Below, piece after piece: positions 1 to 64,000 of a stretch of 64,000 nt of DNA. A model generated the notes under the pieces. It worked only from the letters and a program-made list of their open reading frames with translations. It did not search any database and was not told the origin of the DNA. The DNA lies in the sequence record MK308676.1. The stretch is one strand, 5' to 3'. Made by a program: the position numbers and the translations under genes. Positions within the stretch are counted from its first letter, which is position 1. Every line of letters starts with the position of its first letter.

Positions 1-27
1 TTTTTTTTTACGTGAGATTACTTATAG

Positions 28-41
28 GTAATATAGGTTTT
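28..41 (-). promoter_or_regulatory. Early (virion RNAP) promoter motif AAAACCTATATTAC, firing leftward out of the window
   Basis: Contains TATATTAC, the phiKZ-type early -10 element; near-identical copies at 13011-13024, 56993-57006 and 62328-62341. Confidence 0.65.
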
Positions 42-60
42 AAAAACGGCAGAAAATACA

Positions 61-84
61 GCTAGTCCCCGCAAGAGGACTAGC
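61..84 (-). terminator. Intrinsic terminator after portal gene
   Basis: gctagtcc...ggactagc inverted repeat just past the stop at 98, followed by a T-rich tract on the minus strand. Confidence 0.7.
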
Positions 85-97
85 TGGTATCTTTATC

Positions 98-2476
98 TTA
101 CTCGGCTGGGAACTCAGGGAACTCTTCCTCTTCCTCATCAAGGAATGGGTCAGGTTCTGGCTGTGCTCCAAATCCGGTTTGTTGGCCACCGAATTGCCAC
201 GTAGGCAGAGGCCCTTGAGAAGGTTCAATCTGGCCGTAGTCTGCATCATCCTTATTAGGGATGCCGTCTTGGTCGACGTCAGTCTCAGCTAAAGCGTCTT
301 GCTCAACCTTACCGAGTTTCTCATCAGCTTTCATTAGGCCCTTAACAACTTCACCGATTGTCTCAAGGATACCGTCATGGTACTCGTTGAGTTTATCGGC
401 GATAACATCGTCATCTTCAGAGCTATGTAAACGTTGAAGTTCAGGTAAGATGTTTTCCGTACGCAAGTATTGGCGTTTGAAGTGTGCCGCGAATAGAGCG
501 CGGATTTCTTCAAGGGCATTACCTGTAATGTCGGCATTAATCAAACCACGTAGCATGGTATCTGAAATGTGTGCTTCCATTACGTCGTCAATGAAATCAG
601 CATAACGACTGTAAGCTTCGATTTGTTGCTCTAGACGAACTTCATCTGCTTGAGGCAGTTGTAAGTCGATTGCATCTAGGAACTCATCTACTTCATCTTC
701 ACCTACTGCGTCTTTAATCATCGAGTAAAGAGAGTTAGAGAGATAAGTAAACTTACGGATACGGTTACGCATCAGTTCACGGAAAATCTTCTGCTCACCC
801 ATACAGGTCTTGGCAAAGAGTTGGTTCTCAGTCAAAGTGTTGATTGCGAAGTCACCAGCCAATGCTTGGTCAACTGCTTCTGCTGGTACAGAGAAGCCTG
901 CATATTGAGCACGTTTAAGTTGCTCTGCTAGTTCGTCATCCACACGCTGAATGTTACGCTGTACGTCTTCTACTTCCAGTTTAGTGTTAGGGTAACGGTC
1001 ACCGCCGTCTACATTAACACGGATACCGGAACGACGTAGTTCGTCCAACATAGACGTTGCTGAGAATGTACCTAACGGAATCGAACGGTCAGTAATGCGA
1101 CCATACTCCATTAACATGGTACGGACTTGCTTAGGTGCATCACGGACTTTATCATCCAGGGTGATGTTCAAGCTCTGTTGTGGGATGTTGTTAGTAATCT
1201 GACGGATAAGGTCAGAGAACATAACCACTGCACGCAGAGAAGTATATAGCTGAGTTTTCTCAAGTAGAGAAACGCCCATACCTAGCGAATCGTAATCGAA
1301 CGCCATGTAGTCAACCATGTACGCAGGGACATATAGAAGACGAGTCTTCTGCTGTGCCATCGCACGAGAGAACATCAACCGATAGAAAGGTTCATGCTCT
1401 TTCAGTTTAAAGAACTGGCCATCGCCTGTCTCTTTAATCGCTTCAACGATTTGCTTCTCTACTTCTCTCTCATAGAGAGCCATGATTTCTTCAGCTTTAG
1501 AACCATCGCGCAAGTTCTCATCGAAACCCATTTGCTTAAGCGCTGAGTATTCTTGAGTAGACTCGCTTTCCATAGCCGCAGTCAAACGCTTGTTAAGTTT
1601 CTCGAAGTAGTTCGAGTCTTCTACGTTTGTTGCAATGTGTCCGTGCTCATCTAACTGGAAGATGTATCCGTTATGGATAGACGGGTCTGTTGGGTCATGG
1701 AGCGGGAGACATGAGTCTTTAGATGCTTCGAATAGAATTGGTTCGCCTTCTTTCTCTAAGTCCTTGCGGTTAGAGAAAAGAGAAACTAGGTTACGTTTCT
1801 TATTGCGGACAATAGGAGCAAACCCGATAGATTCCATTGCAACTTCAGTACGGCGGTTCTCTGCTTGCTGCTTACGGATAAGCGCTTCTCGAAGAGCATT
1901 AACGTTATCGCTGAAATCAGAGATACCTAATGCACCTAGCTTAATCTTACGCTCATCGCTAACAAACTTAGTGTGAGTCTGGAAGAAAGTAGAATCCAAG
2001 CTTTCCATGGATATTTCTTCCTGTCCTTGGATTGCTTGGTCTAGTGCGTTAGGTGGAATCATCACATAGATGTGTGCACCGTACATGAACAATGCTTCGT
2101 TGATGTAACGAGCCATGTCCTTTTCAAAGCGCGTATGTCGCTTCAAGAACTTCTCTACTTCAGTCAAACACTTATGAGCTTTCTCACTAGGTTCGTAGAG
2201 GTCCTTGTCAAATTTAAGTTTAAGCCCAACTTCGACAAAGTCACGTGGAGATAAGATACCAGAAGTTTTAAGTTCCATTACCTTATTGAACTCGGGGAAG
2301 AGCTCCATCATGCCTTTAACGTTGTTGAGTTGGTCGGTGGTTTCGTCGAGTATGCCTTTGACCTGCTCGAACTGTACCTCACTGTTCTGGCCCTGTCGTT
2401 GTTGCTCTGCCCTTTTAGACGCAACAATGGACCTTAGAGGAATTTCCCACTGACCTTCATCTTTATCACCGGCCAT
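98..2476 (-). CDS. Portal protein (phiKZ gp129-like)
   Basis: 792 aa; divergent from a gp128-like gene as in phiKZ-like phages; three S/A-M-E head-protease-type sites; acidic C-terminal tail. Confidence 0.75.
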   Translation of the reverse strand: MAGDKDEGQWEIPLRSIVASKRAEQQRQGQNSEVQFEQVKGILDETTDQLNNVKGMMELFPEFNKVMELKTSGILSPRDFVEVGLKLKFDKDLYEPSEKAHKCLTEVEKFLKRHTRFEKDMARYINEALFMYGAHIYVMIPPNALDQAIQGQEEISMESLDSTFFQTHTKFVSDERKIKLGALGISDFSDNVNALREALIRKQQAENRRTEVAMESIGFAPIVRNKKRNLVSLFSNRKDLEKEGEPILFEASKDSCLPLHDPTDPSIHNGYIFQLDEHGHIATNVEDSNYFEKLNKRLTAAMESESTQEYSALKQMGFDENLRDGSKAEEIMALYEREVEKQIVEAIKETGDGQFFKLKEHEPFYRLMFSRAMAQQKTRLLYVPAYMVDYMAFDYDSLGMGVSLLEKTQLYTSLRAVVMFSDLIRQITNNIPQQSLNITLDDKVRDAPKQVRTMLMEYGRITDRSIPLGTFSATSMLDELRRSGIRVNVDGGDRYPNTKLEVEDVQRNIQRVDDELAEQLKRAQYAGFSVPAEAVDQALAGDFAINTLTENQLFAKTCMGEQKIFRELMRNRIRKFTYLSNSLYSMIKDAVGEDEVDEFLDAIDLQLPQADEVRLEQQIEAYSRYADFIDDVMEAHISDTMLRGLINADITGNALEEIRALFAAHFKRQYLRTENILPELQRLHSSEDDDVIADKLNEYHDGILETIGEVVKGLMKADEKLGKVEQDALAETDVDQDGIPNKDDADYGQIEPSQGPLPTWQFGGQQTGFGAQPEPDPFLDEEEEEFPEFPAE

Positions 2477-2592
2477 CGGTAATCTCCTTATATAAAAGTC
2501 TATAAGATTCTTCGTTCTACCTAATTGGAAACAACGATTTTGCTTAATTGGAAGGCCCTAATCTAATAGGGGTTTACCCGGAGATTATACCC

Positions 2593-4683
2593 ATGTTAAG
2601 TGAACAGTTTGACCTTTACTACCAAGAGACGAAAACTCTGGTAGATTCATTTGTTTTTAAGTTCGATATTCAGAACACAATGTTGAACAACTATATAAAA
2701 GCTTTAGGCCATATTGTTGACGAAGACCCAAGAACTTGGAAATACAATCTAAACTTAGCAGGCGAGTACCATGCGCTAGATGCACCAATGACGGTTATAT
2801 CGTCGGATACTCAATCGGAAATATCTTTCGATAAGAACACGCTGCTTTTACACCCAAGGACGAAGGTTCGTCACGCAAGGGGACAAGATGACTTTACTAA
2901 GCTTGTCGCCCGTTATCCTAATCAGGAACTTCTCATTAACGGTATTGGTCGTCCGATTGCAATGGACGATGTTATTGCCGCCAGAGACTTCCAGCTTTTA
3001 GATTACAACCGCACTCTGATTGCGGCAAATGAAACGACTCTAATAGCTCGTATTCAGAAATGGGTTGACAACCATGTCGACCGAAATTGGAACCCTGACT
3101 TTGCCACTTCCAATCCGCTTTACCCTGCTTCCTTTATTGCTACCATGGCCCAGCTTTTGGTGGGCGCTGTTATGGTTATCCGTTCTGAGTTAGCCCATAC
3201 AAGTGAAGCATCACAATACGAAATATGGACTTATCTAAGTAACCACTATGGCTTAGATGAGTATCGTAACTTTTTAACCCTACCCCAATCCCTATGGTTG
3301 TACCGTAACATCGTTGACATCCGTAAGAATGCGGGTAAGACGAAGAAGCTAGAAGCGATGCTAGAGAACCTAGCTAAGCCATCTGGTTTGAACATTTCTA
3401 AGGTTGACTTTATTCAGTTAGATGTTGGCCTCTTGGAGACTAAGAAGAGAACCAGTTCTTTTTCTTTCTCTGATTATTTCAGTGACGAAGTTTCATTAGC
3501 ATCAGGTAACTTATTTAACTCCGAACAACTACATGAACTTATTAGCGACCAAGCACCTTACAACCCTACTACTTTAGATACTGACTCTGAGGAAGCATCT
3601 AAGAAAGGTAACGCGTTACAAGATAACCGATTACCTACTAAGGTTTTACGTGCCGATGAAGACGGTAGTCTGAAGACACAGACCGTGACCAACTTACCGA
3701 TGAAGGTGAACTATTGGGTTTACCTAGCACATTTAGATAAGTACACGCCTGACTTCACAATAGACATCCCTAACGCAGGTTCCATTTTCTTGAGTGCTAA
3801 AGAAGCATTCATTCTTTACGTCTATGCTGCAAACACCGCTATCGGAAACCCGATGGTAGAAATACCGGCTGTGACAGTCAAGTCTGTTATTCCAGTTTCT
3901 TATCCTATTGCAACGGACCTAGAAAGGTTTGTTCCGACAGAGTCAGCTGTGGGAGGAACAGACATAGCGAGACTGCTAGACAACTTAGTGGAGATAAGAG
4001 AATGTAACTCCATGAATGAGTTCACTCGTTTCGTAGACGAGATACTCAATCAGGAATTGCGTAAAGACTTAGAAGAGAATCTCTTCCAAGACCCCGTAGA
4101 CCGTTCCGTCATGCGAGACCTTTCCAACGCCCTTATTACTGACGTAGAGGTCCCTCTAGTCGACACAGTAACGCGTTATGATGATTGGCTGTATGATAAC
4201 GGTATTGATGCGGTTTCTCTTACACAGCAAGACTGGTGGGATATCTGCTCGACTATTCTTTCAACAGTGGTCGATTATACTGGGGACAATACTTCAATCG
4301 GTGCTCGTCAGAGAGCAATGGTTAAAATCTTAGATTCGTTAACTTCCTACGATGTCTTTATCTTAGGCGGTGAAGGTACAGGTCGTTCTCGTGAGCTGAA
4401 CTTCCCGAACATGTTATTACATCGCGTACACTTTGATATTCCTATCAGTGAACGCATTATAGCTGGGGAAGAAATCTCTCCTCGGTCTGCCGTTATGGTA
4501 GAAACAACAGCGACTCTTAAAATTGAAAACGGTCTGGAAGTGAACGTAGCTCCGCAGCCTGCCGTAGAACAAAGAATCGAAAGCGGTGAAACCGTGAACT
4601 TTGAAATCGACCGTGACAGTACCTTCTTTATAGATGCTCCGGTGCCTTCAGTTCGCCTAGTTAGTGTCGACCCACTTCCGTAA
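2593..4683 (+). CDS. Virion structural/baseplate protein (phiKZ gp128-like)
   Basis: ATG at 2593 with GGAG RBS (track starts at 2548 TTG); WKYNLNLAGEYH motif recalled from this family; position next to portal. Confidence 0.6.
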   Translation: MLSEQFDLYYQETKTLVDSFVFKFDIQNTMLNNYIKALGHIVDEDPRTWKYNLNLAGEYHALDAPMTVISSDTQSEISFDKNTLLLHPRTKVRHARGQDDFTKLVARYPNQELLINGIGRPIAMDDVIAARDFQLLDYNRTLIAANETTLIARIQKWVDNHVDRNWNPDFATSNPLYPASFIATMAQLLVGAVMVIRSELAHTSEASQYEIWTYLSNHYGLDEYRNFLTLPQSLWLYRNIVDIRKNAGKTKKLEAMLENLAKPSGLNISKVDFIQLDVGLLETKKRTSSFSFSDYFSDEVSLASGNLFNSEQLHELISDQAPYNPTTLDTDSEEASKKGNALQDNRLPTKVLRADEDGSLKTQTVTNLPMKVNYWVYLAHLDKYTPDFTIDIPNAGSIFLSAKEAFILYVYAANTAIGNPMVEIPAVTVKSVIPVSYPIATDLERFVPTESAVGGTDIARLLDNLVEIRECNSMNEFTRFVDEILNQELRKDLEENLFQDPVDRSVMRDLSNALITDVEVPLVDTVTRYDDWLYDNGIDAVSLTQQDWWDICSTILSTVVDYTGDNTSIGARQRAMVKILDSLTSYDVFILGGEGTGRSRELNFPNMLLHRVHFDIPISERIIAGEEISPRSAVMVETTATLKIENGLEVNVAPQPAVEQRIESGETVNFEIDRDSTFFIDAPVPSVRLVSVDPLP

Positions 4684-4703
4684 CCCTATAAAGGAACTTT
4701 AAA

Positions 4704-5540
4704 ATGTCTCAAGCATATACTTCCGTTAAAACTATTTACGGCGCAGCATTAGAAGCATCGCGTCGTCCAGGGAATAGTTTTACTCCTCTTCAGCACAGTA
4801 CACTAAACGAACACTTTAATATTGAGTTCGGTACTTCTTACCCAGCAGATGCTCAACCTGAAGTGCAGTACTTAGCTATCGGTCGTGGCGGCCACCGTAA
4901 CGTACCGGGTGGTAGTGGCGAGTCACTAACTGACAACCTACAACACCAAATCGTTAACGCGTGTTTGTTCGACCATCTTCCTTTCTTGCTCGTTCCTGTA
5001 GGCAGCGATATCTCTTCTTCTGAGCGCGATAAGTATCGCCTTCGTCGCGTAGAGAATCACGGCGGTTCAGATTACATTGCATACTACTTGAAGAAGATTG
5101 ACCAAGCAGTATCGACTCCAGTAATCAAAGAGTTGACTATCACAGATGGTAACATCACGGAAGACGTTTATACGCCAACGACTACTCAGCTACAGCCTAC
5201 TCCGGTTTCGATGACTAACGGCATCGTGAATACAGCAACGGGTAAACACATCGCTATTGATACTCCGTTCCCTGTTGTATTGAGTTCAGATGACGTGTCT
5301 AAGATTCTAGACGCTGTTAACATCATCTACTCTGATGCTCGTTACGCTGTAATCTCTGAGATTGGTATCGTGTCAGCAATCGACGCTAACGTAACAGCAG
5401 CATCTGACGGCGTTAACTACGTAGAAGCTCTAGCAGCACAAATCTACAACCACATCGGTACTAACATTCCTCTTGCTCAGCAGCAGCAGGGTGTAACCAT
5501 GAACTTCACTATCGGCACATCAATGCCTTGGGTACAATAA
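4704..5540 (+). CDS. Virion structural protein (phiKZ gp127-like)
   Basis: 278 aa with RBS; operonic with the upstream gene; conserved position. Confidence 0.5.
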   Translation: MSQAYTSVKTIYGAALEASRRPGNSFTPLQHSTLNEHFNIEFGTSYPADAQPEVQYLAIGRGGHRNVPGGSGESLTDNLQHQIVNACLFDHLPFLLVPVGSDISSSERDKYRLRRVENHGGSDYIAYYLKKIDQAVSTPVIKELTITDGNITEDVYTPTTTQLQPTPVSMTNGIVNTATGKHIAIDTPFPVVLSSDDVSKILDAVNIIYSDARYAVISEIGIVSAIDANVTAASDGVNYVEALAAQIYNHIGTNIPLAQQQQGVTMNFTIGTSMPWVQ

Positions 5541-6121
5541 TGCTATATCCTTTACCGAAGGGTAGCACGTACAGAATAGTTGCAACTGACCCCGGCTCTA
5601 ATACAGCCGGGTTTGTTTGTGTCGAAGTAGATGTGGACAAAAGAACATATCATGTTATCGAAGCGATTACCGTAAAAGGTAATAACGTACTTAAACGTTT
5701 CGGTGAACTTAAGGAGCTCAATGAGGAACGCTTCATGAGAAACTTAGGTTATGGTATGGACTATGAAAACTTCCTAGTAAAACACGACCCTTTCTCAATC
5801 GCATCGGAGGCTCCTTATAAAGGACGCTTCGTAGCCGCGTTCAAGGCTCTAACAGAACAGATTACTGTACTGCGAGCTTTCCTATGGAAATGGGACCGTA
5901 CTAAGACCTTCCACCTTTATGAACCCTCAGTCGTTAAGAAAGCGATGGGTGTAAAGGGTGGCTCTAAAGATAAAGAAGATATGCGCAGGGCCCTTGCAAA
6001 AAGAACTGACATATCTTATGGCGACGGAATTTCTCTTGATGTCTTAGACGAACACACAGTCGATGCTGTGTGCGTTGCAATTCATCATTCGGAGAAGTTA
6101 AACTTATGGCCACAAACTTAA
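5540..6121 (+). CDS. ruvC: RuvC-like Holliday junction resolvase
   Basis: IVATDPGSNTAG, ASEAPY and DEHTVDAV carry the RuvC acidic catalytic residues; TAATG overlap with the upstream stop. Confidence 0.8.
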   Translation: MLYPLPKGSTYRIVATDPGSNTAGFVCVEVDVDKRTYHVIEAITVKGNNVLKRFGELKELNEERFMRNLGYGMDYENFLVKHDPFSIASEAPYKGRFVAAFKALTEQITVLRAFLWKWDRTKTFHLYEPSVVKKAMGVKGGSKDKEDMRRALAKRTDISYGDGISLDVLDEHTVDAVCVAIHHSEKLNLWPQT

Positions 6122-6507
6122 AGAGTATGGTCTTAAGCTACGGAACGTATACTACCGGTCTAGGCGTAGGCAGCGCCGTCGGGAGAACCTCTGAGGAAGT
6201 GGAAGCGATATCGAAAGCAGCAGAAGCGGCTTATGCGGTTGACCCTACCACTCACTTCGTATTAAAGTGGTTCCCTGAGGCAGTTGCTCGTGGTGACCTG
6301 TATGTACTTGACGGTGGCTTATTCTACCAAGGAATCTCCTTTACCGTTATTTTCGGTATTGTAGTCAGTATCATTTCGATTGCTGGTTTAGTCGGGCGAT
6401 TCTATTTCGACTGGTCTATTGCTCGCATTAATCGTAAGATTAAGGAAGCAGAACTAGAAGACTTAGAAGAACTCGAAGAATGGAGTTCCTCGGAAAAGAA
6501 AAAATAA
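6106..6507 (+). CDS. Small membrane protein (holin candidate)
   Basis: ATG 6106 after GGAG; hydrophobic FTVIFGIVVSIISIAGLVG; highly charged C-terminus. Confidence 0.5.
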   Translation: MATNLKSMVLSYGTYTTGLGVGSAVGRTSEEVEAISKAAEAAYAVDPTTHFVLKWFPEAVARGDLYVLDGGLFYQGISFTVIFGIVVSIISIAGLVGRFYFDWSIARINRKIKEAELEDLEELEEWSSSEKKK

Positions 6508-6516
6508 ATGAAAGAT

Positions 6517-6547
6517 ACCTCTCCCTAGCTATGTGCTAGGGAGAGGT
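6517..6547. terminator. Bidirectional terminator hairpin
   Basis: 13-bp perfect inverted repeat between convergent genes, with A-rich and T-rich flanks. Confidence 0.75.
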
Positions 6548-6554
6548 CTTTTTA

Positions 6555-9290
6555 TTAATGTTTCGCTACAGCGAAGAACTTAGGTGCTGCTGGAGAACCC
6601 ACAGCTAGAACTTCAACGATTTCGCCCGCATGAGTAACAACATGGAAGTAGTTGTCTTCTACTTGCTTAGCGCGCAGTTCTTTAAACGTACCTGAAAGAG
6701 TACGGTAAAGAGTACGGTCTGCATCGTAAGATAGACGACCTAGAGGAATAGATTCTTCTACTGCTGCTACGACTACGTGAAGGTCACGAGTACGCTCAGT
6801 GATGTGGATAGAACCTTCTTCGTCACCGTTAGAATTAGAGAAGTTAGTTAGACCAACTAGTTCTGTCTCGATGATTTCTTGTAACTCACCCGCAACTTCT
6901 TCACCGTGTGCCCACTCGATTACTGACGCATGGTCTGCGTAGAAACTAGTTAGGGTACAAGTTGGGATTGGAGACGAGATACGGTAGCGTAGGCTTTCTA
7001 CGATTAGTTTAGTGAAGATAGCATCACAGTAACGGAACGCACTTGTTTTACCTGAGTCTTTCAGAGCCTTCATTAGCTGAATGAAAGATTGAGATACGTA
7101 AACGTCATCGCCTTCGTACTCTTCATCCGTATCACGTGCTTCTGCTTGCTGAGCTGCAAGTTCACATTGCTCACGGTAAACAGCTAGTAACTCTTCAGGG
7201 ATGTCAGTCATTGTAGGCACTGTTTCCAATGTGAAGCGATGAATCTCGATAGATTCAGACTTCTCATCAGCTACTAGCGCTAAACGACCTAACTCACCCC
7301 AGTCACTTGCCAGACCTTTGTTCTCACTGAACTCTACAGCGAATGCCTTAGGTAGACCTTGCTCAGTAAACTCAGCTAAGTCTTCCGCAGTACCTTCACC
7401 TTCTTCTAGACGCAGAGTGCGCTCGAATTGACCTAAGTGTGCTTCACGGTCCATCCATTTTTCCTTATCGATTAATACTTCGTAAACCGAACCTTCGTCA
7501 TCGTGACCGACTACGACAGTTTTCTCTTCTTTATAGATACCTAGGTCAGAAGCGAATGTGCTGCCAGCGTCTGCACGTAAACCGGTTTGGGTACGTTCAA
7601 CTACGTGGATTACTGTTCCATCGTTCAGAGTCAACGGAACACTGTTTTCTAGTAAGCTAATCACCTTAGTCTCTACAGCGGGAGCCGGTGCATGTGCATT
7701 TTGTGGAGTTGGCTGAGATGCTGAGTAAGGTGCTTGTTTTTCTGCCATACGGCGCTGACCGCGAGTACGGCGAGCCGAAGTCATTGAAGTCGGCTCTGCC
7801 GCAGCAGGTGCCGGTGCTTGACTGTATGCCGGGTTAGCTTGATATGGTTTAGATTGTGCTGCTGGCGTTGTACCTGCGTTACCTTGCGTAGAACTGTAAA
7901 CGTACGCAGGCTTCGATGGCGCAGGTGCTTGAGTACCGCCAAATTCAGCTGGGTTTAAAAGATTGTTTGCGATGCCGTATTCAATCCATTGAGCTTCAAT
8001 CTCTGGATTCCATTCTACGAAGTTAGGCTGGTAGCCTGGGTAAGCATCGTTAAAGATAAGTAGTGGCTGACCGTTAGGTAGGAACATCAACTGGCCATTG
8101 TCTTGCGCATGAATAACTGCAACTTTAGGTAAGAAGTTGTCCGCTAGTAAGAACGGAGAGCCATCACGGCATACCATTGGTACGCGAGCTTCTGCGCAGT
8201 AAACTTCTACTAGGCGTGGCTGTTGGTTATGGTTGTACATTGTAGTTTCCTCTTTATTCGTTGTGGCGGATGATACGCCTAAGTTACGTTTAGGTAGATT
8301 AGATTTACGTTGGTCCAAGACAGAATCTTCTTGTTCGACAAACTCAGGTTCAGCATATCCTGCTCCTAAGTTATCCATGCCGTCGTCGAAAGTATCTGGC
8401 TCAGGTGTTCTTACTGGTTCTGGTTCCATGTCCAGAAGGTTAGACATCGCTTCTAAAGCTGTCACGCGTTTCACTGGTGCAGTGTTTCCTGTTGGGGCAG
8501 CTACTGTGTTTTCACTGCTCACACCAATACGTCGCTGTGATTGTATTTTACGAGCACGGAACGCTTTATCAGCTTTGTTCTGTTCTCGTCTTTCTGCTTC
8601 ATCTATAGCGGCCTGTACTGAAGGGTCGAGGTTTTCCATGGGCTCTTCCGGTATTTCTAACGTCTTTGGCAACGTTCCTATATTTCCGTTTGCTACATCA
8701 CTTAATGTCAACGACGAAGTATCTTGTCGTTCACGAAGCTGACCATTAAAACGCTCATACGTTTCATTTCGTTCCTGTACTGACAGAGAGAAGAACGCTA
8801 GAGCTTTCGCTGCTTGTTCCTGTCCCAACCTAGCACGTTCGGTGTACTGGGCTTTATACTCCGGTGCAATCCCACTGAATAAGGCAGGCTTACGTACGAA
8901 GATATCAGAAAGTATGCGGATTGCTATTTCCGCTGGAAACGATAAGTCATTCTGTAATATAGGTGTAGGATGTTGTTCATCTGCTCCTAGCATTAAGTTC
9001 TCGTAAGCTACAGTTTGAATGAGCTGTTTAGAGAATAGTAATCCTTCAGGTGAGGTGAACGGTGAGTGCATGTCCGGCTCTTTGATGGCTTCATAGACAT
9101 CAATGAGTGGAGAACCGTACTCGTAAAGAGTATCGGCCATGGCATTCACGCCTTGACAGATATAGTCACACAGGACACCGTCTGCTTGACGCACTGGCGT
9201 TAAGCGTAGTTTGGAATCACAGAACCCTTTATTAAGGGCATTGGCAAACTTTAAATCGTAGCCGGGTGTATCTTCGAATATTTGGTCCAT
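6555..9290 (-). CDS. Large hypothetical protein with long low-complexity central region
   Basis: ~911 aa; Q/P/A/S-rich disordered segments; ATG at 9290 (track starts at 9296). Confidence 0.7.
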   Translation of the reverse strand: MDQIFEDTPGYDLKFANALNKGFCDSKLRLTPVRQADGVLCDYICQGVNAMADTLYEYGSPLIDVYEAIKEPDMHSPFTSPEGLLFSKQLIQTVAYENLMLGADEQHPTPILQNDLSFPAEIAIRILSDIFVRKPALFSGIAPEYKAQYTERARLGQEQAAKALAFFSLSVQERNETYERFNGQLRERQDTSSLTLSDVANGNIGTLPKTLEIPEEPMENLDPSVQAAIDEAERREQNKADKAFRARKIQSQRRIGVSSENTVAAPTGNTAPVKRVTALEAMSNLLDMEPEPVRTPEPDTFDDGMDNLGAGYAEPEFVEQEDSVLDQRKSNLPKRNLGVSSATTNKEETTMYNHNQQPRLVEVYCAEARVPMVCRDGSPFLLADNFLPKVAVIHAQDNGQLMFLPNGQPLLIFNDAYPGYQPNFVEWNPEIEAQWIEYGIANNLLNPAEFGGTQAPAPSKPAYVYSSTQGNAGTTPAAQSKPYQANPAYSQAPAPAAAEPTSMTSARRTRGQRRMAEKQAPYSASQPTPQNAHAPAPAVETKVISLLENSVPLTLNDGTVIHVVERTQTGLRADAGSTFASDLGIYKEEKTVVVGHDDEGSVYEVLIDKEKWMDREAHLGQFERTLRLEEGEGTAEDLAEFTEQGLPKAFAVEFSENKGLASDWGELGRLALVADEKSESIEIHRFTLETVPTMTDIPEELLAVYREQCELAAQQAEARDTDEEYEGDDVYVSQSFIQLMKALKDSGKTSAFRYCDAIFTKLIVESLRYRISSPIPTCTLTSFYADHASVIEWAHGEEVAGELQEIIETELVGLTNFSNSNGDEEGSIHITERTRDLHVVVAAVEESIPLGRLSYDADRTLYRTLSGTFKELRAKQVEDNYFHVVTHAGEIVEVLAVGSPAAPKFFAVAKH

Positions 9291-9331
9291 AAGCAATAAC
9301 TGGGCAGCTTACGCTGCCCAGTCCCTATTAG

Positions 9332-10936
9332 TTAAGACAAGTCCCTGATGTTCTGACGCCACGGTTCGAATTCATCTCGGAAGATGAAACGTCCTTCGTT
9401 GTCAACTGGAGTAAATGGATTCAAAGAACCACGTCCCGACGGAGATGCCTTCGTAATGAATGCCCAGCTACAACAGTCAATCATACTGTCGTGCAGTTCA
9501 AACATTGGGTCGGTCATTTCTGAGGACTTCGACTTACCACCACTGCGAGAAGGAATGTGAACAACACGGCCAATCTTAAATAGCTTCTGGTCGGTTGTAG
9601 ATTCAATTACCTGAATCTCTGGATGTCCCGAAGCGATTGTCATCATAATCTTCGGTTTCCATTCACGGTCTAGCTGTCGGTCAATATTGTCTGGTTTCAG
9701 TCTCGCTTTAGCTTGACGCTGAATCGAGAACATGATGTTGAACAACATAGAGCGCACCGGGTACATGACTTCTTCTACAACAGACAGTCGCTTGTTACGC
9801 ATATCTGCAACATTGTTAGAGATTGTCATGTTAGAGAAGTTCGCCATAATGAAGAAGAACAATTCGTTAATCTCCTGCACTTCGATGTTCTGAGCACGTA
9901 GCTTGCGCTGCACTGAACGGTCTAGGTACTGGTGAATTGAATCTAGGTGTTCTTCGACATGTTTGATGGCGTCACGTTCTTCAACTGTTTTCCAGATGAA
10001 TCGAGAAAGCACACGCTTCCACATGAACGGGTCATCAAACTCAGTATAGTCGTAGAACTCTTCTACCCCACACATATCGGTAATATAGAAGATAGAACCG
10101 ATTGCACTCTTAAGAACGCGGTTATTGTAGTCTTCGCGAGGAATCGCTACGCGTAGCCGAGGTGGCTCATATGAACCAGCCGCAATACGACTGCGTGGTC
10201 GCGTACCTGCTGAACTACAGATTACCCATTCACTTTCAGGGAAGTCGACATCGTTTATGGTATCGTCCGTACCGTAAATGATTTCCGTGTTAAAGTAACG
10301 ACGGAATGTCTCAGATAAACCGTGTTCTGCTAGAATGTAGTTTAGTATCTGAGGATGTCGAGTCTTAGGGGCTTCATTCTTTTTGGAATGATGGAGTTTA
10401 GCCCAGTAGTAGTCAATGCTTTCAGTACAGCCATCTGCCAGATAGTAGAACGCTTGACGGTTGAATGTCAGGCGAGCACGTGTAACCGGCATAAAGATGG
10501 AACCGTCTTCAATGGAGAAGAGATGGTCTGTTAAGGTTGGTACCGTATGGTAACGAGAATCGCGCAATAGGAAACAACCATGGCTATCGAAGTATGGTAT
10601 TTCCAAGAAACGCGTCTTAAGCGGACGCCCTTCGAACTTCAGTAAGACTTTAATCATGCGATAGTCATTACGTGCAATTTCAAAGGTGCGTTTATTGCTC
10701 ATTGGTCTCGTATGTTCTGCTAGTCGCTCATAAGGAGTAACCGGCAACCAACCTGCATAAGTAATGCCCGTACCAGATGCCTCTAATGTACGGGACCAAA
10801 TACGTAAGACTTCGTGAACGTAATTCACAAACTTCTTACTCTCTTCTCCTGCAAAGCCTTGAACCACTTTCTGTTCGAACTGCGGCATTACTTCATCCAT
10901 TAGGTCAAGTAAGTCCGGGTCGATTTGTTCAATCAT
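9332..10936 (-). CDS. Non-virion RNA polymerase beta subunit, N-terminal part (phiKZ gp123-like)
   Basis: 534 aa; LEIPYFDSHGCFLLRDSRYH and ITKASPSGRGSLNPF segments typical of this split beta subunit; lies near the capsid gene. Confidence 0.8.
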   Translation of the reverse strand: MIEQIDPDLLDLMDEVMPQFEQKVVQGFAGEESKKFVNYVHEVLRIWSRTLEASGTGITYAGWLPVTPYERLAEHTRPMSNKRTFEIARNDYRMIKVLLKFEGRPLKTRFLEIPYFDSHGCFLLRDSRYHTVPTLTDHLFSIEDGSIFMPVTRARLTFNRQAFYYLADGCTESIDYYWAKLHHSKKNEAPKTRHPQILNYILAEHGLSETFRRYFNTEIIYGTDDTINDVDFPESEWVICSSAGTRPRSRIAAGSYEPPRLRVAIPREDYNNRVLKSAIGSIFYITDMCGVEEFYDYTEFDDPFMWKRVLSRFIWKTVEERDAIKHVEEHLDSIHQYLDRSVQRKLRAQNIEVQEINELFFFIMANFSNMTISNNVADMRNKRLSVVEEVMYPVRSMLFNIMFSIQRQAKARLKPDNIDRQLDREWKPKIMMTIASGHPEIQVIESTTDQKLFKIGRVVHIPSRSGGKSKSSEMTDPMFELHDSMIDCCSWAFITKASPSGRGSLNPFTPVDNEGRFIFRDEFEPWRQNIRDLS

Positions 10937-10993
10937 GGAGTTTCTCCGTTGTCGTGCCTACAGTTGATTTGTGTGTACGGTAAATAAAGTCAA

Positions 10994-12445
10994 CTAATCT
11001 TCTTTACCGACTCCTAGTGCCGTTAGTACAGCGGCGATGCCACCAATAACAATACCAATGAGTGCTTTCTGAACTGCTGCGTTAGTAAAGAATCCTGCAA
11101 CCACGTTAGTGATGTTGCGTAGCTTACCACCCTTACGGTCTTCTTCAGCTTTCTTATACTTAGCCAGTTCCTTCTTAACCTTAAGTAGTTCTGCTTCCAC
11201 TTCCTTTACTTGGTCAAGGTAAACGTTCACGCGTGCTTGGTCTTCTTCATCGAAGTAGTTGAGAGCGTCCTCTCGTCTTTCGAAGAATGGAAGATGCCAT
11301 TTAGCTCCGTCCTGCGCATTTACCATGATGCCTTTCTTAAGAAGTTGAGAAACATCTTCTACGCCAGAGAGAATCTCCTCGCCATATCCGTCATAAGTGT
11401 AAACCATGGCCATAGTGCTATCGTACGCCTCAGCATCGGTGCAATTCACTTTAGTAACGTGTTTGCCTATGCGAACGTAAACAGAGCCTGAGGAGCCCAC
11501 ACGCTTCGGAATGATAATCTTAATGCCTGTACGGGCCATATAGTTATCTGCTTCCGGGGATGCAAAGCTGAGAGCTTTATTGATAGCGTCTTGGTCGAAG
11601 GAGAAAGTAAGTCCGTGCTCTGGAACAAAATAGCCTTGGTGGGAGTACTTAACCAATCTAGGACTGATTGTGCTCCACAGTACGCAAGGCTTACGCTGAG
11701 AAAGAAGTTCTTCTGCTGTAGCGAATTCACTTTCTTCTTTTAAGTCGAAGTTAAAGTCTAGCAGTTCCTTATTTCTTGACGTACGAGCTTGATGGTCAAC
11801 TACACGAGAGAAACTAATGTCAGAATAGTTAGGGCCCTTCTCTAGAGTATCCTGGAATAGGAAGTCTAGGATGAACACTTCTTTTTCATCATGACGCAAT
11901 GCGTAAGTTAAAGAGTTCTTAGCATCGATTGCGTTTGCTTCACTGACAAAGTTATTGATTGCCTGTAGTTTGATATCCATCTCCGGATTGTCGATTACGT
12001 TAAAGGTTTCTGTAATCGTAACCCAGTCTTCGGACGTTACTCCCTCCCATCCCGCAGTCTCATATTGATGTCTGTGGTCACTATGAGGATTATGCCAATC
12101 GGAACGTTTTAGTTCACGGAATGGTTTTAAACGGATTGAATATTTACGACGAGACTTAGCAAAGTTAGTTACATCGTCTTCCCACTTATTGTGGACGCCT
12201 AATGCGTGATACAGCTGCTTAAGTATTCCCTCTCTATGTTTATCGTCTAAAGGTTTAATCTTCTCTACGATGCCGTCTGCGCGTGTTACGTAGATTGTTT
12301 TCTTAGTGTTGTTGATGATTGTCTTGCCAGAAACCTTAGGTGCGCCGAAGCCACCCTCAGGCCAACGTCGAATCTGGCAGACACTTAGTGAACGGCGGTA
12401 GATTGCCGGGATATCTTTGCGAGATATCATGTCATGTTGCATCAT
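10994..12445 (-). CDS. Hypothetical protein with C-terminal coiled coil and terminal hydrophobic helix
   Basis: GGAGGT RBS before ATG 12445; ends ALIGIVIGGIAAVLTALGVGKED. Confidence 0.65.
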   Translation of the reverse strand: MMQHDMISRKDIPAIYRRSLSVCQIRRWPEGGFGAPKVSGKTIINNTKKTIYVTRADGIVEKIKPLDDKHREGILKQLYHALGVHNKWEDDVTNFAKSRRKYSIRLKPFRELKRSDWHNPHSDHRHQYETAGWEGVTSEDWVTITETFNVIDNPEMDIKLQAINNFVSEANAIDAKNSLTYALRHDEKEVFILDFLFQDTLEKGPNYSDISFSRVVDHQARTSRNKELLDFNFDLKEESEFATAEELLSQRKPCVLWSTISPRLVKYSHQGYFVPEHGLTFSFDQDAINKALSFASPEADNYMARTGIKIIIPKRVGSSGSVYVRIGKHVTKVNCTDAEAYDSTMAMVYTYDGYGEEILSGVEDVSQLLKKGIMVNAQDGAKWHLPFFERREDALNYFDEEDQARVNVYLDQVKEVEAELLKVKKELAKYKKAEEDRKGGKLRNITNVVAGFFTNAAVQKALIGIVIGGIAAVLTALGVGKED

Positions 12446-12579
12446 GGTTATTACCTCCATCGCTTCCCCCGTGCACTGAGGAAGGACACCAGAATGTCTT
12501 ATAGCGAAATAAGCTTAAGCAAACGTACTTTGCTTATAAACATTCTAAAGTGAAAAAGAAAAAGTGGGTTATAGTGGTT

Positions 12580-12605
12580 TAGTCCTCATCCGAAGATAAG
12601 GACTA
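12580..12605. terminator. Terminator hairpin after the 119-aa gene
   Basis: tagtcct...aggacta stem with cTTCGg loop on the minus strand. Confidence 0.6.
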
Positions 12606-12613
12606 GGGTTTTT

Positions 12614-12973
12614 TTAAATCGGCAGTTGATAAGTATTACCGCGAGTAGTCTTAACCGTTGCTCGTGAGCCCGCAGGCGATAGTTCCAGAAGAACATCGTA
12701 GACGTTAGTCTTTACAAAGCCGGCAAGTTTTTGACTTCGCGAGATTTTCTCGCCAAGGTCAAGTGTAGCTAACGTTTCGTCGGTTGCAAAGCAAGTGTCG
12801 ATATTAGATACTTTGTCGAGTATCCATACGCCATTAGGGATGTTGTAGTATAACTTCATTGTTATGGTATGAATCATGGCGTGGCTTACCATACGCTGAA
12901 GACGCGGGCCCATATCGTTAATGAGGGCCGTTACTTGCTCGCGTTCAAGTTGGTCTAAAATAGAATCTTCCAT
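12614..12973 (-). CDS. Hypothetical protein, probable early gene
   Basis: 119 aa; own early-promoter motif about 40 nt upstream; own terminator. Confidence 0.65.
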   Translation of the reverse strand: MEDSILDQLEREQVTALINDMGPRLQRMVSHAMIHTITMKLYYNIPNGVWILDKVSNIDTCFATDETLATLDLGEKISRSQKLAGFVKTNVYDVLLELSPAGSRATVKTTRGNTYQLPI

Positions 12974-13010
12974 AAGGTTTACCTTTATTTATTATGAGAA
13001 TATCGTAAAG

Positions 13011-13024
13011 GTAATATAGGTTTT
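13011..13024 (-). promoter_or_regulatory. Early promoter motif AAAACCTATATTAC
   Basis: Exact 14-nt match to the copy at 28-41, oriented into the 119-aa gene. Confidence 0.7.
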
Positions 13025-13053
13025 ACTTTCGTTTGAAATAAAGAGCTTAGAAT

Positions 13054-13081
13054 CCCGCCGACCCCTAATGGAGTCGGCGGG
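13054..13081 (-). terminator. Terminator after major capsid gene
   Basis: cccgccgac...gtcggcggg GC-rich stem followed by a T-rich tract on the minus strand. Confidence 0.7.
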
Positions 13082-13117
13082 CTCTAGGCAACTTTGTTTC
13101 TCTTATACTAAAAGAAA

Positions 13118-15241
13118 TTAGATTTCTTCAGTAAAGATACCATCCAAGTTTAGAACGTCGATGCGCGCTAGGATTGGACAAGTTACAGCGAATTCCTCGC
13201 GAGGCACTACGATTGTTTCGTTAGAAACAGCACCGTTACGAGTTACTTGCGCTTTGTGGATTAGTGAAGGCATGATTGGGTGTACACCGAATGTATGCGC
13301 ATCAGCACCGTCAACACCTGTACGACGTACAGATAGGTAAATCTTACCACGTAGACGGTCATCCAAGCTTGAAGCAATGTGGTAGTTACGGCCGTTACCA
13401 AGAGTACGGTTGTCACCGCTGTTCATTAGTAGGTTCGCAATTTGAGGGTCAGTACCAACAATTACTTCGAAGTTAGCTTGGCTACCAGTGAACATCTCTA
13501 GAGATGCTAGGTAACCTGAGTCTAGTAGCATCTTGTTAGCTAGCATTGTAACACCAGCAGCAAGAGCACCACGTAGCTCGTCCATTGAACGGCTAGAACC
13601 GAAGATTACTGTTTGAGTAACAACGTCTAGTTTACGCTCTAGGAATGTAGGTTTGATACCTGCAAGTGCACCGATAGCTGGTGAACCGTTTAGGATACCA
13701 TCAGTCGCTTGGATTTGCTCTTCTGTTTCTAGAAGTTTAGTAACAGCATCGTTAGAGCTACGTACGCGACGAATCATGTTCACAGCTTCCATTGTAGCCT
13801 GGTTACCAGGTACAGAAGTTGGAGCGATGATAGATAGTGGAGATTGCATGCGAGCAGGGATACGGCCACGGAAAGTATCAGATACGTCGATAACTGTGCC
13901 TAGTTCACGCATGTTTGAGTTGGTACGAGTAGCTTTAGGCTCGTAACCGATACCAGTGATACCAGCGCCGATTGCAGCTTCAAGAGCAGCTTGCTCAGTA
14001 GAACCAACTTGAACCTTACCGTTAACGTAAGCAGCGCCAACTTTAGCACCGTTGAAGTTAAGTTTAAGGTTACCTTGAACGTAAGAGAATAGACCACTTA
14101 CTTCAAGTTCTAGTTTGAATTGCCATGGGTCAGCAGCAGTTACACCAAGTGTAGTTGCAAGACCTAGAGCAGCTTCTAGTTTGTCACCAGCTACAGACTC
14201 GTCTGTAGATTTAACCCATACGTCGCCACGGAACATTACTTGTAGGTCGCGAGTTGAGCCTTCTTGTGTTGCTTGGAATAGAGCACCACGGTGACCGTCT
14301 AGGTTGATAGCTACTACTGCGTTGTTAGAACCGTTAACGATTTTAACGTAGTGGCGACCTAGAGACATTGCTGGGTCAACAGTATCAGTTTCGTCTTGTG
14401 CACCAGCGTTTAGAAGAGCTTCAGAAGTAGAAGCAGCTAGTAGGTCAACGTCTACGCCATATTTAAGAGGACGTACTTCTACGTTTTGACCGCCAAGAGT
14501 TACAGTACGGTTAGGTACATCTGAAGTCGCTACAAGGATACCAGCTTTAGCAGTAGTTGCGATAGGCATGATAGCTGTAGAGTGACCAGCAAGGATGTTG
14601 AAGTCGATTAGCGCGCGAACCGCAGATTGTTTCTGTAGGTCATATGCTGAACCGTTAGCGTTACGTGCTTTCTTAGTGTAGATTAGAGGGTTAGTCACGT
14701 CTACGTCAACACCGTTTTGAGTAGGTGCTAGTACAACTGTACGGAAGAAAGTTTCGCTGAATGGGTTTGATGCTGCCGCTAGTGCGTTAGCTACTACCGC
14801 AGTACCTAGGAAGCCTTCGAATTTGAAGTCGTCGTAGCCTTCCATTGAGATTTCAGTAGAGTCACCGAATACTCGAACGCCTTCACCAGCTTTCTTAGCG
14901 TGGATAACTGCGTCAGTGTAAGCAGCAGGGTCTTGGTATGCTAGAAGCGTAGTAGTCGCTGCGTCCATACCTGCTTGAACACATGGGTGCTCTTCGCTAA
15001 CACCTAGGTGCTTCGCTAGCTCTTCACGTAAACCTTTGTTTACTAGAGCTTCAATTACGCTTGCTTCTGTGTCAGCTAGGCGGATTTGTTTGTCGCCGCC
15101 AAAATCTAGGCTTTCGAAACCAACGATGTTTTGTACTGTGTCAGTACCCAGTTGAAACTCTTCCAGTTTGTGTGATGCATCGATTGCATCTGCGATACGA
15201 CTGAAAGGGGTTTGACCGCGTTTCTTGTCAAAAATAGCCAT
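13118..15241 (-). CDS. Major capsid protein (phiKZ gp120-like)
   Basis: 707 aa; strongly biased high-expression codons; EISMEG maturation site; located between the gp123-like and DnaB genes. Confidence 0.85.
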   Translation of the reverse strand: MAIFDKKRGQTPFSRIADAIDASHKLEEFQLGTDTVQNIVGFESLDFGGDKQIRLADTEASVIEALVNKGLREELAKHLGVSEEHPCVQAGMDAATTTLLAYQDPAAYTDAVIHAKKAGEGVRVFGDSTEISMEGYDDFKFEGFLGTAVVANALAAASNPFSETFFRTVVLAPTQNGVDVDVTNPLIYTKKARNANGSAYDLQKQSAVRALIDFNILAGHSTAIMPIATTAKAGILVATSDVPNRTVTLGGQNVEVRPLKYGVDVDLLAASTSEALLNAGAQDETDTVDPAMSLGRHYVKIVNGSNNAVVAINLDGHRGALFQATQEGSTRDLQVMFRGDVWVKSTDESVAGDKLEAALGLATTLGVTAADPWQFKLELEVSGLFSYVQGNLKLNFNGAKVGAAYVNGKVQVGSTEQAALEAAIGAGITGIGYEPKATRTNSNMRELGTVIDVSDTFRGRIPARMQSPLSIIAPTSVPGNQATMEAVNMIRRVRSSNDAVTKLLETEEQIQATDGILNGSPAIGALAGIKPTFLERKLDVVTQTVIFGSSRSMDELRGALAAGVTMLANKMLLDSGYLASLEMFTGSQANFEVIVGTDPQIANLLMNSGDNRTLGNGRNYHIASSLDDRLRGKIYLSVRRTGVDGADAHTFGVHPIMPSLIHKAQVTRNGAVSNETIVVPREEFAVTCPILARIDVLNLDGIFTEEI

Positions 15242-15291
15242 TTTAATTTATCTCCAGCTAGAGTTCGATAAAGTTTGTCTTTAAAAGACTG

Positions 15292-15795
15292 TTAACAATT
15301 CTTTAAATAGGTTCGCCATACTGGTGTTTGCATTACTGCGTCCAGATTAGGCAGGATATAAGAGAGAGCATTAAGTGCATTCTCAAGTGTACCCTTTTCG
15401 TTCGTTTCGTCTTCGAAGAAGACCAAGCATCCGTCAGCGCTTGCTACACAATTAAGCTTACGGAGTCGCTGGTTAGTTTCTTGAGGACTGACGCTGCCTT
15501 CACGCATGAAGACATCCCAAGCTTCGTCATCGTCCATTCGAACAGGATGAGGGTCGTCGTCACTAAAGAAAGATTTCGTTGTAAAGCCCATGTTAGAGAA
15601 TAGACTGTTACGTATCATTCGGTCTGTTTGAAATCTGATTAGTGCGACGTCTCGATATTCCAAGACATCTGCTAGGTTGGTCAAGCCTTCACTACCATCC
15701 AACTTAATGCCGTATGCCTTTAAGGCTTCGACGAAGGTCTGGTTAAGAAAGACAACATTCATAAGATATTTTCCTTTGGAAAGAAAAAAGCCCAT
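15292..15795 (-). CDS. Conserved protein upstream of capsid gene (phiKZ gp119-like)
   Basis: 167 aa; synteny. Confidence 0.5.
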   Translation of the reverse strand: MGFFLSKGKYLMNVVFLNQTFVEALKAYGIKLDGSEGLTNLADVLEYRDVALIRFQTDRMIRNSLFSNMGFTTKSFFSDDDPHPVRMDDDEAWDVFMREGSVSPQETNQRLRKLNCVASADGCLVFFEDETNEKGTLENALNALSYILPNLDAVMQTPVWRTYLKNC

Positions 15796-15912
15796 TTTCC
15801 CTACACTATTAGTTTATTTTAACATATGTCGTATTTTTTAGCCTGTGAAAAAATAGACGCAGTCAAAATACGATAGTTAAAACTTTACTAAAGTATTATT
15901 AGGAAAACAGAA

Positions 15913-17490
15913 ATGATTAATGAAAGTCCAAACCTAGTATTGGTTAAGGCAATAGTCGGTGAGTTTATTAACCGCACCTTGCCGCAGCCAAATGGTAAGC
16001 TTGAGACTGTCACGGATAAAGCACTGGCATTAGTTAAGATGCCTGCTGATACCATGGGCGACGGAAGCGAAGGAGAAATCGCTCACGCCCTCCGCACGAC
16101 ATTAGACTGGCTACGTACCCTACCAGAAGAAACTACTGTTAACCCAGTCGACTTAGTAGAGCGCGTGCGCATGAACTGCGCTTTCGGCTCTGACTATATA
16201 GATTCGCTAGAACGCCAGATAATCTTAGAGGACGATGCCTTTAAGAACGGTGAGCGAGTCAAGACTATTATTTCCGAATTGCAGTTCGCGTTGCGCAATC
16301 AGGAATTCTCCCAACTATTTAAAGACGCAAACAAACAAGTTAACTTTAATCGCGATGGTATTAATATTCGTGAGTTCGCTAAGCAGTTCACAGAGAACCT
16401 TCGTGAGTTTGAAAACGATGACCAATCTGCCGAGAAGGCTGGCTTTGGTGGCGGTCTTTCTACGGAAGACCTAGATAGCGTTGTAGAAGCACTACGTAAG
16501 TCTCAAGAGTACGTTTCCTCAGAAGGTGCTCTGAAAACAGGCCTTAAAGGTCTTAACAAGCTATTAGGCGGTAATGGCTACCGTCGAGGCGAGCAATTCA
16601 ACTATGGCGCGCTGACGCATAACTATAAGTCCGGTATCCTACTAGACCACTGTCGTTGGTTCTGTCGTCACAATACTCCTCACTTGTTAGACAAGAACAT
16701 GAAGCCGATGATTCTGCGTATCTCTTTCGAGAACAAACCAGAGCAGGACATCCCTCTTATGTACCGTTCTCTATGGGAGCAGGAGAACCAGAAGAAAGTA
16801 GACTTTGCTAAAGTCGACCCGCAGAAAGCCGCTAAGTACATCATCGACCGAATGAGCGCTACCGGCTTTGCTTTCGACATGAAGTGTTATGACCCGAACC
16901 AATTTGACGTTTGGGACTTAATCGATGTTCTTGCACAGTACGAGGCTAAAGGTTATGAAATCGCCGCAGTTATCATTGACTACCCTGAACTCATCACTAA
17001 GAAGTACACAGGTAAGTCAGCTAAGCGTACCGACGAAATCATCACGTATACTTTCGAAGTTCTACGCAACCATTGCTTCCCTCGAGGCATCACGCAAATT
17101 ACAGCGCACCAGCTTTCTACAGAAGCGCAGAAGCTAGCACGTGAAGGTACGTCTAACTTTGCTAAGAAAGTAGCGACTGGTTCGTACTACATGGGCTGCC
17201 AATCACTGGCAACGAAACTTGACGGCGAATGTATCTTACACATCCATAAAATCGGAGAAGAGTCTTTCCTTACCTTCGCTAGGGGAAAACACAGAGGTGG
17301 TGACCAGACCCCTATCAAACATCGCTCAATGGCGTACAAGTTTGAAGAGTTCGGCGGCATCTGTGACGACCTAGACGATGAGAGTGCTGACGGTAAAGCA
17401 CTTTACAGCTTCGCCGGTATCGATGGCGGCCATACTGAAGACGGCAGTGGAGACACTGGAGGTATGGTGATAGACTCGTCTGACTGGTAA
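15913..17490 (+). CDS. dnaB: DnaB-like replicative helicase (phiKZ gp118-like)
   Basis: Walker A variant GALTHNYKS; ISFEN; VIIDY Walker B; ITAHQLS; ARGKHRG arginine-finger region. Confidence 0.85.
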   Translation: MINESPNLVLVKAIVGEFINRTLPQPNGKLETVTDKALALVKMPADTMGDGSEGEIAHALRTTLDWLRTLPEETTVNPVDLVERVRMNCAFGSDYIDSLERQIILEDDAFKNGERVKTIISELQFALRNQEFSQLFKDANKQVNFNRDGINIREFAKQFTENLREFENDDQSAEKAGFGGGLSTEDLDSVVEALRKSQEYVSSEGALKTGLKGLNKLLGGNGYRRGEQFNYGALTHNYKSGILLDHCRWFCRHNTPHLLDKNMKPMILRISFENKPEQDIPLMYRSLWEQENQKKVDFAKVDPQKAAKYIIDRMSATGFAFDMKCYDPNQFDVWDLIDVLAQYEAKGYEIAAVIIDYPELITKKYTGKSAKRTDEIITYTFEVLRNHCFPRGITQITAHQLSTEAQKLAREGTSNFAKKVATGSYYMGCQSLATKLDGECILHIHKIGEESFLTFARGKHRGGDQTPIKHRSMAYKFEEFGGICDDLDDESADGKALYSFAGIDGGHTEDGSGDTGGMVIDSSDW

Positions 17491-17506
17491 TCAAAAAAAA
17501 AAATAA

Positions 17507-17525
17507 GGGGGCGTTAGAGTCCCCC
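17507..17525. terminator. Hairpin with upstream A11 tract
   Basis: ggggg...ccccc stem after the helicase stop. Confidence 0.5.
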
Positions 17526-17585
17526 ATTGGAGAAACGAACCACGCGACGCCTTATCGCATCGGGATTCTTTTAAGGAGCTTTCCC

Positions 17586-17834
17586 ATGGACACATGTCCT
17601 TCTATTAATCATATTGACAATTCTGAATTTGAAGGTCTTCAAGAAGCCTCAGCTGAAGAAGTAAGTCTGTTTCAAATCTTAGATAACATCTCCACACTAG
17701 GAGACGTTCATAGGCCACGTGACGAAAAGAGCATGGCACAATATATTGCTGCGGTGCAAGGCGAGTTACGTAAAGTAAGTAAAACACATATAAGCGATGG
17801 CCATAAGGTATATCGCGTAGAACAGGAAAAGTAA
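17586..17834 (+). CDS. Hypothetical protein
   Basis: 82 aa; AAGGAG RBS. Confidence 0.6.
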   Translation: MDTCPSINHIDNSEFEGLQEASAEEVSLFQILDNISTLGDVHRPRDEKSMAQYIAAVQGELRKVSKTHISDGHKVYRVEQEK

Positions 17835-17838
17835 AGTT

Positions 17839-18078
17839 ATGTTAATTGCAATTTTTGGTCGTCCTAACTGCCCGTACTGTGATAAGGCAAAGGCCCTAGC
17901 TGAAGAACTAACGTCACAGGGTCACAGCTACATCTATAAGGACATTCAAAAAGAAAACATCTCTAAGGCTGAACTAGCACGTATCTGCGATAAGCCAGTA
18001 GAAACCGTCCCACAGATTTTCGTTAATGGTCAGCACATTGGTGGCTATACGGAAATGGAAGCTAAATTCAAAAGCTAA
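17839..18078 (+). CDS. grxA: Glutaredoxin (GrxA-like)
   Basis: IFGRPNCPYC active site; TVPQIFV and IGGY motifs. Confidence 0.95.
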   Translation: MLIAIFGRPNCPYCDKAKALAEELTSQGHSYIYKDIQKENISKAELARICDKPVETVPQIFVNGQHIGGYTEMEAKFKS

Positions 18079-18139
18079 AAAAAAAAATAGCTTTGCTAAT
18101 AGTTTAGAGGAGGCTGTTAACCTCCTCCTTTTCGAGTGG

Positions 18140-18289
18140 TTACAAATCCGTCCTTTCTATACGTCTGTTGTGTTGAAGTTGAGCGAAGAAAAGTCGAGTT
18201 TTAACTTGCTCATGGGACATTTCTGTACCGTCGGAATTCCAGAAACCTCGTTTTGGTTCTGGTCTTTGTGTCTTCGATGCTGTTTGCAT
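18140..18289 (-). CDS. Small hypothetical protein (49 aa)
   Basis: AAAAGGAG RBS before ATG 18289 inside the 88-aa track ORF. Confidence 0.55.
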   Translation of the reverse strand: MQTASKTQRPEPKRGFWNSDGTEMSHEQVKTRLFFAQLQHNRRIERTDL

Positions 18290-18418
18290 TGGTTGACTCC
18301 TTTTGTTCATCGCAGCCGGTGGTGACGGATGTGATGATTGGATTGATGCAGGATTGCAATAAGGCCATATAGGTCTTAAAACATCAACAAAGTCAATAGA
18401 AGACACAGTATAAAGATA

Positions 18419-18448
18419 TACTCCTACTCCTTTCGAGGAGTAGGAGTA
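18419..18448. terminator. Long TTCG hairpin, variant of the repeated 29-bp hairpin
   Basis: tactcctactcct-ttcg-aggagtaggagta, 13-bp perfect stem. Confidence 0.75.
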
Positions 18449-18454
18449 TTCTTT

Positions 18455-19804
18455 TTATTTCTTTAAGTGTAAGATTAAAGTACCGTCAGTGCGGTAAAGG
18501 TTGTCTGTGAAGAACTCGGTATCTGGTGCTTCTTTAGAACGGAAGCCCAGCACTGTACCGAAAGCTTCCTGGAGTTCGCCAGCATCTTCATAGATGAACT
18601 TAACCGGCATTCCTGGGACAACGTACTTAGGCATACAGTTACTCCAGTCACACGTTAGTAACACGCCCATACCTTTCATCATCTCAGAGGTCTCTACGAA
18701 CGGGTTCTCTGTCATTCCTCTCTTAGAGAGACGAGCGTTAGTTAACCCAGTAGGTTTCTCTTCGATGCTGAAGCCTTGAGTGGTAGTGTCGTAGTTTGGA
18801 GTAGCTTTATTGCTAGAAGCGTCTGACATGCCGTCTATGAGGCTCCCAGACTTCACAAAGCGTAAACCGGTACCGATGTTAGCCGCAACCTCTTCCGTTT
18901 GGTTGAGGACCGTTGTGAGGCCCGTAGAAAGGATTGTGATATCCTTCCCTCTTACTTTAAAGGAGCGTTCCGGGGCTACTAGTTCGTCATTTGGAAAGTT
19001 ATATATTGTTAAACGCTTGGTAGCCTCTCCGAAACGCTGATGGTTGTACAGGGGATAGATAAACCATCTTCCGTCTTGGAAGTATCTATTAATCCCTGTA
19101 CTATAAACGCCCTTATCTTCCTGAATGCGTTTCACTAGCTGAGTCAGCTTGGTGTCAGGAGGAACAATGATAGAACGATAGCGCCTTACGTTATCTGGAC
19201 GAACCATATCTACGCCTCGGACCCCGGCATAGTTTGCACTAGTTAAGGTGGCTTCCGAAGCATTAGGGTTAACACTCTGACCATGTAGGTGCTCAAGCAG
19301 TTCCCCTGGCGTAATGTCGTCGTAGACTTGGGCCACATCTGTCAATCTTTCCGTATTGAGGACAGGCTCCATAAGTTGCATTGTAAAAGGGACAAGCTGA
19401 GCGGATTCGTTATCGAAGTCGTCAGCCATACCTCGGGCGTTCTTGATGTACTTTATCTCGGGCGGATTGATAAGCCACCCGACATATTTCCTTCTCGTCT
19501 GCTTACCGCCAGAAATCTCGATTCCTCGAGCATCCACTAAGGAACGGACAATCTCTACTTGGAGGTTGTCCTTGTACGGTAGCACGAAGCGGAAGAAAGA
19601 TGTGTAACCTAAGTCCATGTGGACGTAGTGTTCGTCACCGAAGTTCTCTTCATAGTTACGGAGGTTATCTATTGCGAAGACGTTGTTCACTTTAAGGCGT
19701 CGTGAGTTCGCAATGATGATAGCTTCCACTTTCCAGAACACCTCCCCTAAAGGGGCGTTTTGAATTGAGTCGAACTCTCGCCTTACTAAAGGGTTGTCTA
19801 ACAT
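18455..19804 (-). CDS. Virion structural protein, possibly baseplate hub
   Basis: 449 aa; last gene of the structural operon; no S/A-M-E site. Confidence 0.45.
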   Translation of the reverse strand: MLDNPLVRREFDSIQNAPLGEVFWKVEAIIIANSRRLKVNNVFAIDNLRNYEENFGDEHYVHMDLGYTSFFRFVLPYKDNLQVEIVRSLVDARGIEISGGKQTRRKYVGWLINPPEIKYIKNARGMADDFDNESAQLVPFTMQLMEPVLNTERLTDVAQVYDDITPGELLEHLHGQSVNPNASEATLTSANYAGVRGVDMVRPDNVRRYRSIIVPPDTKLTQLVKRIQEDKGVYSTGINRYFQDGRWFIYPLYNHQRFGEATKRLTIYNFPNDELVAPERSFKVRGKDITILSTGLTTVLNQTEEVAANIGTGLRFVKSGSLIDGMSDASSNKATPNYDTTTQGFSIEEKPTGLTNARLSKRGMTENPFVETSEMMKGMGVLLTCDWSNCMPKYVVPGMPVKFIYEDAGELQEAFGTVLGFRSKEAPDTEFFTDNLYRTDGTLILHLKK

Positions 19805-19805
19805 G

Positions 19806-20504
19806 TTAGTTTGCTCCTAAGAAAGCAAATGGGTCGCCACCGATATTGATGTCTTCCAAGTTCTGTTCTTCTAAAGGTTTAGGTTTAGCAGTACCTGTTG
19901 TGAAGCCTTCCTCCTCCACCTCTTCTTTAACAGCCATACCTGCGATGGTTGTTCCGCCGAATAGCTCTACGAGAGTACTGAAGCCAGTATCGCCGTATTG
20001 CTCCACCATGATAGTGTCCGACATATTCTCAATAGCATCCCTTAACTTCTTAAGCTTGTCGATGTCTTCTTGAGGAGGTAAGCGGTAGTTACGCATCATA
20101 GACTTAGCTGCTAACATTTCAGTCAGGTAAGCGTCTAAGTTTTCAAAGACGGTAACTACGTCCTCTGTTTTACAGAAGCGCAGAGTACCGAAGCTATCGT
20201 AGACCTCAGCAATCTGCGCGGCAGTAGGAGAAGCATTCTTCAGCGTGTTCATCTTGATGTCGTCGGCAACTTCGTCACCTGTCAAGAATTCCATACCCAT
20301 CATACGACGAGCGACATAGTCGTCTGTATCAGACGTACTGCGCCAAACAATACCGTTCAGGTCTACCTCGTTCTTACGGAAGACAGAATGAACTTCTGGC
20401 AACCCTTCCAGTTCGATGAGGAAGTTGTATTCGGTAAGCTTTAAGCGCATAGGGTATCGGTCGTCAAAGACGCGACAACCATAAAGATAAACTGGCGGTT
20501 TCAT
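19806..20504 (-). CDS. Hypothetical protein
   Basis: 232 aa; AAGGAG RBS; operonic. Confidence 0.6.
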   Translation of the reverse strand: MKPPVYLYGCRVFDDRYPMRLKLTEYNFLIELEGLPEVHSVFRKNEVDLNGIVWRSTSDTDDYVARRMMGMEFLTGDEVADDIKMNTLKNASPTAAQIAEVYDSFGTLRFCKTEDVVTVFENLDAYLTEMLAAKSMMRNYRLPPQEDIDKLKKLRDAIENMSDTIMVEQYGDTGFSTLVELFGGTTIAGMAVKEEVEEEGFTTGTAKPKPLEEQNLEDINIGGDPFAFLGAN

Positions 20505-20513
20505 GATTTCTCC

Positions 20514-21734
20514 TTACAGAAGCTGGATGAGCAACCAACAGATAACCGGGATGCGATAGAAGATAACCATACGGTCGGCTTCGTAGAGCGCTTCGATTTC
20601 TTTAATGACTTCTTCCAGCGTATAGCTCTCCTGACGAAGAACTTTGTTTACTAACACTTCTAACGGCGTCATGGCAGTTAGGTCGTGGTCGTAGAATGCT
20701 TTACTAAAGACGTATGTGTCGTCTCCGTCGTACTCGTTCTCGGTATATGTTACAAGACCCAGTAATGAGGGCTGAGAATGAGGGACAGCCACATAGTCCA
20801 CTTTAGAGAATGCCACAGCACTGTATATGTGTCGGGCCAGGAATTCACGTTTAGTAACTTCGTGAACATAACGGTCTACTCTCCGTAGGTGTGTAGGCTC
20901 GCCATCGGCTAAGATGTCCCATACGGAAGCAAAGGATTTCTTCGCGCGCTTAGAAGGCACGACATAACGCTTCATCGCTGGCAAGTGATAAGTGACCTGT
21001 TCCGGCAAGATGCGTGCCATAAACTCGGTGAGCTTCTCGTCATATACCTTTCGGTATTCACTTACGGAACCGATAGCGGTCTGCGTATCTAAATCGTAAT
21101 ACTCATCCCACCACCAATGAATCACTTCGTTAAGACGCGTAGCGATATCGTAGGATTCCAAGCGCTTCTGTTTAGACATGCCTGGAGCGAGTGGGTCTGA
21201 TGAATCAAAGTAAAGGGTCTCTGCCGTTTTAAGGTCGAGGTTTCTTTGATAGTCGTCAGACATATAGTCCACGAACTCATAAGTGATTTCGTTCGTACGG
21301 TGACCGTAGTAACCAGAACGACGATGTTGCGTTACAGTAAATAGACCCCAGCGGTTATCTGACATACGAGCAATAAACATATCGCCTGCATTAGGTTCCA
21401 CGCCTGGGTACAAGTTCGAAGTACCTGTTAGCGTAGTGATTTGCTGGTCATCCGTATCATGACTCAACGAGTCCGTCTGTAGGATAACGTAATCCTTAAT
21501 ACGGACATATTGCTGGATGGTTCTGGAAAGCCCCATGTCTAATCGCTGAGGGAAACTATTGCCGCCTAGCAACTGAGAGTAGTAAGTGACTTCCCACGGG
21601 TCACCTTCATAGCGAATCTCCGGAGAGATATGTTTCACCTCTGTCTCATAGACGGAGGGCGTGTCTGGTTCCTCGACTACCTTATCGGGTTCGGGAACTT
21701 CAACAATGTCTTCTTCTTCATCAAATAAAGGCAT
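20514..21734 (-). CDS. Virion structural protein
   Basis: 406 aa; acidic N-terminus; conserved structural cluster. Confidence 0.5.
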   Translation of the reverse strand: MPLFDEEEDIVEVPEPDKVVEEPDTPSVYETEVKHISPEIRYEGDPWEVTYYSQLLGGNSFPQRLDMGLSRTIQQYVRIKDYVILQTDSLSHDTDDQQITTLTGTSNLYPGVEPNAGDMFIARMSDNRWGLFTVTQHRRSGYYGHRTNEITYEFVDYMSDDYQRNLDLKTAETLYFDSSDPLAPGMSKQKRLESYDIATRLNEVIHWWWDEYYDLDTQTAIGSVSEYRKVYDEKLTEFMARILPEQVTYHLPAMKRYVVPSKRAKKSFASVWDILADGEPTHLRRVDRYVHEVTKREFLARHIYSAVAFSKVDYVAVPHSQPSLLGLVTYTENEYDGDDTYVFSKAFYDHDLTAMTPLEVLVNKVLRQESYTLEEVIKEIEALYEADRMVIFYRIPVICWLLIQLL

Positions 21735-21736
21735 CT

Positions 21737-23332
21737 TTATCTCCGGTCAACACTGATGTTAAAGAACTGTACTGTAGAGCCTCCGCGAGGAGCAAGTTCC
21801 ATAAAGAGCTTGTTAGTCGTAGGTAGCTTACGTAACCAGTACGTGAATGAACGGGCCGTTATGCCAGTTCCGTTGGGATTGTAAAGAATCGACGGGATGT
21901 GCTTATATGCACCCGGCTTGATAGTGCCAGGTAAAGCAGCGTCAATCTCTTTCTTGCTTTCAGTAAGCCTAACGTCTGGGTCATAGAGTTTAAAGAGCTC
22001 TATGGCCTTCTCAGGCATCTTAAGTAGCTTTTCGGTCTCTCGTGCATTGTAACGGGCAATGTCCTTTAGAAGAGAGATACGGAGGTAATTTCGCTTACGT
22101 GGGTCTAATGGGTTCCATACCGTAATGTCGCCATTGGGGTCCAAACTATGTACTACTTGCTCTTCTGTCTCCCCTACGGCGAAAACCTCTAGAGTAACGA
22201 GAGAGAAAGGATAATGTCCCTTATGTTCAGGGAAGTCCTTTAAGTACTGCTTGATTGCCTGAGGCACATACTTGTCTGGGATGTCCCAAATATTGAAAAC
22301 TTTGGTCGGTGCACCCTGACTGACTTTAATCGGTAGAATGGAAACTGTCTGCGTGTGCTGGTTATAGTCCTGAGGGAACCAGTCGTCCCACTCGCGCATA
22401 CGAGAGCCTCCGTCTCCGATAACGAACATAGGGTTCTGTTCTTCGTCATACTGAGAGGCATGGTAAAGCGGACGGTAAGCAGTGTCCTCGCGTTCTACCG
22501 CAGGTATCCAGTTTTGAATGAAGCGCTTAGGGATAGTCTGATTGCGTACAGTTGCTGGAACTTCTATCGTAAGTGCCGTCGGCTTCTTATACTCATAACG
22601 ATAGTTAATCGTTACTTCATAGATGCCGTCGGCATATGCTTTCTCATTATAGAAGAACTCGTCCGTAGCTAGGCCTAGAACATCGTCTTGTTTCTCGACC
22701 ATAATAAGGTCGGTATGCTCCATGTTCTGCGATTGACGCTTCTGTACACCGTGACGGAAACAACGACGTAAGTAGTCGCCTAACTCTTCTTCGTCGGGCA
22801 TGACATTCTGTTTCATTCTCCAAGCTTCACCTAAGAAGTCAATGAAGTCGTGAGGGATGTCATACTCATAATCGATGTCGTGACGCCAGTTTAGATTAGA
22901 GCTACCGTGAGTGATGCGAAGGTCATTCAACCACGACGTTAGCTCTACTTGGCTAGAACAGCGGATACGCAAAGTCATCTCTACCAACGCCGTTGAGTAA
23001 AGAGGCTTCAAAAGGATGCCGTGTTCTTTATCATGGAAGGTAGGTGGATGGTACGCGTTTTGCCAGCGTGAGATATTCACGTGGTCTTCTAGGTAACGCT
23101 CGTTTACTTCAGCAAACACATAAGTCTTGTATTTGGATTCAATAGCGTCGCCATTATTGTTTGTGAAGAGATTACGCACGGCTTTAGATGTACCGGCAAT
23201 TTCTCGCTCATAGCGAATTTGGTATTTTGGTTTGAATGCCGTCTTTGCCAAGAAAGAGTGAATAACAGAATCAGACACTCTTCTTTCGATAGACTGCAAG
23301 GATTCCGTAATCGGCGTGATAATACGAGGCAT
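21737..23332 (-). CDS. Virion structural protein
   Basis: 531 aa; AGGAGG RBS; conserved structural cluster. Confidence 0.5.
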   Translation of the reverse strand: MPRIITPITESLQSIERRVSDSVIHSFLAKTAFKPKYQIRYEREIAGTSKAVRNLFTNNNGDAIESKYKTYVFAEVNERYLEDHVNISRWQNAYHPPTFHDKEHGILLKPLYSTALVEMTLRIRCSSQVELTSWLNDLRITHGSSNLNWRHDIDYEYDIPHDFIDFLGEAWRMKQNVMPDEEELGDYLRRCFRHGVQKRQSQNMEHTDLIMVEKQDDVLGLATDEFFYNEKAYADGIYEVTINYRYEYKKPTALTIEVPATVRNQTIPKRFIQNWIPAVEREDTAYRPLYHASQYDEEQNPMFVIGDGGSRMREWDDWFPQDYNQHTQTVSILPIKVSQGAPTKVFNIWDIPDKYVPQAIKQYLKDFPEHKGHYPFSLVTLEVFAVGETEEQVVHSLDPNGDITVWNPLDPRKRNYLRISLLKDIARYNARETEKLLKMPEKAIELFKLYDPDVRLTESKKEIDAALPGTIKPGAYKHIPSILYNPNGTGITARSFTYWLRKLPTTNKLFMELAPRGGSTVQFFNISVDRR

Positions 23333-23370
23333 GTCGTTCCTCCTTTGTCTATTGGATTCGACAGCAATAA

Positions 23371-23399
23371 GTAAGGCTCTCCATAACAGAGAGCCTTAC
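23371..23399 (-). terminator. Terminator hairpin
   Basis: gtaaggctct...agagccttac perfect 10-bp stem. Confidence 0.65.
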
Positions 23400-23400
23400 G

Positions 23401-24666
23401 TTAGACGCGTACTTGCCACTCGGGGCGAGATGCTTGGATTACCTTGAGTAGTCCAGTACAGTAACGGTACACTAGCTCGTTCTTGACCTTCAGAGGTTCA
23501 TTGAAACAACGAGCATAAGAAGGTACTTGACGGAAGATGCTTACGAGTTCTCTGTCTTGGGCATTATCAGGCACTCTGTCCTTTAACGCCTTAGCGGTGT
23601 TCTCGCAGCGACGTTTGAAGTCGCGGAACTTCTCGTAGTCTTGGCGCAGTAACAATGCTTGGTCTAAAGCTGCTTCAGCAACACGTGCGTATTCAGCACC
23701 CATATGCGTATCGATAGGGCGCATTGTGAACTCATTAATCTTCTTGCGGGTATTAATGGTTTCGAGTTTAACGCGAGGTGCCATGAAGCCTTCCTTAGGC
23801 ATGGACACAGTAAAGCGCTGCCAGCCAGGAAGTCTTTCAGAGGTATGCATCTGCATGTCAAGGTTATTTGTTTCCGTGATGTTACATGCTAGATAAGCAC
23901 ATAGAGCCTTGTAAAGCTCACCGCGGGCTAACTTGACCATATCCATCACAACCTTAGGTTCGGATGTTCTGGAGCCTTCTAGAGTCGTTATAACTTGGTC
24001 TAAGTTCACTCGGTAGTCACGAGGGTCTAAGCCAGAAGCAATAGTAGGCAGCTTGCGCAGAATCTGGTTAATTGATTCCTGTGGCTGCTTTAGATTTTCA
24101 TCTACCAGCCATAGTGCTGCCCCGTTTAGTTTGATGCGGGCATTAAGAAGCTCATTAGCGTTAGCTAGCTGAAACTTAGGTAGCATCTTCTTAAGTTGTC
24201 TTGCGTCCTGGAACGATTTACCCATAAAGGTAAAGCGACGCCCAAGGAAAGCTTTCAGTGTATCCAAGATAACCTGGGTAGCTTTCTTAAGGAAGCGGAA
24301 GACTTCTTGCCACGTGAAACTAATGCCTTCCATGGAAACTTCAAATGAATCCTCTTTACGAGTAAACAGGTCATCCATGGAAATGGTTAGACCGATACGG
24401 TTAAGGTTCGTATCGAGAACCGAATGTGTTAACTTAGCCACGTTTTCATCTACATGACTAAGTTTCTTCAGGTCGTCCAGTACTGAATAAATCATTACCG
24501 TAATGACGTCGACGTGTTCGAGTTCAGCCATGATGGCTTCATCTTCGTAATGTTCTCGAACTTCTTCATCAAAAGCCAAGCCATGAATCACCGCATCTAT
24601 TTCTCCGATAGAGACTGGAGTATCTAAGTTCTCACCCGTCGCTCGGGATAGCCAATCGGTTATCAT
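23401..24666 (-). CDS. Internal head protein (paralog family)
   Basis: 421 aa; acidic propeptide followed by EVSMEG and an amphipathic helix. Confidence 0.6.
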   Translation of the reverse strand: MITDWLSRATGENLDTPVSIGEIDAVIHGLAFDEEVREHYEDEAIMAELEHVDVITVMIYSVLDDLKKLSHVDENVAKLTHSVLDTNLNRIGLTISMDDLFTRKEDSFEVSMEGISFTWQEVFRFLKKATQVILDTLKAFLGRRFTFMGKSFQDARQLKKMLPKFQLANANELLNARIKLNGAALWLVDENLKQPQESINQILRKLPTIASGLDPRDYRVNLDQVITTLEGSRTSEPKVVMDMVKLARGELYKALCAYLACNITETNNLDMQMHTSERLPGWQRFTVSMPKEGFMAPRVKLETINTRKKINEFTMRPIDTHMGAEYARVAEAALDQALLLRQDYEKFRDFKRRCENTAKALKDRVPDNAQDRELVSIFRQVPSYARCFNEPLKVKNELVYRYCTGLLKVIQASRPEWQVRV

Positions 24667-24675
24667 GCGGTGTCC

Positions 24676-26004
24676 TTACTTTTCTAGGTTCTTCATTACT
24701 GCTTTAGATGCGCCTGCACAAGCAGCAGCATGTAGAGCTGACCACTTCGCTACGCCCTGATAAGCATCACGGATGGTCGTAGTGTACTGCTTAAGTTGCT
24801 CTAGGCGATTGAAGAACTCATCAAAAGGTGCACCGGCAAACTCAGCGTCTTTAAGGTTAGTCAACGCTTTGTTGATTGCCTTGATAAGATACTCACAGAA
24901 ATGCAAGACCGCTTTACCCGACTCGTTAGCCTGACGGTATGCTGCAATGCCTTCATAAGCGCGCTTAGCAAACGCCTTGGCGTCTCCGGCACTTACGTCG
25001 GTAATTGCTTCTGGTGCTTCCTTAGCACCCAACGCATCGCCGAAGTGAACGTTCAGTGCACGCTCTGAGTTCTCAGCAGGTACAGAGAAATAGATTGCTT
25101 TGCCGCCAGGTAGTTCTTCAGTAGAGACGTAAGACTTAGCACCTTTACCTAGACCTAACTTAGCACCGTCTTTCTCAGAGATAGACTTGGTCGCTGCGAA
25201 ACCACTAACGAACGCTTTGTTAAGTTGGTTGGTACTTTCCTTGATGCGGTTGTTTGTTTCAACCAGGTTAGTCTCATCGGCTTTCTCGATGTGTCCTTCC
25301 AGTTCACGAATCGCAGACAAGATAAGCTTACTTGCTTTAGAGTAGCGGTCTGTATAAGTGCGCATGCTACCGGTAAACAGTTTACCTTTAGCATATAAGT
25401 ATTCAACCTGAGGAACCTTAAGAGACTTCTCTTTAGGCTTACCTGTCGGATTGATACCATGTAGCTTGTCGATAGATTTCTCTAGACGAGCAACTTGGCT
25501 TAGGTGTTCATCGTAGAACTTAACACCAGCTGCAATAATTGCTTCAATTGCTTTAAGTAGCACCTTACCGACTTGTACGATAGTTTCTTTAACTGTCTTA
25601 CCTGCCGCTTCTACTTCTAGACGAACTGCTTCGACCTCATCGACGCCTTCCATTGAAGGTAGCTCGTAAGCCTGACGTATGCCTTCTAGGTTAACTGTGG
25701 CGTTGTCATAAAGCGTCATGGCGTATGCTGCGTCTTCACGCGTCATGCTATCGCCTTTAGCTTCGATGAATGCCTCGATGTGGCGAACCGATTCAGCTAA
25801 CGCTAAGTAGTCCGCTTGTACAGATTCATAAACAGATGCCGTAACTTCAGCTTCTGTGATTTCGATGTCGTGTAGTTCGATGTCGTCCACGTTGATTGCA
25901 GTCAATCCTGGTGTGACTTCATCTTTACTACCAACGACAGTCTTTGGCTGGCCAGCCGGAGCATTTACTGCACTAGCAATAATGCTTTTACGAAAGTCTT
26001 TCAT
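24676..26004 (-). CDS. Internal head protein (paralog of the 26131-27630 gene)
   Basis: 442 aa; ELPSMEG; collinear similarity to the neighbour (RKSIIAS, KFYDEH, ELPGG). Confidence 0.65.
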   Translation of the reverse strand: MKDFRKSIIASAVNAPAGQPKTVVGSKDEVTPGLTAINVDDIELHDIEITEAEVTASVYESVQADYLALAESVRHIEAFIEAKGDSMTREDAAYAMTLYDNATVNLEGIRQAYELPSMEGVDEVEAVRLEVEAAGKTVKETIVQVGKVLLKAIEAIIAAGVKFYDEHLSQVARLEKSIDKLHGINPTGKPKEKSLKVPQVEYLYAKGKLFTGSMRTYTDRYSKASKLILSAIRELEGHIEKADETNLVETNNRIKESTNQLNKAFVSGFAATKSISEKDGAKLGLGKGAKSYVSTEELPGGKAIYFSVPAENSERALNVHFGDALGAKEAPEAITDVSAGDAKAFAKRAYEGIAAYRQANESGKAVLHFCEYLIKAINKALTNLKDAEFAGAPFDEFFNRLEQLKQYTTTIRDAYQGVAKWSALHAAACAGASKAVMKNLEK

Positions 26005-26076
26005 TGGTTTTCCCTTAAAGGAGGTTTCAGTATAAACACTATAAGATTCATGGACCGAAAGAAATAAAAGGTAAAA

Positions 26077-26100
26077 GGGCCACCGCCGAAGCAGTGGCCT
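26077..26100 (-). terminator. Terminator hairpin
   Basis: Stem with cTTCGg loop and T tract on the minus strand. Confidence 0.65.
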
Positions 26101-26130
26101 TTTCTAAATGAGAAACTCAAAGACTAAAGA

Positions 26131-27630
26131 TTACTTGTCGTCATCTTTTTTCTTTTTGTCATCGTCATCTTTACCTTTCTGGTCGTCGTCTTTGTCGTCG
26201 TCATCGCCGTCTTTACCAGGTTTCTTATCTTTGTCGTCGCCGTCTTTGTCGTCTTCTTCAGCTTTAGACTTACCTTTGCCTTTGCCTTTAGCGTCTACGT
26301 CGTCTTCTTCGTATTCGTCAGGCACACCATCGTCGTCTTTGTCATCTTCTTTGTCTTTTTCGCCTTTAGCTTTCTTAGCTTCAACGTCACCTAGGTTAGC
26401 TAGGATAGCGTGTGCAGCTACAGCGTTAGCTTCAGCAGACTGAGTGAACATGCGAGATAGTGATGGGTAAACAGACTTAAGAGTCGCAACAGTGTTAAGA
26501 CCAAGCTCTACAGCTTCCTTAACTTCAGCAACAGCTTCAGCTTCTACGCCTTCAAGTTCAGTAAGAGCTTCTACTTTCTCTAGGATGCTTGCGCCATTAG
26601 CGTGAACGTCGTTTAGAGAAACACCGGCAGCGATGATAGCTTTAGAGTTATCAACAGATGCAGTAGCGAATGTAACGTGAGCTTTAGCAGCGTCAGCAGT
26701 TACAGTTTCGATAGCAGCGCCTTCAACAGCTTCTTCAGCTTCAGCGAAAGTAACTGTTAGGTTACCTGCGTCTTCAGCGTCGTGAGCAGCTACAAGAGTG
26801 TAACCAGCTGGAAGTTCTTTGTCGTTAAGACCGTTAGCCGCTTCGATAACTTTAGCGATTTCAGCGCCGATTGCTTCAACAAGACCTTCTACGCCTTTCT
26901 CTTTAGCAGCTTCGATTGCAGCTTCGATTGCAGCCATAGCAGCAACAGAAGTTTCAGAACCAGCAACAAGTGCAGTAGCTAGACCAGCTAGTGCTTCAGT
27001 GCTACCTAGGTACTGAGTCATGCGAGGTTTAAGGGATGCTTCAACGGCTTCGCCTTTAACGTCTTTAGCGGCATCGATTTGACCGATAGCTTTAGCTAGG
27101 TCTGCAACGTTCTCGCCGTGCTCTGCGTAGAACTTAGTCGCTTCAGCAGTAGCCGCTTCAATAGTGCTTGCGATAACTGCTTTACAAGTAGCGATTGATT
27201 CGCCGTATGCGCCTTTAGCAGCTTGAGTCTGCATAAGAGCTGCGCCGTCCATATCGAAAGATTCCATTGAAGGAACTTCGATAGCGCTACGTAGAGTAGA
27301 TTCACGCTCGATAAGAGAAGCGTGGAACGCTAGAGGTAGTTCAGCTGCTTGTGCAGTACAGCCGCCTTCTGCTTCAGAGCGCTCTAGGTAAGAATGGATA
27401 GATTCCATTGATACTAGATGGTTTTCGAACTCACGTTGAGTATCGCGAGCGAAGATAACGTTGTACTCAGACTCTACAGGAGCAGAAGCGCGAGGTACAA
27501 ACAGGTTAGCCATAGCGTCTGCACCGAACAGTTGTTCTACTACAGTTGCTTGAGGCTGTGATTCAGGAGTAACGTCTGTTTTCTTGCCAGCGTCAATACT
27601 CGCTAGAATCGATTTACGTAAAGTGTTCAT
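26131..27630 (-). CDS. Abundant internal head protein with K/D-rich C-terminal tail
   Basis: ATG 27630 after AAGGA; two SME sites; Ala/Glu-rich; extreme codon bias. Confidence 0.65.
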   Translation of the reverse strand: MNTLRKSILASIDAGKKTDVTPESQPQATVVEQLFGADAMANLFVPRASAPVESEYNVIFARDTQREFENHLVSMESIHSYLERSEAEGGCTAQAAELPLAFHASLIERESTLRSAIEVPSMESFDMDGAALMQTQAAKGAYGESIATCKAVIASTIEAATAEATKFYAEHGENVADLAKAIGQIDAAKDVKGEAVEASLKPRMTQYLGSTEALAGLATALVAGSETSVAAMAAIEAAIEAAKEKGVEGLVEAIGAEIAKVIEAANGLNDKELPAGYTLVAAHDAEDAGNLTVTFAEAEEAVEGAAIETVTADAAKAHVTFATASVDNSKAIIAAGVSLNDVHANGASILEKVEALTELEGVEAEAVAEVKEAVELGLNTVATLKSVYPSLSRMFTQSAEANAVAAHAILANLGDVEAKKAKGEKDKEDDKDDDGVPDEYEEDDVDAKGKGKGKSKAEEDDKDGDDKDKKPGKDGDDDDKDDDQKGKDDDDKKKKDDDK

Positions 27631-27693
27631 GGTCAATAATTCCTTGTACAAGGTTAAAAACTTAGGTTGATTATCGTCTTAAGAATCTTAATC

Positions 27694-28182
27694 TTAATTT
27701 GGCGGCGGAGCGTCTTCTTTAACGACGTGCAATTTCTGTGCCGCTGAAATGAAGCAGTACATGTACTCGATGCAGCGCATAAAGTCACATTGACTGTTAA
27801 GAGGTAATAACTTGTCTAAAACCTCATTAGGTCGGTTGACCCGCAATGCGAATTGACGGTAATACTCGTCGCGGATTTCTTTCTCTGCTTTTTCACGTTC
27901 TACAATATTCAACAAACGGTTGTCCATTGTTAGAAGATGGGTAGGAGAGAGACGCATTTTACCCGTCGATTCACGGAGCAACTGTTTCATCATTTGGACT
28001 TGAGACCAACGTGTCAAATCCACACTACGGAAGAACTCTTTTCGTAGCTTCGCCAGACAGGTCAAGTCGTCTACTGACATCACGTGACCTGGCTGACAAA
28101 CATGGCGGTAGAGTTCAACAACTTTGTTAGTTGTACTCATAACCACCTCTTGCACTTTCTTCAGTGTCTTCAATCCAGGCAC
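27694..28182 (-). CDS. Hypothetical protein
   Basis: Up to 162 aa; likely start at MSTTNK; in the head operon. Confidence 0.55.
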   Translation of the reverse strand: MPGLKTLKKVQEVVMSTTNKVVELYRHVCQPGHVMSVDDLTCLAKLRKEFFRSVDLTRWSQVQMMKQLLRESTGKMRLSPTHLLTMDNRLLNIVEREKAEKEIRDEYYRQFALRVNRPNEVLDKLLPLNSQCDFMRCIEYMYCFISAAQKLHVVKEDAPPPN

Positions 28183-29035
28183 TTAGTCGATTGATACGGT
28201 TAGTGTAGTAATCGATTTGTTTCTGGATACCCGCAAGCTCTTCTTCAGACGCCCCAGCAGCACGTTGTTCCAAGTAGTATACGGTTGTCTGAAGACGAGC
28301 AACCTCATCTTGAGCACGGTCGTACTTCTTCTTAAGATAAAGATTCTTAAGTTCGCCAATGAAGACATTGATGTCGCCAATGACTGGAATAAGATTTGCT
28401 TGGAATGGGTCAGACGCATTACCTTTAAGGCGACGAATGATATCTTCTTCACCTGGCTGGTAGTTAACGTCTTTGATTTTAGCCAGCGCTTCTGAGATTT
28501 TATCAGGCCCACGTTGGATAGCGTCCAGTACAGCAGCAAGCTTGTACATTTCTTTTTGGTCAGCAGCAGCTTTAGCGTAAGGTTGCTCTTTAGGTTTAAG
28601 AGGCTCGTCTACTTCAAGACGTGCAACGACGTAAAGGAACTTACGGACGTAAGTATCTGCTTCTTCTAACAACAGAAGGAAAGTAAGTAACTGAGCTTGG
28701 TCATAAGTCAATGCTTCTTTAAACACGTCGCGACGGAAAGAGTCTTTGAACAAAGATTCCCACTTCGCACGGTCTGCCATTAGTTTTTCGAACGACTCCT
28801 TAATAAAGGCAGTCGGGTTGCGACCATAGCCTGTTACGTTTAGGCGACGGCTCTTAAAGGTTTCATCAAGCGCTCGGTAGATTGAAGTGTTTGCACCAAC
28901 ACTAGGGTCTAACAGAGTCATAGGGACTGTGTTATCCTTGATGTTGTTCATGATGTCCTCAACACGAGTCATGATGATTTTCTTATCTGTTTTCTCTAGT
29001 AGTCCAGAGAAGACTTTAGACAGTATCTTTTTCAC
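28127..29035 (-). CDS. Head/inner-body protein (phiKZ gp90-like)
   Basis: 302 aa; C-terminal coiled coil; synteny. Confidence 0.5.
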   Translation of the reverse strand: MKKILSKVFSGLLEKTDKKIIMTRVEDIMNNIKDNTVPMTLLDPSVGANTSIYRALDETFKSRRLNVTGYGRNPTAFIKESFEKLMADRAKWESLFKDSFRRDVFKEALTYDQAQLLTFLLLLEEADTYVRKFLYVVARLEVDEPLKPKEQPYAKAAADQKEMYKLAAVLDAIQRGPDKISEALAKIKDVNYQPGEEDIIRRLKGNASDPFQANLIPVIGDINVFIGELKNLYLKKKYDRAQDEVARLQTTVYYLEQRAAGASEEELAGIQKQIDYYTNRINRLSAWIEDTEESARGGYEYN

Positions 29036-29049
29036 GTTCTACATCCTCG

Positions 29050-30189
29050 TTACATTGAGTACTGTTCGCCTGCTTTGTAAGCACGCATGATTGCATTGAT
29101 GTCCATTGCACCAGGATTAGTTGCAGCTGGAGCGATTTGGTCGTACGAGTAATCACCGTACTCTTCAACGCCGCGCTGATAAATACGAACCAATTCCATT
29201 TCTTGGTCTACGACACAAAGAAGCATAGAACCAGTAAGCTCGAAGTACTTGTGACGGTGACGCTCTTTAGTAAGAGAACCGTTCATGATGCCTTCGATTT
29301 GACGAGCAGTGCGCTTAGTGATAACAATCATGGAAGACGCAATGTTCATCTGTTTCTTGCCGCTTAGGAAAGAACTTAACAGACCACGTTTCTGGCGAAT
29401 CTTCGCCATCTCGTATTGACCATCTTTATCATTGATAAGAAGGTCTAGGTCGTTCTCAATCATATCTACGCCAAGTGCGTAGTCAGCAAATGATTTAAAC
29501 TCACCCGCCATGTAGCGATGCCAACGGCCTTTGTAGCTGTTGTCGCGAGATAAGAACGCTTCAAGCGTCTTAAGCATAGTGCGAGTGTTTAGAGTGCGAG
29601 GATTAAGAGTACAAGTAACTTGAACCTTAACTTTATCTTCGGCATCTAGAGGAACTTCGATTACTTTACCTACCGCTAAGTTAGCTGGTTTAGAAAGGTC
29701 GATAGATTCCATCGATACTTCAATTAGCTCTTTGCGAGTTGGTTCTTGGAAGTCAGCCATGATATCAAGGTTGTCTTCGTCCCACGACTTACTAGCCGCA
29801 ACAGAACCGCCTAGGATGCCGTCAATGCAGAAATCGTCAGAACCCAACATTGCAACAGCAGTGTCGATTGTGTCATGCACATTGTAACGATTGTTTGAAG
29901 TTTGGTCTAAGATAGACATGACTTCGACGTTACCGATTTTAGTAACGCGTTGTACAACAGCTAGGTAATGGCCGATGTAAAGCGCTAAAAGAAGCTGGCT
30001 AATTGATTGAGAGACCTGAGGGTCCATACGAGAAATATCTTGCTCAAAAAGAGCCGGCGGAGACATGCGTGCGTACTGAGAGAACTCAGATAAAGAGCGA
30101 CGAGAGTCAGATGCGTTTAACGCCGCTTTAGCTCCCGCTCCCGCAATAGTCGTTGCTACATTTAGCAGTGTCTGTTCTGGAGTATTCAT
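29050..30189 (-). CDS. Head/inner-body protein (phiKZ gp89-like)
   Basis: 379 aa; EVSMES site; synteny. Confidence 0.55.
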   Translation of the reverse strand: MNTPEQTLLNVATTIAGAGAKAALNASDSRRSLSEFSQYARMSPPALFEQDISRMDPQVSQSISQLLLALYIGHYLAVVQRVTKIGNVEVMSILDQTSNNRYNVHDTIDTAVAMLGSDDFCIDGILGGSVAASKSWDEDNLDIMADFQEPTRKELIEVSMESIDLSKPANLAVGKVIEVPLDAEDKVKVQVTCTLNPRTLNTRTMLKTLEAFLSRDNSYKGRWHRYMAGEFKSFADYALGVDMIENDLDLLINDKDGQYEMAKIRQKRGLLSSFLSGKKQMNIASSMIVITKRTARQIEGIMNGSLTKERHRHKYFELTGSMLLCVVDQEMELVRIYQRGVEEYGDYSYDQIAPAATNPGAMDINAIMRAYKAGEQYSM

Positions 30190-30237
30190 TTTTTTATTTA
30201 CCTGTATAACTGCGCAGTTAAAGATAAGAAGGTTACT

Positions 30238-31275
30238 ATGGCAACCAAGAAAATAGAAACCGTTCGTCGACAGTTAGGTTTCGGTTCACCGGAGTCGAAT
30301 GCTTACAATTTGTTCCACGGAATTAACCACCGAGGAACTGGGGATTTAACACCGACGAATCTTGATAACCACGGGTATGTGTTTTTCACGAAACCCGTTT
30401 TAAATTTAACAACGGACAATATCCGTAAAGTTAGTAAGCTATATTATTTAACTTCACAAGACTCTAATACTAACGGCACAGCTATCAAATGCTGCCTGAT
30501 GCCTAAACGTGAAGGTGACCGATACGAGCCAGGAAATACTCGTTCGGCTGTAATTGATGACAAGAGTGCTTTCATTCCGTTCCTAACAAACACACTCATT
30601 TCCTTCACAGGTTGGCCTGATGAGGTAACGGAATTTATCGACACGGACGAAGGTAACGCGAAAGAAATCCATGGCCATGTAGATGACCGCCCTGAGAACT
30701 TTGGCACCTTTGACTTGTCAGCTACGTTCGTTGCAAAAGAAGGCGACCCGCACATTGCCTTGTTCTCTGCTTGGCGTGAATATATGACCCGCGTAGCCGA
30801 GGGAACAACCATGACTCCTTTCCCTGAGATGATTGAATATGACGAAATCGATTACATGACTCGCCCTTATGTTCTCATCCTAGGGCCTGACCGTAAGCGC
30901 ATTCAAAAGATAGCAGCAGCGGGTGCGGCTGTTCCTAAAGCGGTCACGACAGGTGCTTCGTTTAACTACAACTCCGAAGCGGTATTCTCAGAAGAGAACC
31001 AACAGATAGATGTCCCATTTAAATGCTACGGAGCTATCTATAATGACCCGGCACTAATCGATGACTTTAACTGGACGGTGCAACAGTTTAACCCTGACAT
31101 GGAAGACTCACGCCGAGCAACATCGATGGTTAAGTTGACACCTCGCGAGAAGACGTTCTTTAACTTTTACGGATATCCGCGCATCGAAAAAGAAACGATG
31201 GAATTAGAATGGTGGCTCGATTTTGAAACTTACAATGCGCTACTATTACAACTAGAGGACGAAGGCGATGTCTAA
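30238..31275 (+). CDS. Baseplate/tail-tube-like structural protein (phiKZ gp88-like)
   Basis: 345 aa; divergent from the head operon; coupled to the wedge gene. Confidence 0.5.
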   Translation: MATKKIETVRRQLGFGSPESNAYNLFHGINHRGTGDLTPTNLDNHGYVFFTKPVLNLTTDNIRKVSKLYYLTSQDSNTNGTAIKCCLMPKREGDRYEPGNTRSAVIDDKSAFIPFLTNTLISFTGWPDEVTEFIDTDEGNAKEIHGHVDDRPENFGTFDLSATFVAKEGDPHIALFSAWREYMTRVAEGTTMTPFPEMIEYDEIDYMTRPYVLILGPDRKRIQKIAAAGAAVPKAVTTGASFNYNSEAVFSEENQQIDVPFKCYGAIYNDPALIDDFNWTVQQFNPDMEDSRRATSMVKLTPREKTFFNFYGYPRIEKETMELEWWLDFETYNALLLQLEDEGDV

Positions 31276-34129
31276 TTACAAGTACATTGATGACTTGGCT
31301 AACCATTTTGCTATTTCGCCCGCTACGACATTTACGCACGGTACGCGAATGCTGAACGATGCGATTGGCGGCGAGGTGGACATAGCTGACCCTAACAACC
31401 CTTTCATCGGCTTGTTGGAAATTAACGCTACACAAGTAGCTGCTCTCATGCAAAGAACGGACGTATCTACGCGTAAACGTTTTGCTAAGCTAGCACAAAC
31501 TCTAACCGACCTTTACCCGCACATGTCCGATGAAGACTTTGCAGGTATCTTCGGTTCGCCTAACTACCAACATGTTATCTCGGTAGGCTTAGGTAAGAAT
31601 CAAATCATTGCAAACGCAGTTGCTGATTCTGGAACAGGACTTCGACACATCCGTATTCCTCGCGATACAATCTTCCGTGCCGATGACCTGCCTTTTACTA
31701 TTCATCAACCTATCGACATTTCGGTGTATCCAAACGGAGAACTGAGAGCAGAATTTGATAGTTCGGTTGAGTCTCCCATTAACAGACGACAATCTAACAT
31801 CATAGAAACTAACATCGGTTTCTGGGAAGGCACAGAGATGTTTGTAATGAACATTCCTTGTGACCAGTTAGATATCCTTTCTGTGGCTGAACCGGTTACC
31901 GCTTCTACGAGCTGGGAGCAGGAAGTGGAGATTGCGGGTAACTTCTTCTATGCTCGAGGTTACTACAGTTCAGATAACATTAACTGGACTGAGATGCATA
32001 CCACGTTCGATACTAATAACTTCGACCCTATCAATCCGACGATGGTTGTCCGTGTAGAAGATGGCTTGGTACGCTGCTTTATTCCAGACGTGTTCATTGA
32101 AGAAGAGCGTGTGGGTGCTTATGCTCGAGTTGACGTCTATACAACTCAAGGACGTATTAACATTGACTTGTCTAATTCAGACTCAGCGGATTGGGAAGCG
32201 GAATGGAACGACTACAGTGGGCTTTCTGCTGGCTACGTGGCTCCTCTGCAAAACATTACATCTCGCATAATTTTCTCTACCCAGGTTTCTACCGGCGGTA
32301 GCGATGCGATGACGTTTGAAGAAATCAAAGACCGCGTTATCTATAACCGCTTTGGTAAGAACGGTGCTTATACAGGCGAAGAGTTACGTCAAGAACTACG
32401 TGAGTTGGGCTATGAGTCTTCTCTACGTAAGGACACTCTGACTGACCGTATCTATGTTGCGTCTAAACGCATCGACGATGCTGTGCTGTTAAGTGACACG
32501 GGACTAGCCACAGGTATCGGCGTAATCTCCGAACCTATTGCTTTCTACACTGGACGCACCGACCTAGCCTACGCTATGCGCAAGCATACAACACGTGCTA
32601 CGATTCTGCCTGCTGCTCTTTATAAAGAACAGTCCGGTGGCGTTAGTATTCTGAGTGAAGCCGAGAAAGACGCATTACATGCTCTGACTCCAAGTGCGCT
32701 TGTAGACGAGCTGAACCAAAACGATTACTTCTACACTCCTTTCTACACTGTGCTGGATTACACAAACACATTGTTTACATCTCGCGCTTATTGGTTAAGC
32801 AGTCCAGAAGTTGTTTATCGTAATGCTCTTGTCAACAACAATGCTTTAGGTTTCACAGCATCGACTACAGACGTTCAGGTCACACACGACACGGACAAGA
32901 TGTCTGTTAAAGTTACAGCGGCCAGACCTAAAGATGTAACTGGCATTCATCTACAGATGACGTTCAAAGGCGATGATGAAGAACTGTACTACGTAACTCA
33001 ACCAGCTACGTACTTGACAGACACAACAATGGAGTTCACGTTCGAGTTCGGAACAACATACGACATTGATTCTTCTCACAACTTTAACACAACGGCTAAA
33101 GATAAGAACCACAGCACTGTAGATGTCCGCATCAACTTGGAACAAGAGTTTGAGCTGTTCTTTATCGTAGAGACTCCTACTTCGACTGCTTCATCTTTCG
33201 ATGATAAGTTCTACTCCGGTGGCTACGGTACAACAGTAACTGCTATTGCGTATGAAAACCTTAAGGCTCGTTTCGGTCGTTACTTAGATGGCCTGTTCCT
33301 TTCTTCACGTACCCTTGTTCAATCGGCAACTTATGAACTTCACTTAGTAGATGTTCCTGAGACTTACCTAGAGAACGTGTACGAGACAGACGCGAATGGT
33401 TACAAGCCATATGTGGATAACGACGGCAACATCACCTTTAACTTGCTACATGCAATCGGTGACCCTAAGCTCGATGGCAATGGCGACCCAGTCTACCTAC
33501 ATCGCGCAGGCGACCCTAAGCTAAATGCTGCTACAGGCGACCCTATCATTGCGAACCCGGAAGACTATTCTCGCGAAGTTCGTCTACCTCTGTTAGATGC
33601 TCGTTTCCTATTAGCAACGGACGAGTCCATTGTAGCGTACAGAGAAGCTCTACCAGCTCGCATTTACGAGTACTTGAGCAAAGACATTGCTGAACTGAGA
33701 AAGAGCGTCCTAGAGCGCACAAACTTGTTCTACGAACCTCTAACTAACCAACAGTCTACTCTGGTTAAAGTAGCGGACGGAAGAGAACAGTCTATGCGTA
33801 CCGCTCTGGCATTCGCGATTGACTTCCAGCTAACTGTGCCGGCTTATGAGAATGACGCATTCCGTGCTGCTCTGATTAGTTCGGCTAAGACCACCCTGGC
33901 AACTATCCTTTCTTCTAACGAAATTGCGATGTCTGTCATTACGTCTCAGTTGAAAGCATTGGCGCCGGATAACATTCTTAATGTGACTGTGTCTAACCCA
34001 ATCGGTTCTACTGGCTATGCTTCTATTCAAGAAGCACTTTCTAGCTTTAGTATCGGTAAGACTATGCGTCTACAGCCAAACGGTCAAACTGTTATTGTGG
34101 ATGACGTTAGTGTTTCGTTCTCGAAATAG
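31268..34129 (+). CDS. Baseplate wedge protein (phiKZ gp87-like)
   Basis: 953 aa; STGGSDAMTFEEIK wedge-like motif; H-x-x-GDP repeats. Confidence 0.6.
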   Translation: MSNYKYIDDLANHFAISPATTFTHGTRMLNDAIGGEVDIADPNNPFIGLLEINATQVAALMQRTDVSTRKRFAKLAQTLTDLYPHMSDEDFAGIFGSPNYQHVISVGLGKNQIIANAVADSGTGLRHIRIPRDTIFRADDLPFTIHQPIDISVYPNGELRAEFDSSVESPINRRQSNIIETNIGFWEGTEMFVMNIPCDQLDILSVAEPVTASTSWEQEVEIAGNFFYARGYYSSDNINWTEMHTTFDTNNFDPINPTMVVRVEDGLVRCFIPDVFIEEERVGAYARVDVYTTQGRINIDLSNSDSADWEAEWNDYSGLSAGYVAPLQNITSRIIFSTQVSTGGSDAMTFEEIKDRVIYNRFGKNGAYTGEELRQELRELGYESSLRKDTLTDRIYVASKRIDDAVLLSDTGLATGIGVISEPIAFYTGRTDLAYAMRKHTTRATILPAALYKEQSGGVSILSEAEKDALHALTPSALVDELNQNDYFYTPFYTVLDYTNTLFTSRAYWLSSPEVVYRNALVNNNALGFTASTTDVQVTHDTDKMSVKVTAARPKDVTGIHLQMTFKGDDEELYYVTQPATYLTDTTMEFTFEFGTTYDIDSSHNFNTTAKDKNHSTVDVRINLEQEFELFFIVETPTSTASSFDDKFYSGGYGTTVTAIAYENLKARFGRYLDGLFLSSRTLVQSATYELHLVDVPETYLENVYETDANGYKPYVDNDGNITFNLLHAIGDPKLDGNGDPVYLHRAGDPKLNAATGDPIIANPEDYSREVRLPLLDARFLLATDESIVAYREALPARIYEYLSKDIAELRKSVLERTNLFYEPLTNQQSTLVKVADGREQSMRTALAFAIDFQLTVPAYENDAFRAALISSAKTTLATILSSNEIAMSVITSQLKALAPDNILNVTVSNPIGSTGYASIQEALSSFSIGKTMRLQPNGQTVIVDDVSVSFSK

Positions 34130-34139
34130 AACATAAAAG

Positions 34140-34168
34140 ACTCTCCTACTCCTTCGGGAGTAGGAGAG
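34140..34168. repeat. 29-bp TTCG hairpin identical to 39618-39646 (bidirectional terminator)
   Basis: actctcctactccttcgggagtaggagag lies between convergent genes. Confidence 0.85.
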
Positions 34169-34175
34169 AATCTTT

Positions 34176-35621
34176 TTATGCCGTCATGATAGCAGCAGCG
34201 AGTTCTTCAGATGAAGTACCTGCGATGATTTGGAAGCCAGTCTTACCTAAGGTCACAAACTTAAACCCTAGGGCAGCTACCGCATTTGTATCTACTAGCT
34301 CAGTAGTCTTAAGTGTGAAACGAATACGAGTAATGCAACCTTCCACATGCTCAATGTTATCGCGTCCTCCTACTGCCACTAAAATCTTCTTAGCAATAGA
34401 AGGGTTACTAAAATTTGAGGAACTACCTTTCTTATCAGCAGTTAAAGCCGACGTACAGTAGATGCGAGTCTCTTCTTGTACTGTAAGAACCTTACCTAGC
34501 ATCTCAGAGAAGTATGCTACGTATTTAGCCTGTTCAGACACAAGTAGACCGATAGCGGTGTTACAAGCTTGCAGTGTCTTCACTGCGTCACCTGCGATAC
34601 CTACTTGGTCTTCATCCATCTTCTGCGTGATAGAAGTAGTGCGTTTCAAGAAGCTAGAGTGACGCTTCTTATATTTAGAAACCGCATCTTCCATCTTGTC
34701 CATTGCTTTGTCCATGCTGTTACGAGCTTCCTGGATTTCTTTAGTATCTGGAAGTTTACGAATAGCGTCTAAATCAACGAACTTCTTGGTACGCTCTTCT
34801 TTCTGATGCTGGAGCCATGCTCTGCGCTGAGCATTAATCTGCATACAGAACGGAGAAGCTTGCTTAGGCCCTACTTTATAGAAGAACGGAGAAGGCGTCA
34901 TGAACGAGTTGCTGTCGATTGGGCGTGCGCCAGGAACAACAATGCTTAAAGAAGCAGTTGCTGAGTACATTGGCTCGAAAGCTTTCTCAAACTCTTTAAG
35001 TAGAGTATCTTTCAAACCACCTACAGACGAAGAGCTGTCAATGAATGATTTCAGTTCTTTGTATGCCATCTCGTTAAGTTTCTCGCCCACTTCTAAAGCA
35101 TGTACGACGTCGTTAACTGCTTGCTCTAGTACGTCAGGTCCTGAACTGTCCCAAGGTGCAAACGTAGGGTCATACTGAGCAATCTGGTCATCCACGTTAG
35201 GGAAAGCTTGTACGAAGCCATTACGGAACTCTTCAGAGTCTGCGTCTGCGTCTGGAGTCTTAACGCGAGAACCACGAAGTAGCTCTGCTAGCTTACGGCG
35301 AATAGCCTTGATAACTTTCAAGACAATCTCGTACACCTTCTCACCGCCAGCTACAGCTAAACTGAATGCTTTAGCGAAGATAGACTCCATCGCCACTTCT
35401 ACGTTCATTTGAGAATTAAACTCGGTAAAAGCTTTAACTGGATATTCGTCAGTGAAGTCTTTCATGCCGTACGCTGATTCCATAGCAACGACGTCGCCAC
35501 GGTTGATGCCTGAATAAGAAATCTTATCAGCCAACTTAAGAAGGGCCGATAACTCGACCGCTCCGTGTTGTTCATCTAGCGTTGCGGCTTCCAGCTCAAT
35601 ATCGATTTGCTCGAAGTCCAT
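34176..35621 (-). CDS. Internal head protein fused to a C-terminal PTS EIIB domain
   Basis: VAMES and EVAMES propeptide sites; C-terminus ILVAVGGRDNIEHVEGCITRIRFTLK...GFQIIAG matches EIIB of the Glc/GlcNAc family. Confidence 0.8.
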   Translation of the reverse strand: MDFEQIDIELEAATLDEQHGAVELSALLKLADKISYSGINRGDVVAMESAYGMKDFTDEYPVKAFTEFNSQMNVEVAMESIFAKAFSLAVAGGEKVYEIVLKVIKAIRRKLAELLRGSRVKTPDADADSEEFRNGFVQAFPNVDDQIAQYDPTFAPWDSSGPDVLEQAVNDVVHALEVGEKLNEMAYKELKSFIDSSSSVGGLKDTLLKEFEKAFEPMYSATASLSIVVPGARPIDSNSFMTPSPFFYKVGPKQASPFCMQINAQRRAWLQHQKEERTKKFVDLDAIRKLPDTKEIQEARNSMDKAMDKMEDAVSKYKKRHSSFLKRTTSITQKMDEDQVGIAGDAVKTLQACNTAIGLLVSEQAKYVAYFSEMLGKVLTVQEETRIYCTSALTADKKGSSSNFSNPSIAKKILVAVGGRDNIEHVEGCITRIRFTLKTTELVDTNAVAALGFKFVTLGKTGFQIIAGTSSEELAAAIMTA

Positions 35622-36427
35622 TAGTAATTCTCCTCTTCGGTCTCAGCGTAAGGGTTAACAATTACTTTCTCTTCCAGCATCGCTTCGATGATGTCAATCC
35701 AGTCCGGTTGCTCTGAGTAACCCATGATAATCTGCTTACAAACTTCATGGTGCTGAGGACCGATGTTCATGTTACCCAGGCAGGCTACTACGTAGTCGTA
35801 GTCACGGATATCGCCGAACGTAACACCGTCACGGTTAGTAATCATGAATTCTAACATGCGCGTCACCACGTTCTGGATGACGGCCTTCATGGCGTTTAAG
35901 CGATAAGCCGGAATATCGTCGTCATATTTCTCTTCCATAGCAGTGAAAATGGACTGTACTATGGTCTCTTTAGAACCTGCAATGTTGTTATTGCGGAAAG
36001 AAATACCTGAAAAGATTTCTTGATGTTGGCGAGTATGCTCCAAAAGGAAATCGAAAGCCATGTAATCGTCGCGTTCAGTCAGGTCTTCGACTTCTTCAAA
36101 CACTTGCCAGAAGCGGATGTGGTTACAGATTACATAGCCGGGGTCAGTCCAATAACGAGAACGGTCCTTGTAGATGCGACGTGCTAGTTCAACCACGAGG
36201 TCACAATCGCACATAATCGAACGGGCCATGCGTTTCGCTTCTGCCTTCGCTAGAGGGAACACGCTTTCCATCCAGATGTTATCGAACTGATAGTCGTACT
36301 CGTAATGGTAGATAGGTAGTGACTTTTGAATTTCGAAAGCGGCTAGCAACGTAGACACGCTCATGTTAGGTAATAGGACTGCCGAGTGTTTACGTGCAAT
36401 CTCATTCAATAAACGATATTTGTCCAT
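35621..36427 (-). CDS. Conserved hypothetical virion-associated protein
   Basis: 268 aa; stop overlaps the downstream start. Confidence 0.55.
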   Translation of the reverse strand: MDKYRLLNEIARKHSAVLLPNMSVSTLLAAFEIQKSLPIYHYEYDYQFDNIWMESVFPLAKAEAKRMARSIMCDCDLVVELARRIYKDRSRYWTDPGYVICNHIRFWQVFEEVEDLTERDDYMAFDFLLEHTRQHQEIFSGISFRNNNIAGSKETIVQSIFTAMEEKYDDDIPAYRLNAMKAVIQNVVTRMLEFMITNRDGVTFGDIRDYDYVVACLGNMNIGPQHHEVCKQIIMGYSEQPDWIDIIEAMLEEKVIVNPYAETEEENY

Positions 36428-36433
36428 TGCTAA

Positions 36434-37783
36434 TTATCCTTCGAGTTTAGCAGCCAAGTAGTTAAGGTTGCTGTTAGAGAAATCTTCAAGTAGTTGTTGG
36501 CCCTTCAGTGAGCGATATGCTTTGCGGCCAGCAGGGAAGAATGTTTTACCGAACCATTGGAAAACGCCTAAAGCATCTTCATAGTTCTCGAGTAGTTCGT
36601 CGATAGCTTCAATTTCCATCGCTACCATCTTACGAGTATCTCGGTCTTTTGCATCTTTCAAGCGTGCAACGGTTTCGAGACGGATAACTTCTACTCGACG
36701 TTTAGGGTTGTCGTATACCGACTGCTGAATCTTGCTTTCTGCATACATGTTAGAAAGAAGTACCAACTGCACGAATGCGAAACAGACTAGAGCTAGAGGT
36801 ATGCTACCGCCGCCCGACAGAGCCGCTGCTGCAAGGAGCCCGGTATAGAAAGTAGAAGCTAAGTAGATAGTCATGGTTGCTGCAAAGCTAACTGCGTTGC
36901 CCCAGCGAGTACGTCGCTCCGTGTGCCATGCTCTATCTAGCTTGTTCATGCCTTTAGCTAAATGTACGCCCAAGCCCATGCGAGAAACGTATTGGTCAGC
37001 CAGAGATTCCCACGAACGAACTTCGTAGATGTTCAAGCCTAAGTCCGAACGAGACTTTTCGATACATTCGTTGTACATTACAACGCGTAGCTCATCTTCG
37101 TTCTTAGCGTTCAAGATAGCTTTCTCGCTACCTTTACCGATGCCGTGCTCTTGTTGCAGCTCAAAGATGTAATTCATCTTGTCGGCGTTTTCTTTTGCGC
37201 CGATAACTGCTTGAACGAAACCAGTAAGTACAAAGTTAGTGATGGACTGACGGTAGCCCCATTCGTAGAATGAAACTAAATGTCCCAGTTCGTGGAACAG
37301 AATGGCTGCTAGTTCTTCAGACGTGAACTTGTACGGAGTGTTCTTATGGTAAAACTCTGTACCCAGCTTAATGATATGCTCGTAGTGTTCAGGTGCACCT
37401 TCGATGCGACCAGTGGTACGATTTACACGCCAGTGGAAGTTCTCATGTTTCTTCATGAAAACAGTTTGTGCTTTGGTATCGGCTTCCCAGTCGATTCCGT
37501 AGTAATCCATGTAACTGCGATAGAATGGGTGGTCACCCAAAGCTTTAGGGAACTCTACGTAAGCATTGGCTCCTTCGAAGGCACCGATGTTAACTTTAGC
37601 TCCGACCATCGCTGTTACTTTCTCGTCAAGGCCACTCGCCTTGATGTTTCTATCGTTCCAGCCTTCCTGTCGAATCCGGTCGATAGTTTCGACGATGTCT
37701 TTCACATCATCGCGGTCCCATTGGAAATCAATCGCTTCCATGGAGACTTCTGTCTTTGGTAAAAATGCGTTAACACTAAACAC
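36434..37783 (-). CDS. Head protein with zinc metallopeptidase (M48-like) motifs and hydrophobic segments (phiKZ gp84/86-like)
   Basis: EVSMEA site near the N-terminus; HELGH; ESLAD; ~50-aa hydrophobic stretch. Confidence 0.6.
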   Translation of the reverse strand: MFSVNAFLPKTEVSMEAIDFQWDRDDVKDIVETIDRIRQEGWNDRNIKASGLDEKVTAMVGAKVNIGAFEGANAYVEFPKALGDHPFYRSYMDYYGIDWEADTKAQTVFMKKHENFHWRVNRTTGRIEGAPEHYEHIIKLGTEFYHKNTPYKFTSEELAAILFHELGHLVSFYEWGYRQSITNFVLTGFVQAVIGAKENADKMNYIFELQQEHGIGKGSEKAILNAKNEDELRVVMYNECIEKSRSDLGLNIYEVRSWESLADQYVSRMGLGVHLAKGMNKLDRAWHTERRTRWGNAVSFAATMTIYLASTFYTGLLAAAALSGGGSIPLALVCFAFVQLVLLSNMYAESKIQQSVYDNPKRRVEVIRLETVARLKDAKDRDTRKMVAMEIEAIDELLENYEDALGVFQWFGKTFFPAGRKAYRSLKGQQLLEDFSNSNLNYLAAKLEG

Positions 37784-37842
37784 GGTAGTACCTCGAGGTA
37801 TAAAATAATAAGTGTGACGAATTAGCTAGTTGGTCACAAGAT

Positions 37843-39612
37843 TTGACAAAGGCGTACACTATGAGTAATGATTTACAAAGGTCTTGCATGTTTGTTCTTT
37901 ATGAAACAAGCAAAGATTCAAGAACCGAAGACTTACTAATCGTTAAAGAGCGATTACGTAATCCTGAAACTGGTGCTGAGAAACCGTCTCTGCGCCTAGT
38001 AAGAAACTACAAGCGACAGTTCGCTATCACTAAGAAAGCACTGCGTACACACAAGCAAAAGAAAGAGTGGGAGTTCAAAGAGAACTGTGACTTCTACGAA
38101 TGTACTTCTGCTGAACTACCTTTCCGTATTGCTAAGGCGCTAAACAAACACGGCCGTCACTATCGCTTAGGTGACCTATGTGAGTCTCCGTATGTTTACG
38201 GTGCGGACATCTCGTCATCTGTTCTTTACAAACATCACGCTGATGTAGCGAATGCTAAAAAGAATGGTGCGTGGAACCCAGACATGTCCATGGCGGTGAT
38301 GGACTTTGAGACCGACATGTTAAACGGTACTGAATATATTATCTCAGGCGCTGTTTCGTTCGGAGACAAAGCACTTATCGCAGTAACAGAAGAGTTCATT
38401 GAAGGCTGTACTACAGCTGAGCAGATTGAAGAAGAAGTAAATAAGCTTGCACGCCATTACATCAAGAAAGATATGGAAGAGCGCAACATCAAGCTTAAAG
38501 TAACTGTTTGTAAAAACGACTTTGAGGTGTGTGCTCGCCTCATGCAGTTCTGTCACGCATTGAAACCCGACTTCCTAGTATTCTGGAACGCCGGCTTCGA
38601 TATTAAGAAGATGATTGATTCTTGTAAGCGTCATCGCGTTGACCCTGCAAACATTTTCTGTGACCCTGCGATTCCACCGGAGTTCCGTAAGTTTAACTTC
38701 CGCGAGTCTAAGTCGAATAAAGTTATGGCGTCTGGTAAGAAGCTTAACTTCTCTGCGGCTGACCTATGGCACGTTATCGAATGTCCTGCTTCTTTCTACA
38801 TCATAGATGCTATGTCCGTATTTAAGATGTTGCGCGTAGTAGAAGGCATGCGTCGTTCTTACTCTCTGGATGCAATCCTAGAAGAAGAACTAGGCTTTAG
38901 AAAACTTGAGTACGAAGCAGAAGAAGCATCCGGTAACCATAACGTATCTTGGCACCGTGCTATGCAGCGCACACACAAACTTATTTACTTGGTATATAAC
39001 TTGTTTGACTGCGTGTCTGTAGAACTGCTCGATAAGAAGACTGGAGACTTGGCTAAGAAGATTGCTCTTTATGCCGATGGTTCAGAATTCTCTACGCTTA
39101 AGTCTAACCCTAAACGTTTGGCTAACGCGCTACACTTCTACCTAGATGACCAAGATAAAGTTATCTGTACTACTTCAACCAACATGACGGAAGAAGAGTT
39201 CGACCATCTTGTAATCGGTAAGAAAGACTGGATTGTTACATTGGCAAACGAGTTGACGCACAAACACGGTGCAGACATTTGGAAGCCAGAACATCGCGGT
39301 GACTTATTGAGCCGTATCGCAACACACGTTTACGATATCGATATCACCTCAGGCTATCCTTCTGGCCAGTGGGCACTGAATGTAAGTCGTGGTACGACAC
39401 TTGCAGAGATTTGTAAGATTGTAGGACAGCTAGAATCTGAACTACGTCGCTTTGCAGTTAACATGACATGTGTTCAAGCCAATGCTATTGACATGGGCCA
39501 TCAGATGCTAGGGCTACCTAACGTCGGTCAAGCACTAGCAGAATACGCTAAAGATAACGAGTTAGCAGCTAACGACCCTATCTTAGAAGAAGTAATTCGA
39601 AGAGCGGCATAA
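37843..39612 (+). CDS. Family B DNA polymerase, exonuclease plus partial palm half (phiKZ gp82-like)
   Basis: DFETD (ExoI), FWNAGFDI (ExoII), YNLFDC (ExoIII), YDIDITSGYPS (motif A); start may be ATG 37861. Confidence 0.85.
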   Translation: MTKAYTMSNDLQRSCMFVLYETSKDSRTEDLLIVKERLRNPETGAEKPSLRLVRNYKRQFAITKKALRTHKQKKEWEFKENCDFYECTSAELPFRIAKALNKHGRHYRLGDLCESPYVYGADISSSVLYKHHADVANAKKNGAWNPDMSMAVMDFETDMLNGTEYIISGAVSFGDKALIAVTEEFIEGCTTAEQIEEEVNKLARHYIKKDMEERNIKLKVTVCKNDFEVCARLMQFCHALKPDFLVFWNAGFDIKKMIDSCKRHRVDPANIFCDPAIPPEFRKFNFRESKSNKVMASGKKLNFSAADLWHVIECPASFYIIDAMSVFKMLRVVEGMRRSYSLDAILEEELGFRKLEYEAEEASGNHNVSWHRAMQRTHKLIYLVYNLFDCVSVELLDKKTGDLAKKIALYADGSEFSTLKSNPKRLANALHFYLDDQDKVICTTSTNMTEEEFDHLVIGKKDWIVTLANELTHKHGADIWKPEHRGDLLSRIATHVYDIDITSGYPSGQWALNVSRGTTLAEICKIVGQLESELRRFAVNMTCVQANAIDMGHQMLGLPNVGQALAEYAKDNELAANDPILEEVIRRAA

Positions 39613-39617
39613 TAGAA

Positions 39618-39646
39618 ACTCTCCTACTCCTTCGGGAGTAGGAGAG
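39618..39646. repeat. 29-bp TTCG hairpin identical to 34140-34168
   Basis: Exact match; lies between convergent genes. Confidence 0.85.
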
Positions 39647-39658
39647 TCTATATGACTG

Positions 39659-40984
39659 TTAGTCTTTGCCTGCAATCATGATAACGTAAACGTTAAGCGC
39701 TTCGATAAGCGTACGCAGGAATCGCTCAGATGACTCTAAGTAAGAAACCGCGTTCATGTGAGACTTAGGAATAGAACGAATCATTTCCTGAAGAATCTGA
39801 ATGTCCTTATCGTTACGGCCATTGTGGTAACGTTTAAGGTCTTCAGCTGCATCACGTAGAATGTCACCGCCACTTGCACCGAACGTTTCTAAGTTATCCT
39901 TAGCACGACGGATTTCACCAGCGATTTGTTCACGCTTAGAATCTAGTTTAGCTGTGATAGCACGTAGCTCTTCTAGGTCACGGTAGCTTAGCTTAGGCAT
40001 GCCCTTAGGTAGACGAGAAGGTACGTTAGTATCTAGCTTGCCTTCAGTGTAAGAGAACATAAGCGTATGCATCTTGATAAGGCCAGAGCGCTCAGGGATA
40101 AATGTAGGGTATACGTCGCCCAGTAGCTTGCGCCCAGTCTTAAGATACTTACCGCGTAGACGTAGCTTAGCAATAGAAGCTAAGTCAGCCTGTTCGATTT
40201 CTTTGATGCCTTTGTTCAGAACCCAGTCGAAGTCTTGGATATCGCGCATAGTCATAACCGTGTTAATAACACGCTCATACGCAGTGCGGTCCATAGAAGA
40301 CGTTAGGTCGTTGAAGAACTGAAGCACAGATTCACATTGTGAAACTAGGTCACCGTACTTACCGTTTAGAACGAACTTAGAAAGAACGTTTACTTCACCA
40401 CGGTATGCTGGCGGGATAAGAATAGTCACGTCTTCGCTAATCATTGCTTTGTCTACTACTCGACCGTTAGGGTCAGTAAAGACATGAGCACCTGCACCGT
40501 CCAAGCTTTCTTTCTCTTCTGGTGTCATCTTAGCACCTGGCTCTAAGCCAAAGCGTTTGATTGTCTCTTCTGCTTCTTCTACGCGCTTCTGGAATGCAAC
40601 CAACTTGTCAGCTGCTTCTTTGTTCTTTTGGAACAATAGCTCAGATACCGCTGTAAAGAGCATACGAGCTCGACGGATAAGACCTTGGATAAGTTTAGCG
40701 ATTGCATCGTAAACACGCGCAGGGACGTCGCTAAGACCTTCCATGGCTACTTCTGTCTCAGCCACTACATCGAACTCACCAAATAGCTGGGAGATAGAAG
40801 TGTAACCAAGTTGAGTAGCGACTACTTTCAATGACATTTCTGCTTGAGCGCGAGTACGCTCATTAACGTCGTTTTTGCTAAACCACTCTAAGACCGTTTG
40901 AGTAGTTGCTAACGCAGCATCAACGTTCTTAATCTCGCGGTACAGCCGGGCTTGCTCAAGCTCCGCTGAAACAATGTTACTCAT
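39659..40984 (-). CDS. Internal head protein (paralog family)
   Basis: 441 aa; EVAMEG followed by an amphipathic helix as in the other paralogs. Confidence 0.6.
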   Translation of the reverse strand: MSNIVSAELEQARLYREIKNVDAALATTQTVLEWFSKNDVNERTRAQAEMSLKVVATQLGYTSISQLFGEFDVVAETEVAMEGLSDVPARVYDAIAKLIQGLIRRARMLFTAVSELLFQKNKEAADKLVAFQKRVEEAEETIKRFGLEPGAKMTPEEKESLDGAGAHVFTDPNGRVVDKAMISEDVTILIPPAYRGEVNVLSKFVLNGKYGDLVSQCESVLQFFNDLTSSMDRTAYERVINTVMTMRDIQDFDWVLNKGIKEIEQADLASIAKLRLRGKYLKTGRKLLGDVYPTFIPERSGLIKMHTLMFSYTEGKLDTNVPSRLPKGMPKLSYRDLEELRAITAKLDSKREQIAGEIRRAKDNLETFGASGGDILRDAAEDLKRYHNGRNDKDIQILQEMIRSIPKSHMNAVSYLESSERFLRTLIEALNVYVIMIAGKD

Positions 40985-41032
40985 TTTTTAAACTCCGGAA
41001 TTTATACTAAATAAAAAGTTTTTGTGCACATT

Positions 41033-41356
41033 TTATTTGTCCGCTGTAGGTTCCGCACAGTGTGCCGGTCGCACTTCGGTGAACTCTTTATCGGCTAAAA
41101 GCGTATTGAGTCTCCTGACTTCATACAGACGGCAATCTATTAACTCTAACTCCTTAGCTTGAAGGATGGCCCAGTTAAGGATGTCGTGTGGTTCGAAGCC
41201 TTGAGCCAATGGTCGCTCTGGTCCGACTAACAGCGTAGGGTCAATTGGTTCCTTTACAGGCGGAGGGCTCAGCCAGTCCATTGCGGCACAACTCGATAGC
41301 AACGGCACTAGGGTCAAGAGCAAGAACAGTTTCAGACACGGGAATCTCTTTAACAT
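41033..41356 (-). CDS. Outer-membrane spanin (Rz1-like lipoprotein)
   Basis: Lipobox LLSSC; Pro-rich segment; overlaps the i-spanin 3' end in another frame. Confidence 0.75.
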   Translation of the reverse strand: MLKRFPCLKLFLLLTLVPLLSSCAAMDWLSPPPVKEPIDPTLLVGPERPLAQGFEPHDILNWAILQAKELELIDCRLYEVRRLNTLLADKEFTEVRPAHCAEPTADK

Positions 41357-41624
41357 TTTTCTCTATCTCTATATAACGGGTTTCGACAATGCGTTCGGTC
41401 TCTTTGACGTTCGCGTTCGTTTCACGTTCTAAGGTCAGCTGTTTGTTCAGTTCTTCGATTTGAAGTTCTTTCTGTTCGAGCTTACTCTCAAGAGTCGTGA
41501 CTTCCTCCACTTTACCTAGATAGGCATTAGTGAGAAAGATTGTACTTAGAAGAAGTATGACAATAGTACCGATAGTAATCGGCGTCAGATATTGCATGAA
41601 CTTCCCTTTTACCAATGACCACAT
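41241..41624 (-). CDS. Inner-membrane spanin (Rz-like)
   Basis: AAGGAGG RBS at ATG 41624; N-terminal TM helix, coiled coil, C-terminal cysteines. Confidence 0.75.
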   Translation of the reverse strand: MWSLVKGKFMQYLTPITIGTIVILLLSTIFLTNAYLGKVEEVTTLESKLEQKELQIEELNKQLTLERETNANVKETERIVETRYIEIEKNVKEIPVSETVLALDPSAVAIELCRNGLAEPSACKGTN

Positions 41625-41686
41625 AAGGGCCTCCTTTTTGATATAAAAGGACAAGCTCCCCTGCCCGAAGGCAGAGGAACTTAATC

Positions 41687-42982
41687 TTAATCAGCGCGGA
41701 TATTTACAGCACGGCGCAGACGAGAGATGATTCTCTCCGCACGGCTATTGGCAAGGTTCATGCCAAACACTTCCCAATCCATAATTGTCTTCTTACCTTT
41801 GTCTGCCATTGTAAGCAGAGCGTAGTAAAGAGACTGGAATTCAAGCACGCGTTCTTTAGATAGGCCTTTCTTAACCGTATCGTTAACGCGACGCATTGCA
41901 CTGACGTCGTTAAAGCAACCACCTTGACCGCGATGTTCGCGAATGATGTCCAACAAGCGACGAATGTTTTCGATGGCCACCGCTTCGTCTTCTTCGCCTG
42001 CAATTAGGTTGATGAACTGATTAGCCAACTTAGCTTGCTGAGAAATTAACTCATCGTCTTTAGTTGGGCGGCGCGGGTTCATGATAACCACGTACTCTTC
42101 CAGAAGTTTCCAAGGAACTTTACGTGCGTTCTCTAGTGCTTCCGTGCGTTTACGTGCGCGGCGCTGTTCTTGAGTTTCTTTAGGTGCTTCAGCAACAGGT
42201 TCTTGCTTAGGCGGTTCAGGTAAGTCACCAGGACCTTTAATCGGTTCTGGCTCAACGAACTTAGCTTCGTTTACCGTTTCTTGAACACAGACATCACAGA
42301 ACTTAGAAACAGAACCGTTGTTGATGTGGAACTGCTTAAACTCACCTGGGTGTTTCTCACAAGGTTCTTCTACGCCAGAGTCAGCAATGATAGTGCCGTT
42401 TTCTTCCACACGAACTAGACGAGCTTTAGCACCCAGGAGCTCAGCCACTTTAAGTGTCGCTTCTGGGTTTTCCATTTCTAGTTTCTTCTGTGCCATGAAA
42501 GCTTCTGCTTCAATGTGACACTGCGGACAATCTGGAGCAGCGCTTCCGTTGCGTGTAACAAGAGGCCATTCGCCGCCATGTGCTGGACATGCAACTAGAG
42601 TAACTTCTGGTTCTTTGTCTTCATCTTCTTCTACTGTAGAAGAAGCAAGTACTGTGCCTTCGGCATCAACCACGTTTACTTCGCCGCCTTCACCTTCAAC
42701 TACCGTGCCTTCGGTTACGTTACCTTCAGCGTCTACTACGCCGACTTTGTCGCCAGCTTCTACTTCTACTTCAGGTCCCTGTTCGCCTTCCACGACGAAC
42801 GGTAATTCATCAACGTGCTGGAACACTGTAGTTTCGCCACGCGCTTGCTGGTTCTGCTCCGGAACTTCTTTCTTTTCCGTTTCAGCTTCGCCTAGAATCT
42901 CTTTCATTTCGTCGTTTGCGTTCGTAGCCGCTGCCTTGTTTTTATTGCGATTACGGTTACGACGAGTTTCACTCTTACTCAT
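41687..42982 (-). CDS. Hypothetical protein with acidic disordered region and two CxxH...CxxC motifs
   Basis: 431 aa; see findings. Confidence 0.6.
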   Translation of the reverse strand: MSKSETRRNRNRNKNKAAATNANDEMKEILGEAETEKKEVPEQNQQARGETTVFQHVDELPFVVEGEQGPEVEVEAGDKVGVVDAEGNVTEGTVVEGEGGEVNVVDAEGTVLASSTVEEDEDKEPEVTLVACPAHGGEWPLVTRNGSAAPDCPQCHIEAEAFMAQKKLEMENPEATLKVAELLGAKARLVRVEENGTIIADSGVEEPCEKHPGEFKQFHINNGSVSKFCDVCVQETVNEAKFVEPEPIKGPGDLPEPPKQEPVAEAPKETQEQRRARKRTEALENARKVPWKLLEEYVVIMNPRRPTKDDELISQQAKLANQFINLIAGEEDEAVAIENIRRLLDIIREHRGQGGCFNDVSAMRRVNDTVKKGLSKERVLEFQSLYYALLTMADKGKKTIMDWEVFGMNLANSRAERIISRLRRAVNIRAD

Positions 42983-43038
42983 TGGAGTTTCCTTTTCAAG
43001 TTTTCAATAAGACACTTAATTCGGTCTTAAAATATTTT

Positions 43039-44292
43039 TTAAACGATGTCTAGAACTGGGTCAAAGTCGACCGTCTTAGAAGCAGTACCGTGGAACGCGG
43101 CTAGAGAGATAGACATGAATACGTTACACATCTCTGCCATACGCGGACCTAGGCCGACGTTAGAGTTAACTTCTTTATCGCCCATACAACGAGCACAGTA
43201 GCCACGGTTCTTAGTCTTACATGCTGTTGGGTCACGTAAGATAATTTCAGTACCGATGAGTTTAGCAAACTCTTGTTCAGAGATAGGCTCATCTCGGCCA
43301 ACGATATAACGGCCCACTAGGTCACGCCCAGCTTCAACAAGCTCTGGCTTACCGACCATAGTACGACAATCGTCTTCTGCAATCTTCAAGTTCTGGAATA
43401 CACGGTTAGAGAACTTAGCTGCTTCACCGCCCAATGCCGTTGAGGCACCACGGTCATATGAACCGGAACGCAGGGAGTTGATAATAGCTGGTAAGTCTTC
43501 CGCAGCATAACCTTCGCCCAGCGAGCGAGGAATGTAATCCATTTTCGATGGGTCATCGAGCTTAGCCAGACCGCCCTGAACATGGAATAGTTTCTTACGG
43601 ACAACCGCGTAGGCTTTATCTTTCAAGAAGAACTTAGACGCATCGTCTCCGGCCATGTACTCACGGTCGGCTTCAGTAATAGCCTCATCAATCATCGCTA
43701 CAATTGCTGGGTCGTCGAGTTGGTCTTTGAACTTCTCTAAAAGCTCATCACGAATCTTCAATGCTTCAGGTGAAGCAGTTAGTGCCTTAGGCGTGTATGC
43801 TGAAACTGTAATCTCAGCAAATACCGTAATGTAGTTCATTGCCTGCATTACTTTAAGGTATTGTGGAACGCTTAGGGATTGGTCTAGCAGTGCTGCTGAG
43901 ACTCGTTTAGAGAGAAGCTTCTTGTTAATCTTACCAGCGACATATGGAAGAACTCCTTCCGAACCCCACTCGAAGATACAAGCATTAATGATAGCTTCAC
44001 CGTAGTTAGTTTCAACTGGTTCACGGACACAAGACAAGAAGTCTTCTGTAATAGTGAAGCGTTCTTTGATAGGAAAAAGGGGCTGACCTTCTTCCCAACC
44101 AGTAATCTCTTCCTGTCCACCTTCGATTTCTGGGTTGTGGTAAAACCATTTACCCTCACGAAAGCCCGGGACGTTAACGCCTACCGCCTTGTCGCGATTA
44201 GGTAAGGACAGAACACGGAATAGCCAAGCACGGTGACGGTAAAGGCCGTCACGCATAGCTAGCTTAAAATAATCAAGCTTATTAATCGCCAT
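43039..44292 (-). CDS. Virion RNA polymerase beta' subunit fragment (phiKZ gp80-like)
   Basis: 417 aa; SGSYDRGASTALGG, EDDC, LRDPTAC...YCARCMG Zn-binding beta' motifs. Confidence 0.8.
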   Translation of the reverse strand: MAINKLDYFKLAMRDGLYRHRAWLFRVLSLPNRDKAVGVNVPGFREGKWFYHNPEIEGGQEEITGWEEGQPLFPIKERFTITEDFLSCVREPVETNYGEAIINACIFEWGSEGVLPYVAGKINKKLLSKRVSAALLDQSLSVPQYLKVMQAMNYITVFAEITVSAYTPKALTASPEALKIRDELLEKFKDQLDDPAIVAMIDEAITEADREYMAGDDASKFFLKDKAYAVVRKKLFHVQGGLAKLDDPSKMDYIPRSLGEGYAAEDLPAIINSLRSGSYDRGASTALGGEAAKFSNRVFQNLKIAEDDCRTMVGKPELVEAGRDLVGRYIVGRDEPISEQEFAKLIGTEIILRDPTACKTKNRGYCARCMGDKEVNSNVGLGPRMAEMCNVFMSISLAAFHGTASKTVDFDPVLDIV

Positions 44293-45109
44293 CAGTAAAA
44301 GCTCCGACTAGATGGTCAAACGCCATCATGATGCTTGGGTAAGTAGGTGCGTCACCCGCTGCATCGTTAATTAGTTCACGCGCTGTTTCTACGAGTTCCG
44401 ATTTGGGTATCGCCGATGCAATACATGCAGCAATGGCTTCTTTAGCCACGTCGTTGGCTGTAAGCGTTGAAGCAGCTTTTGCAAAAGTCGTGTAAGCCAC
44501 GGCCCAAGAAATAGGAAGCTGGGATACTTCGACTACTTTGTCGTAGATAACGCCGCCAGTGCCGTCAAGGAAGTTAGCCAACTCAACTTTAGTGTTGTCA
44601 CGTAAAGCAAGGGTATCTTCAAACAGCTCGGCATTGTTTAACATAGACTTCATTCGCTGGATAAGCTTCGCGTCTACTTCTTCGATGCGCCATTCGTACC
44701 AAACTTCTGGCTTTTCACTGATTGCACTTAGCACGTCGATAAGAAGAGTTAAGTCTTCTTCTGCTTCCGAATTCGATAACGCTTCCGTAACCACGTCTAG
44801 GTTATTCAAATCTTCGGTAGCTAGTAAAGTAGAAAGGATTTCCACTTTAACAGATAAGTTAATGTAGTCAGGCGCGTCTGCTAAGTGGACACCCATTAGC
44901 ATGAGTAACAAGTCTAAGTGTTTCTCATAAGCCGCCATCATTGTTAAGCCTTTTTCTAAGGCATCCAAGTTATTTAAGTTCTCTGGTTCAGAGACTTCAA
45001 GTTGGTGGTCGGTGTAGTTTATTTCTTCGAAGATTTTCTCTAGATTAACTAGTGTTTCTAAATCCCCAATTTTCAATACACCTTCGTAAACCGCAATTGC
45101 GTCAAACAT
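44282..45109 (-). CDS. Conserved hypothetical protein
   Basis: 275 aa; overlaps the start of the vRNAP gene. Confidence 0.6.
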   Translation of the reverse strand: MFDAIAVYEGVLKIGDLETLVNLEKIFEEINYTDHQLEVSEPENLNNLDALEKGLTMMAAYEKHLDLLLMLMGVHLADAPDYINLSVKVEILSTLLATEDLNNLDVVTEALSNSEAEEDLTLLIDVLSAISEKPEVWYEWRIEEVDAKLIQRMKSMLNNAELFEDTLALRDNTKVELANFLDGTGGVIYDKVVEVSQLPISWAVAYTTFAKAASTLTANDVAKEAIAACIASAIPKSELVETARELINDAAGDAPTYPSIMMAFDHLVGAFTDGD

Positions 45110-45200
45110 TGTAATACTCCTGTATCCTAAACGATTCGTTCTTTATATACACTTAATCTGTATCTAATGTAGTTAAAAACTTTTTATATGGAGCTTACCA

Positions 45201-45530
45201 ATGACTGGTAAAACGCAACAGGCGACATGGGATGACGTCCATGTTCAATCTAACCTTTGTCTTGTAGGTATACAAGGCTGTCACTCGCTGATGGAGAAAC
45301 TTACTCCATTGCCTCTAAGTGCAGAGTCTAAATCCATTCTTGCTGATTGTTCGACCCAGCTCTTAAGTCTCTGTGAAGAACGTGAGCGCATCATGTCCAG
45401 AGGCGTTAAAGCAGCGAATGCTCATGTAAGCCCCGATGACTTCATGAAGCTCTACAACAAGTACGGTGAAATCGCAGCGTGTAATCGCGGCATTGATAGC
45501 ATCCGTGTTAAACTTTCCAACATAGTGTAA
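45201..45530 (+). CDS. Hypothetical protein
   Basis: 109 aa; GGAG RBS. Confidence 0.6.
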   Translation: MTGKTQQATWDDVHVQSNLCLVGIQGCHSLMEKLTPLPLSAESKSILADCSTQLLSLCEERERIMSRGVKAANAHVSPDDFMKLYNKYGEIAACNRGIDSIRVKLSNIV

Positions 45531-45542
45531 AGGAAAAGGAAA

Positions 45543-47144
45543 ATGGAAAAAGACGAATTTGATTTAAGCTACCAACCGGAAGCCCTTCCGGAACAGGAGC
45601 AAGAAACAAAGGAACCTGAAGCCCAACCGGTTAACTTTGAATATGACGAGCTGGATATGCCGGAAGGCTACCAGTTTGTTTCGCCGTTCATGGAAGCTAA
45701 CGAAAGCGACATGGCGGAGATTGCCCTGCCCGGTTCTGAAACAGACGTGAATCATTTGGCTCACCTAATCCACGAAATACGTTCAGACGAAACTCTGAGC
45801 ATCGAAGATAGACGAGCGACTGAAGAATACCTTCGTCAGTTGTTAGGTCAAGGCACGCTAAGTGAACGCTATGGCGCTCTGCATGAAGGCAAGACTACCT
45901 TGGCTCAGTACCTAGCCATAGATGGACGCCGCGTTGCTAACTCGCGCATTGGCTTTAAGACCGAAGACGGCACTCGCTTACGCGGTGCTGCTGCGCGTTC
46001 TCGCATGCAGGCTAAACTAGGCACAGGTACTCCTGTGGTTTGGCGCATGTGGCACTCAGGTTTCTCTGTTGAAATGGGTAACTTTGCTCCAGGTGAAATC
46101 TTTAAGCACCAGGTCGACTTGCTTACTGCGGTTGAGAACATCGCTATTAAGACTAACGGCCAAATCCTTTCTGCCGACGATGCGTACTATGTAACTAAGA
46201 TGACCGACTTCTGTATCGAGCACATCTATAACTGTACCATCAAGAACTGGTCACATGACGTTATCCGTCAGCGCCTAGATGTTCGCGACATCTACACTCT
46301 TCTTTGTGCAGGTCTTGCAGCAATGTACCCTAACGGTTATCCGTTTGTTCGTGACTGCCGCTTTAAGATAGATAAAGAGAAAGCCTGTGACTGGTCTACT
46401 CTTAAAGGTCTGGAAGATGTTCGCAAGATTACCCGTCTAGACTTCCGTCTACTTACTTGGGAAGACAGTGACAAGTTCACTCCTGCGCAAGTACGTCTTG
46501 TTAACATGCCATGGGACTCTGTGACGGTCAAGGACCTAGACGACTACCGCGATAACCTACCGGAACAAGTAGTTACCACAGGTGTTCTCAATGAGAAGAC
46601 TGGCGGTGATTCTATCTGGCGTGCGGTTATTCGTGCACCGTTCTATTCTGACTATCGTCGAGAAACTCTAGAATGGGTTTCTGACGTAGAGCTACAAGTT
46701 GACCGTGCTCTAGCTAATGCCCCTGATACTTCTCCTGAAGCTGCTAACGTTCTGCGCCGTCAGTCGATTGAGTCTTACATCAAGCGCATTACTGCACAGC
46801 GTCACTCTAGCTGGATTCGCGAAATTGTCGAGATGGAAGGCACCAGTGAGATTCTTTACGGTGGCGAGAACGTTGGCAAGGAAGGTTTGATTAACCGTAA
46901 AGAAGTCGTAGAGCGTTTAGCTGACATGTCTGAAAACGGTGAAGTCTGTGCTAACCTTATTAAAGCGGTAGAAGACTATAAGGCGGAGAACACATTCTCG
47001 TTCGTGGCTATTCCTAACTTCCAGTGTCCTACTTGTAAGAAAGGCCAGTCTGAACCTAAGGCTACACGACCACACCTAATCCCGATTCCGGTGACTCACT
47101 ATTTTTTCGCTATAACGGTATCGAATTCCGGCCAGAGAAACTAA
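45543..47144 (+). CDS. Conserved protein, possibly baseplate hub assembly-like, with CxxC motif
   Basis: 533 aa; PNFQCPTC near the C-terminus. Confidence 0.45.
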   Translation: MEKDEFDLSYQPEALPEQEQETKEPEAQPVNFEYDELDMPEGYQFVSPFMEANESDMAEIALPGSETDVNHLAHLIHEIRSDETLSIEDRRATEEYLRQLLGQGTLSERYGALHEGKTTLAQYLAIDGRRVANSRIGFKTEDGTRLRGAAARSRMQAKLGTGTPVVWRMWHSGFSVEMGNFAPGEIFKHQVDLLTAVENIAIKTNGQILSADDAYYVTKMTDFCIEHIYNCTIKNWSHDVIRQRLDVRDIYTLLCAGLAAMYPNGYPFVRDCRFKIDKEKACDWSTLKGLEDVRKITRLDFRLLTWEDSDKFTPAQVRLVNMPWDSVTVKDLDDYRDNLPEQVVTTGVLNEKTGGDSIWRAVIRAPFYSDYRRETLEWVSDVELQVDRALANAPDTSPEAANVLRRQSIESYIKRITAQRHSSWIREIVEMEGTSEILYGGENVGKEGLINRKEVVERLADMSENGEVCANLIKAVEDYKAENTFSFVAIPNFQCPTCKKGQSEPKATRPHLIPIPVTHYFFAITVSNSGQRN

Positions 47145-47161
47145 GAGGTACTCTTAGCTCT

Positions 47162-47614
47162 TTGGATGTCGAATTAACGGAAGAAGAAAGGGAAGATGCT
47201 TGGCAGCAGTATTTCGCGATACAAACCCAAGACCCGATAGCGCGTAAGATGATGGCTCGTGAAATCTTTGAGACTTTCTTTAAGATTCACGACCATAATG
47301 TGCCTGACCCGCTCGACCCTTTCCCTCTGGTAACGACTAAACCAAAACGTGCCCAGAACTGGGCGTCTAGAGAAACCATTAAACGGTTGATTGCTATAGG
47401 CGCTCCAGATAAGACAGGCATGAGTCTAAATGAACTCCTCTATGAAACTAACATGTCTGACTTCGAAGACATCATAGAAGCATGTGAGGACGTCATGAAG
47501 AGAGAAAGCGCTACTGCTACTAAACTACGGAATGAATCCGAAGAGCAGATGGCGAAGGTTCTCAATACCATCGAAGAACGAAAGAAAGATAATAATTCAA
47601 GCCCTCTGGCCTAA
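47162..47614 (+). CDS. Hypothetical protein
   Basis: 150 aa; TTG start after GAGG; operonic. Confidence 0.55.
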   Translation: MDVELTEEEREDAWQQYFAIQTQDPIARKMMAREIFETFFKIHDHNVPDPLDPFPLVTTKPKRAQNWASRETIKRLIAIGAPDKTGMSLNELLYETNMSDFEDIIEACEDVMKRESATATKLRNESEEQMAKVLNTIEERKKDNNSSPLA

Positions 47615-47624
47615 TGGCCAGAGG
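47603..47624. terminator. Bidirectional terminator hairpin
   Basis: cctctggcc-taat-ggccagagg between convergent genes. Confidence 0.7.
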
Positions 47625-47635
47625 AGCTTTATTAT

Positions 47636-48148
47636 TTACAGGTCTAGTTGTGGCTCTTGAACGATAGCATCAATCCACTTAAGTGCAAGTGCTTCTTCAG
47701 GCCACTTATAAACATCGCGTTCCAGTTCCTTCAAGATTTCTTCAGCGGGACGACCCCACATCTCAGACATCATGTCGAAAAGAATCTTGTTATAGTGACG
47801 CATTGGACGTAGGCCAGTCTCTGAGCGCTCAGCCATACCGCGAGCTTCATGTAACATGAACTGCGTGTTAGGAAGCGATAGGCGCTTACCTGGAGTACCT
47901 AGGCCAATAACACAGAATGCACCAGCACTCATCACGGTACCGACAGCTACGGTCACGATGTCGCTTTTCGCTTTCTTAGCCGCATGGTACATAGCTAGAA
48001 GCGCAGGGACAGAACCGCCGTATGAATGTACGGGTAGGTAAATGTCTTCACTAGAAATGGAGTCGAAGAATTCGATTTGCTGGATTACACTGTAAGCCAT
48101 GTTATCGTCGAATGGGCCTTCAATGTAGACAGTTCGGTCAAGTACCAT
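47636..48148 (-). CDS. clpP: ClpP-family serine protease subunit
   Basis: VHSYGG, VMSAG (Ser), PNTQFMLHE (His), ERDVY (Asp), EEALALKWID. Confidence 0.9.
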   Translation of the reverse strand: MVLDRTVYIEGPFDDNMAYSVIQQIEFFDSISSEDIYLPVHSYGGSVPALLAMYHAAKKAKSDIVTVAVGTVMSAGAFCVIGLGTPGKRLSLPNTQFMLHEARGMAERSETGLRPMRHYNKILFDMMSEMWGRPAEEILKELERDVYKWPEEALALKWIDAIVQEPQLDL

Positions 48149-48150
48149 GA

Positions 48151-48720
48151 TTACTCTCCTAACTGTTGTTGAGGCGGACGTGCTGCTTCAATAGGGTTTT
48201 CAAAGTTAGGACGACCCATAACCTGTAGACCCATAGCGATTGCTTCTTCGTAACGGAAGATGTCGTTCTCTTTCATGAAGTCTTTAATGTCATCTGGGGT
48301 GATGCCATCGAATGCTTCAGCGATACGCATACGTGCACGGGCGTTTACTGCTTCTTGGGCAGCGGCACCAATCTCAAGGTCGGTTAACTGTGCATAATCA
48401 GAGCCACGCTGTTCGTAAGGAAGGATAAGAACAGACTCTGTAATGAATGCGTTTTCTTTACCTACAGCGGCTGCTAGCACTAAGTCCATGATGGACAACA
48501 TGTCTAGATAGCGCACCTGAGGCTTAAGAGCTAGGTTCTGACGAATAACATCGTACATGCCTAGTAGAACATGAGGACACACGATAAGGCTTTGCTGTTC
48601 CAACAGTGGCTGGAACGGTTCCTTACCTTCTGTCTCACGTTTAGCATTTAGAGCTTCTACTTCTGCAAAGAAACGCATCAGTGCAAGTGGAGTGCTCAAC
48701 TTGTGACGTTTATGGTACAT
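48151..48720 (-). CDS. Degenerate ClpP paralog (ClpR-like pseudoprotease)
   Basis: ATG 48720 after AAGGGA; GMYDVIRQ..KPQV, LTDLEI and YEEAIAMGL align to ClpP; catalytic His position is Pro. Confidence 0.55.
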   Translation of the reverse strand: MYHKRHKLSTPLALMRFFAEVEALNAKRETEGKEPFQPLLEQQSLIVCPHVLLGMYDVIRQNLALKPQVRYLDMLSIMDLVLAAAVGKENAFITESVLILPYEQRGSDYAQLTDLEIGAAAQEAVNARARMRIAEAFDGITPDDIKDFMKENDIFRYEEAIAMGLQVMGRPNFENPIEAARPPQQQLGE

Positions 48721-48812
48721 TAGGATATCCCTTAAAAGATGAATAAAAGAACGGCCGGTTCTATTGGATTCGAAGAAAAAAGAAAGAAGAATAGGAGAGA
48801 GCCGAAGCCCTC

Positions 48813-49739
48813 TCATAAATGTTCTGCATATTGTTTCTCTTTAAAGGTTTTAAAGCGTATGCGGATTTTGTCCTTTACGTCTTCCGGGACGTGTACTGCT
48901 GCGGTCAGTTTATCGGCTAGGTCTTTCTCTGTTAGTTCCCAGTAATGACCCATGGCATCTCTTAAGTTAGGGAAGGTTTTAAAGCCGTCTTTATTCTTCC
49001 CCGCTAGCCATTTATCGCCCGACTTCTTAACGCCTAAGATATCGCCTGGTTCGACCCTAGATAGCACATTGAGATATCCGTTTAAAGAAGCTGGGAGGAA
49101 GCAACAGGTGTCTTTAGAATAAAGACGTAGCTCTGGAGCAAGAAGGTCTTTATCGAGCTGGTAAGTCGAATCAGGGATGTTTTCCGTATACCACTTAGCG
49201 AAGTTCTGAAAGTTAAACCAATCAGGATGGACTTCACAATCTTTATATGCTTCGTAGTCTTTGCTGTCTTCTTTATAGCAGCGCTTAAACATATTCATCC
49301 ATGCCGAATACTCAGGCAGATTCTTCCCTCCAACATACTGCTTATACGGGCCATCTCCCAAGAAACCTCTGCCTTCGATTACCGGATGGCACTTGTCTCT
49401 AATCTCTCCCGACTTAAGGCGCTCTTTACGCGTCCACAACTTAAAGCCCGTTTTTACAAACTCTACATGTACTTTTAGGCTGTTCACGTATTCTAAAACT
49501 CGGACAGTGCCATGGTGTTTTGTTTCATGTAGAGTGCCTTCTAGATAAGGGTTATCTAGGCTCTTGTCTCTGACGTCTCCTTTTGATAGTGCCGTTTTGA
49601 ACACTACGTCGATGTTTCCCGTATTCAGGAACTTTACCTTGACCTTATAAGGGTCGTTGTTTTCTATAACCTCGACGGTCCCCGAGCGCTTAGTCTCGTG
49701 TGTAGAACCGACAGGATAAGTGCTTATTTCATATTTCAT
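48813..49739 (-). mobile_element. Free-standing HNH-like homing endonuclease
   Basis: YSAWMNMFKRCY...WFNFQNFAKWY...LDKDLL...CCFLPASLN; duplicated N-terminal domain. Confidence 0.7.
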
Positions 49740-49764
49740 ATTTCCATCCGAGGGTTAAAAGTAA

Positions 49765-49790
49765 ACAAGAGGGACCGAAGTCCCTCTTGT
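49765..49790 (-). terminator. Terminator hairpin after helicase
   Basis: 11-bp stem with cTTCGg loop and T tract on the minus strand. Confidence 0.7.
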
Positions 49791-49795
49791 CTTAG

Positions 49796-51316
49796 TTAGA
49801 TGCCTATTGTCATGCCTAAATCGACTTTCTTGTAAGACTTACATCGTCCAATCAAATCAATCGAGCGCTTATGCTCATAGTTTAAATGCTGAGGGACATT
49901 GCGGTTCCATAACATAAAGAAGTATGGGTCCTTATCCGGGTGTTTACGGATAGGTCTTAAGCGGCCCATGATTTGTCGCTGTAGCTGAGTAGACGAAATA
50001 GCAACAGTGTTCCAACCTACAGACAAGTTCTTGATGTCGACACCTGTACCTGCACCTTTCGGTGTAGAGAAGATGATGTCTCTCTCATAGAGTTCCTCGT
50101 CTTTCGCACCTGCCACGTAACAGCCAATGGTGTGTTCTGGCCAAGCTTTCTTAGCTTCTTCTGCTAGGAACTGAGCCATCTTGATGGTGGCGCAGATAAC
50201 CAGACACTTAGTCCCTTCCAACTGCCTTCTAATAAAGGAGACATCGACACATTCCTTTATGAGTCCCCAGTACTCTTTCTTAAGCTTAGCTTTTCGGAAT
50301 ACTTGTTTCTCGAAGTTAACATGGCTATAGCCCCGTGGACCTTTACCTGTTAAACCGGCTTTCTTAGCAGCATTATAGAATGCCGACCGGACTTGGATGT
50401 GCTGATTTGGCTTGGACTTCCATCGGTCTTCGTCTGGATAAACCCTACCATACATCTTGTTTATAAACGAGTTATCGCTAACGAGTGTAGCGGACAAGAA
50501 CATCATTCTTTCCACATTGGTATACATAACTTGTTTACATAAAGCATGTATCGACTCATGAACTTCGTCTCGGATTATGAACCCTACTTGTAGAAACTCC
50601 ATCAGTTGGTCTGGCGGAACTTCATACGGGAAAGGTTCGTCCTTGTTCTCATAATCGCTAATGTAGTTACGAAGGGTCGTGGCGGAGAAGAAGATGAACT
50701 TGGCTTCGAGCATATCGTGTTTCTGCATGTCGCAGAGTGCACGGATAGCATCACCGCCTTTAATAACGAGAATTTCACTTTGACCGATATCGCAGTACTC
50801 GTTAGCGTCCTTAACCCAAGTCTTAATATGACTCGGTTCCATTATGAACGCTGTTCTCTTCTTCAAGATACAGGCTGTATAGAATCCGCAATACGTCTTC
50901 CCGAATCCCGTATCAGCTTCTAAGACACGCGTAACTTTATTAGGCTCCAAAGCAAACTCTAGTGCCTGAGGCTGTTCATCGCGGGGAGAAAAGGGACTAG
51001 TCCAGTTAATCTCGATGTCTAAACCTTCAGGTACATCCGGTGTCTCCACAGAGACTCGACTTGCATCGAACCCCATGAATTCCAGATGGCTCAATAGGGG
51101 CTCAAAGTCGGCACGAAGTAAACGGAACTCACTGTTGTCGCTGGTTCGAGCAGCGTACACAGCTTTGTTCTCTGTCACGTATTGTCGCGTTCTAGGGTTG
51201 AAGTTCTTTTCTGTCTGTAAGAGATTAGCGCCTATATAAGACTTAATCGCTTTCAGTTCAGATAGGTGTTCTGCCCTGACGCGGATACCGTGAGTATATA
51301 CCCTTATTTGTATCAT
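49796..51316 (-). CDS. SF2 helicase (phiKZ gp75/UvsW-like)
   Basis: ADTGFGKT, IRDEVH, LSATL, QIMGRLR. Confidence 0.9.
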   Translation of the reverse strand: MIQIRVYTHGIRVRAEHLSELKAIKSYIGANLLQTEKNFNPRTRQYVTENKAVYAARTSDNSEFRLLRADFEPLLSHLEFMGFDASRVSVETPDVPEGLDIEINWTSPFSPRDEQPQALEFALEPNKVTRVLEADTGFGKTYCGFYTACILKKRTAFIMEPSHIKTWVKDANEYCDIGQSEILVIKGGDAIRALCDMQKHDMLEAKFIFFSATTLRNYISDYENKDEPFPYEVPPDQLMEFLQVGFIIRDEVHESIHALCKQVMYTNVERMMFLSATLVSDNSFINKMYGRVYPDEDRWKSKPNQHIQVRSAFYNAAKKAGLTGKGPRGYSHVNFEKQVFRKAKLKKEYWGLIKECVDVSFIRRQLEGTKCLVICATIKMAQFLAEEAKKAWPEHTIGCYVAGAKDEELYERDIIFSTPKGAGTGVDIKNLSVGWNTVAISSTQLQRQIMGRLRPIRKHPDKDPYFFMLWNRNVPQHLNYEHKRSIDLIGRCKSYKKVDLGMTIGI

Positions 51317-51391
51317 TCTAAGAGCTCCTCCTGTTTCCTATAAAAGGACGGCCATAAAGCCATCCTACATTATATTCTACAAGAGTCCTAT

Positions 51392-51988
51392 TTAGTCTTT
51401 AGTAAAGTGGTCTTCTTCACGGAAGATGTTTACTTTATCTTCGTCGAAGTTTTCTTTACTAAAAGGGTTGTACTCTAGCTTTTCTACGCGCTCCCCGGCA
51501 TCTAGGCCTTTCACGCTGTAGTAGTTTACTGCCCACAGGCAATCACCTTGACCTTCTCGGATGTGAATGCCTTCTAGTTCGAAGCCGTCTTCTTTAGCAA
51601 AGCCGATTAGCTCTTCTGCTGAAAGAATCTCATTACGCGCTGTAACGAACTGTAAGCGGTTTGTTGCTCCAGCTGCTGAACTATTACGGAAGAAGTAACT
51701 AACGTCCAGGTGGCTAAACATAGGCTGTTTCTGACCTAGACCGCAGATAAGCTGAGCTACTGATTCTTTACGAGAACCTGCAAGAACTTCGTCAAAGCCG
51801 AACACGTCGTTTGCTTGCTGTGCCAGAAGGCTGAAGTTGAACTCTGCGTCATCATCATCCATGATGCCGTTGCGCACGTTTTCATTTGTCATCGCTGCCA
51901 TTACCGCGAACTTCAAGAAACGAGTGTTTGACAAGTCCTTGTTGTTAGGGTAAGAGATTTGAATGATATTCGCTTGATATGTAGACAT
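51392..51988 (-). CDS. Hypothetical protein
   Basis: 198 aa; AAGGAG RBS. Confidence 0.65.
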   Translation of the reverse strand: MSTYQANIIQISYPNNKDLSNTRFLKFAVMAAMTNENVRNGIMDDDDAEFNFSLLAQQANDVFGFDEVLAGSRKESVAQLICGLGQKQPMFSHLDVSYFFRNSSAAGATNRLQFVTARNEILSAEELIGFAKEDGFELEGIHIREGQGDCLWAVNYYSVKGLDAGERVEKLEYNPFSKENFDEDKVNIFREEDHFTKD

Positions 51989-51998
51989 GACTGTCTCC

Positions 51999-52334
51999 TT
52001 AGATTGAGAAGCGTAAGTGTTTAGTAAGTGAAGTCACCATGGATGCCGTAAGCGTGCCGCTAGACCACTCGTCGGTCTTAAAGTGAATAGTCGAGAAGCT
52101 GTCAAATGGCTTAACTGGCTCGGTCGTATGTTCCGCCAGCTTAAAAGACCCGAAGGCATCAGGGTGGCGCAGGAAGAGTTTAGACTCGAGGACGTTGTAG
52201 TAGACCATGAAGGTCCTTTCTGTTCCATCCGTCATCATAGGCACATAGCCCATCAGGCGGTAAGTTCCGCCGGACTTAGGATGGTGCACTAGGATAGTTT
52301 GGTCTAAAGCTCGCTGTAATGTTTTCTTATCCAT
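51999..52334 (-). CDS. DUF1653-like small protein
   Basis: HHPKSGGTY...VYY...LFLRHPDAF pattern; GAGG RBS. Confidence 0.5.
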   Translation of the reverse strand: MDKKTLQRALDQTILVHHPKSGGTYRLMGYVPMMTDGTERTFMVYYNVLESKLFLRHPDAFGSFKLAEHTTEPVKPFDSFSTIHFKTDEWSSGTLTASMVTSLTKHLRFSI

Positions 52335-52550
52335 AGTAACCTCGCTAATGGATTTGGGCCGACTATTTATAAAGTCTTTTGGCGATTTAGTTCAGAGACA
52401 ATGATTGCCTGAGACATGTCTTCTGTAGTCCACTTACACAAGACATTTTCAAGTTCTTTGTTTACAAACATTGCGGTCTGCGACCTAAGAACTGCGTGAT
52501 AAAGGTAATCTTCGTTTTCCTGCGTTGGTACGGTGAACTCGCCAGGGCCT

Positions 52551-52847
52551 TCATTTGTTTTTTAAGGACTCTTGAAGTTCTTGTTCTTCGTAGCCTTCGC
52601 CGATTGCTTCCGCAAAACAGTTGAATGCTTCGATTGCCGGACCAGCGTCCGCTTCATCAAAGAGTACCATCATGGACTCGATGCTATAGCGTCCTTTCTT
52701 AGCTATTTTAAGATAGCAGGCATCTAAGCTTCGGTCTAGGTTCTCTTTGAAAAGGTCTTTATGGATGACTTCAGTAATCCCTCGGTCCGAGACTTTGACT
52801 AAGTTGTTGTCCGTATCGATAAGATACGCATGCGGGTAATATTTCAT
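52551..52847 (-). CDS. Hypothetical protein (possible frameshifted extension to 52367)
   Basis: ATG 52847 after GGGGA; 98 aa. Confidence 0.6.
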   Translation of the reverse strand: MKYYPHAYLIDTDNNLVKVSDRGITEVIHKDLFKENLDRSLDACYLKIAKKGRYSIESMMVLFDEADAGPAIEAFNCFAEAIGEGYEEQELQESLKNK

Positions 52848-52875
52848 TACTGTTCCCCTAAAGTAAAAAGAAGTA

Positions 52876-52899
52876 GTCCCAACTCCGAAGAGTCGGGAC
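52876..52899 (-). terminator. Terminator after nvRNAP beta' gene
   Basis: Stem with cTTCGg loop and T tract. Confidence 0.65.
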
Positions 52900-52905
52900 A
52901 TTACT

Positions 52906-54855
52906 TTACATTACCATGTGGTCTAGTTCGTGACCAGGTAGGTCATCTTTATGACGCAGGTAAGTTGCTGGGTCTTGAATCAAGTCTCGGATTCTTTCGA
53001 ATGCAAGAGCTGCACCAAGGCCACGTTTCTGAATTGCTTCTTTCAAGCGGATGAAACGGAATGCTTCACCGCCCACTGGAAGCGCATAACTAGTATCGCC
53101 ACTTGCCATTAATGCACGGACGAATACTTCCACGTGAGTAAAGTTAACCGCAATCTTAGAGGACATGCCATCTAAGAGAGCACGACATGCTGGACCTACA
53201 TGTTCGTAGTCCACAGCGCGAACCGCACCAGGTGCGTTAGGTGACTCTAAGAACTGAGTCGTAATGCGAAGGATTTCCATGATGTCTTCACCGCGACGAG
53301 GAGTCTTGATGAATGGTCGTGTGTAATCCCAGTTTGTCAGACTTACTTCGATGGACTGACCTACAACCTCCCATTGTTCTTCTTTCATGTAAGCCAAGAA
53401 GTCGATAGTCAACGGGGAACCTTTACCACCGATTGACAGGTCGACGTCTAAGATGTCTTGGATACTCCCTGCTCGGTTGTAAGAGATAATCTGAACATTC
53501 TCCAGTTTAGAGATACGCTCAGGCGATAGTTGCATTACATCATCTGCGCTTAGCACATCATTGATACAGCCTACTTGAATCTGAGGAATACGGATAGCAA
53601 ACTTGCCTTCCGTTACTTCTTTGTTCAGCATAACAACGAACTGGTCATCTTTCTTAAGGCGAAGGAATCGAGCGTTGTTTTCATTGATGTCTAAGTGGAC
53701 AGACTTAGTCGATGCCAGTACGTGCTTAGTAGACAAGATAGTCTGCGAAATACGTGCTAGCGGCTCAGTTGAAAGGTGGTGGCCTAGGTTAGTGCCTGGA
53801 GGTGTTGTGATTGCGTTTAAGCCAACACATACAGAACAAGGACGGGTTGGGTCACCATGTGAACACGTAGTGATAGAACGAAGGCGAATAGTCTTACCGA
53901 CTAAGTCATCTTCGTTGCCCCAGATAACAACCGGCTTGTCGTTATCGTCCATGTAGACTTTACCTTTCAGTAGCTTAGGGTCTCCTTCTTCTACTTTCCA
54001 AGGGATAGTTACTTTACCGCCACAGTCACCGTAATGGATGCCACGAATGACGCCACAAAGGAACTGACACATACGGTTATTGTACTCTGACATTTCCAGA
54101 GGACCAGACTGCATATATAGAGAGATAGATGCAGCACGCGATTCACGGAAGTGGTCGTACAGCGTATGTAAGCCGTCAGCATAACCTTCATAGATAGGCA
54201 CTGGACAAGACTCACCGTTGATGTCTGGCACGAAGGCACGGGGACCGATTACCTGAGTGGCCTGGCGACGGTTCAGCAATCCGTTAGCCATGCCTTCTGC
54301 AACTGCGGTGTTACGCAATGGAGACTCTGGGTCTACAATTGCACCGAACACACGGTCGTGTGTATCTTCTACAGTGGCTTTGCCATCACGGTAGTCTTGC
54401 TTAGCATTTACTACAGCTTCAAAGTTAAGGATGTCAACTACGTCTTCGATATCTAGGCTAACTACGTATTCGCCCAGCATGTTGGTCGTATCGTTGAACA
54501 TCTCATTACCAATCTCTACCAAGCGACGGGACATTGTCCAGATGGCTTTAGCGCCTTCGCCGCATAAGTAGTTTGGATGGTGCCCGAAGAAAACATCCCA
54601 GAAGACTTTGCCTCCTATCTTAACGTGGGTGCCTTCGGTAATGATTGCGCGGTTGATGTGGTGGTCAAGGGTGATATCTGCTCCAGGCCATTCCGCAAAC
54701 ATCTTCCAGTAGTAACTGGAAAGGATAGTCGTGCGCGTAGGCACGACCACTGTTTGGCCATCGTCGAACGTTAAGCGGAGACCGCCGTCTGGTAAAGCCC
54801 AGATTTCGTTCTTAGGCATGGCGAGAATTTCTCGAACATGATAATCGACTCTCAT
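52906..54855 (-). CDS. Non-virion RNA polymerase beta' subunit, C-terminal part (phiKZ gp74-like)
   Basis: SEYNNRMCQF bridge helix, GDCGG, LRSITTC...PCSVCVG, EPLARISQTILSTKH trigger-loop region. Confidence 0.85.
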   Translation of the reverse strand: MRVDYHVREILAMPKNEIWALPDGGLRLTFDDGQTVVVPTRTTILSSYYWKMFAEWPGADITLDHHINRAIITEGTHVKIGGKVFWDVFFGHHPNYLCGEGAKAIWTMSRRLVEIGNEMFNDTTNMLGEYVVSLDIEDVVDILNFEAVVNAKQDYRDGKATVEDTHDRVFGAIVDPESPLRNTAVAEGMANGLLNRRQATQVIGPRAFVPDINGESCPVPIYEGYADGLHTLYDHFRESRAASISLYMQSGPLEMSEYNNRMCQFLCGVIRGIHYGDCGGKVTIPWKVEEGDPKLLKGKVYMDDNDKPVVIWGNEDDLVGKTIRLRSITTCSHGDPTRPCSVCVGLNAITTPPGTNLGHHLSTEPLARISQTILSTKHVLASTKSVHLDINENNARFLRLKKDDQFVVMLNKEVTEGKFAIRIPQIQVGCINDVLSADDVMQLSPERISKLENVQIISYNRAGSIQDILDVDLSIGGKGSPLTIDFLAYMKEEQWEVVGQSIEVSLTNWDYTRPFIKTPRRGEDIMEILRITTQFLESPNAPGAVRAVDYEHVGPACRALLDGMSSKIAVNFTHVEVFVRALMASGDTSYALPVGGEAFRFIRLKEAIQKRGLGAALAFERIRDLIQDPATYLRHKDDLPGHELDHMVM

Positions 54856-54864
54856 TGTAGTTCC

Positions 54865-56937
54865 TTATTTTCTTTTGCTAAACACGCTTACGAATACTGA
54901 GCCCATTGCACCTAACAAGTTCTTAACGAACTGGATGGTACGGCTACCGCCTACAGGAACAACGCTTCGGTCCAGGTGCTTATGTTCTAAGAATGGTTTC
55001 TCAGAACGAATCGCATTCTCTAAGGAGTTACGAATAGCGTCTGGGTTGGTCGAGTGGTCAACCTGATAAGCTACTGCTTCACCGCCGATAGATGCGCCCA
55101 AGTTACGAATCTCGGATTCACCCCAGCTACGCGGTGGTTGGCGGTTAGTAGGGAAGGCTACTTTAGTACGTTTATTCGTAGTCGCTGGAAGACCATGTTG
55201 CTGTCGTTGCGCAACAGCTACGGCCATAGGTTTAAACGATGACTTATCAAGCACAATCATCTGCTTAGGACCAATCAGTGCCGGACGAATAGTTCGGACT
55301 TCTTGACCGTCGTAGTTGGTGTACGTAATAGGTGACTTGTCTGGTCGACGATATGCTCTTAGCTTGTTAATCAGTTCACGGCCCAATAAGCCGTTATCTG
55401 CGGGGAACAAGTATCGAACATAAGACTCGGAACACATCTCGGTAAACTTGCGTTTCAGTTCATCCGTGTTCTTAGTGCGAACATACTTAGCATGTTGCTC
55501 TGGCGACACAATCTCCAAGAAGCCCATTGCGTGGTCATAGGCCATTGTCCAATCGTCACATTCTAAATAACGCTTCATGTCTTTCGCGATATCGCGGGCA
55601 CAAGCATTAACGTAACGTTCGTATTCCTGACCTAAGTTCATACGGGCAAAGATTGCATTACCAAACTGTACGACGTCACAGACATTACCGTGGTCATCGC
55701 GTGGCATTTGAGAACGTGGACGAATTTCACAGACAACGCCCTTACATCCGTGCAAGTCTGTAAACTTAGCACCGAACTTCAGGTTGTACATCCATGCAAC
55801 TTCAATCTGCACGTACCACTCATCAATCTGTTTAGCTTTGTGAGTAAACTGAACAGTACCAGTATTGTTGTAACCGCTAACTCGTTGTTGGTTGTTCGGC
55901 TGGTCAGCCAAAGCATAAGTGAGTTCTTCTTCTAAAGCAGGTTCCAGAACAGCGTTCTTGTCATTGCTTCGAATCTTGCGATATAAGTCAACCAGTTTAG
56001 TTGAGTAGTGACTCTTGTGGCCACGATAGTTATCCAGCACTTTCTCCATCGTAGGAGGCGTGTAGCGGAGACGCGATGTTGGTGGTGAAGAGAATACTTT
56101 AATGTCAACTACCCGACCGTCTTTACATTCAGGCGGAGCATAGACACACTCATCATAAACAAAGTCAACTTCGTTAATCATGTCTTCCAACATGTAAACA
56201 CAGTCTAGCTCTTCATCGTACTTACGAGTGGCAAAAAGAATATTGTCGTCACGGATAGGCTCCCCCGGACCAACGAATGGCCGGAAGAGTCCATTTTGGG
56301 TATAACACCCTACGAAGTATCGTTCACGTCCGACTTCTACTTCGCGTTTAGCCATTGCTACTGGTTTCGCTCGTTCTAAGAACTCTTCAGAAACAATAAG
56401 GCCATCCTCAATCACTCCGTTGAGAGAAAGGTTAGCTACTTCCGCATTAAGTGCGGTAGTGTAGACACCTCCTTTATTAGCGCCATTTGAGTGAGCTAAG
56501 ATTGTATCCTTAGCAATGGCCATTCCTGGACGCAGTTTTCTGCCGATGTCTGTGACTTTCAGCTCTGCTCCAAATACGTCGTGCGCGCGATAGTACCCTT
56601 CGAGTTTCAACGAGCCCCATTCACCGGTATCGTCATTACGGTAAACGATTGTTTTGGCTGATGCTTCTCGTTGGGCACGGTTCGCAGATACGTGGTGCGA
56701 AATAACGTCTTCGATGATAGCGTTACACGGCATCTTAATCGCCATGGTAGTTTGAGACATCTGTTTCTCATAACCATGGAAGCCGATTGGAATATCCGGC
56801 TGTGCAGGCATTAGGGCCTGCTGCGACTGTGATGACGCCATGTGGACACGCGGTGCTGAGTTAGCTGCAACAAAAGGGTTTAAGGCTTCTGTTGTACCAA
56901 CCAGTTCTGAACGTTTCTTAAGCTTAGTGATTTCCAC
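54865..56937 (-). CDS. Non-virion RNA polymerase beta subunit, C-terminal part (phiKZ gp71-73-like)
   Basis: RVHMASSQ..QA, IEDGLIVS, GAKFTDLHGCKGVV, RMNLGQ, WGESEIR; uninterrupted 690 aa. Confidence 0.9.
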   Translation of the reverse strand: MEITKLKKRSELVGTTEALNPFVAANSAPRVHMASSQSQQALMPAQPDIPIGFHGYEKQMSQTTMAIKMPCNAIIEDVISHHVSANRAQREASAKTIVYRNDDTGEWGSLKLEGYYRAHDVFGAELKVTDIGRKLRPGMAIAKDTILAHSNGANKGGVYTTALNAEVANLSLNGVIEDGLIVSEEFLERAKPVAMAKREVEVGRERYFVGCYTQNGLFRPFVGPGEPIRDDNILFATRKYDEELDCVYMLEDMINEVDFVYDECVYAPPECKDGRVVDIKVFSSPPTSRLRYTPPTMEKVLDNYRGHKSHYSTKLVDLYRKIRSNDKNAVLEPALEEELTYALADQPNNQQRVSGYNNTGTVQFTHKAKQIDEWYVQIEVAWMYNLKFGAKFTDLHGCKGVVCEIRPRSQMPRDDHGNVCDVVQFGNAIFARMNLGQEYERYVNACARDIAKDMKRYLECDDWTMAYDHAMGFLEIVSPEQHAKYVRTKNTDELKRKFTEMCSESYVRYLFPADNGLLGRELINKLRAYRRPDKSPITYTNYDGQEVRTIRPALIGPKQMIVLDKSSFKPMAVAVAQRQQHGLPATTNKRTKVAFPTNRQPPRSWGESEIRNLGASIGGEAVAYQVDHSTNPDAIRNSLENAIRSEKPFLEHKHLDRSVVPVGGSRTIQFVKNLLGAMGSVFVSVFSKRK

Positions 56938-56992
56938 GTGCTTCTCCTAAAGCGTTGTTATCTTATGGAAGGTATTAATCAATACCAGAATT

Positions 56993-57006
56993 GCAATATA
57001 GGTTTT
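56993..57006 (-). promoter_or_regulatory. Early promoter motif AAAACCTATATTGC upstream of nvRNAP genes
   Basis: One mismatch to the 28-41 and 13011-13024 copies. Confidence 0.65.
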
Positions 57007-57026
57007 AATTCTCCAAGGATGCTGCC

Positions 57027-57374
57027 ATGGCACTTACAATAGACACGCTTCTGCCTACCGTCGATAGCACGGCTGATGGGTATAACTCGCAGTCTTTCAG
57101 AGAGTCTTTAGAAAGCATGATGCAATATCTAAAGAAACATAGTACCACAACTGTTCAAGTTATGGGCGACTACGAGAACGTACGTTTTAAAGGTGACCTA
57201 GCCGGATGGTTGTTAACGCTTAACATTGGCGAAAACTACCATTGGGTGGTCGCTAGAATGAATGACTTAAGTTCTCCTAGTGATTACGAAGGACTTACTA
57301 AGTCTTTCCGTATTCCAGACACTACTTTAATCGATACGTTACTACAAAAACATCGACAAAAGCTCCGAGCTTAG
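57027..57374 (+). CDS. Small protein, LysM/baseplate-wedge (T4 gp53)-like
   Basis: 115 aa; YHWVVARMNDLSSP...FRIPD pattern. Confidence 0.45.
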   Translation: MALTIDTLLPTVDSTADGYNSQSFRESLESMMQYLKKHSTTTVQVMGDYENVRFKGDLAGWLLTLNIGENYHWVVARMNDLSSPSDYEGLTKSFRIPDTTLIDTLLQKHRQKLRA

Positions 57375-57398
57375 AAAAAAGAAAACGCTAATAATATT

Positions 57399-57426
57399 AA
57401 TACCCAGACCATACGGTCTGGGTATT
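57399..57426. terminator. Bidirectional terminator hairpin
   Basis: aatacccagacc-atac-ggtctgggtatt perfect 12-bp stem. Confidence 0.75.
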
Positions 57427-57442
57427 ATTTATTGCAATCTTC

Positions 57443-59248
57443 TTAGCGGTACGTACCTGCGTACTGGTTGTGCGAGATTGGTTTACGGTAGTCGTTCTGA
57501 TATTGCGGAGCAGACTTACCGTAGCTAGGACCAGTGGTATTGTAGCCGTACGCTTGTTGCGATGGGTTACCATTACCTGGCTGGCCTGTGCTAGGACCGT
57601 AGTGCATTGCATGCGATGCGTTGCCGTGACCCTGATGTCCTGCTGGTTGACCATATGTCGAAGCATGGCCATAAGCTGGTTGGCTGTTCGCTTTAGCGGC
57701 TTGAGTGCGCTCACGACGTAGTTGGTCCACTTCACGTTGTGTTGTAGGGTCCAAGTGAGGAACGTCGCCATTGTACTCAATCTGTCCATCTAGGCCACGA
57801 GCAATAAGGAACAGTTGTTTAGGTAGGTCTTTCTCGAGTAGAACAATTGGCTTGCCCGAACTACGATAGCGCACTACTTCACCTAAGGCATCTTTAAGGT
57901 AGACTTCTTTCTCGCGGCCACCGATTACGATTTCTGAAGTATCACTTTCGCATTGAGGTTTTGAGCGCGCCCCAATAACCGGCATCAGGTTTTCCTGTTG
58001 TGGCTTTTTTGGCATCTCTTGAGCCTCCGCAGCTGCTTTACGGTATTCCGTAGGCGCAGGAGCGGATGCTGGTGTAGATGCTAGTTTAGTTGGTTGTTTA
58101 CGCATGCTCTGACCAAGCAGAGATGTTTTACGCATTGCGTTTGCTGTTTGTGACATGTTTTCTTCTACCGCGTTTAGTTGAGGTGTTTCTACAACAGGTG
58201 CCGCTACTTCCACTGGAGTATCAGCAACTGTCTCTACAGGTGCTGCAACTTCAGGCGCAGGCTTAGACTTAAGTTTGATTTCTACTGGCTTAGCTTTAGT
58301 CGCTTCAGCCGATGCTGCCGATAGGTCTTCAGACTTGCCAGAGGCAGCACCAACGTTACCTTCAAAAGGAACTTTGATTTGTTCTACCAAGTCATCTGCA
58401 TTATCAAGCAGTTCGGTCCAGTCAGTTGGAATACCTAAGTCTTTAACATACTTAGCTCCTAACTTCTTAAGAAGGCCGTTTAGCTGGTCGGCTGTAGACT
58501 TATAAGTCATCAGGAATGATTGGAAGTAAGGTGCAGTATGAGATACTGTGCCTTGCAAGTGAGCTTTAATACCTTGCTCTTCTGTTTGACCTAGAGCAAT
58601 CTCAAATGCTTTCATTACCGTTAGGTACTGAAGCTTAGAAGTTGCTTTAACGCCAAAGATGCGACGGTTCTTTTCGTCACGTTCTAGAACTGGCATAGAA
58701 AGTTCACACCAACGAATGCCGTTTACATCTTCGCGCTTACGGCGGCCCATGTTCAGACGAAGAACCGGACGCTCACCAGCGATAGAAGTGTGTGCACGGA
58801 ATACTTTCTCTGCGTACTCAAGTACTTTATCACGTTGCTTACTGTCTTTAACAGAAGGCATGTCGCCAATGACTTTCATTGCAGAGTTCTTAATCTTGCC
58901 CTGATTCTCATAATCAACAGACAAGTGAATTAGTGCTTCTGCGATACCTACTACCGTAGCGCAGATTTTAGCAGAGCCAAGAATGACCAGACGGTTCATT
59001 ACTTCTGATTGTCCAGCGAATGGAGACTCAGCGAATGGATGGAACTTGATGGTAGTACCGTCTTCTTCCAGGCGTAGAACTTCTTCAGTAGGAAGAACGA
59101 TTGGGAGGTTAGCTTTGTTGCCACCACGGCTAACTGGGATTGTTACTGGAATAACGTCGCTACCGTAGAAAGCTGCTAGATGGCCTTCTTCGTTAAGCTT
59201 CACGTCGAAAGATTCTAGTAGCGCTAAGTATAGGTCAGTAAGTTTCAT
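57443..59248 (-). CDS. Conserved protein downstream of PicA-like gene, with long disordered and prion-like C-terminus
   Basis: 601 aa; folded N-terminal half, then P/A/T-rich and Q/G/Y/S-rich regions. Confidence 0.65.
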   Translation of the reverse strand: MKLTDLYLALLESFDVKLNEEGHLAAFYGSDVIPVTIPVSRGGNKANLPIVLPTEEVLRLEEDGTTIKFHPFAESPFAGQSEVMNRLVILGSAKICATVVGIAEALIHLSVDYENQGKIKNSAMKVIGDMPSVKDSKQRDKVLEYAEKVFRAHTSIAGERPVLRLNMGRRKREDVNGIRWCELSMPVLERDEKNRRIFGVKATSKLQYLTVMKAFEIALGQTEEQGIKAHLQGTVSHTAPYFQSFLMTYKSTADQLNGLLKKLGAKYVKDLGIPTDWTELLDNADDLVEQIKVPFEGNVGAASGKSEDLSAASAEATKAKPVEIKLKSKPAPEVAAPVETVADTPVEVAAPVVETPQLNAVEENMSQTANAMRKTSLLGQSMRKQPTKLASTPASAPAPTEYRKAAAEAQEMPKKPQQENLMPVIGARSKPQCESDTSEIVIGGREKEVYLKDALGEVVRYRSSGKPIVLLEKDLPKQLFLIARGLDGQIEYNGDVPHLDPTTQREVDQLRRERTQAAKANSQPAYGHASTYGQPAGHQGHGNASHAMHYGPSTGQPGNGNPSQQAYGYNTTGPSYGKSAPQYQNDYRKPISHNQYAGTYR

Positions 59249-59301
59249 TTTTTAAATTCTCCGAAAAGGGAGCCCCTAGAGACTCCCTCTAGTTAGCTCG
59301 A

Positions 59302-60810
59302 TTAAAAGTTAGACATTGCCGTAGCCATGCCTGGGTCGACGGATTGCGAGAATACCGTATCCAGCATCATGCCTGTCTTATTGGCTGTGTCTAGTAGGTG
59401 GTTCTCGTCGACTGCGATGGTTGATGCAGTCAGACCATCAGCATAGTTAGGTGCTGTGTATACTTCAAGTGGGCGGCCATACAGACCAACTGTGATTGTG
59501 GAACGACCAAATAGGCTACAGTCCATTTGGATGTGGAAGTCAATGCCTGGCTCAGGGATTACTTCAGGGATTACTTCATGTACGATTGTTGCACATAGAC
59601 GGTCGTACAAATCAGTGTCGCGGATAGAATCGAAGATTGGGATTAGGTTCTCAATCGCAATATTAACGCCGCCGTCTGGAGTTGGCCCCCATGCAGTGAA
59701 TGAACACGATACCGTTAGTGCCGAAGTCATTACCGATGGTACTGCGTGACTCAGTGCGTGAGCAAGACGAGTCTCCTCGTTTGCACCGCCCCAACCATTC
59801 ACGTCATTAGCTCGTATCATTTGCGAGTTAGGTGGAAGACGTACACACTGGGTTACTTCGTCTAGGTATGGGAACATGCCCATAAGTTCACCCATAGTTA
59901 AGTAGCCGATTTCTGCGTAAGAAGTACGCTCCGCTAGACGACGGAAAACCGGTGACGTTTCTAGGTCAGCCTCACGTGCCACAGATGCAGCAGTGCCCAA
60001 CGTAAACAACTCATTGTGTTGGCCGTCAGTTTGACGATACGCATGAGAGTAACCAGTCAAGACTTTAGATACCCACTCAGACGACATCTCGTTCTTACGA
60101 GAAGATGCCATACCGTACTCACCATTACCAGAACGGATGGTTGTACGAGTATCATGCACTTGGCCAGGGTTGCTTACTTTACTCTTCTGTAGCGAGTATA
60201 GCGCATCTACCGGACGCATCGCTGTAGCTGATTCAGTTGTGCCAACTGTATAGCCGCCTAGCTCGATGTGCGTAGGGCGAAGAATCTGGTTGATGTTACG
60301 GCCCGTGTAAACAGACTGTGCACCGTAAGTACCTACTGTTTGGCGCTCTGAGACTTTCATATGAGAGTTCACTTGAAGCGTCATGTTGTAGTCCCAGTGC
60401 TGAGAGTTTGCACCGTTACCGATAGTGCGACCAGTATGGTCTGTGTAACCAGTGATTACTTCATCCATTGTCTGTGATGGGGTAGTCACACGGAACAATA
60501 GATAGAAAGCGAAACGGTGGGCATCCCATCCGTTATCAATAGCAATCTTACCTTGAGAAGAATGAGACTGCTGAACGATGTCACGTGCAACTTGGCGGAT
60601 GGCAGCTGCATTAATAGAAATGCCGTCTGCTGTAATGTCACGCAATTTGCGGAACGTGTTATCGTTGAACGTCATTACGTGTGGGCGGTAATGAACTGGG
60701 TTTTCTGCCGGTACTTCGATGAAGAACGCTTTCACCAAGTCTACTTGGATGTTCTGAGAAGCGTGCATGCCTTCAGCGATTGGGTTCAGTTGTTGGGCAT
60801 TGTAGTCCAT
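59302..60810 (-). CDS. Probable phage-nucleus protein import factor PicA/Imp1 (phiKZ gp69-like)
   Basis: 502 aa immediately downstream of the gp68 homolog; call rests mainly on synteny. Confidence 0.55.
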   Translation of the reverse strand: MDYNAQQLNPIAEGMHASQNIQVDLVKAFFIEVPAENPVHYRPHVMTFNDNTFRKLRDITADGISINAAAIRQVARDIVQQSHSSQGKIAIDNGWDAHRFAFYLLFRVTTPSQTMDEVITGYTDHTGRTIGNGANSQHWDYNMTLQVNSHMKVSERQTVGTYGAQSVYTGRNINQILRPTHIELGGYTVGTTESATAMRPVDALYSLQKSKVSNPGQVHDTRTTIRSGNGEYGMASSRKNEMSSEWVSKVLTGYSHAYRQTDGQHNELFTLGTAASVAREADLETSPVFRRLAERTSYAEIGYLTMGELMGMFPYLDEVTQCVRLPPNSQMIRANDVNGWGGANEETRLAHALSHAVPSVMTSALTVSCSFTAWGPTPDGGVNIAIENLIPIFDSIRDTDLYDRLCATIVHEVIPEVIPEPGIDFHIQMDCSLFGRSTITVGLYGRPLEVYTAPNYADGLTASTIAVDENHLLDTANKTGMMLDTVFSQSVDPGMATAMSNF

Positions 60811-60821
60811 GTTTAGTTTCC

Positions 60822-62306
60822 TTATAAGCTAGAGTTAATGAAAAGAGATGCCAGTGACTGGCGAATGTTAGACGCATCACCTAGACCTAACCATTCTGCT
60901 GAGTTGATTTCTTTAGCGATATCTTCAATAGCAATACGGCCTGGGCAAGTGTTGTTGCGAATGTGCGCTGGTTGCAAGTGTGGGTAACAATCCAACAATT
61001 GTTGTTCTACCTCTTTACTTAAACGACGAAGCTGTTGACCGTTTTGAGCTGACTGAGTCATCTCGTGAATATCAATCGGTTGCTTCACGGAAATTAATAG
61101 ACGATAAACGTCATCTAGTCCTTTATGTAGACAGACCATAGCCGCTAGGGCAATAGCCGTACAACGAGCTGGACGAGCTAGGTGTCGATGCATTGCTGGC
61201 GAGATAAGTTTGCGTAGAATCAATGCTGGTACAATTGTGTGAATCTTAGGGTTAGCAGTGAAACGCTCATTAGTTCGCAGCGCATTAGATAAAGAAATAA
61301 CATCTTCGACTGAATCGTCCGGCAGCCCGAGCTGCTGGACAAGGAGCGGAATGTTTTCCAGATAGTATTCAATCTCGATTACTACCATGTCGCTGACGTC
61401 TTGAGCGATACGCCATTGGTCAGCATACGAGTCAGATTCCTGTCCGTTGTTTTGTCCGGTAGGGAACTTGTCTCGATAAGGTCCGTTAGCTAGTTGCTGA
61501 ATCTTATCTTCTAAGAACTTGAACACAAATGCCACGATTGGCACTTTGTTGTTAGAACGTAGAGGAATGATTGTAAAGCGACGCGTTAACGTTAGGCCCA
61601 TGAAAAGAGAATCTAAGTCAGCCTTAGGAATACCGTGCATTGTAGCTACGTTCTTAAGTGGGCCATTTGCTTTAGATTCTGCCAGTGCAGTTAGGTAAAC
61701 ACGCAGGCGTTCGAAAGGTCTCATCTCAGCGAACTTAGAGTTCACGAAAATACGACTAGCGAAACGTTCTTTATGTGCTGTACCGACTTCTTCTTTGACT
61801 GAGTTAATATAAGGTCCCCAGATAGGCGTAATCAGTTTTACTAAGATACAGTAAACTGCCATCTCATGTGCGTCGTGTCGAACATAAGTTGTCTCATCTG
61901 GATTACGAGTACGGTTAACTTCGTCAATGCTTTTATCTGGATAGACTCGTCCCTCAGTAGATGCCCACTGGAAGACTGAGTCAAAGTCGAATACGTCTGC
62001 CATACGGCTTAGGATTCGAGTTAGTTCTTCTTCCTGAACTGACATGCGGATAACGCCGTGCAGAACATCGTGTGCTTCTTTGTAACATTGCCAGAGAATA
62101 TCTAGCTTTTCTTCGGGTAGAGTCGCTAACAGTTCATTCGTCGGACCGAATACTTCTTCAGTCGGAACTGTATTTAGCTTGCCCCAGACACTATAGCCCC
62201 AAGTCAACTCTTCGCCTTTGTACGATGTACCTAAGCGCTTAGCTGTCTTTAAGGTTGTTATCTTAAGGACCGGTTTGTTTCCAGACATTGGGTTTCTCCA
62301 TTTCAA
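60822..62306 (-). CDS. Non-virion RNAP promoter-specificity subunit (phiKZ gp68-like)
   Basis: LTW, ILWQCYKE, TYVRHD, ITPIWG, RRFTIIPL and YPH collinear with the recalled gp68 sequence; likely start MSGNK. Confidence 0.75.
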   Translation of the reverse strand: MKWRNPMSGNKPVLKITTLKTAKRLGTSYKGEELTWGYSVWGKLNTVPTEEVFGPTNELLATLPEEKLDILWQCYKEAHDVLHGVIRMSVQEEELTRILSRMADVFDFDSVFQWASTEGRVYPDKSIDEVNRTRNPDETTYVRHDAHEMAVYCILVKLITPIWGPYINSVKEEVGTAHKERFASRIFVNSKFAEMRPFERLRVYLTALAESKANGPLKNVATMHGIPKADLDSLFMGLTLTRRFTIIPLRSNNKVPIVAFVFKFLEDKIQQLANGPYRDKFPTGQNNGQESDSYADQWRIAQDVSDMVVIEIEYYLENIPLLVQQLGLPDDSVEDVISLSNALRTNERFTANPKIHTIVPALILRKLISPAMHRHLARPARCTAIALAAMVCLHKGLDDVYRLLISVKQPIDIHEMTQSAQNGQQLRRLSKEVEQQLLDCYPHLQPAHIRNNTCPGRIAIEDIAKEINSAEWLGLGDASNIRQSLASLFINSSL

Positions 62307-62327
62307 TTATGAGGTGGATGCCTATAG

Positions 62328-62341
62328 GTAATATAGGTGAC
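62328..62341 (-). promoter_or_regulatory. Early promoter motif GTCACCTATATTAC upstream of gp68-like gene
   Basis: Shares CCTATATTACCTATA with the copy at 23-37. Confidence 0.65.
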
Positions 62342-62439
62342 AGATTATTTTGAATAGTCTTCCACTCCAGACTATACGGGCCCTCCGTAAATTTGAGCAA
62401 TAAAGTTAGATGCAGGAACAAGCCCTGCATCTTTATTTA

Positions 62440-63123
62440 TTACCAGCCAGTACTAGAGCCTGAAACTTCAGATTCGCTTTGCGGTTTAGACGCATACTTA
62501 TCTTTGTTTCCGCCGTTACGTCCCTTAGGCTTAAAGTCAGGGTCGTAGTCGTGATAGAATACTTTCGAATATACATCCAGTACGCTATCTAAGAAGCCAC
62601 GAGCAATTAAGTCAGATTGGTGAGCGATGTGTGTGGTCGTCTCGTCATCGTTAACTACGTTGTGCCAGCTATCGTCTTTAAATAGGAACGGTAATACCGG
62701 ACGCTCTTTGTTTCGAATCTCGATAAACAAGTAACCTTCTGGGTTACGCCCATAGACAATGCGTGCCTGCTTGGCTCGCTTACCAGGGACCGTGTTTCCG
62801 TCTTCATCTTTAAGGACGGTCAACGTCTCTAGGATGCGCGTGGTAGGCTCATGCTTACCTACTAAGCTCAACAGGTCATAGAAGATAGAACGCAGTCGAG
62901 GATAACTCGTAGACGCTTTAATAGGCGTCTTATGTAAAGGTTTACCTGTAACCTTGTTTACCTTACCTTCTTCAGCTGGGTGCTCTGACCATACTACGAA
63001 CTGAGGATTACCAGCGTAGATGTCAAACTTCAGGGTAGGACCTTTCCAATCATCCGCAGTATATGGTTCACCGCGCAATACAAGTTTGTTGTGGTCCAGT
63101 GGGGTCTTTTTATATTCAGCCAT
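62440..63123 (-). CDS. Probable ChmC-like nucleus-associated RNA-binding protein
   Basis: 227 aa directly upstream of gp68; beta-rich core with basic/G/S disordered tail; synteny-based. Confidence 0.5.
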   Translation of the reverse strand: MAEYKKTPLDHNKLVLRGEPYTADDWKGPTLKFDIYAGNPQFVVWSEHPAEEGKVNKVTGKPLHKTPIKASTSYPRLRSIFYDLLSLVGKHEPTTRILETLTVLKDEDGNTVPGKRAKQARIVYGRNPEGYLFIEIRNKERPVLPFLFKDDSWHNVVNDDETTTHIAHQSDLIARGFLDSVLDVYSKVFYHDYDPDFKPKGRNGGNKDKYASKPQSESEVSGSSTGW

Positions 63124-63132
63124 TGTATTTTC

Positions 63133-63927
63133 CTACCATTGAGCCCGGGCCAGTTTAAGACAAAGTTCTCTGACATCTGCATCTACCAACTCACCTAGAT
63201 GCTCGCGCATTCGGGTTTGGGTAGTCGACGTATGCCACTTCTTCTCTAGTCCCAGGTCGATGACTCTGTTCTTCGCTTTCTGACTAGGGCACTTAAAGTG
63301 GTTAGACCCATCGCCGAAGAGCTGTAGTGTGAAGAGGTTAAACGGGAAGTGTTGTAAATCTTCTCGTTTGTTTAATTTACTAAACCATTTGGCCTGAGGT
63401 TTTATTTTGCCTGTGTGGCTTTCCAGTAACTCTAGTTTAGAGAACTTGAATCGGTTAAGTAAATCAAACGGAAACGACGTTATCATCCACGCAGTAGTCC
63501 CTACCGACGGCAGTTCTATATCTGACGTAATGAGCTTGTCGCCTAGCTGTTTAAAGACCACTTCCATCATTATCCGCTCTGCTGTTTCATATGCCTTAGC
63601 GTTCTCTGATTTGGCTTCGACTAGTGCAGCGTGAGGGTAGCGATTAGGTAGTGAGCGATAGGACAAATGGTAGAACTTAGGCGCGATGCCTTGGTTCGTA
63701 CATAGTCCCTCTATGTTCTCCAACTCTTCGAGGAAGTCTTTGAACATATGGACCACCGGAGGGCGGTCCGCGTTTTTCCAGCTGCCCCAGAAGTTTCGGA
63801 ATAACGTACGCACGTTCATCCAAAGGTCCTGGGGTTTGGGTCCGTCTCCAACAATGTGCATCTCGAAAGGTTGCGCTGTTGGTACTGAGAGCGGTAGCTG
63901 GTCGCCCAAGGAGCGCTTAACTATCAT
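63133..63927 (-). CDS. Conserved protein, possibly PIN/FEN-like nuclease fold
   Basis: 264 aa; DLWMN, ITSFPFDLL and LFGDG loosely resemble FEN motifs. Confidence 0.4.
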   Translation of the reverse strand: MIVKRSLGDQLPLSVPTAQPFEMHIVGDGPKPQDLWMNVRTLFRNFWGSWKNADRPPVVHMFKDFLEELENIEGLCTNQGIAPKFYHLSYRSLPNRYPHAALVEAKSENAKAYETAERIMMEVVFKQLGDKLITSDIELPSVGTTAWMITSFPFDLLNRFKFSKLELLESHTGKIKPQAKWFSKLNKREDLQHFPFNLFTLQLFGDGSNHFKCPSQKAKNRVIDLGLEKKWHTSTTQTRMREHLGELVDADVRELCLKLARAQW

Positions 63928-64000
63928 TATGCTGCCTCCAAGATTTCGTCAAGATAGACTAGGGTTACTTCAATCTCTTCTTCCGATATCCCTTGCATTC

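Follow-up and report, generated by a model that had tools for sequence, protein, structure and literature searches.

A predicted beta-rich domain shared by a gp70-family protein and a second, otherwise unrelated protein of Vibrio phage vB_VmeM-Yong and its relatives

Next to their import factor, chimalliviruses encode three conserved proteins associated with the phage-nucleus shell. Of these, only the phiKZ gp70 / PhiPA3 gp64 family lacks an assigned role; no function has been published for the family, which is also missing from a 2026 review. [quoted passage not shown] PhiPA3 gp64 localizes to the nuclear shell and was pulled down together with ChmB (PMC10643120). In addition, phiKZ gp70 is among the listed nuclear proteins, and pull-downs were negative for its binding to Imp1 (bioRxiv 10.1101/2024.03.27.586873). 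A second point of reference is phiKZ gp124 / 201phi2-1 gp204 (phrog_15010), whose gene directly follows that of the gp123-like nvRNAP subunit.

Vibrio phage vB_VmeM-Yong is a chimallivirus with a genome of 290 kb, the start of which constitutes the window analysed here (64,000 nucleotides, record MK308676.1). The original prediction, made from this window, held that two distant and otherwise unrelated disordered proteins, here termed A and B, share a module of ~50 aa. The minus strand encodes exactly the peptides it quoted, the first at 8064-8207 within the open reading frame 6555-9290 and the second at 57758-57907 within the open reading frame 57443-59248. The relevant features of the window are as follows.

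6555..9290, minus strand: protein A, 911 aa (open reading frame and GenBank CDS)
7656..7955, minus strand: A/P/S/T/Q-rich low-complexity linker after the module of A, residues 446-545 (composition)
7956..8231, minus strand: shared module in A, residues 354-445 (AlphaFold2, hhalign, HMM match)
9332..10936, minus strand: nvRNAP subunit, homologue of phiKZ gp123 / 201phi2-1 gp203, upstream of A
54865..56937, minus strand: nvRNAP beta-like subunit (phiKZ gp71-73 homologue), downstream of B
57443..59248, minus strand: protein B, 601 aa, homologue of phiKZ gp70 / 201phi2-1 gp126 / PhiPA3 gp64
57446..57688, minus strand: G/A/Q/Y/S/P-rich, charge-poor C-terminal tail of B (composition)
57689..57916, minus strand: shared module in B, residues 445-520 (hhalign, raised pLDDT, conservation in the family)
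59302..60810, minus strand: PicA/Imp1 (phiKZ gp69) homologue, upstream of B

Protein B comprises an N-terminal domain of ~300 aa, a disordered linker, the shared module and a G/A/Q/Y-rich tail. It is not an orphan: homology of the N-terminal domain as well as gene position place B in the phiKZ gp70 / PhiPA3 gp64 family. Residues 1-318 have tblastn matches in 67 other chimallivirus records, including 201phi2-1 gp126 (9e-9), which is annotated as 'similar to phiKZ gp70', and ORF81 of BONAISHI (2e-20). Moreover, B is matched by phrog_3520 (E 8.7e-40), though this match stops at residue 431, short of the module. The product of the upstream gene (59302..60810) matches phrog_3141 and, by BLASTP (E 4e-28), 201phi2-1 gp125, annotated as 'similar to phiKZ gp69', while the downstream product (54865..56937) is recognized by Pfam RNA_pol_Rpb2_6 and phrog_3295 (E 7e-151). 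The order gp69-like gene, B, nvRNAP beta gene recurs in BONAISHI, pir03 and metagenome loci. A search of viral contigs for related loci gave no match to B itself, and the gp70 alignment retrieved only one IMG/VR phage type, which was already known. When the full-length B model was searched for folds resembling its N-terminal domain, the matches were middling and mixed, with a designed helical protein as the best (Z 6.2) and hibernation-factor-like entries at Z ~5; no conclusion was drawn from any of them.

Protein A is organized into an N-terminal domain, a linker, the shared module, an A/P/S/Q-rich linker and a C-terminal domain. It is specific to its clade, since an exhaustive HMMER search of 1.84 billion representative proteins recovered 9 family members, and at all loci with upstream DNA the gene order is major capsid protein, a gene of 380-536 aa, gp123-like nvRNAP and A. 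In the window, the gp123-like product (9332..10936) matches phrog_2943 'polymerase' (E 1.5e-104) and 201phi2-1 gp203 (tblastn, 2e-46). The neighbours are thus those first described, with A following the gp123-like gene and B following the PicA/Imp1 homologue, and both genes lie within nvRNAP gene clusters. A resembles phiKZ gp124 / 201phi2-1 gp204 in its position directly after the gp123-like gene and in size (911 aa vs 696 aa for 201phi2-1 gp204), but 201phi2-1 gp204 is devoid of the module. The two share a weak co-linear match over the C-terminal 200 residues (hhalign E 0.01, probability 4%), which leaves homology of A to gp124 unsupported; none of the 9 A-family members matched phrog_15010 at E <= 1, and the A-family profile had no match in 201phi2-1 at E <= 0.01. 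Searches of a word index with A, either entire or cut to residues 340-465, returned A alone and are weakly informative owing to length and word limits. A Pfam hit to an EDC4-like beta-propeller (E 0.053) stayed under the family cut-off and was judged to be noise, and the ESM Atlas offered no usable structural look-alike of the C-terminal domain.

When the two proteins are compared on their own, the resemblance on which the original prediction was built does not rise above chance. BLASTP assigns the module pair E = 1.0, and another local alignment of these proteins scores better; a Smith-Waterman comparison (65x65) scores 39, which was equalled in 4 of 2000 shuffles and is insignificant after correction for the space originally scanned. 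These results favour a chance or compositional resemblance of two disordered regions without any true shared module. The picture changes once family profiles are used. With full-length alignments of the A family (9 sequences) and the gp70 family (7 sequences), hhalign reports a single match, A357-413 to B445-501, with a probability of 91% and E 1.1e-6, and profiles confined to the module give E 2.2e-6. Controls were clean: against a real score of 63.6, reversed profiles reached 23-24 and shuffles of tail columns 22.6 in 60 of 60 cases, with 23.7 as the highest control value. In addition, an HMM built from the gp70 tails of other phages, with B left out, was run against six-frame open reading frames of the whole 290-kb genome and recovered B (6e-17) and A (3.6e-4), followed by the next entry at E 0.73, while the A-family profile reciprocally matches the gp70 tail of BONAISHI (E 3.4e-4). 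Together with the high-confidence fold, the structural match to a gp70 tail and the two-copy pattern, which extends to phages not used for the profile, this renders mere chance scarcely credible. Hence, the module proposed as common to otherwise unrelated proteins is real by profile comparison, and its copies in A and B very probably share common descent as a homologous, folded domain, with the caveat that each family has few members (9 and about 9 sequences) and that hhalign assigns a probability of 91% rather than 99%. Sequence identity of the module between the families (20.4%) is close to that inside the A family (22.6%).

The extent of the module was underestimated. Rather than ~50 aa, the unit spans ~92 aa in A and ~70-75 aa in B, C-terminal helix included, and forms a compact domain. 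In A, the core that aligns to B comprises residues 357-413 (8052-8222, hhalign), while in B the beta-rich core, residues 445-501, aligns to A and is followed by a helix, residues 501-520; the B module is conserved across nine gp70 homologues. Neither protein has a Pfam or PHROGs profile match over this part. The module thus represents a new family of small domains, ~70-90 aa in length, and not a disordered motif, with the signature h-x-D-x5-P-h ... G-x-P-h-x-h ... P-x3-h ... G-x3-[FY]-x3-G-x-P-x-L. The modules of the A and gp70 families belong together by this signature, by profile similarity and by fold, the last extending in B to the strands of the first half.

AlphaFold2, supplied with A-family sequences only, models the A module with a mean pLDDT of 94.7 and a pTM of 0.80 as a compact, beta-rich structure with a C-terminal helix. 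In the B model, built from gp70 sequences only, the module is the sole tail region with raised pLDDT (53-77 vs ~30), which amounts to moderate confidence only, and the strands of its first half (~30 residues) match the A model almost element for element. The earlier description of an unnamed, beta-rich module thus agrees with the prediction for the A segment. According to these models, the module consists of short beta strands with Gly/Pro turns between them and a closing amphipathic helix, and is predicted to fold independently, as an island amid disordered linkers. Foldseek of BFVD with the A model retrieved its own protein, an 864-aa protein, which is probably the pir03 relative of A, and then a 601-aa protein (probability 1.0, TM 0.58), which by length and accession series is probably the BONAISHI gp70 homologue. 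On the other hand, Foldseek found no match among solved structures in the PDB (best E 1.2), the ESM Atlas held no usable look-alike of the module, and VIA-align of the A module against 48,161 chains peaked at Z 2.5, whereas Z 7-8 is usual even for models that match nothing clearly.

The surroundings of both copies are as originally described. Disorder is indicated for the flanks of B by a pLDDT of ~30, and for those of A by composition and weak alignment. Likewise, a low-complexity tract follows the module in both proteins, A/P/S/Q/Y/G-rich by composition: linker 446-545 of A contains A 22%, P 15%, S 10%, T 9% and Q 9% and aligns poorly across the A family, and tails resembling that of B, i.e. 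aromatic/Q/N/G/P-rich and charge-poor, occur in 9 of 10 gp70 homologues, 201phi2-1 gp126 among them.

The module is restricted to a small marine clade of Vibrio-type chimalliviruses, comprising Yong, BONAISHI, pir03, C-ZP2022 and metagenomic relatives. All complete genomes of this group that were examined contain precisely two copies, one per family, as seen in Yong, BONAISHI, pir03 and an IMG/VR contig (G001), and the pattern holds in phages outside the source set of the profile; no third copy was detected in the Yong genome, where the next candidate has E 3.2. The gp70 homologues of phiKZ-type phages share the remaining architecture of B but lack the folded tail module, as does 201phi2-1 gp126; a weak module candidate in 201phi2-1 (E 0.02) contains an in-frame stop and was dismissed. 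Its absence from phiKZ-type homologues implies that the module is dispensable for the core role and localisation of the gp70 family.

Within the clade, A and B have diverged to only ~20-45% identity among members, yet both module copies were kept. The module tree divides A-type from gp70-type copies with one change and moderate support, and this split by host protein points to a single ancient duplication or transfer, after which both copies were inherited vertically. Conserved columns hold hydrophobic residues, Gly, Pro and one Asp, i.e. core and turn residues. As these are structural, the copies in A and B may bind different things after divergence. Such a domain, inherited without a common function and turned to protein-specific roles like intramolecular packing or contacts with different partners, would conform to the deep tree split, to the limitation of conservation between families to core and turns, and to an insert and an extension of the A copy that are absent from the gp70 copy. 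We nevertheless hold it to be rather improbable in view of the strict co-retention of both copies despite the divergence of their hosts, and of their similar setting between a linker and a low-complexity tract.

A further clue is provided by charge. The net charge of the module ranges from -8 to 0 in 20 of 20 copies, and there is no conserved basic position, which makes protein docking likelier than nucleic-acid binding. The location of both genes within nvRNAP clusters would also suit a nucleic-acid-binding domain that holds A and B on phage DNA or nascent mRNA near the polymerase, and very weak fold likeness was seen to DNA-binding domains of the three-strand-plus-helix type, with Z 2.3 for the Tn916 integrase N-terminal domain and Z 2.0 for the HPI integrase arm-binding domain. 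These values, however, are at noise level (Z 2-2.5), and given the acidic or neutral copies throughout, the idea seems very unlikely.

Taken together, the flexible linkers, the conserved core and turn residues and the acidic or neutral copies make tethered docking the most likely function. The module, mounted on flexible linkers, would dock onto another protein and so bring A and B to one partner or site; this site might most likely be the phage-nucleus shell or a transcription hub, given the association of the gp70/gp64 family with the shell and the position of both genes in nvRNAP clusters. A targeting role as originally proposed would be plausible, with indirect support from the shell association of PhiPA3 gp64 and from the constant presence of one copy per family in each genome. 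The statement as a whole, a shared folded domain with a tethered docking role, is in our judgement evenly poised between being right and wrong.

Two further proposals concern how such a module might operate in the nucleus. In the first, the modules are self-associating and bind A to B or homo-oligomerise, and together with the low-complexity tracts would drive a nuclear condensate or mesh, in which case A would be physically tethered to the shell-associated gp70 homologue. This would accord with the occurrence of exactly one copy in each of two proteins, with the tracts flanking both copies, including the charge-poor gp70 tails rich in aromatics, Q/N, G and P, and with the neighbouring shell protein ChmC, which reportedly forms condensates with RNA (10.1101/2023.09.22.559000). 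Since the module models confidently as a monomer and displays neither a coiled coil nor any other obvious oligomerisation feature, self-association appears unlikely. A complex prediction for the A and B modules scored 0.02 against a mark of 0.32, with the fold of the partner itself uncertain, a value that speaks neither for nor against binding. In the second, the PicA/Imp1 machinery recognises the module surface, which would confer nuclear entry or retention. The B gene directly follows the PicA/Imp1 homologue, and import in chimalliviruses reportedly depends on the folded surface of the cargo and not on signals at its termini (PMC13282480). We regard this reading as quite unlikely, given that the gp70 homologues of phiKZ and PhiPA3 lack the module and nevertheless localise to the nucleus or the shell (bioRxiv 10.1101/2024.03.27.586873; PMC10643120) and that phiKZ gp70 did not bind Imp1 (bioRxiv 10.1101/2024.03.27.586873).

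An extension of tethered docking at the shell would be nucleoporin-like: the module would anchor A and B at one site of the chimallin shell, where their tracts form a selective phase for mRNA export or protein import. In the phage, the part of FG repeats would be played by the conserved, charge-poor aromatic tail of the gp70 family, and A would have been recruited as a second protein in this clade via the shared domain. We consider this a highly speculative and improbable scenario.

A module in the gp70 tail that is common to just one other protein per genome constitutes an experimental handle on this family, as the isolated module is usable as bait for tail contacts and as a tag for assessing sufficiency for localisation. 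Moreover, it represents a clean case of domain shuffling between linker regions of jumbo phages, with a fold unmatched among solved structures. The reach of the finding is a small marine clade, and the function is a prediction. Compared with known small domains, the module shows no significant structural or sequence-family match to SH3, Tudor, chromo-barrel or OB-like domains, but is similar in size and in its many short strands to SH3, Tudor, chromo-barrel, Sso7d/Cren7 and three-strand-plus-helix DNA-binding domains, and, like small beta-rich adaptor domains, occurs as a portable unit on flexible linkers.

Protein A and protein B of the Vibrio phage vB_VmeM-Yong genome share a small domain, here termed the module, which spans residues 354-445 of A and 445-520 of B. 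The features concerned are:

6555-9290, minus strand: protein A, 911 aa
57443-59248, minus strand: protein B, 601 aa
57446-57688, minus strand: tail of B, with an aromatic, charge-poor composition

The two peptides from which the original prediction started are exactly encoded on the minus strand inside A and B. Taken as a pair, they align poorly: the BLASTP E-value of the module alignment is 1.0, another local alignment of the two proteins scores better, and the Smith-Waterman score of 39 is reached by 4 of 2000 shuffles in a 65x65-residue comparison, a result that fails after correction because the initial scan covered a far larger space. By pairwise sequence comparison the resemblance is not significant, and on this test alone the shared module would not have stood.

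The relationship emerges at the level of families. In the gp70 homologues of Yong's clade (the family of B), the module is an alignable block in an otherwise gap-rich, weakly aligned tail, while in A and its relatives the conserved block continues into a family-specific extension with a terminal helix; at one turn, 6 of 7 residues are identical between the BONAISHI gp70 module and A. Full-length comparison of the two family profiles by hhalign yielded a single match, A357-413 to B445-501 (probability 91%, E 1.1e-6), and module-only profiles gave E 2.2e-6. Without realignment, the match runs on across an insertion in A up to the terminal helices. The score of 63.6 compares with 23-24 for reversed-profile controls (E about 0.1) and with a top match of 22.6 in each of 60 trials with shuffled tail columns. 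Chance similarity, with which the BLASTP value of the pair would agree, is barely conceivable in view of this profile match and its clean controls. Moreover, a gp70-module HMM built from other phages only and searched against all six-frame ORFs of the 290-kb Yong genome detected B (6e-17) and recovered A (3.6e-4), the next E-value being 0.73; reciprocally, the A-family profile matches the BONAISHI gp70 tail (E 3.4e-4). A combined module profile, constructed without any BONAISHI or pir03 sequence, found exactly two sites, one per family, whether searched against Yong, BONAISHI, pir03 or an IMG/VR contig, and nothing credible in 201phi2-1. The original observation is confirmed, and homology of the modules is reasonably, though not overwhelmingly, well established. 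Some 60-100 residues before the C-terminus, the gp70 tails of C-ZP2022 (locus L007, 2501-4408) and pir03 (locus L008, 2501-4417) carry another module-like stretch, C-terminal of the module, with a hydrophobic run, N-G turns and G-x-P; it is perhaps a degenerate further copy, and the combined profile did not pick it up at E <= 1.

Structure prediction agrees with the proposed common domain. AlphaFold2, supplied with eight A-family sequences, folds residues 354-445 of A into a compact domain of many short strands followed by a C-terminal helix (mean pLDDT 94.7, pTM 0.80). The full-length model of B, based on six gp70-family sequences only, is poor overall (mean pLDDT 52), with the module as the sole ordered island of the tail (pLDDT 53-77 versus about 30); the predicted strand pattern of its first half follows that of A almost element for element, and a helix comes next. 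No solved structure matches the A model significantly (best Foldseek E 1.2; best VIA-align Z among 48,161 chains an unusually low 2.5). BFVD returned, in order, the protein itself and proteins of 864, 601 (probability 1.0, TM 0.58) and 981 aa; by length and accession series, the latter two are probably the BONAISHI homologues of gp70 and A, respectively. The module represents a new small domain family, its modelled fold lacking a counterpart among solved structures, and it is restricted to a minor clade of marine phages that form a nucleus. The finding is modest but real, and its main value is in giving experiments on the uncharacterised gp70/gp64 protein a point of entry.

Module identity is about as high between families (20.4%) as within the A family (22.6%). 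In the maximum-likelihood tree one change, with moderate support (64/89), parts A-type from gp70-type modules, as would be expected if a single old duplication or transfer had occurred and both genes had since been inherited vertically. That A and B carry copies whose functions diverged after duplication is quite unlikely.

With regard to function, net charge lies between -8 and 0 in all 20 modules, and the columns conserved in both families comprise the hydrophobic core, Gly/Pro turns and one Asp. These features argue against a basic nucleic-acid-binding surface, and nucleic-acid binding as the role of the module is highly improbable; the conservation pattern fits a scaffold that leaves its surface free to change in evolution. 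The Asp, the only polar position conserved in both families, occurs in 90% of the 20 modules, and Yong A has Cys365 (8196-8198, minus strand) in its place. Both modules are flanked by long linkers, with low-complexity tracts C-terminal of each. The module is best read as a tethered domain for docking to proteins, which would bring A and B to a common partner or place. A self-associating sticker is an unlikely alternative, and the predicted complex of the A and B modules gave no verdict either way; an import licence read by PicA is very unlikely. For the docking domain, the nuclear shell or a transcription hub would be the likeliest place owing to the published localisation of PhiPA3 gp64, a protein found at the nuclear shell and among those pulled down with ChmB (PMC10643120). 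Its homologue phiKZ gp70 is among the listed nuclear proteins and did not bind Imp1 (bioRxiv 10.1101/2024.03.27.586873). The gp70/gp64 family has no assigned function in the literature, and a 2026 review makes no mention of it.

B is the homologue of phiKZ gp70, 201phi2-1 gp126 and PhiPA3 gp64, as judged from N-terminal matches (67 other chimallivirus records match its first ~300 residues by tblastn), a phrog_3520 match and the position of its gene between the gp69 homologue and nvRNAP (non-virion RNA polymerase) beta genes, an order also found in 201phi2-1, BONAISHI, pir03 and metagenomic relatives. In 9 of 10 gp70 homologues, the final ~90 residues combine an aromatic content of 8-16% (Y/F/W) with many Q/N, G and P residues and next to no charge (B and sequences P0001, P0002, P0004-P0007, P0010 and P0011 among them); the exception, P0008, has 40% charged residues. 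The gp126 protein of the Pseudomonas phage 201phi2-1 has the same tail composition but lacks the module. This composition is prion-like or FG-like and conserved far outside Yong's clade.

A matches neither Pfam nor PHROG, and no more than nine family members came out of an exhaustive profile search covering 1.84 billion representative proteins; the A-family profile also detects members in BONAISHI, pir03 and C-ZP2022, and none in 201phi2-1. The annotated ATG at 9290 is the likelier start, because the alignment of relatives begins there; the mechanical ORF opens at a TTG two codons further 5' (9291-9296, minus strand). At every locus with upstream DNA, the genes for the major capsid protein, a 380-536-aa product and a gp123-like nvRNAP subunit precede A, which thereby occupies the position of phiKZ gp124 and 201phi2-1 gp204. 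Homology to gp204 was not demonstrated (hhalign E 0.01 and probability 4% for the C-terminal alignment; no phrog_15010 link). Over its last ~200 residues (6555-7211, minus strand), the A family is co-linear, end to end, with the C-terminus of the phiKZ gp124 homologue gp204 (201phi2-1 locus L029, 7655-9742), a hint that A could be an orthologue of gp124 that has diverged very far. For phiKZ gp124 and two other early proteins, binding of host DnaX and FtsZ is mentioned in PMC11849849, where it is cited from another study.

A and B occur at 99.9-100% identity and identical coordinates in four Yong genomes (tblastn) of about 278-291 kb, the host being Vibrio mediterranei; the window corresponds to the initial 64 kb of this genome type. 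By gene content Yong is a chimallivirus, with a phiKZ-type major capsid protein, split nvRNAP genes and a homologue of phiKZ gp69 (PicA/Imp1; E 4e-28 versus 201phi2-1 gp125). A small 115-aa gene on the opposite strand (57027-57374, plus strand) separates the gp70 homologue from the nvRNAP beta gene, with counterparts of conserved position and size (114-117 aa) in BONAISHI (ORF82c), C-ZP2022, 201phi2-1 (gp127) and three metagenomic relatives. In two metagenomic loci (L024, 7302-11779; L025, 7863-11788), the nvRNAP beta gene 3' of gp70 is apparently in pieces of about 406 and then about 281-303 aa, separated by a ~460-aa ORF with faint NUMOD / I-HmuI-like matches in one relative, an arrangement suggestive of an inserted intron or homing endonuclease; Yong has no such insertion at the same site.

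Follow-up and report, generated by a model that had tools for sequence, protein, structure and literature searches.

The window that we analysed, a 64,000-nucleotide stretch of sequence record MK308676.1, carries at positions 34176-35621 of the minus strand an unbroken open reading frame that runs from ATG to stop and encodes a protein of 481 aa. The product is 100% identical to QAX96017.1 of the Vibrio jumbo phage vB_VmeM-Yong XC31, where it is annotated as a hypothetical protein, and the identical protein is present in four Yong phage genomes. These four genomes, which are near-identical to one another, are the only carriers of the fusion described below. The gene is the final cistron in a head-gene operon, and its ATG (35619-35621) overlaps the stop codon of the upstream head gene as TAATG; its translation is thus coupled to that gene in an operon running from 37783 to 34176. 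The codon usage of the gene lies less than 1 SD from that of the phage genes. A direct check bore out every sequence statement of the original prediction, namely the open reading frame, the motifs, the linker, the start of the EIIB domain and the Cys codon, and the DKKGSSSNFS linker that it had named was located at aa 396-405. The features of the locus are as follows:

35630-35635, minus strand: ribosome-binding site GAGGAG, from direct reading of the sequence
34176-35621, minus strand: whole open reading frame of 481 aa, a gp86/gp47-slot head protein with a C-terminal EIIB, from the record match and synteny
35385-35621, minus strand: predicted propeptide, aa 1-79, a capsid-targeting and processing module, from alignment with the gp86 and gp47 propeptides
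35478-35486, minus strand: predicted S80-protease site 1, A46-M47-E48/S49 (a slash marks the cut), from alignment with the AVE site of SPN3US gp47
35385-35393, minus strand: predicted S80-protease site 2, the maturation site, A77-M78-E79/S80, from alignment with the gp86 and gp47 sites
35274-35384, minus strand: mature N-terminus (aa 80-116), hydrophobic at first and then forming an amphipathic helix, conserved in the family
34437-35273, minus strand: carrier body, aa 117-395, all-helical and fast-evolving
34398-34436, minus strand: Ser/Gly/Lys-rich linker, aa 396-408 (DKKGSSSNFSNPS), with AF2 pLDDT <50
34179-34397, minus strand: PTS EIIB domain of the glucose/GlcNAc family, aa 409-481, with the order alpha-beta-beta-alpha-beta-beta-alpha, from profile, alignment and model
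34320-34337, minus strand: active-site loop C429-I-T-R432-I-R434, equivalent to C421, R424 and R426 of E. coli PtsG, from alignment (PMC13482132)
34141-34168, no single strand: bidirectional intrinsic terminator with a 12-bp stem and 7 G-C pairs, between the convergent target gene and the gp87 ortholog

The region of the target shows gene-for-gene synteny with phiKZ gp83-gp91 and SPN3US gp44-gp52, and the position of the target between the orthologs of gp87 and gp85/gp84 is conserved, as expected for PhiKZ_gp86. By position, the target corresponds to phiKZ gp86 and SPN3US gp47. Phage phiKZ gp86 (PF25617), a vertex-binding minor capsid protein, occupies this slot with the same orientation pattern, and both proteins are all-helical. 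With hhalign the target family matches gp86 at 81.7% (E 1.1e-5), and homology is detectable in the sequence only over the N-terminal ~95 residues, a limit that counts against the explanation favored below. The similarity ends at about residue 155, and gp86 carries neither an EIIB nor any other cellular domain. Likewise, PF25617, against which phiKZ gp86 scores 516 bits, gives 33.8 bits (cut-off 26) with the family member P0009, in the N-terminal part only, and no match at E <= 1 in the target itself. SPN3US gp47, which lies in the same slot, is essential, protease-processed and fast-evolving, with a propeptide proposed to be capsid-targeting (PMC5694885); it has two propeptide sites ~30 residues apart that align with those of the target. 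[quoted passage not shown] A tblastn search found no link from gp47 to Goslar gp65, the homolog of gp86 in that phage, and the homologs of gp47 were confined to the SPN3US/Erwinia group. As for the neighbouring gp85 slot, the Yong protein has no match to Pfam PhiKZ_gp85 and does match its pir03 and L012 counterparts.

Our searches recovered seven remote relatives of the target, of 376-397 aa, none of which (0/7) has an EIIB; these homologs end roughly at the position of the target linker, and all three whose contigs were read lie in the gp86/gp47 slot. The absence of the EIIB from all seven indicates that it is dispensable for the core function of the slot, whose proteins range widely in length, from 376 to 658 aa. 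In word-index homolog searches, neither the full protein nor the EIIB region retrieved anything but the target itself, and a scan of IMG/VR with the target protein returned no relative.

The 79-residue propeptide is conserved in every family member, as are both of its predicted cleavage sites, which lie in the contexts VVAME/S (aa 44-49) and EVAME/S (aa 75-80). Site 1 aligns with the AVE of SPN3US gp47, which lies at 73-75 in the annotated protein and is the AVE-79 verified by MS (PMC5694885). Site 2 aligns with ALE-111 of gp47 and with S114-Q115-E116 of phiKZ gp86, so that A77-M78-E79 falls on the gp86 processing site; the latter is cited as SQE-122, and the sites of both gp86 and gp47 are documented by experiment (PMC5694885, PMC11297242). 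The bare S/A/G-x-E motif occurs nine times in the target and therefore has little meaning alone. The phage-specific form [AS]ME[SG] is found 21 times in the proteome versus 3.1 +/- 1.7 times in shuffled sequences (maximum 8 in 200 shuffles), its carriers including the PhiKZ_MCP major capsid protein, the S80 protease itself and phiKZ_IP proteins, and the phage encodes a Peptidase_S80 (203 bits), the family of the phiKZ gp175-type head-maturation protease. Both of the N-terminal head-protease-type sites that had been proposed from the sequence fit this enriched phage-wide motif. As no strong cleavage motif is present in the target sequence between aa 80 and the EIIB, the latter should remain on the mature protein. 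The helix that follows the cleavage sites (aa 94-116) has a strongly amphipathic character (muH 2.04), and no TM helix or membrane anchor is predicted in the target (maximum KD19 1.29).

Similar modules are seen in the phiKZ_IP proteins (PF12699) and in the T4 internal proteins with a capsid-targeting sequence, which like the target have an N-terminal propeptide and head-protease cleavage after Glu. In the IP paralogs of the Yong phage, as in the target, an xME/[SG] site is followed by an amphipathic helix. The earlier claim of an amphipathic helix common to other internal head paralogs thus holds for the N-terminal propeptide-and-helix module but not for the body, which has no detectable homology to that of the phiKZ_IP proteins: the C-terminal end of phiKZ_IP gives a weak, sub-threshold match at aa 291-357 (PF12699, 16 bits versus a cut-off of 27), and an hhalign comparison with the IPs of the Yong phage reaches only 1.3%. 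On these values we rejected a phiKZ_IP paralog, and the target, which had been grouped with the phiKZ-like internal head proteins, is instead assigned to the gp86/gp47 slot. Neither blastp nor phmmer found a paralog of the target among the proteins of the 64-kb window, and a single-sequence AF2 model of the full protein (pLDDT 40) was too low in confidence to use. Together, the synteny, the operon coupling and terminator, the motif enrichment and the conserved sites aligned with gp86 and gp47 support the status of the target as a head protein, and it is likely to be packaged and processed as such.

The final ~75 aa of the protein, beginning at I409 (nt 34397) and with the codon of Cys429 at 34335-34337, form the EIIB domain. 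PF00367 matches it over profile positions 1-34 of 34 with 46.3 bits (Pfam cut-off 27, E 2.8e-12), far above chance, and the NCBIfam NagE/PtsG EIIB regions match aa ~400-478, the best being of the NagE type. A phmmer search of the PDB retrieved E. coli IIB(Glc) (E 2.4e-8) in a gap-free alignment of 67 residues with 36% identity, and in a 78-sequence EIIB alignment the target keeps 8/8 invariant columns. An alignment-based AF2 model of the domain (pLDDT 84.5) has the split alpha/beta sandwich fold expected of a PTS EIIB. Foldseek agrees, with 3bp8_C, 3bp3_A and 1o2f_B as best matches (probability 1.0, rmsd 1.0 A), and the TM score to the IIB(Glc) of E. coli PtsG (PDB 1IBA, 3BP3, 3BP8, 1O2F) is 0.79-0.88. 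Cys421, Arg424, Arg426 and Gln456 of PtsG are kept, and Ser428 is replaced by Thr. Thus, the profile search and structure prediction that the original prediction had suggested as checks bear out its intact glucose/GlcNAc-type EIIB with a catalytic Cys, Cys429, Arg432 and Arg434 all being present. In contrast to the E. coli domain, that of the target has no EIIC tether, lies outside a PTS operon and is fused to a phage capsid protein; no EIIC permease or other PTS gene is fused to it or present in the operon, its neighbours being the gp84, gp85 and gp87 orthologs. The domain is therefore a true EIIB, yet one outside any PTS transporter. We give it a little better than an even chance of being biochemically competent.

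In a tree of EIIB domains the target lies on the longest terminal branch (2.75 versus a median of 0.29). The nearest cellular EIIBs are only 31-47% identical and are spread over many phyla, with those of Vibrionaceae at 33-41%, and no donor could be identified among the cellular matches or in the tree. A recent capture from the host was rejected on the basis of this best identity, the phage-like codon usage and the very long branch. The retention of all invariant columns and of the surface-exposed Cys/Arg/Arg on so long a branch points to selection that acts on the active-site face and not just on the fold. BFVD contains a single further viral protein with an EIIB fold, AUS02926.1 of Vibrio phage 2.275.O, annotated as 'phosphotransferase system EIIB'. 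This phage is likewise a Vibrio jumbo phage, and its protein has an EIIB at the C-terminus that is 41-42% identical to that of the target and keeps the active-site loop as CITRLR. Unlike the target, AUS02926.1 is a protein of 250 aa with an N-terminal multi-TM region, and is thus membrane-tethered, lies in a non-structural gene neighbourhood and lacks the protease motif. The two viral EIIBs do not group in the tree, but with its 74 columns and long branches they may still share an origin. A literature search for a phage or virion-borne EIIB or PTS module found nothing relevant, in keeping with the earlier statement that no virion-delivered PTS module had been described, and the fusion of a head protein to an EIIB is unprecedented in the literature.

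As the best explanation of these observations we tentatively favor a gp86/gp47-slot head protein with an EIIB cargo that meets the PTS of the host. The 79-residue propeptide would target the precursor into the prohead, and cleavage after E48 and E79 would leave a mature protein of 402 aa (44 kDa) in the capsid with the EIIB still attached, at ~55-60 copies on the inner vertex face if it resembles phiKZ gp86. The step of which we are least sure is the exit of the protein from the capsid together with the DNA, after which, at this low copy number, it would bind in a phosphorylation-state-dependent manner or accept phosphate from EIIA(Glc)~P. The EIIB would then act as a sensor or docking module for the sugar and energy state of the host at the start of infection, rather than as a bulk phosphate sink, and its surface would have been retained by virtue of its continued contact with the host PTS. 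We consider delivery to the host cytoplasm a reasonable possibility, though one that we would lean against. In its most specific form, in which ~55-60 active EIIBs per capsid are delivered with the DNA and read or perturb the PTS by way of EIIA(Glc)~P or a partner of the Mlc type before phage expression, the proposal is unlikely.

The doubt over delivery arises from the best-studied relatives, which sit on the inner capsid wall: by cryo-EM, phiKZ gp86 and its Goslar homolog gp65 lie at the inner capsid vertex, and Goslar gp65 possesses a second folded domain with no counterpart in gp86, which occupies the position of gp28 in phiKZ (PMC11297242; 10.64898/2026.04.21.720040). Furthermore, passage through the tail would require the EIIB, a folded domain of 8 kDa, to unfold. 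On the other side, an amber mutant of SPN3US gp47 without the C-terminal ~90 residues yields normal-looking, fully stocked but non-infectious virions (PMC5694885), a phenotype that, by analogy, would speak for a role after assembly. The ejection of gp47 has, however, been deduced only from this mutant (PMC5694885). Ejection proteins of giant phages are a class with no defining signature in their sequences, and the evidence from homologs is contradictory (PMC5694885 versus PMC11297242). Injection of the head protein into the host, as originally predicted, is accordingly not supported.

The strongest competing explanation, although somewhat unlikely in our estimate, is that the EIIB is an accessory domain resident in the capsid, which touches minor capsid proteins, or the packaged DNA through its phosphate-binding Cys/Arg/Arg face, and never meets the PTS. 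Goslar gp65 demonstrates that the gp86 family can bear an extra folded domain, and as that domain is purely structural in position, the EIIB could be a similar add-on. The resolution of both gp86 and gp65 in the vertex-binding complex (PMC11297242; 10.64898/2026.04.21.720040), the homology of the target to gp86 by position and N-terminus, and the large length variation accepted by the slot are all in line with such a residence. However, it offers no structural reason for the retention of C429, R432 and R434, or of GGxxNI...CITRxR, on the longest branch of the tree; no resemblance to gp86 is detectable in the body of the target; and the C-terminal truncation of gp47 abolishes infectivity with no visible capsid defect (PMC5694885).

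The original prediction envisaged an injected EIIB decoy that drains EIIA~P, and thereby alters cAMP or inducer exclusion, or titrates Mlc before phage expression. The intact EIIB and its phospho-acceptor Cys fit such a role, but it presupposes a putative ejection, and we regard the decoy as highly improbable. The dose is wrong, since EIIA(Glc) is present at ~10^4 per cell and a few dozen copies (~55-60) cannot stoichiometrically empty so abundant a pool, and EIIB~P cannot turn over without EIIC and sugar. With respect to Mlc, its contact residues R424, R426, S428 and Q456 correspond to R432, R434, T436 and Q464 of the target (PMC13482132), but the retained residues are invariant across the family and are thus not evidence of Mlc binding. 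A passage of PMC13482132, citing Tanaka 2004, states that IIB contacts Mlc peripherally, without competing with DNA, and that Mlc is inactivated by membrane localisation and not by binding. No membrane anchor that would enable Mlc sequestration is predicted in the target, which has no TM segment, and inactivation of Mlc is therefore not to be expected from its soluble IIB.

Another alternative, a role in entry, is scarcely likely: the released EIIB would bind the cytoplasmic face of a host EIIC of the PtsG/NagE type, or EIIA, and thereby position the genome or the early compartment. This is wholly inferential, requires a putative ejection of the target protein, and relies on an EIIB-EIIC contact that is naturally weak and transient; moreover, we know of no myovirus of this type that requires PTS proteins. 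In its favor, PTS membrane components are known factors for the entry of phage DNA through the inner membrane, with lambda and 434 using ManYZ (PMC6832061), and for the same-slot gp47, with its predicted TM helix (KD 2.58), an interaction with the membrane of the host has been proposed (PMC5694885). A GlcNAc/glucose-type EIIB, with NagE as the best NCBIfam type, also fits the dominant transporters of chitin-derived sugars in Vibrio. Weakest of all is a role in the producing cell, in which EIIA~P would phosphorylate the late precursor and so tie head assembly or incorporation to host energy, or the status of a neutral recombination passenger: synthesis of the precursor takes place in the cytoplasm alongside an active PTS, and the EIIB is absent from all seven relatives, but to our knowledge PTS control of capsid assembly is without precedent, and the phage-like codon usage and lack of a close donor argue against a recent neutral capture.

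In Vibrio and enterics the phosphorylation state of the PTS serves as the master indicator of carbon and energy status, and controls cAMP, inducer exclusion, the use of chitin and GlcNAc, and biofilm formation. If the most specific form of the proposal is true, the target would be the first virion-delivered module of the bacterial sugar-signalling phosphorelay. Delivery would represent a new class of host manipulation or sensing that precedes phage expression, and would provide the fast-evolving gp86/gp47 slot, for which ejection and vertex binding are rival views, with a concrete function. Retention in the capsid, on the other hand, would make the EIIB a clear example of exaptation, in which a signalling fold has become capsid hardware. 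As the domain is cleanly appended at the C-terminus and has only one catalytic Cys, simple experiments could reach either outcome. Should delivery prove correct, the hypervariable gp86/gp47 slot of chimallivirus-like phages would emerge as a platform for host-specific effector cargo.

The genome of the Vibrio jumbo phage vB_VmeM-Yong XC31 (MK308676.1) is annotated with 'hypothetical protein' for nearly all genes, and three sister isolates are identical across the searched 4-kb region. The phage is phiKZ-like, and its genome encodes:

13118-15241, PhiKZ-type major capsid protein (PF25620, 592 bits)
24676-26004, phiKZ_IP inner-body protein (141 bits)
26131-27630, paralog of the phiKZ_IP protein at 24676-26004
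43039-44292, phage RNA-polymerase beta subunit
124531-125337, Peptidase_S80 head-maturation protease (203 bits)

The minus-strand ORF at 34176-35621 (QAX96017.1) is intact and encodes 481 aa. All strings quoted from it in the original prediction were found in place, with the Cys429 codon at 34335-34337, and the PTS EIIB domain assigned to its C-terminal ~75 residues was upheld by every test applied (Pfam, NCBIfam, phmmer, alignment, AlphaFold model and PDB matches). PF00367 is covered over its entire profile with 46.3 bits (cut-off 27), NCBIfam models of NagE- and PtsG-type transporters match the domain with their EIIB ends, and phmmer aligns the domain without gaps to E. coli IIB(Glc) (PtsG 400-467; E 2.4e-8). 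All eight invariant columns in an alignment of 78 cellular EIIB sequences are kept, the GGxxNI...CITRxR signature is complete, and the catalytic Cys/Arg/Arg triad on the surface is retained, with C429, R432 and R434 aligning with the catalytic C421, R424 and R426 of IIB(Glc). An alignment-based AlphaFold model (pLDDT 84.5) has an alpha-beta-beta-alpha-beta-beta-alpha topology, and its top PDB matches are all IIB(Glc), led by 3bp8_C (TM 0.79/0.88, rmsd 1.0 A) and followed by 3bp3_A and 1o2f_B. The closest cellular proteins show 31-47% identity and are spread across phyla, Vibrionaceae EIIBs reach at most 33-41%, codon usage lies within 1 SD of phage genes, and the terminal branch of the domain (2.75; median 0.29) is the longest in the EIIB tree; the domain is therefore either old in the phage lineage or fast-evolving. 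As the Cys/Arg/Arg triad and the whole signature are intact despite this divergence, we read the sequence as suggesting selection on the active-site face, for phosphoryl transfer or for partner binding via that face.

The decisive clue to the identity of the carrier region is gene position. At 31268-34129, the convergent downstream gene is orthologous to phiKZ gp87 and SPN3US gp48. The Yong phage, phiKZ, SPN3US and Vibrio phage pir03 share, gene by gene, the order gp89-gp90-gp91/gp88/gp87/X/gp85-slot/gp84/gp83, where X is gp86 in phiKZ, gp47 in SPN3US and QAX96017.1 in the Yong phage. An exhaustive HMMER search of residues 1-400 against 1.84 billion representative proteins found seven remote relatives; a repeat-protein match (P0003) was set aside as unrelated. 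All seven are 376-397 aa long and end where the linker of QAX96017.1 starts, all conserve a pair of x-[M/L]-E-[S/G] sites, spaced by ~30 residues, with the helix after them, and the three whose contigs were read lie in the same slot. One relative (P0009) scores above the Pfam cut-off for PhiKZ_gp86, and the family profile matches phiKZ gp86 itself with 82% probability (E 1e-5). In this alignment A77-M78-E79 falls exactly over gp86 S114-Q115-E116, the sole SQE in the N-terminal region of that protein, cited as its verified gp175 site (PMC5694885). The match to SPN3US gp47 is insignificant (4.3%), yet the two sites align with its AVE-79 and ALE-111, the former being verified as cleaved by mass spectrometry (PMC5694885). 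The slot gene evolves much faster than its neighbours, with 33% identity over 120 aa to the closest contig versus 44-69% for flanking genes. The carrier is of a kind already known: head proteins of the gp86/gp47 slot that are processed by the protease and vary at their C-termini. Of the kinship with internal head paralogs proposed in the original prediction, the common N-terminal propeptide-plus-helix module stands, but phiKZ_IP paralogy is rejected: PF12699 scores 16 bits, short of its cut-off (27), the family profile reaches only 1.3% against the phage's own IP family, and neither blastp nor phmmer finds a paralog within the window. phiKZ gp86 likewise matches the IP profile weakly in this module.

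In pir03, QNI21087.1 (658 aa, 8856-10832, minus strand, of its locus) is an apparent fusion of the gp85-slot (aa 1-200; blastp 3e-10 to 35621-36427) and gp86-slot (aa 301-450; hhalign 83%) genes, and its xME cleavage motifs seem degenerate. The Yong gp85-slot protein (35621-36427, minus strand) has 268 aa, nearly twice phiKZ gp85 (149 aa), and lacks a Pfam PhiKZ_gp85 match, yet matches its counterparts in pir03 and a metagenomic contig (L012). The gp83-slot gene (37888-39612, plus strand; earlier TTG start possible at 37843 in the mechanical ORF list) shows 69% identity to its L012 counterpart, its neighbours 23-44%; phiKZ gp83 is annotated as a structural protein of the head, and the pir03 ortholog, despite lying among head genes, bears the label 'DNA polymerase'.

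The generic S/A/G-x-E head-protease motif occurs nine times in QAX96017.1 and alone is no proof of cleavage. In the Yong phage the motif is sharper, E-[V/I]-[S/A]-M-E|[S/G]: across 300 ORFs, [AS]ME[SG] occurs 21 times, versus 3.1 +/- 1.7 expected from per-protein shuffles (maximum 8 in 200). As expected, its carriers include the major capsid protein (at the propeptide boundary), the phiKZ_IP proteins, one virion structural protein, several unassigned head-block genes and, near the C-terminus, the S80 protease itself, in line with autocleavage as reported for SPN3US gp245. The following window ORFs have the sharper motif:

98-2476, 13118-15241, 23401-24666, 24676-26004, 26131-27630, 29050-30189 and 39659-40984

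Genome-wide, ~14 proteins are predicted substrates by this motif; among them a DEAD/ResIII helicase (237310-239526) stands out as an outlier, its site lying close to the C-terminus. The 441-aa product of 39659-40984 (minus strand) has EVAME|G at aa 76-81 and then an amphipathic helix much like that of QAX96017.1, and is probably another processed head protein outside known families. Both protease-type sites originally noticed in QAX96017.1 are of the sharper type, with predicted cuts after E48 and E79; downstream lie a hydrophobic segment and then a helix that is strongly amphipathic (muH 2.04) and, by hydropathy analysis, not membrane-spanning. Because no strong motif was found between residue 80 and the EIIB, the domain should stay on the predicted mature protein (402 aa, 44 kDa).

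Delivery into the host, the key step of the original prediction, is at odds with the best structural evidence on homologs. [quoted passage not shown] In a 2026 structure its Goslar homolog gp65 lies in the same complex and has a second folded domain, which gp86 lacks and which sits where phiKZ has gp28 (10.64898/2026.04.21.720040). For a further domain at the C-terminus, the gp86 family hence offers a purely structural precedent, and a capsid-resident structural add-on is the main alternative for the EIIB. Pointing the other way, gp47 is an essential protein of SPN3US. An amber mutant in which gp47 loses no more than the last ~90 residues makes normal-looking, fully stocked but non-infectious particles, taken by its authors as evidence for ejection or a host-takeover role (PMC5694885, PMC7411985); no sequence link between gp47 and Goslar gp65 was found.

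Should the protein reach the host, we favour a role in sensing or docking, exerted by few copies and dependent on host PTS phosphorylation state. In a further alternative it would dock to a PTS permease of the inner membrane, for which the only support is the use of ManYZ by lambda and 434 for DNA entry (PMC6832061). The proposed titration of Mlc is weak: the Mlc-contact residues R424, R426, S428 and Q456 of IIB(Glc) correspond to R432, R434, T436 and Q464, but as family-wide invariants they are little informative. Moreover, IIB binds Mlc away from the DNA interface and Mlc is inactivated by membrane localisation, not by binding (PMC13482132, citing Tanaka 2004), whereas hydropathy analysis finds no membrane anchor in QAX96017.1. 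EIIA is abundant, and EIIB~P does not turn over when EIIC and sugar are absent. With this, and with only ~55-60 copies per virion by gp86 stoichiometry (inferred from PMC11297242; low abundance is stated for gp47, PMC5694885), a bulk drain of EIIA~P by soluble EIIB is implausible.

Among BFVD viral predicted structures (E <= 0.001), the EIIB fold occurs only in QAX96017.1 and one other protein:

7476-8228 (plus strand) of the Vibrio phage 2.275.O locus (MG592671.1 200473-201225), AUS02926.1, 250 aa

Its C-terminal EIIB (PF00367, 55 bits) has CITRLR intact, but unlike QAX96017.1 it combines the domain with several N-terminal transmembrane helices in a non-structural neighbourhood; its neighbours include a cyclic-nucleotide-binding protein. 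As Mlc sequestration requires a membrane-tethered EIIB, AUS02926.1 suits that idea better. A tblastn match to EIIB in the very short, unannotated Enterococcus phage IME_EF3 record PQ520057.1 (3585 bp; 84-371, 33% identity, E 8e-6) may stem from a bacterial PTS gene and not from a phage. A literature search found no link between a phage virion protein and EIIB, in keeping with the original claim that no virion-delivered PTS module had been described, and the one paper found to discuss the Yong phages leaves the EIIB unmentioned. The original observation is thus confirmed and its interpretation only partly supported. Judged from its sequence, the domain fusion in QAX96017.1 is genuine, unusual and clean; it occurs in one phage lineage, and EIIB as cargo on a gp86/gp47-slot head protein is new. 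The proteins marked by the sharper motif, in turn, provide a predicted processed head proteome for a phage otherwise without annotation.

What the first reader, a model, noticed from the sequence alone, without database searches (positions are those of the whole stretch)
47636..48720. Phage operon of an active ClpP plus a degenerate ClpP paralog (ClpP/ClpR-like pair)
Seen: 47636-48148 has the full Ser-His-Asp triad but starts at the DRTVYI strand, lacking the N-terminal loop region. The coupled upstream gene (2-nt gap; AGGAG overlaps its stop) aligns to ClpP: GMYDVIRQ..KPQV vs SIYDTMQ..KPDV, LTDLEI vs ATDIEI, KENDIFRYEEAIAMGL vs ERDRFLSAPEAVEYGL. Its catalytic His position is Pro (LILPY vs VMIHQ). 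Established: hetero-oligomeric ClpP/ClpR or ClpP1/P2 cores occur in cyanobacteria, plastids, Plasmodium and mycobacteria. Inference: a phage-encoded hetero-oligomeric protease, or subunits that mix into host ClpP to redirect or poison proteolysis.
Basis: partly seen in the sequence, partly recalled or inferred. Interest (0 to 1): 0.7.

Follow-up and report, generated by a model that had tools for sequence, protein, structure and literature searches.

The report
Phage ClpP with dead ClpP partner
A giant Vibrio phage carries two back-to-back genes, one a shortened but catalytically intact ClpP protease subunit and the other a diverged ClpP copy that has lost its catalytic residues; the pair is conserved in a small group of related giant phages and resembles the ClpP/ClpR cores of cyanobacteria and chloroplasts, which had not been described in a virus.

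Summary
The window is the first 64 kb of Vibrio phage vB_VmeM-Yong, a 290-kb jumbo phage.

- **Downstream gene.** 47636-48148 (-) is a ClpP (Pfam E 3.7e-30) with Ser74/His100/Asp145. It starts at strand beta1, so it lacks the roughly 24-residue axial-loop region.
- **Upstream gene (X).** 48151-48720 (-) has no Pfam, PHROG or PDB hit as a single sequence, but it is a true ClpP homolog:
  - a profile of its eight relatives matches ClpP (hhalign 96%, E 4e-9; PDB E 1e-7);
  - an AlphaFold model built from family members only (pLDDT 86.6) superposes on ClpP (Z 16.5, rmsd 2.6 A).
- **Catalytic residues in X.** His is replaced by Tyr102 (not Pro), Asp by Asn152, and the GG oxyanion motif is lost.
- **Selection.** X is under purifying selection (dN/dS 0.14).
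- **Conservation.** In all 12 phages or contigs that carry X, it sits immediately upstream of a short ClpP and is translationally coupled to it.
- **Context.** The phage has a separate S80 prohead protease and no ClpX-like gene.

Hetero-oligomer formation is the best reading but is untested. This is a new variant of a known kind. In phage BONAISHI the equivalent gene is annotated only as 'Clp protease subunit' and was never analysed.

The parts
47636..48148 (-). Catalytic subunit (C): 170-aa N-terminally truncated ClpP with Ser74/His100/Asp145 and a handle region four residues shorter than in canonical ClpP
   Evidence: Pfam PF00574 E 3.7e-30. PDB ClpPs match at E 8e-27, with residue 2 aligned to chain residue 25. 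Triad and 4-residue handle deletion seen in the alignment with E. coli ClpP and nine orthologs.
48151..48720 (-). Pseudo-ClpP subunit (X): 189-aa diverged ClpP paralog with Tyr102 at the His position, Asn152 at the Asp position, the GG oxyanion motif lost, a canonical-length handle, no N-terminal loops, and a disordered tail from residue 172
   Evidence: hhalign 96%, E 4.3e-9. PDB profile search returns ClpP only, E 1.2e-7. AF2 model pLDDT 86.6. Foldseek and VIA-align: Z 16.5. dN/dS 0.14.
48156..48160 (-). Shine-Dalgarno AGGAG for the ClpP gene, embedded in the last codons of X (translational coupling)
   Evidence: Sequence read. An SD-like purine run sits in the same place in all 12 loci, with X-stop to ClpP-start gaps of -4 to +9 nt.
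48728..48733 (-). AAGGGA ribosome-binding site, 7 nt upstream of the X start codon (ATG 48718-48720)
   Evidence: Sequence. All homologs begin at the aligned Met.
48795..48814 (-). Hairpin (8-bp stem, TTCG loop) plus T-run: terminator of the upstream HNH endonuclease gene. It sets the upstream limit of the X-ClpP unit and argues against the alternative ATG at 48816.
   Evidence: The equivalent hairpin plus T-run precedes X in most related loci.
48761..48770 (-). AATCCAATAG, a promoter-like motif between the terminator and X. Similar AATCYNNTAG-type words occur at the same place in most related loci.
   Evidence: Weak: 7 matches in the window against 4.5 expected.
47603..47624 (.). Bidirectional hairpin terminator between the convergent ClpP gene and the plus-strand gene 47162-47614

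Best explanation
The two genes form one small transcription unit, bounded by terminators. It encodes two translationally coupled ClpP-fold subunits.

- C (47636-48148) keeps the Ser-His-Asp triad.
- X (48151-48720) has lost His, Asp and the oxyanion GG motif, and is kept by selection as a non-catalytic subunit.

I infer that X and C co-assemble into a phage-specific ClpP-type barrel. This could be mixed rings, or an X ring stacked on a C ring, as in ClpP/ClpR and ClpP1/P2 cores. X, whose handle has canonical length, would supply ring-to-ring or scaffold contacts that C, whose handle is four residues shorter, cannot make alone.

Both subunits start at strand beta1 and lack the axial gating loops. 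The positions that line the ATPase-docking pocket are poorly conserved, and the phage has no ClpX-like gene. The core is therefore probably open-gated. It would degrade peptides and unfolded or disordered proteins with no unfoldase, or with an unconventional one.

The core is non-structural, because the phage has its own S80 prohead protease. It is encoded among the RNA-polymerase and helicase genes of a chimallin-encoding (nucleus-forming type) jumbo phage.

Shown: identity, fold, catalytic degeneration, coupling, co-inheritance and selection. Inferred: co-assembly, the open gate, ATPase independence and the substrates.
For: - **Homology and fold of X:**
- **Catalytic columns:**
- **C is a ClpP with a triad and truncated N-terminus:**
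- **Coupling in all 12 loci:** an SD inside X's last codons and gaps of -4 to +9 nt.
- **Co-occurrence in 12 of 12 loci**, within a conserved block of RNAP-beta, a 650-aa protein, helicase, X and ClpP.
- **Co-divergence:** X is one clade (support 100/98) and C one group (82/83), with broadly congruent subclades.
- **Selection and rate:** dN/dS is 0.14 for X. X evolves faster than C in 41 of 45 phage pairs.
- **Handle length:** C is four residues shorter in all 10 orthologs, while X keeps canonical length.
- **No ClpX or Lon-like gene** in the whole genome by tblastn.
- **Separate prohead protease:** Peptidase_S80, E 3.8e-60 (also PMC7765460).
- **Specificity:** other jumbo-phage ClpPs (Va1, A4, SCTP-2) are full length and unpaired. 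Twelve IMG/VR ClpP loci have a single ClpP-like ORF each.
Against: - No direct evidence that X and C bind.
- X's own profile does not detect its partner C at E < 10, although it detects canonical ClpP. The two are only 16% identical.
- The docking-pocket residue list comes from memory, and the alignment is at about 28% identity. The 'no ATPase' inference is therefore soft.
- tblastn would miss a very diverged AAA+ partner, or one that is not ClpX-like.
- No transcript or protein data exist: no RNA run holds this sequence.
- Some X orthologs (L010, L011, BONAISHI) keep Ser and His at or next to the catalytic columns. 'Dead' may not hold for the whole family.
Confidence: 0.55

Rival explanations
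1. X, alone or together with C, inserts into or stacks onto the host ClpP. The resulting chimeric cores would poison or redirect host ClpXP/ClpAP proteolysis.
For: X keeps a canonical-length handle, and its best local similarity to cellular ClpP lies in the handle strand and helix start (TDLEI against ATDIEI). X's profile matches canonical ClpP better than it matches its own partner. Iyer et al. 2021 (PMC7824862) suggested that jumbo-phage ClpPs are deployed against the host.
Against: X is never found without the phage's own short ClpP (12 of 12) and is translationally coupled to it. That pattern is what stoichiometric partners show. The TDLEI-like handle motif is conserved only in the Yong subclade of X. 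Both phage proteins lack the N-terminal loops that pack around the pore in canonical rings.
Confidence: 0.15
2. C works as a homo-oligomeric protease. X does not enter the barrel but acts as a regulator, for example an inhibitor, chaperone, pseudo-substrate or adaptor with a ClpP-like fold.
For: X and C are only 16% identical. X evolves faster. Its disordered, acidic C-terminal tail of variable length could be an interaction arm.
Against: X retains the whole ClpP fold, including the handle: 162 residues superpose at 2.6 A. Known dead ClpP paralogs such as ClpR are barrel subunits (established knowledge). The conserved C-terminal 'GE' is explained by the embedded SD, not by a protein motif.
Confidence: 0.15
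3. The pair is a capsid-maturation (prohead) protease system of the ClpP-like type.
For: PHROG families matched by C are labelled 'head maturation protease' (best E 1.8e-12). Several GenBank records label related jumbo-phage ClpPs that way.
Against: The phage has a dedicated Peptidase_S80 prohead protease of the phiKZ gp175 type (E 3.8e-60). C matches cellular ClpP much better (E 8e-27) than it matches the prohead-protease PHROGs. The genes sit between RNA-polymerase, helicase and other non-structural genes, not in a head module.
Confidence: 0.05
4. X is a decaying duplicate with no function.
For: It has lost catalytic residues and is very divergent.
Against: dN/dS is 0.14 overall and about 0.04 over the first 130 codons. 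The ORF is intact in 12 phages that share only 21-44% identity. The AF2 model is confident.
Confidence: 0.02

Closest known systems
ClpP/ClpR cores of cyanobacteria (ClpP3/ClpR), plastids and the Plasmodium apicoplast
   Same: A triad-intact ClpP is paired with a ClpP-fold paralog that has lost catalytic residues. The genes are adjacent and co-expressed, as in cyanobacteria. The dead subunit is kept by selection.
   Different: The pair here is viral. X forms its own clade, apart from the cellular ClpPs sampled; ClpR sequences themselves were not included. Both subunits lack the N-terminal axial loops. The catalytic subunit has a 4-residue handle deletion. No Clp ATPase is encoded with the pair. 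Assembly has not been shown.
ClpP1/ClpP2 heterotetradecamers (Mycobacterium, Listeria, Streptomyces, Chlamydia)
   Same: Two ClpP paralogs come from one operon and are expected to form one barrel. The top structural match of X is a chain of the Listeria ClpP1/2 heterocomplex, though only marginally (Z 16.5 against 16.3 for homomeric ClpPs). Listeria ClpP1 also has Asn in place of the triad Asp (my knowledge).
   Different: In those systems both paralogs are, or become, catalytic and keep their N-terminal loops and ATPase docking. X lacks His and Asp.
Single, full-length ClpP genes of other jumbo phages (Vibrio phage Va1, Escherichia phage A4, Salicola phage SCTP-2; Iyer et al. 2021, PMC7824862)
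   Same: A phage-encoded, non-structural ClpP homolog in a giant phage.
   Different: Those proteins are 194-231 aa with the canonical N-terminus and handle length, and they have no adjacent ClpP-like partner.
Vibrio phage BONAISHI ORF86/ORF87, pir03 QNI21073/QNI21074, C-ZP2022 gp184/gp183
   Same: True orthologs of the pair, in the same gene order. BONAISHI ORF86 is already labelled 'Clp protease subunit' from a BLAST hit of E 5e-5 (PMC6207643).
   Different: They are only 17-19% identical to X of Yong in structural alignment. In pir03 and C-ZP2022 the gene is 'hypothetical'. No paper discusses the pairing, the lost triad or the truncations.
N-terminal deletion mutants of E. coli ClpP and ADEP-opened ClpP (my knowledge)
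   Same: Removing or displacing the axial loops opens the pore and allows ATPase-independent degradation of unfolded proteins. Here both natural subunits begin after that region.
   Different: Those are laboratory or drug-induced states of a homomeric enzyme. This one is natural and paired.

Membership tests
ClpP (MEROPS S14 / Pfam PF00574), tested on the downstream protein C | Sequence match above the family threshold | tested here: met
   105.6 bits against a cut-off of 20.2, E 3.7e-30. PDB ClpPs match at E 8e-27.
ClpP (MEROPS S14 / Pfam PF00574), tested on the downstream protein C | Ser-His-Asp triad and the GG oxyanion motif | tested here: met
   Ser74, His100, Asp145 and G44-G45. Ser and His are invariant in 10 of 10 orthologs; Asp is present in 9 of 10, with Asn in L006.
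ClpP (MEROPS S14 / Pfam PF00574), tested on the downstream protein C | N-terminal axial loop/gate region (about the first 20 residues of mature ClpP) | tested here: not met
   The protein starts at strand beta1: residue 2 aligns to chain residue 25. All 10 orthologs start there. No in-frame upstream start exists.
ClpP (MEROPS S14 / Pfam PF00574), tested on the downstream protein C | Canonical handle (strand plus helix E) length | tested here: not met
   Four residues shorter between His and the end of helix E in all 10 orthologs.
ClpP (MEROPS S14 / Pfam PF00574), tested on the downstream protein C | Hydrophobic pocket for the IGF/IGL loops of ClpX/ClpA | tested here: inconclusive
   Of the positions I recalled from memory, several are charged or polar in C (Leu48 to Glu, Phe82 to Lys/Arg) and in X. 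The alignment is at about 28% identity and no structure of C was made.
ClpP (MEROPS S14 / Pfam PF00574), tested on the downstream protein C | Double-heptamer barrel assembly | not testable with these tools
   No multimer prediction or experiment was available.
ClpR-type non-catalytic ClpP paralog, tested on the upstream protein X | ClpP fold | tested here: met
   AF2 model from a family-only alignment, pLDDT 86.6. Foldseek top 50 hits are all ClpP. VIA-align Z 16.5, 162 residues at 2.6 A. hhalign 96%.
ClpR-type non-catalytic ClpP paralog, tested on the upstream protein X | Loss of one or more catalytic triad residues | tested here: met
   His is replaced by Tyr102 and Asp by Asn152, and GG is lost. 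The Ser column holds Ser76 (MAFFT, and the N-cap of helix 77-86 in the model) or Ile77 (HMMER). These columns are not conserved across the 12 X proteins.
ClpR-type non-catalytic ClpP paralog, tested on the upstream protein X | Obligate co-occurrence with a catalytic ClpP | tested here: met
   12 of 12 loci, immediately upstream and translationally coupled.
ClpR-type non-catalytic ClpP paralog, tested on the upstream protein X | Incorporation into a mixed ClpP/R core | not testable with these tools
   Needs co-purification, native mass spectrometry, cryo-EM or multimer modelling.
ClpR-type non-catalytic ClpP paralog, tested on the upstream protein X | Orthology with cyanobacterial or plastid ClpR | not tested
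   No ClpR sequences were in the tree. X is a separate, long-branched clade relative to 21 cellular ClpPs, so an independent origin is likely. I file it as ClpR-like by analogy, not as a ClpR ortholog.
Pfam PF00574, tested on X itself | Score above the gathering threshold | tested here: not met
   No hit for Yong X at E up to 1. Three orthologs score 14-18 bits, below the 20.2 cut-off.
ClpP-like prohead (head maturation) protease | It is the phage's capsid protease and sits in the head-gene module | tested here: not met
   A separate Peptidase_S80 prohead protease is present (E 3.8e-60). The neighbours are RNA-polymerase, helicase and HNH genes.

The most novel reading that the evidence does not exclude
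A clade of nucleus-forming jumbo vibriophages makes its own self-contained, gate-less hetero-oligomeric ClpP/pseudo-ClpP protease. It works without any AAA+ unfoldase. In the infected cell it would clear host or unimported, unfolded proteins, or defence factors. This would be a viral reinvention of the ClpP/ClpR architecture, stripped of the elements that tie ClpP to ATPases.
Probability: 0.3. Interest if true: 0.75.

Novelty: new variant of a known kind. Interest (0 to 1): 0.6.

Why it matters
Mixed cores of active and dead ClpP subunits are known from cyanobacteria, plastids and apicoplasts, and ClpP1/P2 cores from several bacteria. I found no paper describing one in a virus.

This pair is naturally minimal. 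Both subunits lack the gating loops, the catalytic one has a shortened handle, and there is no cognate ATPase. It could therefore show what a dead ClpP subunit contributes structurally, and how far a ClpP barrel can be uncoupled from unfoldases.

For phage biology it points to a phage-controlled proteolytic activity in chimallin-encoding jumbo vibriophages. That bears on how these phages remodel the host proteome, and on annotation: X is 'hypothetical' in Yong, pir03 and C-ZP2022.

Tried and rejected
- **Single-sequence searches with X found nothing useful.**
  - Pfam, PHROGs and PDB gave no hit.
  - BLASTP of X against its partner gave E 0.16.
  - The protein-atlas feature and structure search gave only noise; its ESM model has pLDDT 0.40.
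  - Single-sequence AF2 gave pLDDT 39.9.
- **tblastn of X against 50,697 phage records** found only the four Yong isolates. Orthologs in pir03, BONAISHI and C-ZP2022 were found only through gene order.
- **Two-sequence profile against ClpP** gave only 10.7% probability, P 0.003. The result became significant only with the eight-member family.
- **The search for related loci with the X alignment** failed because no stretch was conserved enough.
- **P0026**, a 3832-aa protein, scored E 2.9e-22 against X. It is an artefact: sixteen tandem 203-aa repeats each add 3-5 bits, so I left it out.
- **Alternative start at ATG 48816** (221 aa, as called on the Logan contig) was rejected. The extension contains the HNH gene's terminator hairpin and T-run. 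All homologs start at the Met of 48720, which also has its own ribosome-binding site.
- **The conserved C-terminal 'GE' of X** is not a protein motif. It is the footprint of the embedded Shine-Dalgarno sequence.
- **Sequencing runs:** only DNA or metagenome holders turned up and no RNA run.
- **The motif AATCYNNTAG** is not enriched in the window: 7 matches against 4.5 expected.
- **Origin of X:** the tree cannot tell whether X arose by duplication of C or from a separate ClpP, because three groups meet at one node.

Full report
**Where the window comes from.** The region is 100% identical to four isolates of Vibrio phage vB_VmeM-Yong (MK308674-7, 278-290 kb, host Vibrio mediterranei), and window coordinates equal genome coordinates. 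Nearly all CDSs in that record are 'hypothetical', including the two under study (QAX96029 and QAX96030). The phage is phiKZ-like:
- it has split RNA-polymerase beta/beta' genes around the locus;
- it has a homolog (E 6e-26) of BONAISHI ORF71, which PMC10587174 reports as chimallin;
- it has a Peptidase_S80 (phiKZ gp175-type) prohead protease elsewhere in the genome (E 3.8e-60; also listed in PMC7765460).

**The observation.** Both ORFs are on the minus strand at the stated coordinates.

The downstream ORF, called C here (47636-48148, 170 aa), is a ClpP.
- It matches Pfam PF00574 at E 3.7e-30, covering profile positions 16-181 of 182.
- It matches solved ClpPs at up to E 8e-27, with residue 2 aligned to chain residue 25.
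- Aligned with E. coli ClpP (taken from NC_000913), it starts at strand beta1, so about 24 residues of axial loop are missing.
- It keeps the GG oxyanion motif and Ser74/His100/Asp145.
- No upstream in-frame start exists.

The upstream ORF, called X here (48151-48720, 189 aa), ends 2 nt before C's ATG. AGGAG (48156-48160) lies in its last codons.

The longer 221-aa reading from ATG 48816 is unlikely. That extension holds the terminator hairpin and T-run of the upstream HNH endonuclease gene. All homologs also begin at the Met of 48720.

**Is X a ClpP homolog?** As a single sequence X finds nothing: no Pfam, PHROG or PDB hit, BLASTP against C at E 0.16, and an atlas search that returned noise. 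An exhaustive phmmer search of 1.84 billion representatives found six true relatives at 23-44% identity. Word-index searches added an 88% relative and one more.

With these relatives the picture is clear.
- The eight-member profile matches a 21-sequence ClpP profile at 96% probability, E 4.3e-9.
- Against all PDB sequences the top 60 hits are all ClpP, best E 1.2e-7.
- A local HMM of 12 X proteins hits the canonical ClpP of Salicola phage SCTP-2 at E 1.2e-8.
- AlphaFold2 given only the nine family members, with no ClpP sequences, produced a confident model (pLDDT 86.6, pTM 0.79). The single-sequence model reached only 39.9.
- Foldseek against PDB returns ClpP for all top 50 hits (E about 4e-7 to 2e-6).
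- VIA-align gives Z 16.5 and rmsd 2.4-2.6 A over 158-162 residues. X residues 1-173 map onto ClpP residues 26-195.
- The independent BFVD model of the same protein agrees (TM 0.86). The next viral matches are 174-aa and 190-aa entries, which I take by length to be the pir03 and BONAISHI X orthologs (BFVD gives no names for them).

**Catalytic state of X.**
- HMMER and MAFFT both put Tyr102 at the His position.
- Asn152 is at the Asp position, with Asp153 next to it.
- The GG oxyanion motif is gone.
- The nucleophile column is alignment-dependent. MAFFT, and the model's helix start at residue 77, put Ser76 there; HMMER puts Ile77 there.
- Across the 12 X proteins these columns are not conserved: the Ser column holds S/T/Y/G and the His column holds Y/I/F/A/H/T/S.
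- The L010 and L011 orthologs and BONAISHI keep Ser plus His at or next to these columns. Residual activity cannot be excluded for them, but the Yong protein cannot be a Ser-His-Asp protease.

X is not decaying. Against the 88% relative, dN/dS is 0.14 overall and about 0.04 over the first 130 codons.

**Conservation of the pair.** Every X found lies immediately upstream of a short ClpP. These are nine metagenomic or isolate sequences plus pir03, BONAISHI and C-ZP2022, which I found by gene order.
- Seven of the ten complete partner ClpPs are 163-171 aa, against 194-231 aa for canonical phage ClpPs.
- One partner (L006) carries a roughly 140-aa acidic tail.
- On two short contigs only the start of the ClpP gene is present.
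- The stop-to-start distance is -4 to +9 nt, and an SD-like purine run sits inside X's last codons.
- The surrounding block (RNAP beta, a 650-aa protein, helicase, X, ClpP, then three convergent genes) is syntenic.

In the tree, X is one clade (support 100/98), C one group (82/83) and cellular ClpPs a third. The X and C subclades are broadly congruent. X evolves faster than C in 41 of 45 phage pairs.

All 10 C orthologs are four residues shorter than canonical ClpP between the catalytic His and the end of handle helix E. X keeps the canonical length.

The pairing is clade-specific. ClpPs of Vibrio phage Va1, Escherichia phage A4 and Salicola phage SCTP-2 are full length (194-231 aa) and unpaired. 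Twelve IMG/VR loci found with the C profile each have a single ClpP-like ORF.

**What it most likely does.**

Shown: a terminator-bounded two-gene unit that encodes a triad-intact but truncated ClpP and a selected, non-catalytic ClpP-fold partner, co-inherited and translationally coupled.

Inferred: the two co-assemble into one barrel, as all characterised dead or semi-dead ClpP paralogs do (ClpR; Listeria ClpP1; established knowledge). X may supply the handle contacts that the shortened C handle lacks.

Several points suggest an open-gated core that acts on peptides and unfolded proteins without a conventional unfoldase:
- both subunits lack the axial loops;
- pocket positions that I recalled for IGF-loop docking are partly charged in both subunits;
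- tblastn finds no ClpX or Lon-like gene in the 290-kb genome.

This parallels N-terminal deletion mutants and ADEP-opened ClpP (my knowledge). This last step is the weakest.

A capsid role is unlikely, given the separate S80 prohead protease and the non-structural neighbourhood.

Mixing into host ClpP is not excluded. X's handle resembles the canonical one. But this idea fits less well with the strict coupling to the phage's own ClpP.

**Comparison with what is known.**
- Iyer et al. 2021 (PMC7824862) noted ClpP in some jumbo phages and suggested an anti-host role.
- The BONAISHI genome table labels ORF86 'Clp protease subunit' from a BLAST hit of E 5e-5, without comment (PMC6207643).
- The pir03 paper lists only the ClpP (PMC7765460).
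- Nine full-text searches found no paper describing a phage ClpR-like subunit or this pairing.

I therefore rate it a new variant of a known kind. It is ClpP/ClpR-like in logic and probably independent in origin. Three features distinguish it: double N-terminal truncation, a shortened catalytic handle and no cognate ATPase.

**Limits.**
- There is no evidence of physical association, expression timing, localisation or substrates.
- No RNA run holds the sequence.
- The pocket analysis rests on remembered residue numbers and a low-identity alignment.

Noticed in passing
window 48813-49739 (-), with 48721-48816 and the first ~60 codons of X (48541-48720): An HNH homing-endonuclease gene (PHROG 953, E 1e-37) is inserted between the helicase and X. 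Relatives L004, L006, L007 and L010 have no gene there. Against the 88% relative L002, the HNH tail, the 96-nt spacer (identical) and X codons 1-60 are barely diverged (dS 0.1-0.2). The rest of X and the start of ClpP have dS 0.66-0.85. This looks like a co-conversion tract from recent homing.
   Followed up: partly
window 48761-48770 (-); same position in L003, L004, L006, L007, L014: A conserved word of the AATCYNNTAG type lies about 40-50 nt upstream of X, just after the upstream terminator, in most related phages. It may be a phage promoter element. In the window it occurs 7 times against 4.5 expected, which is not significant.
   Followed up: partly
C-termini of the catalytic subunits: window 47639-47647 (-); L006:7632-7640; L005:7023-7031: Several catalytic subunits end in a short hydrophobic/acidic motif: LDL in Yong, LDI in L006 after a ~140-aa acidic extension, LDV in L005, GLA in L007. 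Its function is unknown. It could be a docking or targeting peptide.
   Followed up: no
L006:6711-7643: This ortholog of the catalytic subunit has Asn in place of the triad Asp (as in Listeria ClpP1), a 9-residue N-terminal extension and a ~140-residue acidic, low-complexity C-terminal tail.
   Followed up: no
L010:5112-5663, L011:1229-1786, L014:2923-3495: Some X orthologs (L010, L011, BONAISHI ORF86) keep a Ser and a His at or next to the catalytic columns although the GG motif is lost. Catalytic degeneration has gone different ways in different lineages.
   Followed up: partly
window 47603-47624: A 9-bp GC-rich hairpin with T-runs on both sides serves as a bidirectional terminator between the convergent ClpP gene and the plus-strand gene 47162-47614.
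   Followed up: yes
window 45201-47614 (+): Three plus-strand genes (109, 533 and 150 aa; PHROGs 4585 and 12109, function unknown) converge on the ClpP gene. They are syntenic next to the pair in all longer related contigs. The 533-aa protein ends in a CPTC-type cysteine motif.
   Followed up: no
MK308674 76333-78237 (outside the window; L016:12333-14237): A homolog (22% identity, E 6e-26) of BONAISHI ORF71, which PMC10587174 reports as chimallin, so Yong is probably a nucleus-forming phage. No homolog of the BONAISHI tubulin-like ORF59 was found at E < 1e-3.
   Followed up: partly
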